Shown one piece after another: positions 1 through 64,000 of a stretch of 64,000 nucleotides of DNA. Positions within the stretch are counted from its first letter, which is position 1. Every line of letters begins with the position of its first letter. The stretch spans positions 372,001 to 436,000 of the forward strand of contig JBDOQK010000016.1 in NCBI GenBank assembly GCA_040437565.1. The letters run 5' to 3'. This DNA comes from Albugo candida. Lineage: Eukaryota. The notes under the pieces were generated by a model that was not told where the DNA came from, searched no databases, and worked only from the letters and a program-made list of their open reading frames with translations. The position numbers and the translations under genes were made by a program.

Positions 1-317
1 ATAAATAAAACATCAACACATTGCACAAGCACACAGAATGACCGTACCGATCGTAAATTTCCCGTTTTTTGGGGTCCGACAGGACATCATAAGCGTACTT
101 CATTCTGGTAAACTACAGTAGCATTCTTCATAATTTTCACACTGTCTCAGAATGAACTCACATCTTCTTGTATTTCGGGAGAGTTTCCACGTTTGTCCGG
201 ATGTAGTTGTAAGGCCTTTTTGCGATATGCTTTTTTGAGCAATTCGGGAGTGACATCCGGATCGACTCCCAGCAGATCGTAGAATACTGTCGAATTGATT
301 GTTTTCTTGGGCGCCAT
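1..317 (-). CDS. DnaJ/Hsp40 J-domain protein, spliced, 3' end runs off the window
   Basis: ATG 317; FYDLLGV...LKKAYRKKALQLHPDK. Intron GTGAGT at 161 to TAG at 113 joins to FTRMKYAYDVLSDPKKREIYDRYG. Confidence 0.9.
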
Positions 318-1384
318 TATGCGAATGATCACGCGCGTACAATACTTCCAGTATCTCTTCCAAGTGAGATAAGAATAATGTACTCGCTGTGCATTCAGGT
401 GTGTAATTATGTACTATCCACTATTCTTGTCACCGATTGTGTACTACACTATTTAAGGGGGTAATTTCTAGCTACTACATTACTTCGTGCTTTACATCGC
501 AATATCACCAGGATCCTTACGATTATACAGATGAGCGAGCCTGTTTGCCCGAAGCGAAAGCGATTTAGTTTTTCTATTTTATTTGTGTAGGAATCTTATG
601 CTATTTCGATTGTTCTTCGGAATTTTATTGCGGTAATTACTTCTCTATCCCGAAATTAATGGATTATGGCGGAAGCGGACGACAAATGTAGCTAGCACCC
701 AGTGAGCACAACGAATGCTACATATGCTCCCCGCAAAAGGACCCTGTGTATTGATCCGACAAAAATGACGTTTGCGCTGAAATTAGTATAGACAACGTGA
801 TCGAAGTGAGTATACCCATCATTGTTCCCATAGAATCAGAGTTTGAATTGACTCATTGCTAAAATCACATTAGAGTGACTTTGAAAATGGCAAAAACTTT
901 TGCCCGAGTCAGATGGGACAATGCATCCGAAAATATCGGCTGCGACACCTTTTCAATAATTGACACTATTTTTCTGCTGACCCTTAGTGAGTCAATCTTC
1001 TTGTCTACTATATACACACTCTGCTTGAAACGCAATAGCAAATAAGTAATCATAGCAATACAATATCGTGCATCTTTGGCATGTACACGCGTGGTCCGCT
1101 TCAGACATCTACTTTATTTTGGTATACTCGATGACCCCTTCCTGGCAATATCCGCACCGTCAGCTCGGACAATGATGCTCCGATATCTCAATCTGTTGAC
1201 CAGATGATTGAATGACTATCAAGGTTGCCTTGAATGGGATCGTGGAGGAGTAAGTGTATCCGATAATGCCGAAGCTTTGTAAGTAAGGCAGTCACATAAT
1301 CAAGAGCTCTCCATGAAAATCATTAATGATGAAGAAGAAACTTGGAAAGAGCAAAAACAATAAACAACTCAGAAATCATTGTGA

Positions 1385-2049
1385 TTAATGCTCTTCATTC
1401 TCGCAGTGTTCCTGATACGAACTTTCGTCCATAAGATCATCCAAATCTGCAGGATTATCGACCTATTGATTTCACATCGAGTTAGATTACGAATTATAAG
1501 CATCTTAGTTGCATACATTGATCTTGATAAACCAGCCCTTGCCCATAGCATCTTCATTCACTAAATGTGAATTCTCTGCCAATTGCTACACATCAACGCC
1601 CTTTAGTTATTATATAATTTTACTCCCCAGCAAGTAATTCACCTCGTTTATAGCCACAACTTTTCCTGTGACCGGTGTGAAGGTATCACTTGCAGTCTTT
1701 ACTGACTCGACTGCACCAAATACATCACTGTGTGAATGCGATTTGTGAGCGCAAAGCGGTGCATACAGTTTTATGTTCCTTACCCTTTCGAAAACGTTTC
1801 TCCAACAGATGGAAGCTCCACGTAAACCACATCACCCAAAGAGTTTTGGGCAAAATCGGTGATACCGATCGTCCCTACCTTTCCTTCGACCTTAATATAC
1901 TCGTGTTGTGGAGTGTAATACGTTGAGAAAAATGAATGGAAAGGAAGATTTCCAGTCGATACAAATTGTGCAATTTTTTTCACGTGTTGTCGATGACGCA
2001 ATACATTGTGCGGTAGCTTTGAAAAGCGGCAAATCGATGCCAACGACAT
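1385..2049 (-). CDS. GCSH: Glycine cleavage system H protein, mitochondrial, 4 exons
   Basis: Basic presequence, then [32 protein letters not shown]. Later exons give [12 protein letters not shown] (lipoyl-Lys), [15 protein letters not shown] and [16 protein letters not shown]. Confidence 0.95.
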
Positions 2050-2341
2050 GAGCTTTTAAATTTCTGAGCGAGTTGATAGCGCCGCGATTCTCAATACAAG
2101 CCCCTCCCAACTACAATCACTTTTTTAATAAAGCTCCCTGCTTGCGCGCCGCAACTTCAAACTTCAATTTGCACCGTAATTCATTCCATCAAAATGACGA
2201 GCTTCTACGAGACTTTTGAGAGTTACCAATCCAAATCGCATAAACTAACTTGTAATATTACGCCTTTCTATCAAAGATCAAGCGATTCTCATGAATAATA
2301 CCCTTAAGAATTGTTTATCATACAATGTATTAGCACAAACG

Positions 2342-5300
2342 CTACACAGCCAAACATAACGCTCGATCTATATCAATACCATTGAGCCGACAGCAGCCGA
2401 TAACCCTTTCCGGAAGCTCTTCTTCTGTTTCTCCTTGTAGAACAAACGCGATATCAATCACCAAACTCGCAGTCTTATTCAAAAGCAAATGGATGCCACG
2501 ACGTGCGACATACGAAAATGTGTGAAGATCCACAACCATCTCAATATTCCCATCTTCGTACTGGTACAATCGGTGTTGTGGTCGCGTGAGTACAGGCGTG
2601 GCGTTATGGCTGTGCAATAACCGCTTTGCAACGCCACTGATGCCACAATCTTGTTCATTGGCAACTTGGGCAATCACTTTGAATCGATCGATTATAGCGG
2701 CATTCTTCTCGTTCGTTGCAGTCAAGAATCGCTGGAGAAGACACAAGTATCCGTCTGTGGGGTTTAGCATTTCGGAAAAGATTTTCTCAGGAATCCGCCA
2801 ATAAAGCACAAGATTATATCCCGGTCCGTCGGCATTGGCATCACCCCACATGGTCGGGCTGTAATGTGGAAGCTGGGCATTGATGATGAAAAGTCTGTCC
2901 GATTGGTCAGGAAGCTCAATATGTGTGAGTATTCGGTCGACTTTACGCTCCGTTCGGAATAAATCGGCTCCAATATATTCGAAGAGAGCTGTATCGGACG
3001 CCTATCAAAGAAATTAGACAAATCAAGAAGCTCCGGTTTGCATGAATCACCTCTTTTCGTCTTGACTTTTTGTAGTCTCGACTACGCACTTGGAAGGTTT
3101 GAGCATCCACAGGGAGGCAGCAATGTGATGAGACGGATAATGCATCGCGATGAAACATTGATGAGCCCAGTGGTATCCTCTGAGCACTTGAGCGAGCAGC
3201 TTCACAGTCCAGTCGAAAGCTACCGGTTGAGTCGATTTTCGAATGTTGTGGATTTGTGTGGCTTGGACCATGAAGGCAGCAGATTTCTTTATTTGGACAC
3301 GATTCCGATGACTTTTTAGAATTGGAAATATCCGAAACAATTCGTTGTTTGACATGGAAATGACGGTCAAAATCGTAGATTTGTTCTCGCATAGGGCCAT
3401 ATGAAGCCAATACGAAAAAGAGACTTGCAATGGCCGCAACCAGCAATTTCGACATCACATTCTCACTTGCAAAGCACTTTACAGCAATGATATTAACAAT
3501 GAATCCGACGATACAGCATTCCTTTTGACCAACGACACACACTTGGAATTTCCACCTCGTACGTCCTGTCGATGGCGGAAGACAATTGATACGCGGAAGA
3601 GAAAGAACAGGCTTGACGGCAGCATGATTTGGTCGCGGCGGCAATTCTTGCTCGACTGCCGATTTGCCTGAGGCCTCTTGATTAACAGCTGTGGATGTCA
3701 TCCCCATTCGATCGTCTTTCAAAATCTCAGTCGTGATACTCGGATCGATTTCGTGATCTTCCTTGGTCACAAAATCCTCTGCCTCCTGTAACTTTTGTCG
3801 ATACAGTTGTTGATGGGAGAGCACTGGTGCTACAGCTGCAAGGTCAATTCTTCATCTTCGTGACAGAAAAGTGTGCTTACTTGTAGCCTTGTTCTGCACA
3901 TGTTTTCGGTCAATCGCTTCTGACAGTGCATGTGTCCACCGTTCAAAGTCGTTTTCATTATCAGCGCACAGCTACAGCGACGATCCATCAAATTGGCCCG
4001 GCAGGAAAATAAGCAGCATCTTGCTCACCTTGTACTGGACGCCACGTTTGGAGCCAATCCCGTCCAAAGAGACACTGGAAACTTGAAAAAAGTATTGCGT
4101 TGGTGCATTTCTGGCGAGCGATTTTTCAAACAGCAGAGAAGCACTCTCCAAATTGAGGTCGATCTCGCCACGAAACCACGGATGTGTCTTGTTCATGTAC
4201 AGCAAAGTCTGCGGCTTGTCATTCCACCTGGTTTCAATGTAGTGTTCACCCGAGCTGGAGGTGTTGGAAACGGTCGTGCCGCCCGACTCATTCGAAGGGA
4301 CAGGAATTGCATGGGTAGAGCCCATTTCCGTCTCAATATTCAAATTCTCATCTTTTGCCCCCGGTATCGTACTTTCACCATGAGTCAAGCCAGCTTCTGG
4401 TTGCGTGGTAACGAGACCCGGAGCTTGATCTACCTGACGATCAGGCGGCATTCCCAGTTCCACATCATCCATTTGCACGACATTACCATTCGGAGAAGCT
4501 TCCATGTAATTTGCTGGATTATATCGATAATACGAAAGCACTCCAATCTGACGATCCAACACAAACCAGCGCCGATGCCAAGATCTCTTCGACCACTTTC
4601 CGTCGCTTATTTTGTGCAAATATCCACACACGTAATATCTACTAGATCGAGAGTCTGATGAGAAGAACCCACCAGCCATGAGGGAAGCCGAAACAGAATC
4701 AAGCTCTGGTGCTGAAGGTCGACCGGAGAAGGTTGTGATCGGAGATGAAACAGTCTGATGTTTTCCGCCATGAAGTATACTTCGTCCAACATTGCCGACA
4801 CGAGAAATTCCACCATTAACAGCCTTACCAAAACGCCCCATATTTGGTGCATGCCGTTTACCTCGCCGTCGACCATTATGTCCTGTTGGAGTTTTTACTA
4901 CACCAGAAGCAAGTTTTGAAGATTGCGGATGAGCATCCTGAGGAACGTCCATAGAGTGTACTCTTCCTCTATTTTCGTTGACAAACTTTCGTTGATGGAT
5001 CACTGGATTGCTCTTGACGCTGAGCGGGTCATTCATCTGCTGAATTTTACTACTCTCCAAGCATTCGTCAAAATCGGAAATTTGATCAGAGTCATAAAGC
5101 TCATCGGAATCCTCGCCGCTGTCTTCTCCACTAACAAAGTCAAAGCTTGCAAAGCGAGTGGAATGCCCCTCACGACACGTCGGGCTATGATCGAGTCGAC
5201 CATCATGAGTTTCCGGGTGAATTATGTCTTCGTCTGTTTGCGAAGCTGGAGGAAGATGTCGGGCGATAAACTAGAGCGAGTATCTCAGCTAGCTCTCGAG

Positions 5301-5909
5301 CACAAAATGTCAATACAAACTTACGTTCATGGTGGAGGGGTAGCGATGGATCCACTCGATGAATTGCGATTTTGCCAAATGTCTTGAGTTTGTTAGAGAG
5401 CATTCTTCAAATACATTATAAAGTTGCTTGAAGGTGCACGTATTAGCAACCTGTCGAGCGATTTTCATACAGTTTACCTTTGGAACATTATCAATTTGGC
5501 CTAGATACTCAAGAAGGGCCATGAAGTCGCTTTTCCAAATAGTGGGATCCTCATGTCTGTAAGAAGAATGTAAAGGAGATTGGCCGGACAACATTGGCAG
5601 CACTGACCGCTCGGCACCTTCCATGATATTGAACATTGTGAAGAGATAATGCAATCGATCTTCCGTGCTTCCTCTATAGTGAATTGTGCATTTTATATGA
5701 CTTTTGATCGAAGATTTTATCACTTACTCGAGAGACAACAACAGACGACATATGAAGGCCTCACGTGATATGAAGTCGCCATTGCTTTCTTCAAGCCAAT
5801 GCATTGCGTGTTCTATCGATTCTTTGTCACAGATAGCTCTTTTTGGAAATGAACGAGTACCTCCCAAAAGATTTCGAAGCAATTTGGAAGCGATCACATG
5901 CGATTTCAT
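2342..5909 (-). CDS. Multi-exon protein: degenerate EF-hand-like N-terminus + PH domain + EDR2 C-terminal (DUF1336) domain
   Basis: PH: CGYLHKISDGKWSKRSWHRRWFVLD. DUF1336: FQVRSRDYKKSRRK, RFKVIAQV, PVLTRPQH, IDIAFVLQGETEEELPERVIGC. Splicing GTAAGT at ~5324 to CTAG at ~5271 links the 5310-5723 ORF in frame to the 3972-5060 ORF. Confidence 0.8.
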
Positions 5910-6518
5910 CGCAATGAGCTGCTGTTTGTCATTTTCGACCGCAACGCCCTTTAACGTAAACGTAAGAGATTTGTTATAGAAGCAGCGTTTGTATCGCTTT
6001 ATATGACCTTAAATGTGAGCCAGGCAACTGTAAATTCTGCAGGGTCGACTGGCGATAAGACGACGTTTAAGTATCAATTTGCATAGCAACTAAAGTGACG
6101 TCTGCCGACGTACAGACTCGAAATGGCTGATGATAGAGTGATATTGAACCTCCCATAACTCCAATGTGATCAGATCGCAAGTTATGCAATTCGAAAACTA
6201 TTTTTCGGTGTATTCAATTCAACTTTTTAGTTTTCACGATTTTTGGCGTTTCGTGACAAGAATTCATGAATCTATGGATTTAGGTAAGTAGACTCCCTGA
6301 AAATAGATATTACGAAAAAGTAGTATCTACCCCTGAGGACTGATTGCGGAGGGTAGAGTGATAAAGAAGTTGACGGGCAACGGCATTGCCAATTATCTCC
6401 GAAATTAAAGGGTACCTCTTCATATGCGCTAACATACAGATCGCTAGCGAGAAGATTTTTTTTAGGCTGAGATCGAATGTTTCTATGAAAAAGACTTGGA
6501 ATGTATGTTCGTGAACGT

Positions 6519-7616
6519 CTAGCTATTGTGAGTAATGCCGTCTTGAGCGAGGGACTCGAGTAGCTGCTTTGCAACCTCATTGGTCCTAATCTTAGCTTTT
6601 TCCAGACATTGTTTTAGGATATAGGGTGATAGTAGCGTTCCACCGGGTTTGTATACGCCACAGAGCTGCAAGTATAAGTGATATCAACAAAGGAGACTTG
6701 AGAAAAGAAGACATCTTACCTGATTATCTGTGGTATGAATGATGTTGAAGGTGGAAGATGCTAGACCTTCTTCCTCACTGCTTGGGTCAATGAGAACTTG
6801 ATCATTTACAATGGCGAATGAAGTAGCACACAAAAGATGCTGCATTCTGAGTGGTCGGGATTCTTCATCTACCTCCAAGTCTCAATAAATCTCAAGTCAA
6901 ATTTCTACTTGTAGCGTACCTGGATCAATCTCAACTTTGTGGTCCACCTCAGATACCAGCGTTGCTGGTAATCGCAAGGTTTGAAGTGCTGCCATGATAG
7001 ACAACAGCGATACTTCTAAAATATTTCCATCGTAATCGACGCAATATACGTCAATCATCACATTCCACGCTGATTTTCCCTCTTCGATGCACAGTTGAGT
7101 GAGATCGATCATGCGAGTTCTGTGCCAAATAGTGAGCCTTCTAGTACACACAACTGATGCTGTGTTGCTTACCGTCGAATAATTCGAGAAATATGACTAC
7201 TGACGGCATTCGCTTCCTCACATGCACGTCCAACGTTATATCGAGTCGAGCAAAGTGGTGTCAAATGAATTTGGACAGCTACAATCGCAGTACTCTGAAA
7301 ATATGAACAGAAGAAAGTATCAATGCATTCATTTGGTAATACCTATATCTCCTTGCTCTTGAGTATCAATAGTGGGCGTCCCCACCGCCAGTCGTATGCC
7401 AGTAATGACCGAGGTGTTCTCGAGCTTCACTAAACTTGAGCTATTGCAGCTACTAATGACATTTCTTTGCAAGTGTAGCGTCCGACAGGAGTTAAAGCTA
7501 CGTGCGTCAGTTCGTATCTTATTATCGAGGCACTTTGTGATGTATTCCTCGACGAATAACTTGCGATACACAGACGGAGCAAAATTGACCGCGATCGTAT
7601 TTGTTGGTGTCGTCAT
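6519..7616 (-). CDS. RRP43: Exosome complex RNase PH-like subunit RRP43 (EXOSC8), spliced
   Basis: EEYITKCLDNKIRTDARSFNSCR...SSLVKLENTSVITGI; AWNVMIDVYCVDYDGN; LIDPSSEEEGL; last exon LCGVYKPGG...NS*. Confidence 0.85.
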
Positions 7617-7690
7617 GTCTAGCAAATAGTGTTGCGTACACCAGACGGAAGCTGAATTGGCGTGTTTTCCTTAATTCCGTCCTGTCATCG

Positions 7691-8505
7691 ATGGTGAGCT
7701 GGGGAGAACTTATTTTAACGCTCACTGCGGCGAGCTATGTAATAGGAAGAAAAGAGCTTCCAAAAATTGGTAATATCGCTGGTATGTACACTGGTAGAGC
7801 TGTTGGAGCAATCATTCGCGCGAAAAAAGAGTTTTTTGATGCAACAAAAGATAGCAAAGTCGTTCAGGTAGCTGATGCTGTCACAATCTCTTCGCTAATG
7901 TACGATGACTTGAATTTTTATATCAATGTAGATGCAGCGAGAATTGCAAAAGGGTATCGACGAACTGAATGATATTAGACGTGAGTTGGCGAGTGTGGGA
8001 AGCATCAAGAGACCTTATCAGCCAGAAGGTAGCTTGAACAAGGCCGGGACCGACCAAAAGGATATTCAGTCAGGACCAGAAGCAACAAATAAAAATGCGG
8101 TGGCTTCCTCGGGGATGTATCAAAAGAATATATCAAGACCAGATCATTCAACATCCGCATCATGGGGATCGAGTTTATCGCTAGCATCCAGTCACTTGCT
8201 CGAATCTTCTGATGCTTCTCATTTTGAAAACGACGCTGCTGCTTTGGCAATTGCAGAAATGAAGCTTTCACGTCGCGATAATACGTATACAACACGGATA
8301 GGTGCGTTGAGATTATGTCATTTGATCACCAATCATTAAATCACTCACTATAGAAAGCTTGGAAGGAGGCGCAGACTACGTATCGGCATCTATTGTTGAT
8401 AGCTTATTAATCAAACCCTTATGCGAAAGTGGTGATGAGAAAAAGTCACATAAAGGCTGTAGCTTGCAAGTTCTTGATGAAGTAGACGCCAAAAAAGTTG
8501 AATAG
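7691..8505 (+). CDS. tatB: TatB-like twin-arginine translocase subunit (mitochondrial type), 3 exons
   Basis: MVSWGELILTLTAASYVIGRKELPKIGNIAGMYTGRA matches the TatA/B signature (E in TM, G-hinge, LP amphipathic helix). Introns 7868-7931 and 8302-8353. C-terminal GGADYVSASIV. Confidence 0.75.
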
Positions 8506-8784
8506 CACAATTCATCCATAAACCGATAATTGATTGTATGCGTATACTGGCGCCTCGCTATTGGTGCTGCTACTAATCAGTAAACAGCAGATCAGCTAAT
8601 TCAACGACTATCCGACGCACGATAGCGGAATAGTGCATTCGTGGGGAGTAGATCATTCTCCGATTATAATTTCTATCAATTGATACTGTCTAAAGCATTG
8701 CAGAATTGATCTTGCACGAAGTCGGCATCCACGGGTGTCAAAACGCTCTGTGTTTGCCTCATCTGTTAAGCATATACTGAAAAG

Positions 8785-9372
8785 TTACTTCAATGTTTTC
8801 TTTTTTTTATTCCTGTAAAAATCGCCTTTCCTATCATGGTAGTAATACACAAAAACCACGGCATCCTTCCAAGATACTAATGGAAGCCTTATTGAAGTTC
8901 TAAGCTTATGGTCAAATGAATGGGAGTTTACGGCCCTACGGCTGGCTAGAAAGTATGCGGTCATTTCTGCGTGCGACCACTCGATCGTGCTGCTACACAA
9001 GACAAAGTGACAGCTGAGAATGTTGCGGCTTTCACTCTTGGAAGCTGTGACGACGTCGCGGTTTAAAGGATCTATGAAATGGTCCTCAAACATCGAGTTG
9101 TCTCGTAGGACTAAATACAACGGAGACCTCTTTCCATCTTTTGCTGAAAAATGCGTCTGCATTTTGATGTCAACGTTTTGCGCACTGGTTTTGAGTCCTT
9201 CGTGCAGCCGGAAAAACGCTCTGGAATTTGGTAGAGTAATGAACTTACTGATTCGATTCTCGCCTTGAGAGCGCAATGAGAATATAGCTGTATGGAAACG
9301 CTTTAGTTGAAGTAAATGAAGCAATGAGCTGTTTCGAATCAGATTCTCTGCGCTAGCTTCAGAAAAACTCAT
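8785..9372 (-). CDS. Hypothetical 195-aa ORF, possibly the remnant of a lineage-specific secreted gene
   Basis: ORF length only; no recognisable domain. Confidence 0.3.
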   Translation of the reverse strand: MSFSEASAENLIRNSSLLHLLQLKRFHTAIFSLRSQGENRISKFITLPNSRAFFRLHEGLKTSAQNVDIKMQTHFSAKDGKRSPLYLVLRDNSMFEDHFIDPLNRDVVTASKSESRNILSCHFVLCSSTIEWSHAEMTAYFLASRRAVNSHSFDHKLRTSIRLPLVSWKDAVVFVYYYHDRKGDFYRNKKKKTLK

Positions 9373-9647
9373 TAGTAACGCGAGTTTCGTCTCATGTCAT
9401 TATTTACGAAAAGTATTCTGTGATGATCTCGACAAGAGCAGCATTCATGCATTAGACACCGGAATGAGCTAGTACTCTCTCATTGCAAAAGAACAAGGGA
9501 AAAGGTGCTATGCACAAACGTTCTAGCCATAAAAGACAGTGACCAGTGATTCTGCGAAGCAAAACTTAAAGACGCAAGTTCAAATGACTCCCGGACTTTT
9601 ATAAAATAATGCTGAAGACTTTTCCGCGATTTACAATGCAATCGAAC

Positions 9648-11245
9648 TCATTGCTCCATTGCATTCAGACGATCGTCTCGCAATCTTTTTTGCAAGTTTG
9701 AAAGAAAACATAGCGCTCCTTCTACTGTGTGTCTTCTTTTAACATTATCGCTATGCATCCTCATTTGTAATTGTTGTAGCAATAAATCGCTGGGATACGC
9801 AATCAGTTGACCAAATTGATACATATCATGACAAGATCGATACACATGCCCATAATCAGAACTCTTCAAGGGGTCGAGTACTCGAGAATTTAATAAATCA
9901 TCAGGCATCCGATCACCATCACGTCTAGCGTTTTCAAAATCAGCCAGAATGTAGGAATCGTCTCCCACACACAAAATATCGGCCAGCGGATTTCTCAATG
10001 AACTGTACATGCAAACCAACAAGAGCATGAGCGATACAAATAAACGCAGGAATCAGCTCCAAACCATTGCTCGGTAGCTTTCTAAGACCCACTGGCTGCA
10101 ATCTGTACGTTCGTTTCATTCTATTGTAGTGGCAACGAACGGTGCATTGAATTTAGTTCCGCCTTATTGCTTCATAAATTGGCATTACTGCCGCAAAATC
10201 GTATTTGTCTTGTCTGAGTTGTTTCAATAAGTAATCTTCGTAAAGTGTAAGACTTCCATTGTTTCCCGGCATTTTCTTGTACAATGGCAAAAATCAGCGT
10301 GTTGATAGAGGTGGATAGTGGTTGAGAATCCGACATGATCGATGATACAACACATCGAATGCGCTGCCTTAAAAATGTCAAAATTGAGCACTTGTGATAT
10401 TGGATAGATGTTTAACGAACGATCTATGACAAGAAATTGCACCCATGAATTGGCCGTGGCATATGCATTTAGAAACGGCATCTATTCAAACAGAGACAAG
10501 TGCATTTTTGCCATTTTTGCAACCACTTCCATCTTGGCTAGGTCTAATTCACTCGTAGATCCTTTTTCTTTTCCTTTCACCACCAAAACATTGTCCAGCG
10601 ATAGTAAAAATTCTGCTTCTGCTCGGTTTGGATGTTGCATCATAATGTTTTTATTTGTATACTTTCTGCCAGCTTGGAAACATTTCGAGGATAAGTGCCG
10701 TATCGGATTTCGAATCAGCATATCCCACCATTTAATATTTGCGCCTTCAGCGTCAGAAACGTAAAAAGTCGTATTGAAGCACATTCAAATACACTTGGTG
10801 TGATAACTCCGTCTTTAGAATGCTCGAAAAACTCCGGCCACTCATTAATCAATGTATTATCACTGGCCGGATATCTCATAGGTACGGGGGTCGAACAAAC
10901 GCTCCCAGTTTTTCAGACGTAGTGAGAGCACTCATGTCTACATACCGCGATTTCTGCGCATTTATGCATTTTTATCTACAGGTACTCTTTGTAATTTTCA
11001 AGCATTTACTGGCAACTAAACCAGTACATGGATTACCTTCGATTTTGGTACATTCTGATCGAAAAAGTCCTGCGACTCGTAAGCCGGGTCCATGAACGAA
11101 CAGTGTCATCAGACCTAAGAAACTCGCAATTCTTCGCCAAATAAAGTGTCAGCTGACAGAAGTCAGTCACACTGTATTGTATTCACCATCTTGTAAAAAA
11201 AGCTAACTTGCCTATCGCTATCGATGTCAAAGTACGCCTCCATCA
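9648..11245 (-). pseudogene. CRN: Crinkler (CRN) effector pseudogene with C-terminal REase-like + kinase module
   Basis: QLTLYLAK at ~11133-11156; VIHVLV*LP at ~11010-11036; EFLLSLDNVLVVKGKEK...PFLNAYATA. The catalytic loop is decayed to VH*EIRWP(fs)ILC at ~9970-10003, followed by LADFE. Several stops and frameshifts. Confidence 0.85.
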
Positions 11246-11253
11246 TCAAGACG

Positions 11254-11410
11254 AAGATTATTGGTCTTGTAATTCCAGTACATTTTGATCTTATCTTTTA
11301 CTGGCGTGCCCCTTGCATTGTACATAAACAGCACGTTGGAGTTTGCAATCAGTTTCGGATACGTCTTGTCGACATGATCATCTGATTGATCCATGATCCA
11401 TAATCCAGTG
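11254..11410 (+). repeat. ~157 bp direct repeat, copy 1
   Basis: aagattattggtcttgtaattccagtac...gatccataatccagtg recurs at 16851-17012 with a few substitutions and indels. Confidence 0.95.
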
Positions 11411-13586
11411 TATTTACTTTTCTCCCCAAAAGATGTATGCTCTTAGTGTATAGCGACAAGTCCTACTTCAAACTTGACGATGTTACAATTTGAACCACGC
11501 TTTATACAGAGTACCAATTTATATGGGATCGCTTTTTGATCGGTTTTATCCGTACAAATTTCAACTGTACGGATCATTGAGAGTCATTTCGTTTTCTACT
11601 ACTTAGAGCCATTCGCTCCAGTCCCTTATTTGCTTAACTTGCTCGTATACGCTGACATTCTCTCCGTCTTCCTCAGTGTGAAAAGATTCCAAATTCTTAT
11701 ATTCGTCTTCGTTGTTGGATCATCTACGTGCCATATCGGATTTTCTGCATGAAATCCTGATTTTGCTATATGTTTGCGTACTAAATAAATGTTTCTTCCA
11801 AAGTCGACATTCCCATCCGATGTGATCGAATATCTTGTCGAAGCGTTGTACTTGAGACTTCAAGTTTTACACTTTTGAAATTTTGTTTCATAGTTCCTTG
11901 GTGGCATCGTAGACATTTCTTCGTTTCTTGATGATACACCTTCTTGCGCTCATGCATTACCTCCCCTATTACTGTAAGCGATCCCATCGTCATCCACATT
12001 GATGATAGCGATGATATCCATAGTATTTTGGTCTCCTGCTTGGCCCTTCACTTGAATGATGGCGCTTTTAGAGGCTCTGTCCCCACTTCAACTTTGTATT
12101 TATTGGTCCTGACACCGACTCTCCATTTATCTTCCACTGATTGATCACATGCTGCATAATACATGTCCAAAACCACGATGTCTCAGCTCCGGTTCGCTCT
12201 CCACCATATGTTTATTGTCTTTTCAGAAACAGCGTAACACTGTCCTACCTATCAAAAGTCACTGGCCTTCCGTCAATTTCGACGGAATTCATTCATGTTA
12301 TCTGCACTATAATACCACTTGCAAATCGATGAAGAAAGCGAAAACAGATTCTTCCTCACTTGAATTCATCATCTTTGTTCGCAAATATCGCCTTCACTTT
12401 GACGAAGGCTGCCTAATCTGTATCGTGTATAGCTTGTTTGCTCAGTGCTAGCGGTAGATAGTATCACCAGCCCCCAACTCTTCACTCTCTCTCGACCCAC
12501 AGCTGAGAGCCATCATGTATCGTTCAAGTGGACAAAGAAGCGCATGGCGGGGTAGAGTTGGCGTATAGAGCCATAGGTGTTGTTGTTAAATTAAGCATGG
12601 TCAAAATATAATCTACCGCTGAGCTTATTGTAGAGCTATCGACGCGCAGCGTGCCATAATACTCTGAACATGGGAAATACTTCTGTTGTGGGAATCTTTG
12701 GGAAAATCGCTGTTGATCACACAGAAATCTTTAGTGCCTGCAAAATGGAGCAATCTGCTGCTTTCAGAGCCTCAAGTAGGCACTGACTCATCGTGTATGC
12801 AGACTGTGATATAGTGACAGATACAAGACGAAACGTCAATGTCATTTTTAGCGAGACTATTGCGAGTGCGCTGACATCTCCTCGTTTGCAGCCAATTGTT
12901 GCAAATCTCTTTTTAACATCAAACACCAGTGCTGTGCGAGCTAAATACTCACATGATCCCACGCGGAAATTCCGATATCACATAAAAAGCGACAATAGTT
13001 CGATAGTCGCGGTCAGGGAACTACGCCAATGTTTCAGCGAGACATATCTCAAAGATTTCAAGTGGGTCACCCATGAGCGGCTTACAGTTTGTACAGCTTG
13101 ATCTTCGGCCAACAGCTTCAGGCCTAGCGTAAAATTGAATATCTTCGCGGATTTTTAGCGTGAAGCCACTCACTCAGCCACCTTATCAGTTTTGATATTT
13201 CAAGTCAGAAGATGCAAGTGCAGGATGGAGTTCAAACAGCTTGATTAACTGTTCATATTCACCTTCTGAGACTTTCGGTGAATTTTCGAGATAGATAGAA
13301 CGTTTGACATGTGCGTTACTGATTCAAAGCCAGAAAATTGACTGAAGCTTGCAAATATTGCAATATGTGACAATGATGGCGCTCAATGCAAACACATGGA
13401 AAAGAGAACTCAGTAAGAGCATACACTCACGTCGAAACTGGGAACAATCTTAAATCATGCTGCAATATATTAGAACCTTATCGTGTCTGACAAAGGAATC
13501 CTTCCACGTTCAAATTCTTTCGATAAATTCGCATACTCCACGAACAGCAAGCTGGTACACGCGTGTACAGATCCTTTTCCGACTTC

Positions 13587-14846
13587 TTATAAATACTTTT
13601 TAGAGAATTTGTATTTTCTCTTCTGCTCCGTTGTATCGATTACGATGAAATTGGACAAAAAAAATGAAGTACCGAATAACCATTTACCATCCGAGCTTGG
13701 AAGGATGTCAACAAAACACGTCTTTCCCTCTTGGCGCACATATTGTTCGATGGAAAGTGTGCACTCATCCTTGAATGAAAGCCTGATTGGAGCGAGCCCC
13801 AAATTGTCATGGTAATTCTTGGGGTTTTCGCAACCTCTGACATAATAATCACCCTGCTTTGTGAGTCCGCGCTTTTTTAAAGTTGATGTAAATAAATTGT
13901 ATATTTCCTCTGGAATCCTTGTCGCAGTCTGTCCAAGGAAAATTTCAGCCTTCTGCTTAAAATGCATCCACCCGCCGAATTCGACTTTCACATCTTGTAA
14001 GCTGTCCTCAGAGATAAATTCGTTTCTGGCCTGACTTATTCCGACATCCGTAATGTCTCCTAGATAAAGAATTGGAGTTATAAGCCATGTGATAGAGTAT
14101 ATACCGCCAGTTGTTGTGATCAAAACTTCGAGATCGAGCATACTTTCCACAGATCCTTTTGTCAGCTTCTTTCTCTGCTTTAAGTCTTCAATGGACGAGC
14201 GTGGTAATGCCCAACCGATATCATATGGAGCCAAGTCCCTTAGTTCGACATGCTTCAACACGTTGGCAATATTATTTAATTCTCTCGGATCCTTCGGATT
14301 CGAACGGCGCCTGACCGACCTATCCATGCTGAAGTAATCTTCTATGATGGACACATGATTGTTTTTTTTGCCATTTGTTTCTCCAGATCTTTCACAAATG
14401 AGACAAGGCTTGACGGTGATTTCATCGCTTTTCTTGCTCCAGAACGGTAAAATATGATTGTCATTCGATACTTTTATCTTAAATCGTTTGCAACCTTCCT
14501 CAATATATTGGATCACTTTACCCTGAATAGCCCCACTACAGAGAGTTAGAGCGTTGATAGGATCATTAAACGGCGTCACTGGCAGTATTGACGTGCTTGG
14601 CGGGAGTATGCGAAAGACCATCAGGAAACGATCATCGGGACTTTCAGAAGCTTTGACATCTAGGTCGAAAGGCTCTATACGTACTAAATGAACGTTCACC
14701 GACCAGGGAAATAGCTGGTCCGGCGAATATGGATCTGTGTGTACTTCCAAATGCATGTAGTGCAACATGATGTTATGGAATTTGTTGTTCGCGTCAAGTA
14801 CACCAAGCATTGCGAAAAAACCACTTTTGAATATAGTTGCCTTCAT
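13587..14846 (-). CDS. Putative secreted 419-aa protein with divergent pepsin-like (A1) aspartic-protease C-terminal lobe
   Basis: Weak signal-peptide-like start MKATIFKSGFFAMLGVLDA. The C-terminus YYVRGC...LSIEQYV...CFVDI...WLFGTSFFLSNFIVID...YKFSK parallels the pepsin C-terminus. No DTG/DSG motif. Confidence 0.6.
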   Translation of the reverse strand: MKATIFKSGFFAMLGVLDANNKFHNIMLHYMHLEVHTDPYSPDQLFPWSVNVHLVRIEPFDLDVKASESPDDRFLMVFRILPPSTSILPVTPFNDPINALTLCSGAIQGKVIQYIEEGCKRFKIKVSNDNHILPFWSKKSDEITVKPCLICERSGETNGKKNNHVSIIEDYFSMDRSVRRRSNPKDPRELNNIANVLKHVELRDLAPYDIGWALPRSSIEDLKQRKKLTKGSVESMLDLEVLITTTGGIYSITWLITPILYLGDITDVGISQARNEFISEDSLQDVKVEFGGWMHFKQKAEIFLGQTATRIPEEIYNLFTSTLKKRGLTKQGDYYVRGCENPKNYHDNLGLAPIRLSFKDECTLSIEQYVRQEGKTCFVDILPSSDGKWLFGTSFFLSNFIVIDTTEQKRKYKFSKKYL

Positions 14847-15809
14847 CGTGTGCTAGTGTTGTCAGTTTATTGAATTATGTGAAATTGCTTCATGGCTGAT
14901 ATACTCGAACTAGATCTTCAAAGCTCAGGCGCGCCTGCAAATCAAGATAGGACGCTCATGTGTATTGGACAAAAACATTTCGATTACCAATTTCGAAGCA
15001 AATATCACAACGGTCTTCCTCCAGACTGTGGGACATAGATGAAAGGTAAATAATGACGTGTTCTATTTCGCTAGCTAAAAGGATTGGGAAATTTTGAGTG
15101 CATAGTATGTACGAGGTTTGTATTTATGGAAATGCATCTAAAATAGAAGTGAAACGCACAATGTGCATTTTCCATCAAGTAAGCACTTGAGCAACTTCGA
15201 ATGTTGACCGAACTTTACATATCGTCGTGACACGTGTACGCAAGAAACTTATGATATAGAATACACGTTCTTCAGTATGATTGGAGTGAAAATACTGAAT
15301 TTGTTGACCACTTCACATCGCTTCCTCGCTAAAATGCTATAAGTATCGAGTCCTGCGCCCTTTGAAATGACACGTCGAATGACACGTCGAATGACATGCA
15401 TTCGTCTGTGGCTCCTGGCCAATCGAGATATTGCAAAGTTTCCAGATAACCTGCTGACAAGAATACGCTCTGTTTCTTCGCAATACATATCGCTTATTCG
15501 TCGTGTTGCGACCGCCGGTGTACGACAACAACTGTTCATTAAGAGACGCTCGGGGCTTTTTGATATTTATGAGATAATGTTCATGGTGTTGCCATAAAAT
15601 TAGCTGACCTTCATCCAGCGCACCTGTGGTGGCTAACGTATCAAGGTGTGATTCGATACGAATCTGAGAAGGATTGTTGCAAGTATTTGACGGAATTGTG
15701 CCACAAGTGACGTCATTGTAACTACTCGCTTTGCAATCTCTTTGATCTTTGGACACCTTGATGCCGCTCATTTTGCATCACCAGGTCAAACAAGGCTTTA
15801 ATCATAGCC

Positions 15810-16740
15810 GTATATGTCTTCGTGGTCCCTGCCTTACTACTGGCGCTTGGTGCACTCGTGTGGTATCGCCGCAAAAAGCGCAGTATGGAGTATCACCAGC
15901 CTGACATTTGCGACCATCAAAACGTGGTGGAGGACGGATAGTAAGAGTACGTTTAGCCTCTGGAAGGAGAAGCTACTTGGCGTTCACATCCGATACCTCT
16001 CCTTACTTGCGAGAGCCGCATTTTGCTGTCGTGAAACGCGTTGACATCAGTATACCAAGTTGGATAGGAAACATCGAAGTGGCTCGACAGCTCGCTGGCT
16101 TCAGACCGATGAAGGCTCGTACGGTCACACAAGCAACTCCGCAGCTGTGAACGAGTTTCCTCAGCGACGGAGTAGTCTGACTTTGCGTCGTCTAACATCA
16201 AAGAAGCGCTATTGTGCTCACTCGGTGACTCGCGAAAGGATCCTTTGCCGAAGTATGGCTCGCGCATTCAGAAATTGGATTCGCTGCTGACAACACATAT
16301 TACAGTCGACATCCATCTATATTGCTGGATTCATTGCAGAGTAAAATCTACTCACCGGCTTCAATAACTCACGTATAATCCAATGATTGGCGCGGCATGG
16401 GAACAAAAGCTTTCTAAATCTGCATCTTCTGACCGAATATATGAATTGTGGTGATTTGCCTACCGCTCTTCGGCAATGTTGCCGGTCAAACTCAGCTGAA
16501 CTGATGGCAAGGCGCTGTATTGCCTACCAAGCAGTAATAATTACACCAACCAGCTCTCATTACGAAACCGGACCCAATTTTTTCATTCTCTTCCATCTTG
16601 GATAGCTTTGAGCCGTTGTCAGCTAGCGTCCACACGTACTGCACTTTCCAATGCCACATCTTCTGGAAGGCTCGGTTGATGCAGCTCTTCAAATTATGCC
16701 CCACATTTTATTTGCTCGATTTTGGTGTTGAGCTCCTTCT
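15810..16740 (+). pseudogene. Decayed single-TM tyrosine-kinase-like (TKL) kinase
   Basis: TM + basic stop-transfer VVPALLLALGALVWYRRKKR; G-loop LAKGSFAEVWLA (~16230-16265); LHLLTEYMNCGDL (~16420-16460); LLDFG (~16712-16726). These lie in different frames with stops between them. Confidence 0.75.
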
Positions 16741-16850
16741 ATGAAAAAGCTCGATCTCAGCCATTCTTTCCTTCATCCCGTCAAGATAGTAAGGTGACTA
16801 AGATAGCTATAGTTGCATCCCTTCTTTAACATTCAGGCACGAGGTCACTC

Positions 16851-17012
16851 AAGATTATTGGTCTTGTAATTCCAGTACATTTTGATCTTATCTTTACTGG
16901 CGTGCCCCTTGCATTGTATATAAACAGCACGTTGGAGTTTGCAATCATTTTCGGATACGTCTTGTCTACAAGATCATCTGATTGATCCATGATCCATGAT
17001 CCATAATCCAGT
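16851..17012 (+). repeat. ~162 bp direct repeat, copy 2
   Basis: Matches 11254-11410; carries one extra gatccat unit. Confidence 0.95.
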
Positions 17013-18965
17013 GGAATTCATCTTCAACATTCCATAGTCAGTGCAGCTGTCAGATTTTCTACTCATATAAATGATCGCCTAGGCATCGGAACGCTTTGTG
17101 CCTGAGGAGTGTATTATTATCATGCAGCCAAATTCGAGAAGAACTGTTGCTATTACTTAATCAAACCGGAGAAGGTTTGCTCCAATTGCATTTTAAAAAA
17201 TGTGCAATGCATTGTCTCTAAGGAGTTTAAGATAGAACCTAGCTGGAAAGCTTCTCAGGTGACAGCACAATTAGTTGATTTATTGCGCGCTTTCATTCTT
17301 TTACGTTAAAATCTTCGCTGCGTTTTGCAAGATCCCTTCAATTTGATAATTGGCTAATTTACGAGATGTCCCGATATGGTTGGCTAATATCCGAGCTTGA
17401 GAATTCAACCATATTGACTGCAAAAGAGGCTATCACACTCACCCGGAAACCATCTTTTAAGTTTATAGACCATAAGGTTCTTATGTCATGAATGACCCCT
17501 ACACAAGGATGTTTTGTGTATTTTTAAAATTTTGTGTTATATTTAAAAAAAATAAAAATAATAATGAATTTTTCATGTTCTTCGTATATTGAAATATTAG
17601 GACTCAGTGTACAGAATAGAATATTTTTGTGTCATCAACAAAGTGTGAACTGCGAAATAGTCTAATAACGATGAGCTACACGAACAAACGTGAACGCTAA
17701 CTGAACTGAGTGATTGCAAAATAGTTCCCGTCGAAAGTAGCGGGCAGTGCTATCATATTGTCCCTTACCTAGGTGTACGTTAGCATAAACTTAGCCAATC
17801 ATATTAAACTGAGGGGATTTGAACGGTTCCCTTCTTTTATCAATACTTTGGCGAATGTTCTGTGTGGAAGTGTTCATACAATACATACACCAGCCGAACC
17901 GTATCACGTCGACATTGCACAGAATGCGATCTCAACTGGTGATACCTCGAATGTCATGCTTGCCCATATCAAGTGATTCTTCTACTGATATATCTAGTTC
18001 CTACCAGCATAGATTCAGTCTTTTGTTGGAGATATTTCGTTCCAACCAGACTCACGTAGCGCGAAGAAAGTAGAATAGAAACTTCGGCTCGAGTAGGAAA
18101 TGAATATACAAATGCAAGCCTTTTAGATTGGATTAGGAAGTGGGTCATACGACGACCTGCCTAGCAATTACCATAAAAGGCACTAGAGATTCATGTTCGT
18201 AATGCCTTCGCCTTTGTGAACTGCATACTACCGATTGATATCATAGAGTGCTTACTCACATGTACGCGGATGTGCTGGATGTGCACTATTTGCATCTGAC
18301 AAAGTCACATGTTTTCTGACCTGTTCCTGTCTACCAGCACGATGGAAGCTATAAGCTGCTAGTTTACAATTGGACAAACCTGAAATTCGACTCAGCGTTA
18401 ACGTTTGCGCAGGATGCTAGACATTTCCAACTTCTTTGATTACATCAGAAGAGGCAGATGAATTAAGCTCTATCGAGCTCTGACATAGTTTTTAATCTTC
18501 CGTGTTGTATAAACGCTGGGAGAAGAAGGTTGATCTACTTTGTATTCCTGTCTGCAAACTGATCGATCATGCATTAAAACGCGTCCTTTAGCCATGACTT
18601 GGGCTCGTTTGCATCACCTTTTGTCGGTCGAATGATCAGAGATGAATTCCTATCATTTATCTTCAAAGTCACCCAGCTTTATTCCCACGAATTAGCAAGA
18701 CGGACAATTCAACCGAAGACAAAGACACGAGCATTGCAGGAATTGCTGGGTGGCAAAGGATTCCTGTAAATTTGCACAAGCGGAAAGTGTCAGTCATACG
18801 AATTGGCTATCTGATGGAGAAATCATAGAGGTAACTGCACAAACGCATGGCTTGATATTAACATCGACGGCAAAGGTTAAGCTCCGCGTCAAGAATTATA
18901 TCATTCAGAAAACCGCGCTTCTTCTTTTCTCTTTCTCTACCATTGAGATACCTAACCGTATCCGA

Positions 18966-21004
18966 TTACGACCAGAGAGAAACTGAGTCATCATGGTTGC
19001 TGTCCCACATAAACAGATTAGAGCCCCATTTCGTCCCTTCTTCTGGTGGGCAGCCACCATGATAACTCATTGGATCGATATCACCCTCCGGAGTTTGACT
19101 GTAAAAAAGAGCCGCATGGAGGTAACGAGGAGGTAGGGCAAGTCCGGCTGAGCATTCGGGCATTCCTGTTCGGTTGATGTTTTCGTTCTGACTGCGATGT
19201 ATCGAGTACGGAAAAACGGTCTCACCCCCACTCTTGATTTTATCACTCAGATACAAGAATAAGGTCACAAATCTTTGTGGACGGAATTCTTTCACATGGG
19301 CTGGGACTACATAGCGAAGTTGTGGAATATTGGCTCTGACTTCCCAAGACCGGATAACCAGTTCGAAAAATGACGGAAAAGCCACCAATATTTCGTGTAA
19401 AACACGGTTGCGGCCCTTATTGGTGAGGATCCAATTACTCCAGTCTTGATTTGTTATTTCGGCGATGAAATTTAGACTGTAATCCTCCATTATGTACTCC
19501 ATCAATGTCGTTTGATACTGGACACGGAATGACGGATATAGAGCGCCTCCGGGTCGAACATGATCCGGAAGTTTATCTCCAAAGTAAAAAACACGATCTT
19601 TAATCCATCTGATCCAATTGTAAAGGTGTGATAGTCCATCAACATTTTTCTTGGGGAAGGTGTAGTGCAGCTCAGGTAGTCCAACAGCTCGTTCCCACTC
19701 CTTCACGATGAAAGGTAGATACTCTGGCTTGCTGCTTTTCTTCATCAAAATCGACATAATGTCATTAGCTCTCCGCTGAGTATTAGTTTCGATCCATGTC
19801 TTCCATTCCGTAGCGCTTCGTGCAAGAAAGAAATGCGCCAATTCGGCTTTATGAACGAATAGGCGTAATAATTCAATATGGAATCCCGTTGTGTCATTGG
19901 CATTCGGGTAATATCGTCCACCAAATCGAAAGTCTTCAGGAACACGAGGACCTAATTCTCGAATCTTGACGACCGACCACGATACCCAATCGAGAAAATC
20001 TCGATATGTGTATTCAGTCCACTCTTTTGGTTTGAACGACATGCTACTAAACGTATCTAGATGTCGCCGATAGAACTCACCAGCGTTATAGCGAACAAGT
20101 TGTAACCCTTCGATGAATGAAGGCGATGGTAGTCGAGCAACGCGAGCCCCACGATTCTGAAATTTACGAGTAAAGTCACTTTGTGGTAAGTATGATGTAT
20201 GACTCGTCCGAGCGTCATTCACAACGCTTTCTCCCTTCGAACCGATGACTTGAGACCTTCCCAAAGAAGGCGAACCCAACTCAATAAGCTTGGCGCTTTC
20301 ATTTGCAGAGATGAAATACTCCACGTCAAATACTTTAGGAGACAGCCCAACCGTAGTCATAACAACTCCATTTTCGAGATGGTACTTATGGCCCAAACGG
20401 ATGCCAGGCCACACCCAAATCTGATAATCTATCAAGACGTGTACAATTCGATTTGAATTGTTGAATTCGGTAGAGTCTCTATCGGGAATCCTAATTGAGT
20501 ATATAACCGAATTCCATTCTCGACCAAATTCGCATCAGCTCCTAGTGCGTTGGCAGCGAGCTTGGCTGAGGTATGCATACATTCAAATCGCTCATTGTAT
20601 GATACATAATACCCTTTGTTTCGTCCATTCAACATAAAGAAAAATCTGTTGGGTTTCAATGGTTTCTTCATTGCTATCGTTACACGAATTGGCCGATTTG
20701 TATGCATAAGAATTGGTTNNNNNNNNNNNNNNNNNNNNNNNNNNNNNNNNNNNNNNNNNNNNNNNNNNNNNNNNNNNNNNNNNNNNNNNNNNNNNNNNNN
20801 NNNNNNNNNNNNNNNNNNCTTCGCTTTTTGCGTCCATGTCGAACGCCAATTGTATCGTTCTTTTCTCGCCATTCGCTGAAGGATTGTCGTTGTTACTCAG
20901 CGATTCCAAGCTGGGCGACTGTCGATCACAATAAATTGATGAGCAATAAAGCAGGAATCGGCCAAAATTTCGGTAGAAAAGCTTTCTTTTTCGAGTATGA
21001 ACAT
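18966..21004 (-). CDS. Prolyl 4-hydroxylase-like 2OG-Fe(II) dioxygenase with large internal insert; 5' part frameshifted and gapped (possible pseudogene)
   Basis: RTS, EGLQLVRYNAGEFYRRHLD, TLFLYL...GGETVFP, SYHGGCP..GTKW. Apparent frameshift near 20470-20490; N-gap at 20719-20818. Start position uncertain. Confidence 0.8.
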
Positions 21005-21052
21005 GTTTTATTGACTGATTCCCGAGTGAATGGACAATAAACAAATACCGAA

Positions 21053-22785
21053 ATGACGGAAGAAATCATTGATCCTTTCTATGGCGAAACTTTTCTCAAA
21101 ATGCCTTCCACCTCAACGAAAGAAATTGAGCCTTTTACTCAAAGTCTCCGACAAACGCCAAAACATGGACTTCATAATCCTCTCAATAACGCGGAACGGT
21201 GGGATGTCAGCTTTCAGCGAGTCCATAGTTTCATCATCGTTATTGCAGTTATGTTCTTTATGGCGATATATCGCACAAAGCCGCCGCAATGTTACGCGAT
21301 CCCCGAGTCGCTGATTTTTTCACACGACTTATCCAACGAGTCTCACCCAAAAGCTACACGCAAGCTGAGACTGGAGTCATCGTGACGGAAAAATTCTTTG
21401 AGAATTCTGGTGGCGATCAAGTTCGATTTGGCCAAGTCGTTTGGAGCTCCCGGTAATCATGTGGGTCGAACCAGTGTTGGGTACCGATGGCCCTGTGGTC
21501 CTGTGGCGCTGATCACTCCGTTCAATTTCCCTTTTGAAATTCCATTACTACAGAGAGCCTTGAATATGGGCAATAAAGTATTGATCAAATTGATACGAAA
21601 GTCAGTATTGTGATGCAGAAGGCACTACGAATGCTTCATGCTTGTGGCTGCCACCAAGAGATGTGGATTTGATCCATTCGAACGGTCAAGTGATCAATGC
21701 AGTGCTCACTGCTGCAAAGCCGCGAAACACACTTTTACTGGGTAGAGAAACCTATATCTTACTTGGTCATCGTGACAAAATTGTACATTTTCTCCAGTTC
21801 TTCGGCTGTAATTGAGAAGCTCGCACTTGATATGGTCGGTCGAATCAAATTGGAGGATGCAGGATTTGACTGGAAGGTAAACCTTGTGATGTGGCTAGCG
21901 ACTAGATTCTTGACCACGTTTTCTTTTACAGATCCTTGGTCCCGATGTGCATGAGCAAGATTATGTTGCATGGACGTGTGACCAGGTTGGATGACCACAG
22001 CAGTGTATAAACAAAAGTTTTCTCAACTTTTTATGATAGTCTAGATGCTTACGCTTACTCTGGACAAAAGTGCTCAGCTCAGTCAATTCTTTTCGTACAT
22101 AAAAATTGGGTGGATGTCGGTATTGAGGAGAAGCTTGGTCAACTTGACGAGCGTCGAAAGCTGTCTAACCTCACCATTGGACACTTCTGACCTTTACCAC
22201 CGAACGAATGCTTGGTCGCGTCGAGACTCTTTTGAAAATACTCGGTGCCCGTCTGAGTTTTGGAGGAAAGGAACTCGGTTAGGATCATCTTCCTGGTAGG
22301 GACTTTTTCTCATTGAGACTTTGCGTCAGAGAATCATTCGATTTCAAATGTCAATGGTGCGATCCGACCAAAAGCGGTCTTTCTTCCTTTGGGAAAGATT
22401 CTAGAAAAGGAGAACTCCGAATTGGTTACCAGTGACATTTTTGGTCTATTTCAAATTCTTACAAAGTACAGCGACGACCAACTGGATCTAGTTTTGCAAC
22501 TTTTGGAGAAAATGCATGCCCATCTGAATGCGGCTGTCGTGTCGAACGACGATCTGTTTCGACAAAAGGTGTTGGCACGCTCTGTCAATGGCACGACAAA
22601 TGCGGGAATTCGCGCACGAACTACAGGATCCCCGCAAAACCACTGGTTTGGTCCTGCTGGAGATCCTCGAAATCAGGACGCCTGAAGCTATCAAGCTTGT
22701 TTGGTCCTGTCATCGTGAAATTATTCAAGACATTGGACCAATTCCAAAAGCTTGGACGATTCCAGAAGCAACATGGAGACAGTAA
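21053..22785 (+). pseudogene. ALDH12: Delta-1-pyrroline-5-carboxylate dehydrogenase (plant-type ALDH12), 5'-truncated and frameshifted
   Basis: PKHGLHNP, RWPCGPVALITPFNFPFEIP, IKLEDAGFDWK, SVNGTTNAGIRARTTGSPQNHWFGPAGDPR and TPEAIKLVWSCHREII are spread over several frames. Introns are retained. Confidence 0.85.
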
Positions 22786-22849
22786 GAAAATAATCTCTAC
22801 TCAATTTTGAAAGCTAAAAGGCAAGTACATAACCGATCGTTAAAGTTCT

Positions 22850-24180
22850 TCAAGTTCCCAAGCATCGACTTAGCTGGCTTCTTCCACGGATCGAATCGTT
22901 ACCGGATCGCTACTTTAGCCTTGGGCCTCTGTCTGCTGCTTATAGATATTGATTTGCCCACGCATCACATGATCATTTTCGAACTCATCCAAAAGGTCTC
23001 ATACTTCATCGTATCATCAGGAACTCGATTGTTCTTCTGACCTGGAAGCTCAGAATGAATTTCCTTCAGTTGTTGGAGTTTCCAATACCCCTTTTAGAAT
23101 TTTTTCCGCACGAGCACAACATCTGGAAGTGTGATTTTGAGTTCCTCGAGCGGCTTAATATCATTGTCATTTAACACAGAGCTTGTGAGGTCGTAGCAGA
23201 GAGCAGTGTCTCCAACATGAAGCACGTTTCCACGTTAAAATCACATTCTCGAGCGACTTCGACTTCGACTAAGCGCGTCTTCTTATTCACATGATACGCC
23301 TTACTATCCCCTTCAGCTCGAATGCATGGGTTGATATCCAGAACTGTCTACTCCTTGAGAACTTTGACTGACCGAACGCCTTGGAAGGGATGACGCCAAT
23401 ACTTTCCACCGTCAATTTCCGCCCTATAAAGAGTTTGAGATCAAGCTTTGATTAAGAACAAGCTTCTTACATTTGCAATGTGAACGGGTCCACCACGTGG
23501 ATGGAAGAGGATAATGAAGTCACACCAAGCACAGATTGTGTACATTACCGAGACTTCGAGCCAGCTTTATCGGAAGTGCAACCAGATCATCTATACAGAC
23601 AGGAGCTATTTCGACCGAGTACGTGAATTTGTAATTGTGTGTGCTGCTATAATTATCCGCCGAAACAAGTTTCTTAGCTGTTTTGAGCCTGGTACACGTA
23701 TCGAGATCAGTACAAGGGATTCGGCGTTCAAAGAACGTACTTGAGCGGAACACATTCTNNNNNNNNNNNNNNNNNNNNNNNNNNNNNNNNNNNNNNNNNN
23801 NNNNNNNNNNNNNNNNNNNNNNNNNNNNNNNNNNNNNNNNNNNNNNNNNNNNNNNNNNTCTTTTGAATGAGCTTCAGTCCATATCCCCATCCACCATTTT
23901 CACGTGTTGTAAACCACTGATTTTCTTTAGACACAAGCAAGCAGCTCTTTGGACTCCAATTCTGCTGCAATCCACGGAGGTCGTTGCCATCTGAAATGAA
24001 GGATGCGTATTAGCGTATAGCGTGTGATATTAAATATGAAGGTTGCAAACTTGAGGCATCCACGACATTGCTGTATGATGTATTCTTTAGGTATTTTCTC
24101 ACTGATGTCCGCCTCAATTTCAAGCATGTAGAGCTAATATTGGCGGCACTTGCTTGGATTGCTGTCGAGCATATGCAACA
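22850..24180 (-). pseudogene. NMD3: NMD3 60S ribosomal export adaptor, degenerate copy
   Basis: DISEKIPKEYIIQQCRGC; IWTEAHSK; NYKFTYSVEIAPVCIDDLVALP; LPDVVLVRK...WKL; INIYK. Multiple stops and frameshifts; gap at 23759-23858. Confidence 0.8.
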
Positions 24181-24744
24181 AAGAGTATATAGACAACGAA
24201 TTAGATCTATTTGAGCATTCCAGACTTCATAAACGCTCACATTGTCGGCAAGTGATCCGTCAAATTCCTTCCAAAAGAAGGTTGGATAAGTTGTAATTAT
24301 TCCGTCGAAGCAGTTGTCCAATTTGCAGGAATCCATGTAGAGTAGCTTAGAAAACGTATACTTTATTATTCTAAAATCCACGTCACTAAAAATAAGATAA
24401 CAGAACTATCCAGCCATATTACTTTGTGTTTCTGACATCAAACCATTTGCGAAATATGAAGACACGTTGTTTAAGCAGCTATCTGTTCTGCTTTGCCGTA
24501 TTCTTCACAAGTTTGTTGTCATAGGAGCCGAAGACACTTCAAATTTAGTGCACTCTGGAAATTGATCTAAAGTAGAATCATCCTTTCCGTATATAATATT
24601 CATTACCCAGAGCTTTAATCCAGAAAAATGGTGGTGAATAATGTAATAATCAAATTATGATCATCTAGAATTGTAGATCTAAACCACTCAATAGTAGTCA
24701 TTGGGTGGCTAAAGCTCTGATCGAGTAGCTACGGATAATTGGCA

Positions 24745-25946
24745 ATGAGTTTCGAAAAAAAAGAGAATTCAGGAACAAGTGTGGAGAAGCACAGTCTTAT
24801 GGATGAAGTAAATCCTTCCGATGAGTTTATTCATTTGCAGTGTCGTTTCTATGAACAAAAGTATCCAGAAGTGGACGAATTAGTTATGGTCAACGTTCGA
24901 TCCATTGCGGAAATGGGGGCTTATGTATCGCTATTGGAGTACAACAACATCGAAGGAATGATTTTACTTTCAGAGCTGTCTCGACGTCGTATCCGATCTA
25001 TTAACAAATTGATTCGCGTCGGTAAAAATGAAGTCGTGATGGTTTTGAGAGTTGACAAAGAAAAAGGATACATTGATTTATCAAAGCGCCGTGTGTCACC
25101 TGAAGATATTTTCAAATGCGAAGAACGATACAATAAAGCAAAAACTGTGCACGGGTGACTTCTTCGTGGTATCCATATCGTTAGTATTTCTAACTGCTGT
25201 TTTCTTCCAAGTGTTCTTCGTCAGCTAGCAGTGGATACCTCCTTGAGTATCGAAGAATTATACGAGAAAATTGCATGGCCACTGTACAAAAAATACAAAA
25301 TTGAAAGTCAAAATGAGGACGAAAAAAAGGTAATTGATAATTTAGACAACGGCAAGTTGCCTTTTAACAAGCTATTATTCTTACAGACTGAATACCTACA
25401 TTGCTACGACGTCTTCAAAAAAGGTGTTTCGGATGATTCCGTGTTTGAGGGTCTCGATATGACCAGTGAGATGCGAACGTCACTCAAGTCTCATATTCGA
25501 AGGCGACTCACTCCACAACCGATCAAATTTAGAGCGGACGTTGAGGTACAGTGAACAAACTATGTGTCAGAAGCATGCATGTTGACAATATGTGTCTTGA
25601 ACAGGTGACTTGCTTTACATACGAAGGCATTGAGGCGATCCGTTCTGCACTGAAAGCCGGTCAGGATGTCGGAACGGAAGACGTGCCTATCAAAGTGAAG
25701 TTGATTGCCCCACCAATGTATGTGATAACGACAAGCACGCTGGACAAACAAAAAGGAATTCAGCAATTGCACGTGGCTATCGATGCAGTAAGAGAGCACA
25801 TTCAATCGAGAAAAGGTTCTTTAACGGTCAAAATGGAGCCAAGGATCGTAAGCGCCAATGAAGAAAAAGAATTTCTTCAAATGATTGAGAAATTAGAGAT
25901 TGAAAACCGTCAAGTTGACGGTGATGCAGCCGAAGATGACGATTAA
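24745..25946 (+). CDS. eIF2A (SUI2): Eukaryotic translation initiation factor 2 alpha, spliced
   Basis: [19 protein letters not shown]...[43 protein letters not shown]. Confidence 0.97.
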
Positions 25947-26462
25947 CGCTTTTTTTCTAATAAACACGAATGTTGCGAGTATATACCGAACATTTATTTC
26001 AAGCGTCATAAATTACGTCCACTCCACGCGGTACTTAGTCTTATACGTACGACCGTCGTCTTCTAATTTTTCACGCTCTTTCCATGCCACAAAGCTGAAA
26101 TTAGCGCATAAGTGCAGTATCAAACCTACCCACACACTGCCTTTCCTCTCCATTACCCAATCACTTGTCTCAATGCACATTTTCTCTGAAAAGAAAGGTG
26201 CTTATGATATGAATCGTATGATGTGGGAATAGCAGCCCTACCCATCACAACCTTTACACACTCGCTTTGAGAGTCAGCCTCTATGATTACTTAATGAAAT
26301 AGAGATCGACAAAAATGCAGCTGGTAAGCTCTCTGTCACTATTCACAACACATTACTTTACTTTCCAATTTACTAGTTGCAAGTAGCTAGCTTCACTAAT
26401 TGTGCCCTTCCGATTGACCATTAAAACATATCACACAACTTAGTGCTAGAAAACAGGAAAGT

Positions 26463-28450
26463 ATGGAAGAACCATCGGCTCAGCACCCAAACGAACAGTA
26501 TGGCGAGCTACAGACACCATTGTACTCATTCAGCCGAGTTAATCAAGATCCTTCCGACAGCATGAGAAGCTCGGTAGCTACAGGAGGCTTGACATCCGAT
26601 AGAGTGAGAATTGGAAACGATGCTTCTATACGTGGATCCTTGGTTGATCGTGGAATAGAGGCATACGTTCCCACCGAACCAATTTCGGAAAAAGCTAGAG
26701 ATTACAAAGGACGTATACGAACTTGGCCCGGTTTACTACTACTTTTTCTATTACTTGTGGGTTCAGCAACCGCCGTGACATACTTTGCGATACAAACACG
26801 CGATTCGAGAGAAGCACAGGCAGAAAAAGCCGCCAAGTACGCATTTGAGGAGGCACAGATTCTTGGAGGAAAAGGTGGTCGTGGAGATGAATTGATCGCT
26901 GATGACGGTATCATTGGAAACCCGAAAAAATATCCACCAAGCAGTAAGTGTTCATCTCCATGCTGTTGTGCTGTTTGCATAGCTCATAACATTCTGTAGC
27001 CTGCTACCTACCAAATTATTTGAGTAAGAATGGAAAATTGTATTCCGTCGCACCGAATGGAACAGAAGTTGAATTCGTGATCAAAGGTGTCACCTGGTAT
27101 GTCTCTCAAGCAAGCATAATCGCTATATCTACTGACTTTATATCAATGCTTTCCTTACAATAGGACTGGGATGGAATCGTACGTGGCTCTATTGATTGTC
27201 TCATCTTGAGCCAACAGCTTACTTTGGTTCTAATATTTAGCTCCCAATACATATTACTGGGTCTATGGGAAAACCTTGTAAATGGAACGTCTGCGGTAAG
27301 TCGATTGGTGGTATTGATCATTTACAAGTTAATAACGCTGTTATGTTAGTATCAAATAGCGTCTTTTTTGTCCAATAATAATTTCAATGCGGTCCGAATA
27401 CCGCTTATGGCGCGCGCAATTCTCAAAAACTCGAGACCCAATGCAGATTTGATCAACAGACAAGAGAATCGTGCTATCGCAATCGGAAATTATATGGCAT
27501 TCCTGAAGAGTATAATCGCTGTACTGCAATTTCGAAAGATTGGGGTCGTTCTGAGTATGCAAACGCTCTCACCGACTGATGCTGGAGGTCTTTGGTATAA
27601 TGCACAAGTACCAGAGGAAGATTTCTTACTTGCAATTGACAAATTAACTGCGACTTTATGCTCATATAAGTATTGGAATGTGATTGGAATCGATTTGACG
27701 AATGAGCCTCACAAAGCAACTTGGGGAGATGGTTCCCCAACAGATTTTAACGTTGGAGCTAGAAAGATTGCTGCACGAATGCTGGATGGATGTCCTAATT
27801 GGATTGGGCTAGTGCAAGGCATATCCGGTCGACAGACTGTCGAGGTGCAAGGAAAGGCGATCAATTTTACAGATTGGTATGGTGGTGGCTTACAAGGCGT
27901 ACGAAGCACTGGTATGAAATTCGACATAGCCAATAAGGTCGTCTACGCCCCTCATTTCAATTCTCCTTCCGTCTACCCGCAATCGATATTTTATGCAAAC
28001 GGTACTTGGGACGAAGCCACAGGTAAACTTGCAGGCTATGTCGAGCTCAACGACGCGTCTTTACAACTCCGTACATCAGCGATGATGAATAATATGTTTG
28101 GATTTTTAAGCAGTACAACAGGTCCAGCAATCTTAATGGGGCAATTTAGTGGATTATACGGCCTAGATGCTCATCCTCAGAAGACATCTAAGCGGGTACT
28201 CGACCAAATTATCAGCACTGTGACACAACCTGGTTGGGCCGGTGGATTCGTGATGGCTCTTAACCCCGAGACATCATTTCAGTATAATCCTGCCGACACT
28301 GTGGGCAAGTTCGCGGAAGGTGTTCTCTCTGATGACTGGCTGAGTGCCAATAAAGCGTATTTGGCTGCATTAGGAAAGATGGACAAAATGGAAAATCTGC
28401 GAAAATTGCCGTGTTTTAAGCGCCCAGCACGAGCAAAAGGCTCCAAGTAA
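26463..28450 (+). CDS. Membrane-anchored GH5 cellulase/endoglucanase-like protein, spliced, catalytic nucleophile replaced
   Basis: Internal TM (WPGLLLLFLLLVG); FNAVRIP; IDLTNEPH; VVYAPH; LNPE. The expected GEF motif reads GQF. Confidence 0.85.
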
Positions 28451-29094
28451 TCCAATTTTCCGTAAAAATGCACTTTTGACAAAAAGTTGCATACCTCTGT
28501 GTCGTTTGCATTTCTTTCATTAGCTATAAAAAATACTTTGAAAAAAAAGTTTACGACAGTCTGCAATCATTCCACTCTACCAAAACTCAAGAATATTGCC
28601 AAAATAGCGGCAATGATACTAATCGCAAGAAAGGTGGCACTGTTTTCGCGTTTGATAGATTGAGCAATGACANNNNNNNNNNNNNNNNNNNNNNNNNNNN
28701 NNNNNNNNNNNNNNNNNNNNNNNNNNNNNNNNNNNNNNNNNNNNNNNNNNNNNNNNNNNNNNNNNNNNNNNNTAAAGCGTATTTGGCTGCATTAGGAAAG
28801 ATGGACAAAATGGAAAATCTGCGAAAATTGCCGTGTTTTAAGCGCCCAGCACGAGCAAAAGGCTCCAAGTAATCCAATTTTCCGTAAAAATGCACTTTTG
28901 ACAAAAAGTTGCATACCTCTGTGTCGTTTGCATTTCTTTCATTAGCTATAAAAAATACTTTGAAAAAAAAGTTTACGACAGTCTACAATCATTCCACTCT
29001 ACCAAAACTCAAGAATATTGCCAAAATAGCGGCAATGATACTAATCGCAAGAAAGGTGGCACTGTTTTCGCGTTTGATAGATTGAGCAATGACA
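28351..29094. repeat. Assembly-overlap duplication across N-gap (28351-28672 = 28773-29094)
   Basis: Identical flanks except G/A at 28563/28985. Confidence 0.9.
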
Positions 29095-29462
29095 CTGGTG
29101 GTTGATGCTGATGAAGAGCTTTTGACCACTTTGACGTCATTTTTCACTTTGCCGACTAGAAATTCTTGTAGCTGTCGACGTGCGTCGCTAGAGTGTCCTA
29201 TATCCTCAAACTCTTCATTCGCATCCTTTCCAGCCATTTCGAGAATAGTTTCGGGACCACCAGGATGATCATCCAAAAACATAGTACAATCATACACTTT
29301 GCGTTCTCCTTGGGGGCCGATAATCAGCCAGCAGTCTTGAGCAGTGTTGTGTAGTTTGACTTCCTCTTCTGTGAATTCCTTCAGACACAAATCCGCCTTG
29401 GAAGCGTCATTTTCTTGTAATAATGAATCATTCTCCTGATCGTTATTTAACGTGGTTGACAT
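28989..29462 (-). CDS. CYB5: Cytochrome b5, tail-anchored
   Basis: HNTAQDCWLII..KVYD...FLDDHPGG...FEDIGHS; C-terminal TM helix. Confidence 0.95.
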   Translation of the reverse strand: MSTTLNNDQENDSLLQENDASKADLCLKEFTEEEVKLHNTAQDCWLIIGPQGERKVYDCTMFLDDHPGGPETILEMAGKDANEEFEDIGHSSDARRQLQEFLVGKVKNDVKVVKSSSSASTTSVIAQSIKRENSATFLAISIIAAILAIFLSFGRVE

Positions 29463-29667
29463 GCTTCTGAAAAATGAATGGTGCGAAACATTTGGTGTGT
29501 CATCACAACATAAATTTGCCGACTAAAAATGGATAATTGAGTCCTATTTTCATGCTTTATGATACTGAGTCGTTACCGCTTCTATATAGAGATAAGTAGA
29601 TGATAATCCAATAAAATGCTCATTTTATCAAGCACTGGGTAATCGCTACTCGTTTTATCTTCCTGAA

Positions 29668-31476
29668 ATGGTCAATTCTTTAATGCTGCAGAGTCCTGCA
29701 AATGTGCCTATGATTTTTCGACGACATGGAAGTACCACACCAAAGCCGTTATCTCACGTTTTGGGCTCAAAATCGACTCCAAATTCGTATTACGTTCACA
29801 GATTACGGGAAAGTGGAGAACATCAACTTTCTACACTTGATGTGCCTTCGATGCAACTCGCTACAAAATCTCGCAATTTGAGTGGAGTTTTACGCTTTGG
29901 GGCTTATTTTTTGGAAACAGTTCATGAGAGTAATATGGAGAATTATCGTGTGCGTGTATGCGAAATTCTGTTCTATTTGGATGATCAAACAGTACAAATC
30001 TTGGAACCAAAAGTTGAGAATAGTGGATTGGTCCAAGGGAATTTTGTAAAACGTCATCAGATTCCTATACCAATTGGAGACACAGAGGCTGAACATGGTG
30101 TGTCCATTTTGACATTTCGCCATTTCATTGTAGGGAAAGAGATTACAATTTATGGCCGAAGGTTCCGACTGATTTCAGCCGATAGCTCCACACGCAAATT
30201 TCTGGAATCTCAAGGTATCGATGTCGCTCCAGACGACTCGGCTCCTCGGGATGCTTACACAGAAGCTCGTAAAGCTCATATGGCTCGTGAAACAGGTCAA
30301 GATATGACAGCTAATTACGGGAAGCAACAGTATCCGATGAAAGAATATATGGAAGTCCGTTTAGGAAAATTTGCGCGTCCAAGCGAGCATTTACGTCAGT
30401 TCCTCGATCACGATCGTCACGTCTTGCGATTTTATGCACTGTGGGATGATTCTGATAAATTATACGGAAGAGAACATCGTTATACGATACACTTTTTCCT
30501 CGCTGACAATACAATTGAGATTCTGGAGTCGTATGAGCGGAATTCAGGCTGTGATCCGTTCCCAAAACTATTGAATCGAACCAAATTATCACGTGACTCA
30601 ACAAAGCAATTGCCAAATATTTTATTGGAACAGCAAGTCAGCGAAATCACTGGGAAACACATTGATACATTGTACACGTGGCAGGATTTTGCAGTCGGGA
30701 AATATATCTCTGTGTACCAACGAGACATTCTCCTTCTCGACGCCGATGAGAACACTCGAAAATGGTATGCGGACAGAAATGAGCCATTAGATCCGGCGAT
30801 CATCGTACCGGCATGCGAGACTCGGGAGTCAAAAGACAAAATGGAGAAAAAATCAGCCGAGTCGAAATCTGCATATCGACGGAAATTCGATGCCAATAAT
30901 GAAATAGTGCTTCGATTTCGCGCGCATTTGGCTACCACAAAACCCGAAGACATTGACCGACGATTTATCATTTCGCTTACTCTATCGGACGAAAGCATTT
31001 CGATTACTGAGCCAATACAACGGAACGCCGGCTTTGTCGGAGGAAAGTTTTTGGAACGAACAAAAGTGAAAGACGCGGACGATTCGAATCGATTTTACGG
31101 CGCAGATGATTTTTATTTGGGTGCACGAATCAAAATTGTTGGGCAAATTTTCGTAATCGATGAAATGGACGATCATACTGCAAATTATATGGAAATTCAT
31201 GCAAATTCACATTTTCCACAATCCGATGCCAATAGAATTGTTTCGAGACTGCAGGCTGAGGCGGATGCGGGTCGGTTATCAAGCGAGATCTCACGCTATT
31301 GCCAGGCTGTAGACAGCAGTAATCGGAAGGTGAATGCGGTGCACGGGCAGTCATTGCTTCAAGCTTTTGTGGAGAACGTCTCATTACACGAAACAACAAC
31401 TTTAATTCGTGCTTTTGGCGATAAAGTATCGGGAACGATTGAAAGTGACAGACTGCTTGCTCTTCTTTCTCCATAA
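29668..31476 (+). CDS. EFHC1/RIB72-family axonemal microtubule inner protein (three DM10 domains)
   Basis: Three repeats of VLRF...F(Y)L.D.TI.I.E...NSG...G.F; degenerate EF-hand-like C-terminus. Confidence 0.9.
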   Translation: MVNSLMLQSPANVPMIFRRHGSTTPKPLSHVLGSKSTPNSYYVHRLRESGEHQLSTLDVPSMQLATKSRNLSGVLRFGAYFLETVHESNMENYRVRVCEILFYLDDQTVQILEPKVENSGLVQGNFVKRHQIPIPIGDTEAEHGVSILTFRHFIVGKEITIYGRRFRLISADSSTRKFLESQGIDVAPDDSAPRDAYTEARKAHMARETGQDMTANYGKQQYPMKEYMEVRLGKFARPSEHLRQFLDHDRHVLRFYALWDDSDKLYGREHRYTIHFFLADNTIEILESYERNSGCDPFPKLLNRTKLSRDSTKQLPNILLEQQVSEITGKHIDTLYTWQDFAVGKYISVYQRDILLLDADENTRKWYADRNEPLDPAIIVPACETRESKDKMEKKSAESKSAYRRKFDANNEIVLRFRAHLATTKPEDIDRRFIISLTLSDESISITEPIQRNAGFVGGKFLERTKVKDADDSNRFYGADDFYLGARIKIVGQIFVIDEMDDHTANYMEIHANSHFPQSDANRIVSRLQAEADAGRLSSEISRYCQAVDSSNRKVNAVHGQSLLQAFVENVSLHETTTLIRAFGDKVSGTIESDRLLALLSP

Positions 31477-31644
31477 ATATATCGGACGTTTTGTTTTTAG
31501 TAATTATTTTGTGGCGCATGGAAAATGCTGTCACAAAACAAAGGAACACTATAGAAAGAGTGTACAGAGCCACAGGTCAGATAACTATTTCACTGAGGTG
31601 CATGCAGATACACAAGCAAACTTGGTGATACAAAAGCGCAAAGT

Positions 31645-32834
31645 TTACGCGAGGGAGTGACGGGTTCGTCTCTTGCCAAGTGTTTTCTGATCGTGAGGCA
31701 ATGCAGTCATCCTATGCATATTTCCCTCCATCTGCTTCTGCTTCTGTTTCTCCTCTTCTTGCTTCTCGGCCAACGCCATCAGCTCATCGGCGATTGTTTT
31801 AAGCTCACGATTTTCTTGACGGAGTAATTTGTTCTCTTCCATCGCATGTTCCAACTCCATGCTCTGTTGCTTCAGTTGCGTTCTCAAATGGCTGTCTGCT
31901 TTCTCAAGTTGCTCATGCTTAGAACGAGCCACTGCTGTCTCCGTCTCAAGCATCTGGATCTTCTGTTTGATCGAATTTGTTTCGTCTTGAGCACATTGAC
32001 ATTGCTGTTCTAGTGTGGCACGTGCTTGTCCACACTGATCTAGTGCTTGACGGTATGTCTCGACTTGAGCTTGAAGTTCATCTATGCGCAGGTGACATCG
32101 TTGAGCTTCTGCTGCAGAATTCGATTTTTCCGTCTCCAAATCGGCTTTCAGTGTGTCACAGGTTTGCATAAGCTCAGTTGTCCGCTGTCGAATGTGAACT
32201 TCCTCTCGACGGTCAGATAGGAGAATTGTGTGTGTGAGAACCTTCTCGTTACGATGGTATTCCTCAAGTTTCATCATGCTGGATTTGATCTTTTCCTCGG
32301 CGCTCATGAGCTTTCGCTTTTGTACCAAAAGCTCTTTGACCAAAGATTCTCGTGTGCTTTTCTCAACCTCCAGAGCTGCCTAAGCGCCACATTCTTCAGA
32401 AGTTGAATGTTTTCATGTCGAGTGCAGAAGCTACGTACCACAACTTTGACGAGCTCGAGGCGATCCTGCATTCCATTTAAAGAGCGCTCATGTAAATCTA
32501 CGATTTTTGCATTACTTTTCTCTAAAATTTTATACTTTCCTTTCCAAATTTCATTTTCTCCTTTAAGAATCGATATCGCGTGCTCTAATTCGCAGACACG
32601 TCGCCTCAGACTATCACATTCACTCTCGAGATCGATTTGGCGCCTTGATTCTGATCGAGTTCCTTCTGTCCTTTGAACGCGTCCTTCTAGCTTGGTGTCG
32701 GGATCGTTTGAGCATTTTTGCATGGGCAAAGTGGAGACATTATTCTGACTATTGTGCGGCATGTTCAAAGGCTGTGAATTCGCTTCCGTGCTGGTTTTTT
32801 GTGATGAATTTGCATGCATTGAATCTTCACACAT
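31645..32834 (-). CDS. Coiled-coil protein, 2 exons
   Basis: Heptad-rich ORFs joined by an intron GTACGT (~32439) ... CTTAG (~32381). Confidence 0.7.
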
Positions 32835-33007
32835 TTGATGGAAATCAACTATTTTTTATTACAAAAGCAGCCTTGAATTTAAGACTTATTTAGATGCATA
32901 CACACGCACGAGTAAAATGCTTTGGCACAAACAAAGGCAAAACGATAAATCGCTATCGAAGATACAATTTCCATGACATAGTATCGATATCTACGAATAG
33001 ATCAAAC

Positions 33008-33673
33008 TCAAGCTTCACACGCTACAATGGCTCGATTGTCATTGACTTCGAACGCTGTCGGGTCTTCAGCTTTCTCTTCCAAAAGCATATCAAATGATGC
33101 AGCTGATACATGGCGCTGCTCAATCTGACGTGCGTAGATATTATTGGACATGAATCTCCCGAGTGTGAGCGAAAACAGTTCTTTCCCACGCATGCACCCA
33201 CTCCACCCGACTAATTCTTGTAAACAAACATTCAGGAAATTGTGTAATAACGCTGAACGAGTCGTAACATCCTGTCGACTGGGGACGAAAAATGTACGAC
33301 GAGGAAATTCCAAGCTTTCAAGTTTTGATAGAATACTCTGGCATTCCGTACACTTTTTTCCAATCGACTGTGATTCGTATCTGGGTGATGACAAGCAAAT
33401 TCTCATCGTCTTGAGCAGCCGCTTTCTTAACATATGGAAGCTCCGATAACGTTCCACACATCGAACGTGAAGCGCCAATTGCGGGCACTGTATCACCATT
33501 GCATACCGAATGTGTTTCTCGGTCGTTGGGCTCTTTACGAATAAAATGCCATCGAATTGAACCACTTCAGTCGTCAGCTGTGCATCATTACTCGTGCTCA
33601 CCTCTTCTTCCTTTTCAAATTCCGTTCTTATGAGCTCTTTATTGATCGGTTTATCTTCCTCTATTAAATCCAT
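33008..33673 (-). CDS. PX (phox homology)-like domain protein
   Basis: ERYRSFHMLRKRL...LEFPRR...RSALLHNFL. Confidence 0.65.
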   Translation of the reverse strand: MDLIEEDKPINKELIRTEFEKEEEVSTSNDAQLTTEVVQFDGILFVKSPTTEKHIRYAMVIQCPQLALHVRCVERYRSFHMLRKRLLKTMRICLSSPRYESQSIGKKCTECQSILSKLESLEFPRRTFFVPSRQDVTTRSALLHNFLNVCLQELVGWSGCMRGKELFSLTLGRFMSNNIYARQIEQRHVSAASFDMLLEEKAEDPTAFEVNDNRAIVACEA

Positions 33674-33987
33674 CGGAAGCCGTTGAATTGTGTGTAATCA
33701 ATTTATTTAGTTTGTATAAGTCGATTATGATGCAAGTTCTTTAAGCTCCATAGAGCACAGGTACGAAGTAGAAAGAATAAAGAGAAAATACATTTGACTC
33801 TAATCTGATTCTAGTAACTCTTGTATCCGTCTACGGTCACAAATAGGGGCGTCTATTATGTGATATGAGGTGCTATCTCACAAGCCGATGAGAAGAAGCA
33901 CATGCGATAACAAATTATGCTTTGGCGAATTTTGTGTACGACCACGTCATCGGTTAATTTCAGCCAATCATTCGCTACAATAAAATC

Positions 33988-35466
33988 ATGAATCTCCGCC
34001 GCGTTCGATCCTTTATCAATGGAGAATACGTCGACACAAGTCTTTCAAAACTAAGCCCCGTCAGACTCCTAAATCCTGCTACAGCCATTCCTGTGACAGA
34101 GTACACCCCTGCCGATAGCACAACCGTGCAAAACGCCATTCAAAGCGCCAAAAAAGCGCAAGCGGAATGGAAAAGTAAGGCCCCAGCGGAGCGCGGCCTT
34201 ATTCTTCGCAAAGCAGCAGAATTGCTCACTGAGCGGAATGACGAACTCGCTCTATTGGAAACCATTGACACTGGCCGCCCAATTGCTGAAACCAGTATTG
34301 AAGACATACAAAGCGCCAGCGATTGTCTTCATTATTACGGGGGAATCTGTCCTTCGATTGGCGGCCAGATGGTCCAAGTTCCCAATCAGAGTTGGGGATA
34401 CACGCGTCGAGAACCGCTTGGGCTTACCGTCGGTATAGGAGCATGGAACTATCCGTTGCAGAGTGCAGTATGGAAGTCGGCTCCAGCGTTAGCCTTTGGC
34501 AATTCGATGGTATTCAAACCTTCCGAAGAAACTCCATTAACAGCATTAGAGCTCGCTAGGATTTACATCGCCGCCGGTGTACCCAACGGAGTTTTCAATG
34601 TTGTTCTCGGCGATGGCCAAGTTGGTGAGATGCTCGCTTCCGATCCCAATGTGGCCAAAGTATCGTTCACCGGATCCATGCAAACAGGAACCAAAGTGTA
34701 TCAAACAGCGGCAAAGAGCTTAAAAAAGGTCACAATGGAATTGGGTGGGAAATCTCCGTTATTAATATTCGCGGATGCTGATTTGGAAGAAGCCGTATCA
34801 GTTGCTATGATGGCCAATTGGTACTCGAGCGGTCAAGTTTGTTCCCATGGAACTCGCGTGTTTGTGCATGAATCCATACTCCAGTCGTTTGTATCTCGAC
34901 TACATGAGCGAACTCTCAAACTTCGCATTGGGAATCCGCTTGATCCACTCACAGACATTGGACCGATGATCCATAAAGCTCATATGGAAAAAGTGCTCGG
35001 GTACGTGGCTCAAGGGCTGAAGGAAGGGGCCACGCTACTTTCTCACGGAGGAGTTCGTTTCACTCCATCAAATGAATTCGAAAATGGTTTCTTCCTCACG
35101 CCGGCAATTTTCGTCGATTGTAAAGACGAAATGACAATTGTGAAAGACGAGATCTTTGGGATGGTGATGACGATATTGCCATTTAAAGAGGAAGAGGAAG
35201 TTGTCTCACGAGCGAATAATACTCCATACGGTCTCTCTGCTGGCATTTTCACAAACGATATAAAACGAGCGCATCGAGTGGCAGCTAATATAGAAGCCGG
35301 GACAATTTGGATCAATAATTATAACTTGACGCCCGTCGAGTTGCCTTGGGGCGGGTATAAGAAATCCGGTTTGGGTCGTGAAAACGGACTTGACGGAGTG
35401 CATTCTTGGACGCAAGTCAAGTCGGTGTATGTCGAAATGAACAAAGTCGATTGCCCGTACCAATGA
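33988..35466 (+). CDS. betB: Betaine aldehyde dehydrogenase (BetB/ALDH9-like), intronless
   Basis: GIGAWNYPLQ, FKPSEETP, FTGS, MELGGKSP, ANWYSSGQVCSHGTRVFV, EIFG, GGYKKSGLGRE. Confidence 0.9.
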   Translation: MNLRRVRSFINGEYVDTSLSKLSPVRLLNPATAIPVTEYTPADSTTVQNAIQSAKKAQAEWKSKAPAERGLILRKAAELLTERNDELALLETIDTGRPIAETSIEDIQSASDCLHYYGGICPSIGGQMVQVPNQSWGYTRREPLGLTVGIGAWNYPLQSAVWKSAPALAFGNSMVFKPSEETPLTALELARIYIAAGVPNGVFNVVLGDGQVGEMLASDPNVAKVSFTGSMQTGTKVYQTAAKSLKKVTMELGGKSPLLIFADADLEEAVSVAMMANWYSSGQVCSHGTRVFVHESILQSFVSRLHERTLKLRIGNPLDPLTDIGPMIHKAHMEKVLGYVAQGLKEGATLLSHGGVRFTPSNEFENGFFLTPAIFVDCKDEMTIVKDEIFGMVMTILPFKEEEEVVSRANNTPYGLSAGIFTNDIKRAHRVAANIEAGTIWINNYNLTPVELPWGGYKKSGLGRENGLDGVHSWTQVKSVYVEMNKVDCPYQ

Positions 35467-35483
35467 GAATGTCAGCCAAGCGC

Positions 35484-37085
35484 TTATTTTCCTGCAGCCA
35501 CTAATTTCTTGTTTTGAATGCGATACACGTGATTCTGGAAACAGGCTGTAATCTCATCTTTTCGATGTGTGATCATGATCAGATGAACAACGGTCTCCTT
35601 TGGAACGATTCGACTCATTCTGTCAATGATACGGAGAACGTGCTTCTGATTAAAATCGTCTAAACCGTGTGTGATCTCATCGAGAATTAGAATTTGAGGA
35701 GCAGCTGCCAAAGCTTGTGCTATCATCACCAATTTCTGTTCCCCATGAGATAAGGTTTGGAATTGACGACCGAGAATCACTTGTGAGATTCCCAGCAGAT
35801 CAGCTGCGATATTTGCGTGTTCTTGTGATATAGCGTCACCGAGAATCAGATCCTTGGATGACTGGTTGCTTTCTGTACGAAGCGCTTTCTCCAATAACGC
35901 AATGTGCATATCAGTTGATATCGCACGGATCTTCTTGTCTTCCCCCGTCGGAATACTGACACAAAGCTTTCCATCGTGGATTTTCTGCCGTAGCGAATCG
36001 GAGAGCATCAGTCGGGTCAATGAGCTTTTTCCGGATCCATTTGGTCCTAACAGCACCCAGTGTTCTCGGGGACGTCGCTGAAACGTGACATTCTTTAGCA
36101 AGAAATCCTTGTTTCGATACGCAAACGACACGTTCTCCAATGTGATGATGGGCTCATTACTAGCGAGAACGCTTTGTTCCTTGTACAGGAAAGCCAACGC
36201 TCTCTGAATTTCGTCCTCAGAACGTTGGAAAAAATGCCTTAAAGCCACATTTTCTTTCCACATAAATGCTTTCACCCAATCCAAAAGAGCCTTTTTGCCG
36301 GCTGGAGTCCGATCGCTTGGGATCACTTGCAAATATGGATGGTTTTCACCATTGATTCGACCGGACTGCTGCTTCCCAATCACGATTGCGTGCGTGATAA
36401 TGTCGATAGGAATGTACTCGAGACAGCTCACAATCACAACGATCTGAGTTTTGTAAGCAAAAGCTTTATTTTTCCCACCCGTGTCGACCAAAAGTTTGGA
36501 GAATCCCCGAGTGAGCTGCGTCATCATCCATTCCACTTGCTTCTTTCCATTCTCATCCAATCCGTCAAAAGGCTGATCCAGAAATATGACATCCGGACGT
36601 GGCACTTGAATTAAAAGTCTCGCCAGCATCAGCTTTCTTATCTCTCCAGTGGATAAATGCTTCACTTTCGCACTCCATAATCCATACAGTCCAAAACGAA
36701 CGATCAAATCTTTTGCATCCGGGGAGGAAACACCGCCGAGCACATTCGATACAAACTCTTGGCGATATCTCTTCACAAATAATAGCTGCTCTGTAATATT
36801 GTGCATTCCAACGCATACTTTCTTCGCTTGCTTGAATCTCTCCATTCTGCTTCCAGAGACCGTATCGTCCACAATACGCGTAATTAGTTGTGTTTTCCCG
36901 CACCCATTCAGTCCAATAAAGCAGTGCGTGTCGGCTGCATACAACGCGTATGGCGGAGATGATAGTTCCACGCGCGCGATTGGGACTTTTTCGGCATGTA
37001 CGTTCTTGTTGGAGCGCTGGAAATAGCGAAATCTAATCCGTTTAGCGTGTGAGTGGAACTTTAGCACTGGAAATTGAGATAACAT
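35484..37085 (-). CDS. Soluble twin-NBD ABC ATPase, ModF-like
   Basis: NBD1: GLNGCGKT, LSTGE, LDQPFDGLD. NBD2: GPNGSGKS, LSHGEQK, ILDE, ITH. No TM segments; basic presequence-like N-terminus. Confidence 0.8.
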   Translation of the reverse strand: MLSQFPVLKFHSHAKRIRFRYFQRSNKNVHAEKVPIARVELSSPPYALYAADTHCFIGLNGCGKTQLITRIVDDTVSGSRMERFKQAKKVCVGMHNITEQLLFVKRYRQEFVSNVLGGVSSPDAKDLIVRFGLYGLWSAKVKHLSTGEIRKLMLARLLIQVPRPDVIFLDQPFDGLDENGKKQVEWMMTQLTRGFSKLLVDTGGKNKAFAYKTQIVVIVSCLEYIPIDIITHAIVIGKQQSGRINGENHPYLQVIPSDRTPAGKKALLDWVKAFMWKENVALRHFFQRSEDEIQRALAFLYKEQSVLASNEPIITLENVSFAYRNKDFLLKNVTFQRRPREHWVLLGPNGSGKSSLTRLMLSDSLRQKIHDGKLCVSIPTGEDKKIRAISTDMHIALLEKALRTESNQSSKDLILGDAISQEHANIAADLLGISQVILGRQFQTLSHGEQKLVMIAQALAAAPQILILDEITHGLDDFNQKHVLRIIDRMSRIVPKETVVHLIMITHRKDEITACFQNHVYRIQNKKLVAAGK

Positions 37086-37195
37086 TTACGCTTCGATTTC
37101 GCTTACCGTGAGAATGTGATTGGATATAATATAGCCTTCATTAAATGTGATTGACTATAATAACGCTTCTATGATTCCGATTGGCTTTAAATAGC

Positions 37196-39855
37196 TCAGC
37201 GTCGGAATCGTTTTGGAGGCGATGTCGGAGCGTCGTGTGGCGCGCGTTTGGATCGATTCGAACGTATTTCATTGTCATTTGGACGTCTTCTCGTACTTTT
37301 ATGATCAGAGTGCGTCGACATATTACGACTGTGATACATTTTCGTCTTTTTTTCGGCCGGAAAATCTTCTTCGGTCGCTCTTCGCAATAAGACACGCCAT
37401 TTCGTATCGCTTTGATGATTCGACATGGCGATGCCAAATCGCCATTTTGAGCGCACAAAGCCATTGACGTCCGATTCACTGTCTTTGGGTCGCTCTGTGA
37501 CGTCTGTCATCTCGACATCTTGTGCCTCAGTATCACGTGAATCGCTATTTTGCTGAGAAGCGGATAATTGGTCTTCTGTTATCTCGCGACCGAGCGCAAT
37601 AAGCGCGCGTTTGGCTGTAAAAGTATCTTGAAACACGACTGTGCAGGAGCTGTCATTGATCCATTCCACATATGAGGGACCGTAGCCTGTGAAATAGCTC
37701 AACACATCTTTGGATCGTACTTGTTGAAATCGCTCATCAAGTGAATACACATGAATACCATCGTCACGGAATAATTTCTCTTTCAAGACTTTCTCACTGA
37801 TGTCACGACGTTCGGACGCTACCTTTTGAGAGGCGGCATGCAGACTCTTAGTTTCTTTGTCATTTTCCAAATGTGTGAGACCAAACTTTTCCGCACGAGC
37901 CGCCAGCCGTTCTTTCTGATCGGTTTCTTCTTGCCATTCTTCTTGTGTCATTCCTTTGGAGATCGCACGAACGGAATCTGTGGAGAATTCTACTGCAAAT
38001 GCCGGTGTTCCAAATCGTTTCATTCGTTCTGTACGTTTGTTGAGCTCGTCTTGGCTACAAAGGTCGAATCCTGTGGCAAAGCCCGAGTCTATGGCAACTG
38101 CTCCACTTCGTTGCCACTTGCGAATGTCTTTGGGATCCAAAAAATCCTTCAGATTCGGAGCTTTGTATGTGGCTCCAAAACGCTCTGCACGCTTCCGTGC
38201 GACTTCCACAGCCTCCTCATAAGCTTTNNNNNNNNNNNNNNNNNNNNNNNNNNNNNNNNNNNNNNNNNNNNNNNNNNNNNNNNNNNNNNNNNNNNNNNNN
38301 NNNNNNNNNNNNNNNNNNNNNNNNNNNATCGCCATTTTGAGCGCACAAAGCCATTGACGTCCGATTCACTGTCTTTGGGTCGCTCTGTGACGTCTGTCAT
38401 CTCGACATCTTGTGCCTCAGTATCACGTGAATCGCTATTTTGCTGAGAAGCGGATAATTGGTCTTCTGTTATCTCGCGACCGAGCGCAATAAGCGCGCGT
38501 TTGGCTGTAAAAGTATCTTGAAACACGACTGTGCAGGAGCTGTCATTGATCCATTCCACATATGAGGGACCGTAGCCTGTGAAATAGCTCAACACATCTT
38601 TGGATCGTACTTGTTGAAATCGCTCATCAAGTGAATACACATGAATACCATCGTCACGGAATAATTTCTCTTTCAAGACTTTCTCACTGATGTCACGACG
38701 TTCGGACGCTACCTTTTGAGAGGCGGCATGCAGACTCTTAGTTTCTTTGTCATTTTCCAAATGTGTGAGACCAAACTTTTCCGCACGAGCCGCCAGCCGT
38801 TCTTTCTGATCGGTTTCTTCTTGCCATTCTTCTTGTGTCATTCCTTTGGAGATCGCACGAACGGAATCTGTGGAGAATTCTACTGCAAATGCCGGTGTTC
38901 CAAATCGTTTCATTCGTTCTGTACGTTTGTTGAGCTCGTCTTGGCTACAAAGGTCGAATCCTGTGGCAAAGCCCGAGTCTATGGCAACTGCTCCACTTCG
39001 TTGCCACTTGCGAATGTCTTTGGGATCCAAAAAATCCTTCAGATTCGGAGCTTTGTATGTGGCTCCAAAACGCTCTGCACGCTTCCGTGCGACTTCCACA
39101 GCCTCCTCATAAGCTTTCTTCTGTGATTCTGTCAGCAAGTCTTCCTCACCAAGCGGATCAGATCGAATAATTGTACGTATTTCCATGCTATCGATCTCAA
39201 TGCTGGTATCATACGCGTCACAGAGCTCGACAATTCGACACGACGCTGGTACATCCCAAGTTGCAAATGAAATGTACGCAAGCGGGGCATCCAAAGTGTC
39301 ATCAACAAACGCTTTTGCGATAGGATCGACTCCAAATTTTTTCCCAATTCCAAGTATAAATGTGTTCCTCATCCAAACGATCCAATACGGAACAAACACA
39401 GTTTCCGAGCATGTTCGACCGGTGAATCGATTCGAGAGCTCTTCTTCTTTGACTTTTGCCTTTCGCGTTTGATTCGTCGTATTCCTTCGCCAGACGACTT
39501 CTGTATTCCCACTAGAGCCAATTCCGACTTCGAACAGCCATTCTATCGACCTCTTCTTTTCTTTCCCAAATGATTTCTGGTCTTTTTCATTCATTATTGA
39601 AGCATTGTTTACGTCGATTTCATTCTGTACAGTCGATGACGGAAGCGGACTTGATTGGGAAGCCATATCAGCCGCAAAACCAATGCGTAAATCCCCTCGG
39701 CATTTTGCTTCAAACTTGCAGAATATCCCTTTTTCCGCTTTATCGGATCTCCCTGACGCGTCTGAATCCTTATGGTACTCGTGTATGTTCATCCACTGCT
39801 CGTAGCGACCGCGCGTTGCGCGGACGTGCATTTCATTCCCATTAGCTTTCGTCAT
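37196..39855 (-). CDS. NCBP3: NCBP3 (DUF2414) RRM-like protein with N-terminal FAMeT-like beta domain; internal 790 bp duplication is artefactual
   Basis: RAEKFG; IHVYSLD...DVLSYF..YGPSYVEWINDSSCTVVF. N-terminal FEVGIGSSGNTEVVWRR...YWIVW...YISFATW. Confidence 0.75.
37438..39117. repeat. Assembly-overlap duplication (37438-38227 = 38328-39117)
   Basis: Identical sequence either side of a 100-N gap. Confidence 0.95.
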
Positions 39856-40084
39856 GGACACGCGGATATTCTCGTAATTTCCTATTTTATCACAATGGAA
39901 TCTGTNNNNNNNNNNNNNNNNNNNNNNNNNNNNNNNNNNNNNNNNNNNNNNNNNNNNNNNNNNNNNNNNNNNNNNNNNNNNNNNNNNNNNNNNNNNNNNN
40001 NNNNNCTCGTAATTTCCTATTTTATCACAATGGAATCTGTAATATATTCTGCTACTTATAATCAGTGCGTCTCAGACTCAGACC

Positions 40085-43000
40085 TCAATCTGAGTCGATA
40101 TTGATTAATGAGAAATCGCTGTCTTCTTTTCCCTTGCGGTCTTGCGTCGCTGTGGCTTCATTCTCGCTCAGATCCGACAGTATGGACTGATAACTTATTT
40201 GGTTTCGATTTCTGGTCCCTCGTCGCACAGCAGCCGCCGAATTGTCGTCTTGTGACTCGTCTTCCGAGCTTACGATTTGTCTCTGGCGCTTGACGGGTTT
40301 ATTGGCTTCATAAAGCAATCAGAACTGCTTCCTAAATCGGGCAAAGAGAGAGCGTACCTGGTTTCAAAGTTTTCTTCCCCTTTGGCTGGGATTCTGTATC
40401 TTGACCTTGCTTTTTCCTCTTTGCTATGACAAAACTAATTTTAAGGACAATGAGGAAGCAGTAGTAATGACGTACGTTGTTGTGAGATTTTGTTCGATTT
40501 ACGCTTTGCTGGAGGTTTCCGTTTCTCTGCTACAGCCGATTCCAAAAGGAACACATCGTCTTCGTCTGATGGAATTTGCTTTCCGTCGACGACATTCGCT
40601 TCATTTTCATCGCTGTTATCAGTCACTTGAGCCATTGAGCTCTTCTTCGATTCTGTTTGCTTCACAGTCGGTTGATTGGCTGCACGAAGAGCGATTCGTT
40701 CTGCAAGAGAGATGCTTTCCAATTGATCCGACTTGTCAAGCGCCGATGTGCTGATACATGGAAGCTTGATTTCCTTCAAGTTTGTGGATCCTTTCTTCAC
40801 AATTGATTCCTTTGCCGTAGAACTTTTGCGTTTGACTATGCGCTTTACATTTTCTTCTCCGTAATCTGGATCGTCCTCTGTCACAGCTTTCTTCCTAGAC
40901 TTGGGTTTCCTCTGACGTTTCTGGTTACCAACGGTTGCAATAGACTGAGACTTGATTTTCTGACGTATTTCTTCGGTCTGATGCAAAAGCTGTTCAAGCT
41001 GCTCAAGATCTGTAAGCCATAATTCTTCAATACTTTTCGCTGCAAGACTTTTGTATTCAACCTCGCGCTCCTTCAGCTCTGCACGAAGCTTTTCAACTCG
41101 TTCCTTTGTCAAGCTCCAAATCGCCATACTCAGCAAATAATTGTATCCTTTTGCCAGCTCTGCAGTCCCGTCCTCATCATCGCTTTCCTCGCTATCTTTC
41201 TCCTGCTCCTCATTTGTTGTCTTGACTTTGGAGCTCTTGGGATGGATTGTGTCGTATCCCGAGTCAGCCAACTCCTGTAAAAGCTCGACTTTCTTGCGAT
41301 TGCTAACAATAAGATCTCCACTGATTACTGCTAATATAAATTTGACTTTGTTTGCGAGCATTTGGATCTGATCCGTCAATTTGTTTAGCATTGCAGCTTT
41401 CCGTTTTCCATAGTATGCCAATCGAATACCATAGAACGCGTTGATGATAGCATGCGGGGAATCGTACTTTTGAATTCGGCCGTCCGCGTCAAAAAGATGC
41501 ATATTCGAAGCACTGATTGAGGTTTCCAGCTTGAATTTCTTCACAATTCCACCAGGACTTTGTACGATTTCTTGCAGCTTTTCCGGTGTCATTGAAATTG
41601 TGAACAGTACTTTCGAATCAGTGTGATTCTCCTTGAAATCTTTGATTGTTTCATTTTCTAGCAGCGTTTCCAGAAACTGTTTATACGTCTGAGTCCATAC
41701 TTTGACAGGAAGTTCTGTGATGACCAATGTGCTGTCCCCCGTGACGTGATAGATACCGCGGACGATGAATGCTTGGCTGTCTCCATCACGTGCATTCGAA
41801 CGTTCCTCAATACTTCCCGTGAATCCACGGTACCACGGGACTAATGGGCGTGTTGCTTCCTCCCCTTTGATTCTCGCACGTAGATTCTCGATGAGATCCA
41901 GAGGATTATAATTTGGAATAGAACTCGACCAGCCTGTTCCGATTCCCTCACTTCCATTCACCAGCACCATCGGAATCACCGGTACATACCATTCTGGTTC
42001 GATAAGTTGCCCGTCTTCATCAAGGAAATTCAGTAAGGAATCATCATTTGGATCGAAGATCTTGTACGCAATCGACTCCAATTTGGTGAAAATGTAACGA
42101 GGGCTAGCAGCATCTTTCCCACCAAGTATCCGAGTACCGAATTGTCCATTTGGAGACAATAGATTCGTATTATTACTCCCGGTAAAGTCTTGAGCCATAT
42201 TAATGATCGTTCCATGCAGACTTGCTTCTCCATGGTGATAAGACGAATGCTCTGATACATAACCGGCGAGTTGTGCCACTTTGATTTCCACCTATAATTC
42301 CAAGTGCTCAGTAAAGCATAGATGTCGTGCGATCAATCCTATTCACCTTGAGGTTGCGTTTAAAACAGCAATAGAGGACTTTGCGTTGTGATGGTTTGAA
42401 TCCGTCCACCAGACAAGGAATCGATCGCATGTTGTCGGCCCTCGAGAATAGGATGAGTTCTTTGTTGACGAATCTACAACAAGAACCTTCCGGTAAATCG
42501 TCAAAATACCATCACGGTAGACGTACTCTGAGTAGGGCATGTCATCAACGTTATAATCCACATGAGTGCCGGGTGTGTATCCACGCAACCAATCCTTTCG
42601 CTCTTCGACCCGCTTTTTGGAAAATGCCATGTCAATGGAGTCGCCATCTTCTTCACCTTTATAGCTGAAATCAATTTGGTGCGTCGGTAAATCGGAAAAA
42701 TATTCTTTCGCTTCCTCTGTTGTGCTTGTCCCGAGACCTTTGTAATACTTGATCCTCCATCCTTGACCGTTATTGGTGACCAGCCTCCATGCTTCATACT
42801 CTGGCATTGTGTAAAACACCTTCTTCATTCTTCCTTTTGCGCATTTGACAATTGGAGTGATAAATTCGTGCATAAAACCTTCGATTTGAAGTAATGATGG
42901 CCAGAAATGATGGATGAAATTGATCACAAGACCTTTAATGTGACTTCCATCGTGATCTTGATCAGCCATAATCATCAAATGCCCATAGCGTAGCGATTTT

Positions 43001-44808
43001 GTTGACTGGTAAACTTGACCGTATTTGAGCCCAAGAATCTTTACGATATTTTGTATCTCTTCATTTTTAAGAATTTGAGAATGGCTTGCCTCACGAACGT
43101 TCAGGAGCTTTCCTTTCAGCGGGAACACACCGTAGTAATCTCTTCCTACTACTGAAAGTCCCCCAATCGTCAGACTTTTTGCGGAGTCTCCTTCTGTTAG
43201 AATCAAAGTACAATTCTTTCCCTCGGCTGTTCCAGCGTAATTCGCATCATCCAATTTCGTAATCCCGGTCAATTTCGACCGATTGCCGCCTTTCCCGCCT
43301 TTTCTTTGAAGTTCCGCAGTTTGTTTGAACTTTGCAAACGATAAAACACGCTCTACGATACCACTTTTTTCAATTTGCTTCAGAAACTTGTCGCTCAGGG
43401 TATGTGCGGACCCGAAGCTTGCAGGACGCGTTGTAAGGGTTTCTTTGGCCTGTAGCACGTCAATGACGTTGTCAGTACAATGAAATAGACGGATCAAACA
43501 CTCACTTGAGAATCAAACGACGGATTATCGATCAGAGCGCTGACATAAATTGTCATCATATTCTTGATATAATTTGGCTTGACGGGTTCTCCCTTGTTCC
43601 GTTTCTTGACTGTTGCCACGAGCTTGTTTACAACTTGATCGGCAACATACGTTACGTGCTGCCCTCCTCTGGTTGTGCATATTCCATTCACAAAACTTAT
43701 TTGCTGGAAGCCATCGTCACTTGGTCCGAATCCAACTTGCCATCTTTCCGTCGGTTTGTCGAATATCACGTCCTCTTTCGCACTATCACTCGTATACAGG
43801 CTAATGTAATCAGGAAATGACTTGCAGGTTATCTTCTCTTCATTCAAGTATACTTGTAACGATTTGTCTGTGATTCCTGCAATGTCGAACACTCTTTTTT
43901 TGAACAAAGAGACAATATCATCATCGAGTCGATCCAATTTGAAGCGTTTGAGGTCTGGACGGAATGTGATGCAGGTGAAATCTTGCTTGTTATAGTTTGT
44001 AATCGATGGTGCTTCTTTCTGACTCATATTATCTGAGAAGACTTGTTTATAACGCTTCCTGACGTTCTTGTCTGCAGTCTCGACGACAAATCGAGTTGAG
44101 AAAATGTTTGCGAGCTTAGCTCCATATCCATTTCTTCCTCCGGTGGTCTTTTTCTTCTTGTCGTCAAAATTGCTTCCCGTCAACAAATGACCAAAAATCA
44201 GCTCTGGAACGTAGACATGATGTTCCTTGTGCTGGACCACAGGAATACCTTTTCCATTGTTCCATACCGATACTTCTCCAACTACAGGATCGATTGTGAC
44301 TCGGACTGTATTCATTGATGGATCGCGTTGCTTGTTATCGCACGCATTCACAATGATTTCATCGAAAATCTTGTACAAGCCAGGCACATATGTAATTTTT
44401 TTGTATTGCATTTTTGAGGACTCTTCATCATAAATCCACATGTTTTGTGTCACTGGGTCAATAGATCCGACTATGGATTGGTATAGGTGAGTCGGAGAGA
44501 TCAAGGAGAAAATCAGAGGTGCAAAACGCACCGTATGTATCTGGCCGTAAGAGTATGTGTTGCAACTGAGTTTTCTTCTGATAGATTTGCTCGATAGTTT
44601 GTTTCTTGGATGAGGTTTTTCTTTCTGGATACTCTGAGCCGTCGTCATCATCCGATTCTGCGGATGATTCTTGAGAAGAATCTTTGTTGTTGTTTGTGAT
44701 TTGCTTTAACGGTTTTCGGGCGCGTGGTTTCGACTTTTTCATCTCTTTTGATGCCTTCGCTTTGACTTTCGTTCGTGCTAGTGAGAACTCTTCATCGTCA
44801 GAGCTCAT
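40085..44808 (-). CDS. TOP2: DNA topoisomerase II, multi-exon
   Basis: HILLRPDTY, FDEIIVNA, GGRNGYGAKL, LILTEGDSA, PLKGK, MADQDHDG, YYKGLG, YHHGE, AASPRYIF (catalytic Tyr). Confidence 0.97.
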
Positions 44809-46136
44809 TCCGCTTCGTAGTAAACGTCCAAATGATTCAAGTTTCTTTTTATTCCGCGCCAAAAACTGACTTGTTAAAAGTTCAATTGAATTGTGGTGCC
44901 TATGATTTGAATTTGAATTTGAATTGATATCGATGCAGACCTGCTTTATGNNNNNNNNNNNNNNNNNNNNNNNNNNNNNNNNNNNNNNNNNNNNNNNNNN
45001 NNNNNNNNNNNNNNNNNNNNNNNNNNNNNNNNNNNNNNNNNNNNNNNNNNTGAATTGATATCGATGCAGACCTGCTTTATGTTACGCACCAAAGTTCAGG
45101 ATTAATCAGTATTACATATAAAACCTCATTGATCCATGAAAGATAAGGTAGAAAGTCAAATGTTATCCTTGTCAAAGTAGTGGCTTAGCTGCTCCAACTA
45201 TCTCTTTAACGCTGTGCTTGCAAGATCATTACTTACTCGGTTAAAAATCGCTCTACTTGATCTGTTTTCATAGAAAGACAAACGCTTTACTGACCTCTCA
45301 ATTGTGATACACAAACGGAACTTCAAAAAAAGCGTCAATGTGCATAGTTTCGGTACCGCCATTACCGTTTGGCAAAGCTCGCTGAACACAATTATAGGAA
45401 ACATAAATAATTTTGTTTTCCCATTTGTAGAGCATATGCATGGCTGTGTAGCATCGTATCCGGGTGAGAGCGATGCTATAACTGTGTTGAGCTCATTGTG
45501 CCCGCTGTGAAGTCGTCGCAGCCAAAGAATTGCATCGAATGTGGAGTTGAGAAGACAGAATGCTGCTGTAAACCAACAACGCGACTACATACTCTGCCCG
45601 TAGTCTCCGTTATTTTATCAATGATTTTTCTGAGAAATACGAAGGCATGTAGACATCAATCCTGAGCATTCTGACAACTCTTCAAACAGTGCTCATCGCT
45701 GCGAATTTATTGACATCGTGATCGCGCAAGCAAATACTTTCCATCAATTGTATTGGATTCCTGTAGGGGAGACTTCAATTTCATTTAGCTCAATTCAGAA
45801 AATAATTTGCATTTAAGACACGATTCAACTTCAACTTCAACTTGAAGACATCAAACATTCCCTCTTAAAAATGCAAACTTTACCTTCCAGCGCTCCAAAC
45901 GCAATGATTAGCACATGCTACACCCGGCAAATAATTACATCGACGCCAAAAGCTAATAGTCACATCACCGCTGCATTATTCGATGCCGCAACAGCTGCGC
46001 GGTGTAAAAAGTGTGATCAGAGGAAGTGAATATGACAAATACTAACGAAAAATCCAAAGTCCTACTTCCATTACAAATGCTGCTAAAGCGGAACCATAAA
46101 AAAGCAATATCAAAAATGCAGGAAATCCTGCGTATA

Positions 46137-46838
46137 TCAACTATGCAACATGTCTCAAGTGATCTGCTCGTTTCCTATCAATTGGTGACTCTATCGCTTC
46201 ATATGGAGCATTTCCTGCTGGAGTGTAACGTGATGAAAGCTGCCGCCGGGAACGAAGAATCGATTGTGTGCGGGAGGCTCTCGAACAAGATGAATGTATA
46301 CGTCCATCAAACTCTCCTTGATCGGAAGATTTCGCAGCCAGTTGTTTACGTGCCGCTTTTTCCGATTTGAGCTCAATTGCGCCAGTTTTGGAGCTCGCAC
46401 AGAATGAGAACAAGATACCACTTGCAATGCAACACAANNNNNNNNNNNNNNNNNNNNNNNNNNNNNNNNNNNNNNNNNNNNNNNNNNNNNNNNNNNNNNN
46501 NNNNNNNNNNNNNNNNNNNNNNNNNNNNNNNNNNNNNTCAACTATGCAACATGTCTCAAGTGATCTGCTCGTTTCCTATCAATTGGTGACTCTATCGCTT
46601 CATATGGAGCATTTCCTGCTGGAGTGTAACGTGATGAAAGCTGCCGCCGGGAACGAAGAATCGATTGTGTGCGGGAGGCTCTCGAACAAGATGAATGTAT
46701 ACGTCCATCAAACTCTCCTTGATCGGAAGATTTCGCAGCCAGTTGTTTACGTGCCGCTTTTTCCGATTTGAGCTCAATTGCGCCAGTTTTGGAGCTCGCA
46801 CAGAATGAGAACAAGATACCACTTGCAATGCAACACAA
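46137..46838. repeat. Assembly-overlap duplication (46137-46437 = 46538-46838)
   Basis: Identical flanks around the N-gap; duplicates the 3' end of the glucan synthase gene. Confidence 0.95.
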
Positions 46839-49800
46839 CGCGGCAAACGCGAAATGACTCACCGCAAACGAAGGCGTCAACGCAAAAATGACAGCTTGGA
46901 CCATATAGTAAAAAATGAACGAGCCAGCAATGCATCGGGATTGAGAATACAGTGGAAAGATTTCAACGGCCGTCAACCATGCCACAGACGTTAAGCTCAA
47001 TGAGGAGCTCGCAAATAGGAGTAGTAATATGACGGTCAGCAGGACGGATTCTTCATGCTTCAAAACAACTAATGCGCCACATATTAGGGATAAAAGCGAT
47101 GTGAAAGGTAAAATATCCTTCAAAATTGTTTTTCGTCGGACATTGTCCACTGACATGAGACTGAGTAAGACGCCTGCAAAGTTCATCGCTCCAAAGTATA
47201 ACATCCACATGGAACCCTTTTTGCCAGGACTATCTCTGAAAGTTTTGATCTTTTCTCGTTTCAGCAGTGCGTTGGAGGTCAAAAGTGCATACATGGCTTG
47301 TAATAATAGCACCAGTGCGATCCGGAAGAGCGAGTTTCGTGGTGTAGGAACGCCCGCTTTACGTGATATATCAGAAGTATCTGTTGATCCAAAAGCTTCC
47401 GCCAATTCTTGTAATTCCTCATTCACGTCATGTCGCTGCCGCAAACGTACCAATGTGGCTTCAGCTATCTTACTATCTCGATGGCGATACAGCCAAACTG
47501 GGGACTCGGGAATTAATATGATCACTACAATGAGCAGCAGGAGCAGCGGAAGCGCATACAAGAACTGATACTGCCAAGATCGAAGTGGTTTGTTTGCCCA
47601 ATTACGGCCCAACGACGTGGAGTTGATTCCGTGCAGTATTCCAGATTCAATCATGTACCCTAAAGCGGATCCCATCATGAAAAGCACAATACCTTTCCCT
47701 TTCCAGCCTTGCAAAGACATCTCAAAATTAAGCAGAATTGCGTTGATGGAAAGCATAGCTATTCCCGCCGCTACGATGCATACGCCTATTATAATCATCA
47801 TTTCAGATTCCACAAAGACGAGCACGGAACCACCACAAGTGAGAAGGATGGACGCAATTGTTCCCATCCGACGACCAAGCACATGTCCAACTAAGACCCC
47901 GACACCAACGCCCACACCACCAGCTAGAGCCGCATATACACTCAGCCTTTTGAAATCGAAATGACCGTTCAGCCTTTCGTTCACAAAGTACAAAAACGAT
48001 TCATTCACGAATCGATATTCTGATCCGTTCACATATCCAAGAGAATACACCAACGCTGTGTACCAGCCATGCGGGATCCCTGCAAAGAGTCCAATCACCA
48101 GACTGATAGAAGCCGCGACTTCACTCCCAGTGCTCAGAGCTCGCGAAAATCCTCCATTGTACATCATACGCGTTTGTATTGTTCGGACAAAAGGAACGGC
48201 TGAGAGGACAAGCAGAGGAACGACCAGAAACACGCCAACAACCATATCGTAAAAGAAACCGAGCGAAGAAACCAGCCCAAATCGACCCGTCCGAATACCA
48301 AACACCCCGTGCAAAATTAAGCAGTATTGAAGCACACCATACATTCCAATGAGAAGCCCGAGTGAAAATGACATGGATTGGTGCCATGACCAGTTTTGAG
48401 ATAAACCGATGGCAAATGGAGCAGCCACTGTACCACCTATGACGATCAGCATGTACATCACCCCGCGTACGACAACCAGTTTATTTCGACACATTAGCCG
48501 TCCAATAAGAATACCACCAAGCCAGAGAATAAATGGATATACCAATACCGCCGCAAACAACAGGAGAAGCTTCTCGACTTTGAATTCAAATACGAACACA
48601 TAGTACGCACAAAATGGATGTCGAAGTTCTCTCAAAGCGTATACGAGACGAGAGCACCAGCCCATATCTTGAGATAAATCCACCTCATAATGCCAGAAAT
48701 CCAGCCAAGCTTCCCGACAAGGCTTTAATGGTCCCCCTTCCGCATTCGACAGCATCATACGCGAGGCGGAATCTTCCTCTTCGTCATCTTCTGGGTACGA
48801 CATCATCCATTGCATCCAATTTGATATATCAACAGTCGATTTGGAAATATCGAATCCATCCGTATTGAAGAGGAACGGAGCAAGCAACCAACAAATTCCC
48901 AAAAGCCACACAGCAAAAGAAGCAATCCCATAGTCCTGGCCTTTACTTCCGTAAGAATGCAACAACGTCACATTTTCCGGAATTCTAGGATTGTCGACAT
49001 CACACTCGGATCGACTAATCCGCATGTTTAAACAATATGCCTGCAATGCATCTTTTCCGATAGCAAAGCTGCCGTAAATTCCAAAGAGAATCATCAATCC
49101 CATCAATTCGACCGCTTTACGATAATGAGAAGCCGCGTATTCCTTGAAGAATGCTACCAAAGTTTCTCGTACGATTGCAAATCCACGACCAGTTCCACGA
49201 TACTTGGAGCCCCCACGCATGATTGCAACATCGAAGTAATGAGCTTTTGTTCCGGTTTCAAAGATATAAAACACTGGTCCAAGTGTGAGAATCAATTCAA
49301 GAAATTGAAGCATCGCTTGACGCCAACCGAATTCTACAAACAACGTGGCTACTAATGGAATGGTCATCAGCATTCCAAATTGAAAAATGAATTGTGTGTT
49401 GAGCACAGCAGCGAGATCGTCCAAGCTCTTCGTTTTGGTGATGACACCTTCCTGGATATCGGAGAATAAGGACACATACAATTTCGAATATGCGTAGCAA
49501 AACACACACAATACAGTCAACGCATTGCAAATGTAAAAGCCCATGTGTCCATAAAACATCGAATTCAAACGAAAGAAATCCAGTCCACGTCCCATACGAT
49601 ACGCTTCTCGACTCAGTGAAGATTCAGCACTTCCATTCGACAATTTGGCTTCAAAAGCATTTATTTGACTCAAAGTCACGTCTCGTCCTTTACCACACTG
49701 CATGAACTCAACATGAGTCACATTACCACCACGTAAAGCCGTATTGTATCCACTAAAGACGTCTTCCGACAGATTGATACCCAAACTCGCTTTGGATACA

Positions 49801-52800
49801 CCACCATTCGACATGATAAACGCCTTATCAAAAACATCCGGATGGCCATAATGCATTCGACTTTTCAGCGGGCTGGCTAAGACTCTCTGCGTGAGACTTA
49901 CAAAGACAAGCTCTTGGAGTGTCATAAATTGCGCCAAACTGGAAGCTCGACCGGTAAAAATATGCTCTTTCATCCCTAGAATCGTGGTCTCTTCTTTATC
50001 GGCAGTAGCCAGAAAATTGGGGATTTTCAATGCTTCTTCGAAATAGTGTTCTTGATTCATATCGATCGTTTGGACGTACTCGCCACGTGTGAAGGCCAGA
50101 GCAATATTTTGGTTTTCCGGCTTCCCTTCTCCAATAATTGGATTACCAGGCAAAGCGTACCGATACACTTCGACAATTTCGTCTCCATCCGATTTGACCA
50201 AGACACAATCGTACCGCAAAGCGCCATTTTCCGACGCGATCGTGTCGACATAACTCACACGCCAGTTGGGGTACTTTCGCATCAACAGATCGATATCGTG
50301 GGCGCGTGGATCACCGCTTGCGAGTTGTTTAGAGTACAGCTGACAACTGGTGACATATGTGAACTTAAGCCCAGCAATGCACTCCATTTGTTTGATCTTA
50401 TCGACATGAGAAAGTGCCATATCGGAGCCAATTTCAAGCCAGCGAAGCATCTTCAACGCATCTTCGTACATCATGATTCCATGAACAGTACGAGCCAATG
50501 TCTGCCCTCGCATAGATGCCCACAAGCGTAATTGCGTCGGCGTTTCGGACAATGCTTCTTCGATAGAATGTGCGCCCACACGCTCCAAAAAATTTCCCCA
50601 TTCATCGCTATGAAATGTGATCAAATACTTGAGAATACTCAGATTCCGATCTTTGTGCTCGACTTTCCGAAACAAAGGATTCGCAATCACACGTCCATTC
50701 AACTCCTCGATCGAGTACAAGACAGGCTCATTGTAATACGGCGTCACGACGGAGAACGAGTACATGGATGCGATCGAAGGGACCGATGGGATGTCCATAC
50801 AAAGCGAATTGAGAAAAAAGCTCATCCGACGTTGTGCCTCCAAACAACGCGGCAACGCATCTGCAGCATCCAGCGTCAGAAGGAAAAAGAGTCGAGTCGA
50901 CCACGAAATCACATCTTCACTCGATAACGACGCTGATGGTGGCTTGGAATTAAGCGTATGATCCATTGCTTGAGCGTCTCCATCTATCAGCATACAAATC
51001 AATTGTTCTTTTTGATACGATACATCTGGTGTCACCATCGCAAAAACTGACCGACGCAATGTATCAATCACATTTTGCTGTACGAACAATTCTTCCATGC
51101 TCTTCAACAAATCATCGACACTCGATATCATCATCAAAACGTCTTCATTTGGAAGCGTATACATGGTTCCGGGAGTAGCATTTTGCTCACCATCACGTGT
51201 GCTCAATCCAAGACCATTCGAGCAGCTGACCAGAGTCGGTTCCGGGAGATCAAGAAAGTTGGACAGCAGTTTGACCATACATTCGGCTACGCGAGGCAAA
51301 GCTGTCAAGTTGATGACGCCTTCGACTCTTCCATGCGCAAGTATTTCCTGAAACATGAGTGAAATGCGTTCATCACGTTCACCGAGACAAGACCGAAGCA
51401 CTTGCAATGAGATTCCGATACAATTACGCGCACAATCCCACAAATCTTTCTCTTTAAGATACTTTCGAAGCTTTCCATCATCCCATCCTTTATGTCCAGC
51501 CTCAACTGCCACACTTAGCGCCTGTTGAGCCTTCCCAGCGAGCAGAAACACAGGATCTTCAATGACTCCATTATCGCAAATTTGGTACTGCAGAATCGCA
51601 GTCTCGCGATCATCCAACAAATCTGAAAGACGAAAGCTACTCACAATCTCATTCCAGACGACACCAAAGCGCAAACGGACGTCTGTGGGAGGAATTCCTG
51701 TGGCATTATTACTTCCAAAATCTGTCACATCTTGTTTTTTCGCGGCATTGGACACGATTTTCGCATCGAATAGAGTTGGAGCGTTTCGCAATCGTTCGAG
51801 AAATTCTATTCGACGAGAGCTGTGGCCGATCTTTAGACGAATGCCAATGAATGCGCCTACTAATGACTGCAGAATCGCGAGCCAAATTTGGGAATCGTAC
51901 ACATAAACTAGGATTGTAGGCACCCACATTGCAATGATAAATAAGAGATTATGATTGGATTGAATGAGTCCTGAATTTGTGGATGATACGTTAATTTGAT
52001 ATATCTCCACACTCGGTCCAATTAGCGGTTTGATCATGAGCTGAAGATTGAATGCGAATTTGGCGATGAATAAAACGGTCCAAAAGATACCGTATTTCAT
52101 AAAGGAGGATGAGGGCTGCTTCATTTGCGATACGCGTCCAATATACTGCTGGTGGGTACCATCCAAAGCCATAAAAAGCTGATTTTTATCGAATAATGAT
52201 CGATTTCCACCCAGCATGCGATACGCACCAAGCACCACCACAGGCAATAAGTATATCGCAATGAAAATGACTGACATGTCCAAATATGTACTGGAACCAA
52301 GCATTTTCTCATACGGAGCGGCATTGATGGCACCAAATAATCCGAAAAAGATTGTATGCCACACTAATCGACCGAACAGAGCGACAACGTAAGTGGAGTG
52401 AGCGAAAATTGCAATTCCACCCATCCAGACTTCCAGAACGACTTTGAGCGCCAACAGACCTGATACACTGATTAATATAGAGGAAAACGCATGCTTTCGT
52501 ATCTCGCCGTACTCGCTTTCGAAAAAATTTGCATAGAAATGCAATCCATCGTATAAATCGGGGTCTGTACGATACGCGATGAATGCTACCACTATTAAGG
52601 TGTGCAGCATCACAAACAGGAAGAAATATATCCTGAAAAATGCTAAAAAAGGATTCCAAAAACTTCGACGTTCTTTGTACGTTTTCAGCTCTTGCGAAGT
52701 CATCATTTCAGCGACTTGATCCAGCCGCAGTTGTAAACAGCCGGTCGACCAAAAGAACTCATTCACGTCGTCATAATTGCTAATATTCTTGTAATCACAT

Positions 52801-53399
52801 GTCTTTTTTGAGTTGACGTTGGAATTTTCACGCATCCGGGCAACAATATCATAGATTGGCTTCACAGTAAGTTGAAGAAAAGAGCCTGGAGCAACATCAT
52901 CCACTGCATTCAATTGCAATAATTGTGGCGCTAATTGATGGTAGATGTAGCACAAACATTCGGGCATGAACCTCAAATTAGCAGCTTCACCCCAAATTAG
53001 GAGATATAGCACAATCTGTGATTCCGCAAGTTCGACCGAGCGAAAAGCGTCCACTAAGTGCGGCTCGGTACTTAGAAACTCGCACCAACGTCGGTAGTTG
53101 TGGAAGAATTTGGAGTGCATCCGACTGATTGGAGAACTTTCACCTTGGTTACGTTCACCTAAATTACGTACCCAACACTGATAATGTTCTTTTTGATTAC
53201 GCACACTTCCATCCTGAAATCCGAATTTCCTCTGTAATATCTCAAAAATATCAGATTGTATGAATGTTTGGCACGATTTCTTTACTTGACTGCCGGGCTC
53301 TAACGGAACCTCCAGATTTTGGTAATTGGATACAGCTCTACGACGTTGATCCGGATAGTGGTACGGTTGTGCGGAGACATACTCGGATGTCTTTTGCAT
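46542..53399 (-). CDS. 1,3-beta-glucan (callose) synthase GT48 fused to a C-terminal MFS sugar-transporter-like domain, 2285 aa, single ORF
   Basis: LYLLIWGEAANLRFMPECL; LWASMRGQTLARTV; GEGKPENQN; IDMNQ; MHYGHPD; SEDVF; GKGRD. Then MFS motifs LGRR, PESP.WL, DNVRRK, EIFP. Confidence 0.95.
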   Translation of the reverse strand: MQKTSEYVSAQPYHYPDQRRRAVSNYQNLEVPLEPGSQVKKSCQTFIQSDIFEILQRKFGFQDGSVRNQKEHYQCWVRNLGERNQGESSPISRMHSKFFHNYRRWCEFLSTEPHLVDAFRSVELAESQIVLYLLIWGEAANLRFMPECLCYIYHQLAPQLLQLNAVDDVAPGSFLQLTVKPIYDIVARMRENSNVNSKKTCDYKNISNYDDVNEFFWSTGCLQLRLDQVAEMMTSQELKTYKERRSFWNPFLAFFRIYFFLFVMLHTLIVVAFIAYRTDPDLYDGLHFYANFFESEYGEIRKHAFSSILISVSGLLALKVVLEVWMGGIAIFAHSTYVVALFGRLVWHTIFFGLFGAINAAPYEKMLGSSTYLDMSVIFIAIYLLPVVVLGAYRMLGGNRSLFDKNQLFMALDGTHQQYIGRVSQMKQPSSSFMKYGIFWTVLFIAKFAFNLQLMIKPLIGPSVEIYQINVSSTNSGLIQSNHNLLFIIAMWVPTILVYVYDSQIWLAILQSLVGAFIGIRLKIGHSSRRIEFLERLRNAPTLFDAKIVSNAAKKQDVTDFGSNNATGIPPTDVRLRFGVVWNEIVSSFRLSDLLDDRETAILQYQICDNGVIEDPVFLLAGKAQQALSVAVEAGHKGWDDGKLRKYLKEKDLWDCARNCIGISLQVLRSCLGERDERISLMFQEILAHGRVEGVINLTALPRVAECMVKLLSNFLDLPEPTLVSCSNGLGLSTRDGEQNATPGTMYTLPNEDVLMMISSVDDLLKSMEELFVQQNVIDTLRRSVFAMVTPDVSYQKEQLICMLIDGDAQAMDHTLNSKPPSASLSSEDVISWSTRLFFLLTLDAADALPRCLEAQRRMSFFLNSLCMDIPSVPSIASMYSFSVVTPYYNEPVLYSIEELNGRVIANPLFRKVEHKDRNLSILKYLITFHSDEWGNFLERVGAHSIEEALSETPTQLRLWASMRGQTLARTVHGIMMYEDALKMLRWLEIGSDMALSHVDKIKQMECIAGLKFTYVTSCQLYSKQLASGDPRAHDIDLLMRKYPNWRVSYVDTIASENGALRYDCVLVKSDGDEIVEVYRYALPGNPIIGEGKPENQNIALAFTRGEYVQTIDMNQEHYFEEALKIPNFLATADKEETTILGMKEHIFTGRASSLAQFMTLQELVFVSLTQRVLASPLKSRMHYGHPDVFDKAFIMSNGGVSKASLGINLSEDVFSGYNTALRGGNVTHVEFMQCGKGRDVTLSQINAFEAKLSNGSAESSLSREAYRMGRGLDFFRLNSMFYGHMGFYICNALTVLCVFCYAYSKLYVSLFSDIQEGVITKTKSLDDLAAVLNTQFIFQFGMLMTIPLVATLFVEFGWRQAMLQFLELILTLGPVFYIFETGTKAHYFDVAIMRGGSKYRGTGRGFAIVRETLVAFFKEYAASHYRKAVELMGLMILFGIYGSFAIGKDALQAYCLNMRISRSECDVDNPRIPENVTLLHSYGSKGQDYGIASFAVWLLGICWLLAPFLFNTDGFDISKSTVDISNWMQWMMSYPEDDEEEDSASRMMLSNAEGGPLKPCREAWLDFWHYEVDLSQDMGWCSRLVYALRELRHPFCAYYVFVFEFKVEKLLLLFAAVLVYPFILWLGGILIGRLMCRNKLVVVRGVMYMLIVIGGTVAAPFAIGLSQNWSWHQSMSFSLGLLIGMYGVLQYCLILHGVFGIRTGRFGLVSSLGFFYDMVVGVFLVVPLLVLSAVPFVRTIQTRMMYNGGFSRALSTGSEVAASISLVIGLFAGIPHGWYTALVYSLGYVNGSEYRFVNESFLYFVNERLNGHFDFKRLSVYAALAGGVGVGVGVLVGHVLGRRMGTIASILLTCGGSVLVFVESEMMIIIGVCIVAAGIAMLSINAILLNFEMSLQGWKGKGIVLFMMGSALGYMIESGILHGINSTSLGRNWANKPLRSWQYQFLYALPLLLLLIVVIILIPESPVWLYRHRDSKIAEATLVRLRQRHDVNEELQELAEAFGSTDTSDISRKAGVPTPRNSLFRIALVLLLQAMYALLTSNALLKREKIKTFRDSPGKKGSMWMLYFGAMNFAGVLLSLMSVDNVRRKTILKDILPFTSLLSLICGALVVLKHEESVLLTVILLLLFASSSLSLTSVAWLTAVEIFPLYSQSRCIAGSFIFYYMVQAVIFALTPSFAVSHFAFAALCCIASGILFSFCASSKTGAIELKSEKAARKQLAAKSSDQGEFDGRIHSSCSRASRTQSILRSRRQLSSRYTPAGNAPYEAIESPIDRKRADHLRHVA

Positions 53400-53797
53400 T
53401 TTTTAAAAAAGTGGTTTGAGCTCACAGCTCCTCCGTACTCAGTCGTGGCTTCTGCAAAGGAAAATACAGTTACAACAAGCACCAGAAAGAAATATTCGAT
53501 GATACGCTTGCGCTATGTAATTGTTATAGTAAGTAGGTTCCGGATTGATGGCGATTTATAGGAAAAGCCCAATTCAATTCGGTAAAAAAAGTGGAAAGTG
53601 CAAAGTAGGGTAGGGGGTACATGGTAGTCATGAAAAGGTATAAATCTGATTCATTCCTAGCGACTGAAAGGTATAGAGTGCATAATGAGAATGTTGTTAA
53701 CGTTAATAACATAACAAGACGTACTGGCTGGACTTAATCCGACCGAACTTCTTCCTATGTACCAAAGTATGCAGAGTGCGAGGTGCCCATGTATCAC

Positions 53798-54621
53798 TCA
53801 CTTCACGTTTGCGTGATTTTTCCAAAATTCAACTGATTTAATGTACTGGTTCCGATTTAAGGGAACACCGGAGCCGCCTTCCTCTTTTCCTAGAGCATTC
53901 CGCATCATTGTGATTGGTGTCATGGGTAATTCGTAATCCACATTCTGAGCTTTGATAGAGATAATTCCCCACGGAGCTTCATTTTGCGTCTGATCCATTG
54001 CTGTGCCAGTCGCCTTGTTCTCGTTTTGTATCTGATCTCGATTGTACAAAATTATGTCAAGATACTTTGCCATGGATGGAGTCACACTATGTGATGGAAA
54101 CCAGCGCACTAGTCTGTGCAAAAGATAAGAACAAGCAGGTAATGAATAGTTACCACGCACGTACACTGGCAATTCGTGTGCTGCTCGTGCTTCATAATCG
54201 GACATCAGTAAATGAGCATTGGCTTGTGTGATTTTGACCGTATTTGTGCGCGTGTCCGTAAAATTTTCCACAAAAAGATGCTTGCAAAATGGCGCATACC
54301 TAGCTTCGAATGAGAACGCTTTTTGCCGGCAAATGATACGACAGTGTGTACCCATCAATGAGTTTCTTGTTATGCTGCACATAAATTTCATTAATGCGCT
54401 TTTCAAATTCCTTTTTGTCGAAATTAATCCGTGTGCCGTTGTACTTGGGATCATCAAACTGTCGAAAGCAAAACGGGTCTGAACAACATTCTGTTAGCCT
54501 TACATGTGTAATTATTGCATGAACTAGTACCTAGCACAAGGTCGTGTTTAACCTCGGTCTCCTCCAATTTTTCAGTCGAGATTGCAGCATCATCAACTTT
54601 GCCTGTCATATTCGCAATCAT
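53798..54621 (-). CDS. DUF3228 family protein, spliced
   Basis: YAPFCKHLFVENF; YEAR..ELPV/LVRWF; YLDIILY; PMTPITMMRNALGKEEGGSGVPL. Start codon uncertain. Confidence 0.8.
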
Positions 54622-54939
54622 ATTCCGTAATCCTCTGACGATTATGAGTTGATTATTTCGTCCAAAATTGGATGATTGATCGCCAACAGTTGAAGAAATG
54701 ACTCTTGTGGAAGGTAGCGTCGACTCTAAGACACAACGCAGCATTCCTTTTTTCAAAAATCGCTGGAAATAAAAACCGAAATGTCATGTGACAATTGTGA
54801 GGGAACTCAATTTTTTTCCCGAGGTCACACACAGTACCTTATAGAACCAAGATCAAATGACAGTGAAAGCCAATCAACGCAAACCCTCTATTACTGGACC
54901 TCTACCTACATTGAAGGATCTAGTATTTCGCACGCTTCC

Positions 54940-56267
54940 TTATTTTGGGTACGATGACAAAGAACCGAGTGCTACTTGTTTTCTGATACAATCCAATTGC
55001 TTGAGTTGGGCATCCATACTATTTTGCAGCTTAACCTGTTTAGGAATTGTTGGTGAGATGGATTGCATCCTAGAGAAAAAAGAAATCAACCTGTTGTTCC
55101 ATGAGATGCTCTAGCCTTTGCATTATGTCCAATTGATTTGACATACACCCATCTTCCGTCGAAAAGCTTTTTGAGCAGTTGTCCATGTCCTTTCGCGGCT
55201 GAGAGAAGCTTGATTGACTGTCGACTGAACTTTGGCGTTTCTCGAGCATCAGCTCGATAAAGCCTGTACCGATGATGGCACCTGGTAGTGCAAATAAGAT
55301 CATTCCCCAAAGGGACAGCATGCTTGCAAATGTGCGCCCTGAACTCGTGATTGGCACGATATCACCGTAGCCCAAAGACGTGATGGTTTCGATAGACCAC
55401 CATGCGCATCGACCAACACTCGTGAATACGGTTGGTTGCGCTTCGTTTTCGAGAAAGAAAATCACGGTTGATGATAATAACACGACTACAGTCGTAAGAT
55501 ACGTTATTATGAAGAGTTCTTCACTTTTTCGACTGAAAATGATCCTGAGATTCTGCATTGCGTTATAGTAACGCTCAAGTCGCAAGAAAGAGAGTACACG
55601 GAGTAGTCGCAGCCCACGGAGCGAGGTTATGCCACGATACGTTGGATGCATTTCAATCTGCCTGCAGGTGTCATCTCAGCACATCGCGCATGAGTAGAGA
55701 AAAATCGTACATGTGATTGAACCCAATTTCCATGTAGAAAGGTAGCAGGGACGCAAGGTCGATGAGGGACATGGGTTTGATCATCCACTTGATTCTGTGT
55801 CACAAAACGATTACGCAAATCGCAATGGTACGAGCAACATTGAAAGACCTTCCAAAAAGCGTGTTGTGATATCGTTTGTCTTCAACACACGACCATACTC
55901 GTAGAAAATAGTCCAGTGTGAAGATGGTTGTGGACACGAGCAGGAACATTCGATACCCATTTGATAAGATTGCTGCAGTAGAATCTATAAGTACAGTGTC
56001 CATGAAGCGCAACTGTAACAAACATGAATTTTCCGATCTTTTAGTAACTGAAGTGTCAGCGATTGCCAGGACGACATTCACAAATATCAATGATAAGATG
56101 CTAAGTTCCATTACGTAAGAAAACTGCTGTAGGCGTGTGGCAGGAGACTTGTTTACGGGTCGATATCTCAACACAGTGTAGATGTCATGTCGAAGAGAAC
56201 AATATGACAAAGAAGAGCTTCTGCTGAAAAGCAATCGAGACTTTTCGGTACCACAGAAGTCTCCCAT
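54940..56267 (-). CDS. Voltage-gated-type potassium channel (6TM, GYGD pore), spliced
   Basis: S4 LRGLRLLRVLSFLRLER; pore WWSIETITSLGYGDIVP; S6 LFALPGAIIGTGF. Confidence 0.9.
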
Positions 56268-56470
56268 TAGCTCCAGATCTGTCACCTAAAAATACCACCG
56301 ACTCGTCCTAACGCATAAATCGATGACGGCAAATGAAAATATAAATGGGTTTTCACGTTACATCTTAGTGGTGACTCGACTCGACACATGCACTACAATT
56401 ACATGAAGTCTATGGTCGGACAAATAAATGTTTTTTTCGGATATTGTACACTTTTTGCATATTCAGCCAA

Positions 56471-58234
56471 TCATTCCTTCAGAACTTGCAATTGTTGCAA
56501 TAATTGTACCAACTCGTCCGCGGGCGGTCGTCGATCCGGATTCGCATCGAGACAACGCATTGCCAATAATCGAACTTTCTGTGGGCACGCGCGGCTGAAA
56601 GTGGGACGTAGTCCAAGTTGTGCAACCGCACGAGCAATTTTGACAGGCGTCACTCTTCTACCCGCTCCGTCTTTATGGTCGGAATAAGGAAGATGGTGTG
56701 TATCGAGTTCGGACATGACGACCCCGAACGAGTAGATATCCGCTTTTTCCGTATACTTTCTGCCTAACAAAACTTCTGGTGCTATCCAATACACTGTACC
56801 GACTCCCGCGGTCATTGTTTCTTCCAGCTCGCGTTCTCGACTAATCCCAAAATCACTCAACTTGGCACGGAATTGATGATCCAGTAAAACATTTTTCGAT
56901 TTGAGATCGCGGTGGATAACTTTGGGCTGTAAGGAATGCAAATACGACAANNNNNNNNNNNNNNNNNNNNNNNNNNNNNNNNNNNNNNNNNNNNNNNNNN
57001 NNNNNNNNNNNNNNNNNNNNNNNNNNNNNNNNNNNNNNNNNNNNNNNNNNCGTCGATCCGGATTCGCATCGAGACAACGCATTGCCAATAATCGAACTTT
57101 CTGTGGGCACGCGCGGCTGAAAGTGGGACGTAGTCCAAGTTGTGCAACCGCACGAGCAATTTTGACAGGCGTCACTCTTCTACCCGCTCCGTCTTTATGG
57201 TCGGAATAAGGAAGATGGTGTGTATCGAGTTCGGACATGACGACCCCGAACGAGTAGATATCCGCTTTTTCCGTATACTTTCTGCCTAACAAAACTTCTG
57301 GTGCTATCCAATACACTGTACCGACTCCCGCGGTCATTGTTTCTTCCAGCTCGCGTTCTCGACTAATCCCAAAATCACTCAACTTGGCACGGAATTGATG
57401 ATCCAGTAAAACATTTTTCGATTTGAGATCGCGGTGGATAACTTTGGGCTGTAAGGAATGCAAATACGACAAGGCTTCTGCGATATCTTCTGCTAGATAC
57501 AGTTTCTGGTCGTACCAGCGCAGTTGACCTTGCTTCTTTTTCAGATGATCGAAAAGATCCCCACGCGGCATGTACTCGGTCACCGCACATAGATCTTGAA
57601 CATTAATCCAGGATAACCCGACAAACTCCACGATTTTGGGATGAGAAAACGAAGCCATCAGTTTGATTTCCGCTGCGAAACATTCGATTTCCTTCTCGTC
57701 ATTTTTCCTCTCTGCGAGCATTCGTTTGACCGCTACTTGACGATCTTCTAGCTGCGCCAACCATACTTCCCCAAATGCTCCCTTTGATACAACACGAGTA
57801 AAATATAATGAGGAATACGGAATGTACCGTTGTTGAATTGTACTATCTTGCTGAAAATCCCCAAGCACGCGTGTAGCGAAATCGGCCGTTTGCACTGTGT
57901 CTTGATCGTGTGAGTTTGAGGACGCAATAAATGATAAATCAATCGGCTTAGAAAGATCAGCTGGGATTGAGACTTTAGAATCCGAATTTTGTGATGATTT
58001 ATCCAGTTCTGTTCCGAGACGTAGTTGTCGATATGGGGTGTTACTGACGGACGGAGCAATGAGATGGTGGTAATTAACGGCTTCCCGTGGTGATCGATGA
58101 CGTAATCTTTTGTCACGACGACACCACCAGAAACAACCCATAATGAGTACAAGTATAAGAAACACAGCCAGACCCACGACCAAATAAACGATTGTAGATC
58201 CCGAGGAAGCACGCTCACTTAAACTTCGATCCAT
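56471..58234 (-). CDS. Single-TM TKL protein kinase (~413 aa after removing the 522 bp artefact)
   Basis: N-terminal TM; KGAFGEV, VAVK, HRDLKSKN, DFG, GTVYWIAPE, ADIYSFG. Confidence 0.93.
   Translation of the reverse strand: MDRSLSERASSGSTIVYLVVGLAVFLILVLIMGCFWWCRRDKRLRHRSPREAVNYHHLIAPSVSNTPYRQLRLGTELDKSSQNSDSKVSIPADLSKPIDLSFIASSNSHDQDTVQTADFATRVLGDFQQDSTIQQRYIPYSSLYFTRVVSKGAFGEVWLAQLEDRQVAVKRMLAERKNDEKEIECFAAEIKLMASFSHPKIVEFVGLSWINVQDLCAVTEYMPRGDLFDHLKKKQGQLRWYDQKLYLAEDIAEALSYLHSLQPKVIHRDLKSKNVLLDHQFRAKLSDFGISRERELEETMTAGVGTVYWIAPEVLLGRKYTEKADIYSFGVVMSELDTHHLPYSDHKDGAGRRVTPVKIARAVAQLGLRPTFSRACPQKVRLLAMRCLDANPDRXXXXXXXXXXXXXXXXXXXXXXXXXXXXXXXXXXLSYLHSLQPKVIHRDLKSKNVLLDHQFRAKLSDFGISRERELEETMTAGVGTVYWIAPEVLLGRKYTEKADIYSFGVVMSELDTHHLPYSDHKDGAGRRVTPVKIARAVAQLGLRPTFSRACPQKVRLLAMRCLDANPDRRPPADELVQLLQQLQVLKE
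56529..57472. repeat. Assembly-overlap duplication (56529-56950 = 57051-57472)
   Basis: Identical flanks around the N-gap. Confidence 0.95.
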
Positions 58235-58461
58235 TCTTGGGTTTCTGTACTATACGGTTTGGGACTGGTCGAAGTTGGCTTCTTAATGAAATGTATCAAA
58301 CCCGAAAGGTTTTGGTTTCAGAAAAATATAGTTCTCTTTATCATTACTCACTATACCTTTTCTCATAAATTTTATACACTCCACCAGCCATTGTGGATAG
58401 GACCAGACGTAAAAATACTATGTATAAGCGAGCTACACTCTTAATAACGCTTCCAAAACAG

Positions 58462-60264
58462 CTACATACTTGAGTTTGTCTCGTTGACTAGATCTGTCGC
58501 AAGATCAGCAAACTTTTGCTGCGGAAAAAAGGTTGATAGAAGCTTGTAATTTCAAAAGTAATAACTTACCCGAAGATTTCTGATAGCTTCATTTAGCTCA
58601 TTCGCATTTACTGTTTCCGCTTCAGAAAAATTACATTAGTGTACTTTAAAATGTTGACAGTCCTTACCGATTTGCAGCGTTTTCGTGTCACGAGATTCCA
58701 AATGTTGCTCGTAAAACAACACTTCCAATTTGTGTAAGTGTCGTCTCAAGGTCGCAACATCGCGTCCGAATCCTTCCATTTCCATTCTCCGCCGAGTTTC
58801 CAGCGAGCGGTAGCGATTCCGAAGGGATCGAAGACGCGCTTGTAAATCTTCCGTACGCTGACGATAGGTATCTTGCATCGAGCCAATCTGATCTTTCAAT
58901 CCACTAATTTCACGCTCACGAGTCTGCAATTGCTTTTGTTGAATCTTCTCTTTATCTCGGTCGTGGATAGATTCCTTTCTACTTGTCAAGCTTGATAATT
59001 CATTCTCTTGATGTTCCAGCAATCGGTATCGTTCCTGTAGTGAAGAGAGCTCTTCTAACACCAGCCGCTCGTTCTCTTGTGAATTGTGACGTAATACCAA
59101 GTATTCTGCTGTAGTCTGGTGAAGTATACGATTTGTTTTATCCAATTCTTTCTCCAACTGCCGATTTCGTTGAATAGCCTCATCACACTTTTGAGTTTGC
59201 TTGTTTCTGATCATAGAAAGTTGTGCTGTGAGCATCTGATACAAAAAGAAGTGAGTACTGATGCTCCTTTCACCGATAAAGAGTGCTCAAAGCACCTGAA
59301 TACGTTCTTCGGCATTTTTTTCCCGCACTGCATAGTCTTCTTTCACAATGTTCATCTTCTTTTGCGCAAGAGCGAGTTCTTGGGTCAGATTTTCAATTTT
59401 CAATGAATCTTGCTAAAGAGAGATCGCATCATCAAAGAGCGTTCCCTCGTAACAAAATAGTAATTACCGATTGCGTTTTTGTATCGGCTATCGATTTTCT
59501 GTGCACATCGGAGATTGTTTGATTCGTTGATTTATCGGAGATTGCTTTTCTCTTCTGATTTGTAGTTTTTGTCCTCGCGGCGACCGATCCTATGTACATG
59601 GTTGAAGGATACGCATATATCTGAGGTATCATAGCTGCATCATCCACAGTTTTGGGGCTCTAAAATTATACTTGCTTGAACGAGGAAGCAAAATATTCCT
59701 TCAGTGGCTTACCTCATCTAAGATTGGCTCTGATATTGTCAGTAAGCGCTCAATTTTATCCCGATCCACCTTTTCCTGACTTCGCAGAATTTCATTCTCT
59801 GTTTGTATTACTTGTATATGGCTCTTTTGCTTGTATAAATCTTGTTCAAGAGAGGTAAGGCTTTTCTCGAGACGCTCAATCTAATGAAAGCAGCACAGGT
59901 TTGAGAGTTGTCAGTGTAGTTACACGAACGTACAAGTAGAATTGATCACCTCTTTGTCTCTAGCTCGAAGTGTCCATTTTAGTCGATGACTTTGTTCCTT
60001 GGAAATCTATAATTCCTGTCAGCTTCCATATTGAATGTTGATGGAATGTCGTACCTCAATCCTAGCTATATGTTGCATGAAAGTCTCGCGTTCATGATGA
60101 AATTGAGTACAGCGCTGCCGGTAGTATTCGAGCAGTGTTCCATTCTTATCCGTATCATCAGTTTTTGTATTGGCATATTCAATTTCACCGATGCTTTTTG
60201 ATGAATACGGACGGGCTCCTGTAAACGTCAATAGGCCATCCGCGTCAATCTTTTCCGACGCCAT
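58462..60264 (-). CDS. CCDC77: CCDC77-like centriolar coiled-coil protein, multi-exon
   Basis: LLEYYRQRC; HRLKWTLRARDKE; TTAEYLVLR; RYRSLETRRRMEMEGFGRDVATLRRHL parallel CCDC77 as recalled. Confidence 0.7.
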
Positions 60265-60583
60265 GTCTGAACATTCAAATATCATCGATGTTACGCTAAG
60301 GTGGCACAACCACAGGCGATTCATGTATACCGAATGTAGCTGCTTGAAAAAAACATAGCTATCATGTGTCGATTACGTTTTGTATCGAATGTAATGTTTG
60401 ACACGTCGAATCTTGTCACCCATTCCCTCCTTGCCTTTCCAGGTTATACGCCACGTGATTCGCCAGTCTGTCTCTGACTCAGCGGTACTATTGGTCGGTT
60501 CTGAATTCTGATTGATAGAAATTCCACCGCATTCAAACAAAATTATAAATTCATAGGTCATTTTTCTATTGAGCAAGCTCAAA

Positions 60584-61222
60584 ATGGACAATTTTCGCGT
60601 TATAGTGAATCGAGCTGGCAATACACTTTTTGTTGTCGGTTCGAGTGCTGCGGTAATCGGAAAGGAGAAAGGACTGCAAGCTTTTCATGCGGCGTCTGGA
60701 GCTGCCGCCATAGGGAGAGAAAAAGTGAAAAGCACGAATGCATTTCAGACAGCGTGTAATGCCGCTGCTGTTGGAAAGGAGAAGGCTAGCGCAACAGCAA
60801 CCGTTGGGAAAACTAAAGCTTCATCCGCTTATACGCTACTCAAAAGTCGTTTACAACGGCGTAGTTCAGACCCAACGTGCGAGTCGAATCCAGCGGTGGT
60901 ATCTGGATCAAAGGAGTTCTATAAGTACGAAATGACCGAAGAGGAGCGTCGAAAGAAAAGAGCAGAATCGAAAAGAAGAGCAGCAAAGAACGGGACCTCA
61001 AGTAGTAGTAGTCGTCGCAAGGAGCGTCGAAGTCAGACATCAGAGCGCTCGAAAAGCACTCTCAATGGCGAATTCTCAGACAAAGAGCATATTAGAAAAC
61101 TCCGATCCAAGTCAACAGTCTCAAGTCATCCGGAGCATACAAAAGAACGACGTAAAACGAACCGGGACGGAAGCGATCGAACCAACTCGCGCTCGAAAAC
61201 GACCCGTGAAATGAACCTATAG
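60584..61222 (+). CDS. Hypothetical 212-aa protein with AAAxG[KR]EK repeats and basic Ser-rich tail
   Basis: Intact ORF with four degenerate repeats. Confidence 0.6.
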   Translation: MDNFRVIVNRAGNTLFVVGSSAAVIGKEKGLQAFHAASGAAAIGREKVKSTNAFQTACNAAAVGKEKASATATVGKTKASSAYTLLKSRLQRRSSDPTCESNPAVVSGSKEFYKYEMTEEERRKKRAESKRRAAKNGTSSSSSRRKERRSQTSERSKSTLNGEFSDKEHIRKLRSKSTVSSHPEHTKERRKTNRDGSDRTNSRSKTTREMNL

Positions 61223-63237
61223 AGGGGCTTCCAATGTTGGTGAAATCAAGTTATGCAATATTGGTTATTTGAAATGCTTCCCCGCTCGACTTCATTTACA
61301 TTGCAAAAGTATTAGAAAACAGTAAATTACGTGTTATTAAATAAAGAGGAAGAATCCATTCAAACTTCTAGGACCCCTGACGTGTGTTCCAAGTAATTTT
61401 ACCTCAATTAGGCTTTCTTTATCTAGTTTGCAGGTGTCTAGAGCTGACAAACAGCTCAGCAATCCGCACCCGCATTCGTTTGCAAGAGCGAGTGCTCATT
61501 CTTTCTTTTCAAATGTCTCAAAAGCGTTTCTCATTCTACCTTCGGCTCACCCGTCGAGTTATTATGTAAAGCTGTGAGAGTAGAATATGAGCCGTAATCA
61601 CAATATTACTTGCACGCTAAACAAACGGTCACGTACATCAGCATCAGCAGTACAATCAAGTTGAAAATATATAATACCGTCAACTCATCGATCTCCTCCA
61701 AACCTTTTTAATCTATGTCGCTATATGCGCTAATCGATTTGTTCTTTTTCGCTACGCAATACCATTCAGTCGTTGGACATCGAACAATATAGGGTGTTGT
61801 TTTAGGAGATGCGCATAGAGACGCCTCTTCAAAACTTGATAAAGATCGATTCAAAATCCACATATCCTCTTCCTTCAGCCTTGAAAGTAATTGGCCTCAG
61901 TTATATGGTATTGTATCTATCTTGCTAGTCTCTCGATTAAATCGTTCTACTCAGCCTTGAATATTGGTAAGTCTTCTACTACTCCGAACGGTAAAAACAG
62001 ACTACGCTTAGTATGAGTTTCCTCAGTTTGATCGGCCTCTCTTCCCACCAGCACGGTACCAAATGTTCATCATGATGCAGCTTGTCGCATTACTGAGTCG
62101 TGTTGGCATTATAAGATTTATCGGCGAGAATGCTGTCGATACTCTTTTTGAGGACATTTTGCAGCTGATTGCTCGTATCCTTGCAAAACTCCGCTTCAGG
62201 CTTTTTATCCCATTGTGCTTTCTTTTCTACTCCGCGTAGCTCGTTGGATACTCACCTCTTCTATCAGATATCCATGATAATAATGCCGTGTAAGATCAGG
62301 AAATCTTCCCGAACTAGTGGCAAACACTTTGCCATACATTGAATGTCATGAGGATTCTTGATTCATAGCGTTTCCTTTCTGCATGTTCATCGTGCACGAA
62401 TCTAAACACTCACTTGGTTGCCCGCCGCCTTCGTGTCTTTTTTTTTCGTAGAATCACTAAGAGCGTTAAATTTTCCTTGGGATAGATTTGCCAGCCCGGG
62501 AAGCATCGTAATTAATCGGTAAGCAAAATCGATTCAGTATCCATCTGTTCAACGCCATGTTCGTCTAATTGCATAATAAATGCTCATAAATATAATATCC
62601 TGTTCATCAGTATGATGACATTAAACATCTTCCCCTCAATCAAACAATGTGAACATTAAAATTTTGTGGCTTTGGATGTGAGCTGAGCGAGTCAGCTTCA
62701 CACCCATCGGATCCGTGTTGATACGATATACTTGACATCATGTCGTGATTAAAAACGTAAACAAAACACTCGCATTCCGTTGATGTTGGGTACACATTCA
62801 AAAGGTCTGGCTTACAGCAAACGGTAAACATACGGCTTTACCGGTACTTTCCAAGCATAATAACAAATCATCCACNNNNNNNNNNNNNNNNNNNNNNNNN
62901 NNNNNNNNNNNNNNNNNNNNNNNNNNNNNNNNNNNNNNNNNNNNNNNNNNNNNNNNNNNNNNNNNNNNNNNNNNNACCGGTACTTTCCAAGCATAATAAC
63001 AAATCATCCACTACACCTTAATGCTGCTCATTTTTGCTACCTGTAAATGTCCAAGCCATTTATGCCGTATACTTGCTTCCTCTTGTTTGTCGTGCACATG
63101 TCAGATTGACGGTTAGAACTTCATTGCATAAATGGATGAACACTTTGTCTACTCTTGAGTTGCCCGATCAAACTACTCTGTACGCTGTAAGTAAATTCCT
63201 CTAGTGAACTTGAGAGCACAGAGTACTGTGTAATTAA

Positions 63238-63881
63238 TCCTGTCGTAGACACAAATTACGCTGCAAGTCGCATCAAATTCGAACTCGGAAGAAGTACTTG
63301 GGTATTTTCAAGATTTCACATCGAGATGATCCGATCGACTTCAAAAGTATGACCATTTGCTGGGTGAGACTAGTGAAAGATATTCTACCGCTAGCATAAT
63401 TTACCAAAGCCAGATAAAGGGAATTGCTATTTCCACCCACCACGTGACATTCTGAATAATCCGATTACGGCGTTATTTTCACTCACCTTTTTATGTAAGG
63501 GGCACTTCTNNNNNNNNNNNNNNNNNNNNNNNNNNNNNNNNNNNNNNNNNNNNNNNNNNNNNNNNNNNNNNNNNNNNNNNNNNNNNNNNNNNNNNNNNNN
63601 NNNNNNNNNTCCTGTCGTAGACACAAATTACGCTGCAAGTCGCATCAAATTCGAACTCGGAAGAAGTACTTGGGTATTTTCAAGATTTCACATCGAGATG
63701 ATCCGATCGACTTCAAAAGTATGACCATTTGCTGGGTGAGACTAGTGAAAGATATTCTACCGCTAGCATAATTTACCAAAGCCAGATAAAGGGAATTGCT
63801 ATTTCCACCCACCACGTGACATTCTGAATAATCCGATTACGGCGTTATTTTCACTCACCTTTTTATGTAAGGGGCACTTCT
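63238..63881. repeat. Assembly-overlap duplication (63238-63509 = 63610-63881)
   Basis: Identical flanks around the N-gap. Confidence 0.95.
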
Positions 63882-64000
63882 CTCAGAAGTATTGATTGGT
63901 AGACCCACCCTGGATGCATATAATCTGCCAGAACGGCCTGTCTCCAAGAGTATTGAAAATCGGCTATCCGTGTCGCATCGGTACGAGATAATATAGAGTA

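Follow-up and report, generated by a model that had tools for sequence, protein, structure and literature searches.

The 64,000-nt stretch of Albugo candida DNA analysed here (the window; AT-leaning, with a GC content of 0.40–0.45) carries a three-exon gene encoding a protein of 232 amino acids, with its coding sequence on the plus strand at 7691–7867, 7932–8301 and 8354–8505. We assign a probability of roughly 75% to the reading that this gene is the A. candida member of a eukaryotic, nucleus-encoded TatB family of the plant mTatB type, that is, a diverged homologue of bacterial TatB. The mitochondrial TatB reading is already published for A. candida, as a computational prediction from 2018: that study reports a nuclear-encoded putative mitochondrial TatB in "stramenopiles (like oomycetes)", with the oomycete proteins found using plant mTatB as the query, and its Figure S1 legend lists 'Ac - Albugo candida' (Petru et al. 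2018, PMC6251230). As the idea is already in print, the value of the present work lies in confirmation and clean-up (spliced transcripts, profile statistics and names).

The three-exon gene is confirmed as a real, spliced and transcribed nuclear gene; this transcript proof of the gene model is an addition of the present analysis. Contigs of two runs (X1 record 2, 831 nt; X3 record 4, 813 nt) skip exactly 64 and 52 nt, which correspond to two GT..AG introns: intron 1 at 7868–7931 (64 nt, phase 0) and intron 2 at 8302–8353 (52 nt, phase 1). The spliced contigs span 7601–8529 (X3) and 7642–8588 (X1), and a DNA-like contig of run X7 is colinear with the window. The two splicing runs belong to one study and are labelled 'RNA?' (no run is recorded as RNA). 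The joining of three exons proposed in the preliminary description is thus borne out, the two runs of this one study having contigs that lack both introns, and all the strings it had quoted from the sequence are present in the exon translations, including the C-terminal GGADYV block.

Exon 1 (7691–7867, residues 1–59; translation MVSWGELILTLTAASYVIGRKELPKIGNIAGMYTGRAVGAIIRAKKEFFDATKDSKVVQ) is 100% identical to residues 1–59 of P0004 (annotated as 'unnamed protein product [Albugo candida]', 232 aa), and it encodes a short membrane helix, a Gly hinge and the first part of a long helix. Exon 2 (7932–8301, residues 60–182 plus the first base of codon 183; its translation starts with MQRELQKGIDELNDIRREL) encodes the remainder of the long helix up to residue 82, a variable, low-confidence linker (residues 83–153) and the start of a conserved helix (154–174), as judged from the AlphaFold model and the alignment. 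Codon 183 (Glu) is split by intron 2 (8301 + 8354–8355). Exon 3 (8354–8505, residues 183–232 and the TAG stop) contains SLEGGADYVSASIVDSLL and corresponds to the tail of P0004 except for L223F. Over its whole length the spliced product is the same as P0004 apart from this residue 223 (Leu here, Phe in P0004), a difference that agrees with a C>T variant at 8473 in run X7 and that is allelic.

The 5' untranslated leader covers at least 7601–7690. The X3 contig begins at 7601 and the X1 contig at 7642, both remaining colinear with the genomic sequence as far as the start codon; this extent is a lower bound, as the true 5' end is not fixable from contigs. At the other end, the 3' untranslated region covers at least 8506–8588 (from the X1 contig; a contig of run X5 continues to 8597). 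No in-frame ATG is present between the upstream stop codon (7586–7588) and 7691. Because the contigs are colinear from 7601/7642 and an upstream in-frame ATG is absent, the TatB-like protein, which begins with MVSWGE, has no N-terminal extension or presequence.

The protein has the TatA/TatB layout, i.e. a short N-terminal membrane helix followed by a Gly hinge and a long helix, in a model predicted by AlphaFold with a 27-row family alignment (A3, see below). The membrane helix (residues 4–18, WGELILTLTAASYVI; 7700–7744) includes the polar residue Glu6 and is modelled as a helix over residues 4–17 with a pLDDT of about 90; the mean hydrophobicity of residues 1–18 is 0.57. The hinge G19-R-K-E-L-P24 and the basic helix behind it (residues 19–50; 7745–7840) align with LGPQRLP of Escherichia coli TatB, and residues 20–50 contain seven K/R versus three D/E. 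In the model, the first helix is followed by a break at residues 18–22 and a long helix at 23–82 (pLDDT 81–96 over residues 1–80), then by the low-confidence linker and two further helices (154–174 and 188–208), with a mean pLDDT of 69 for the whole model.

The preliminary description had proposed a short transmembrane segment, a hinge and an amphipathic helix. The helix–hinge–helix part of this proposal agrees with the AlphaFold model; amphipathicity is not demonstrated for residues 23–46, whose hydrophobic moment was reached by 645 out of 2000 shuffled sequences and so is not above the shuffled controls, and we therefore do not claim it there. Hydrophobic moments of up to 0.5 at residues 34–51 and 0.63 at residues 61–78 were recorded. 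Structure searches were uninformative because a helix–hinge–helix model is too simple for them: Foldseek against the PDB returned nothing at E <= 0.001 (the best match, at E = 5.4, is unrelated), and VIA-align against 48,161 chains returned generic long helices (Z 6.0–6.5), with no Tat chain among the best 50.

Direct scans with existing models give null or weak results for this protein. In Pfam, no family was matched at E <= 10 by the three exon products or by the whole Albugo protein, and TatA_B_E (PF02416) was matched by none of the 18 oomycete orthologues. In NCBIfam, whose TatB models were built for bacteria, Tat models account for four of the five weak matches of exon 1 (the best is a TatA model, with E = 9e-4 and 18.7 bits versus a cut-off of 62), and the whole protein P0004 matched three Tat models at E = 0.009–0.16. 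The best TatB model for P0004 is NF001212 (E = 0.0091), where its 16.3 bits stay below the curated cut-off of 195; indeed, the Albugo protein is below the curated cut-off of every bacterial TatB model. The tatB model TIGR01410 matched four of the 18 oomycete members, with a best E-value of 0.0056. Neither exon 1 nor the 18-orthologue profile retrieved a Tat chain from the PDB sequences.

The homology to the TatA/TatB superfamily is seen through profiles. A search of 1.84 billion representatives with a profile of the 18 oomycete orthologues (A2) found 275 proteins at E <= 1e-3 (50 of them at E <= 1e-10), i.e. a wide eukaryotic family, and in about 141 of the 150 A2 matches listed the match starts without a presequence. 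We scanned 134 of these 150 with Pfam (two oomycete proteins and 14 short fragments were left out), and TatA_B_E was the only recurring family: 18 proteins matched it at E <= 0.01, eight of them at or above the gathering score of 21 bits. Comparison of A2 with 14 TatA_B_E-positive relatives by hhalign gave a probability of 99.7% (E = 3.6e-26) over 88 columns. Likewise, hhalign of A3 (27 sequences of the wider family) with E. coli TatB (b3838) gave 95.5% and E = 1.4e-8, with Glu6 of the Albugo protein placed on Glu8, Gly19 on Gly21 and Leu23-Pro24 on Leu25-Pro26.

The N-terminal ~70 residues of this wide eukaryotic family match TatB models: TIGR01410 matches 18 out of the 27 family members, with E-values down to 9.3e-15, and ranks first among the models in 11 out of 12 family proteins scanned; none of the eukaryotic members scanned passes its cut-off (the best reaches 54.9 versus 56.5 bits). 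The A3 profile also found P0189 (E = 3.9e-6), which is above the TIGR01410 cut-off (67.6 versus 56.5 bits) and which A2 matches with a probability of 77.9% (E = 1.8e-5). Where members of the wider family have names, they are proteins of green algae, and a few of these names read 'Sec-independent translocase'. The nearest ESM Atlas clusters, which we use as a lead only, are Streptophyta 'TatB-like' proteins of about 233 aa (score 0.94 and 212 out of 256 features, with 61% of members carrying PF02416), and, again as a lead only, one set of families is common to 29 out of 30 matches. Within the 27-member alignment, G19 and P24 are each kept in 26 members and both G31 and G35 in all 27; Glu is found at the polar membrane position in 18.

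These comparisons support the placement of the Albugo protein as a probable diverged TatB homologue within a eukaryotic family encoded in the nucleus. The TatB-type identity given in the preliminary description therefore finds support, though only via profiles (99.7% for A2, 95.5% for A3 against E. coli TatB). That description had also made a profile match to TatA/B the test of its reading, and the match was obtained, so the reading is not refuted. A preprint states that plant TatB-like proteins and TatB have no common ancestor; for the family as a whole, our profile results argue against this claim.

Used as a query, the full-length protein retrieved 31 homologues at E <= 0.01, and all named ones are from oomycetes (Albugo, Pythium, Globisporangium, Phytophthora, Peronospora, Hyaloperonospora, Bremia, Plasmopara, Lagenidium and Achlya). 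In database searches the present gene was the sole family member found in A. candida. The protein appears, from its sequence alignment, to be conserved far beyond chance: among the 18 oomycete orthologues, conservation is strong at residues 1–82 and 160–201 with a variable middle, and 31 of residues 1–82 are invariant. G19, R20, E22, L23, G31, G35, R36, G39 and the GGADYV block are the same in all 18. The TatB-type Glu in the membrane helix is less constant (seven of the 18 have Glu, ten have Thr and one has Gln), and the Thr is found in Phytophthora and the downy mildews (Peronosporaceae). This replacement of the membrane-helix Glu by Thr in proteins of Phytophthora and the downy mildews is an addition of the present analysis.

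A further addition concerns the C-terminal part, where the aligned proteins share a family-wide motif. In the Albugo protein it lies inside the predicted helix 188–208 (GGADYVSASIVDSLL; 8365–8430). The helix GGADYVxASIxDSLL reappears throughout the family in the form G-(A/S)-x-h-h-x-x-x-h-x-(D/E/Q)-S-L. It aligns in 23 of the 27 A3 rows, with G188 conserved in 24, and both it and the 'LAxAE' helix persist in sequences ranging from oomycetes through green algae to plant-like ones. A strict pattern for the motif is found in 40 out of 127 relatives of at least 150 aa and in none of the 127 reversed sequences, and the plant-like P0115 and P0137 have a variant just outside it. Many non-oomycete A2 matches extend to position 195 or beyond, i.e. 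the full-length architecture is common to the family. E. coli TatB is aligned only up to residue 36, and the two conserved C-terminal helices have no counterpart there. No mention of the motif was found in the mTatB literature consulted; Carrie 2016 and Schafer 2020 may describe it. We would tentatively suggest, as a rather doubtful proposal, that the two C-terminal helices are a eukaryote-specific working part of mitochondrial TatB that couples a TatA-less TatBC to a single cargo, e.g. a part that binds the folded Rieske domain or attaches to a late intermediate of complex III, and that the loss of Glu in Phytophthora and the downy mildews would mark a changed contact with TatC.

The closest known counterpart is plant mTatB. 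Like the Albugo protein, Arabidopsis At5g43680 and its putative stramenopile and cryptist homologues (PMC6251230) are nucleus-encoded and presequence-less with an N-terminal membrane helix, and the plant mTatB type shares with it the G-x-x-(D/E)-L-P hinge, the long helix, the variable linker, the 'LAxAE' helix and the C-terminal motif G-(A/S)-D-h-h-x-x-x-h-x-(D/E)-S-L. The length stated for At5g43680 is the same, 232 aa (Carrie et al. 2016, via PMC6251230, PMC8662606 and PMC13456617). The oomycete branch differs from the rest of the mTatB family in having Arg after the hinge Gly (18 out of 18) and in having no 'FD' after Met1; in the Peronosporaceae, moreover, Thr replaces the membrane Glu of the family. 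Compared with bacterial TatB, the first 36 residues align and the short membrane helix and the long helix behind the hinge are shared; however, an equivalent of Pro22, which follows the hinge Gly in E. coli TatB, is absent, the C-terminal helices are unaligned (the hhalign match ends at residue 36), and the Albugo gene is nuclear and has introns.

By analogy with Arabidopsis mTatB, a mode of action can be proposed. The protein would sit in the mitochondrial inner membrane; its short helix would dock on mitochondrion-encoded TatC, everything else would lie in the matrix, and the TatBC pair would translocate the Rieske protein in its folded state through this membrane. Presequence-less import would rely on an internal signal made up of the membrane helix and the basic helix that follows it. 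Import of this kind, by an internal signal and without a presequence, resembles that of Bcs1, which in the mitochondria of animals and yeast is the protein that moves the folded Rieske protein; plants are reported to rely on a remnant bacterial Tat machine.

Published work bears on several parts of this proposal. For Arabidopsis mTatB, this transport of folded Rieske protein by TatBC is reported (PMC8662606, PMC5855863, PMC13456617). As to the partner, a mitochondrial TatC is present in all TatB-positive eukaryotes according to Petru et al. 2018 (PMC6251230), and tatC (formerly ymf16) was found in ten out of ten Phytophthora mitochondrial genomes compared (PMC7224479); our literature search found no report of an Albugo mitochondrial genome with tatC. 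In PMC6251230, no mitochondrion was found to have TatA, TatB and TatC together. Since no mitochondrial TatA is reported alongside TatB, a double role may apply, and the Albugo protein may do the jobs of both TatB and TatA, as has been suggested for the plant protein.

The preliminary description implied a contrast with Bcs1, and this contrast is weaker than was assumed: an annotated mitochondrial BCS1-B was detected in Phytophthora cinnamomi (PMC12414984), and a 2021 review regards the Tat and Bcs1 machines as not mutually exclusive. For plants, Bcs1 is stated to lack the membrane and targeting portion at its N-terminus. The AAA-ATPase Bcs1 of yeast and mammals shares with the Tat pair the presumed Rieske cargo and the membrane step, but it is an unrelated protein with an unrelated mechanism, and with an annotated BCS1 in Phytophthora the two may coexist. 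Oomycetes, including major crop pathogens, appear to keep Tat parts, of which the present gene is the nuclear half; it is not an obviously selective target for control, given that a protein of this kind is also at work in the host plants.

With an annotated BCS1 in Phytophthora, Tat need not be responsible for the Rieske step, and the Albugo protein could be derived from TatB without being a translocase subunit any longer, e.g. an inner-membrane scaffold or assembly factor, with Bcs1 doing the Rieske translocation in oomycetes. We consider this unlikely. Besides BCS1-B, the loss of the TatB-type Glu in 11 out of 18 oomycete orthologues and the C-terminal helices without a bacterial counterpart speak for it, as does the finding that, in two protists, machineries with TatC alone were unable to complement Tat in E. 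coli (Petru et al., PMC6251230). However, the invariant positions among the first 82 residues include the hinge and the G31 and G35 that are common to the whole family, tatC is kept in every Phytophthora mitochondrial genome compared, and the plant orthologue is reported as necessary for Rieske insertion. A different role within the translocase, in which the protein would be a TatA-type subunit that forms a pore or thins the membrane and not the TatB receptor subunit, is very improbable in our view and is less likely than the TatB-type role. E. coli TatA/TatE (b3836; TIGR01411) belong to the same superfamily and have the same helix–hinge–helix start, and in the literature TatA and TatB are treated as one family, with bifunctional TatA in two-component systems. 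The single best NCBIfam match of exon 1 is, as given above, a TatA model, and the oomycete-only profile is slightly closer to E. coli TatA (probability 3.4%, E = 0.013) than to E. coli TatB (0.7%, E = 0.077), with neither value significant. At the family level the order is reversed: E. coli TatA is the weaker match of A3 (53%, E = 1.4e-4, versus 1.4e-8 for TatB), and the tatAE model TIGR01411 matches five of the 27 members versus 18 for tatB. The long helix behind the hinge and the length (232 aa versus 89 aa for E. coli TatA) also argue for the TatB type, as does the polar position, which is Glu in Albugo and Gln at the aligned position of TatA.

None of the orthologues is called Tat in its source database; the names are 'sulfatase-like', 'Peroxin-14', 'RxLR effector candidate' and 'hypothetical', and there is next to no chance that any of the first three is right. 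'Sulfatase-like protein' is given to the proteins of A. laibachii, P. infestans, P. cinnamomi and Achlya hypogyna ('Sulfatase' in P. megakarya), 'Peroxin-14' to those of Peronospora matthiolae, Lagenidium giganteum and Phytophthora oleae, and 'RxLR effector candidate protein' to that of Hyaloperonospora brassicae. The hydrophobic N-terminus of these proteins is instead the conserved TatB-like helix. The sulfatase domain PF00884 was found neither in the Albugo protein nor in any of the 18 orthologues (Pfam, E <= 10), and a tblastn search of the window found no sulfatase at 1e-3. Pex14_N, the N-terminal domain of Pex14 in Pfam, is absent as well: the 18 orthologues matched five families at E <= 10, and none of them is Pex14. 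As for an effector, the string R-x-L-R is absent from the Albugo sequence. The three names are thus shown to be misleading. P0036 (492 aa) is the sole relative with a sulfatase domain, and its gene model appears to join two separate genes, with a TatB-like part at residues 1–114 and a sulfatase domain at residues 182–431.

The divergent neighbour upstream of the TatB-like gene (6897–7670, minus strand) carries domain matches to pieces of RNase_PH and looks like an exosome subunit. The transcripts of the two genes lie head-to-head and seem to overlap each other by some tens of bases: contigs of the neighbour (minus strand) extend to 7614 and 7670, and those of the TatB-like gene begin at 7601 and 7642.

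Among the listed matches of the oomycete TatB-like profile, about nine of the 150 relatives (e.g. the database proteins P0073, P0075, P0080, P0081, P0092 and P0105) have 30–95 additional residues ahead of the TatB-like helix, and three of these extended relatives have 'QRRTF' immediately upstream of the helix. The extended proteins may form a lineage in which a targeting extension was gained; alternatively, their start codons may be wrong. Another database relative, P0036 (492 a.a.), combines a TatB-like N-terminus (residues 1–114) with a sulfatase domain (residues 182–431); this record probably represents two genes merged in annotation, and the name 'sulfatase-like' given to several oomycete orthologues likely traces to it.

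Elsewhere in the window, a single unbroken reading frame of 2286 a.a. (46542–53402, minus strand) has matches to FKS1 domain-1, the 1,3-beta-glucan synthase domain and, C-terminally (residues 1829–2198), a sugar-transporter/MFS domain; it looks like a glucan synthase with a sugar transporter fused to it. Two overlapping frames at 37196–40071 (minus strand) each match the Tho1/MOS11 C-terminal and NCBP3 families, the second with an additional Methyltransf_FA match, and this pairing could reflect a duplicated gene or a tandemly repeated unit. Ordinary neighbours are a type II topoisomerase split over three reading frames (40441–44705, minus strand), a protein with three DM10 domains of flagellar type (29596–31476, plus strand) and an EDR2 C-terminal domain protein (2342–3001, minus strand).
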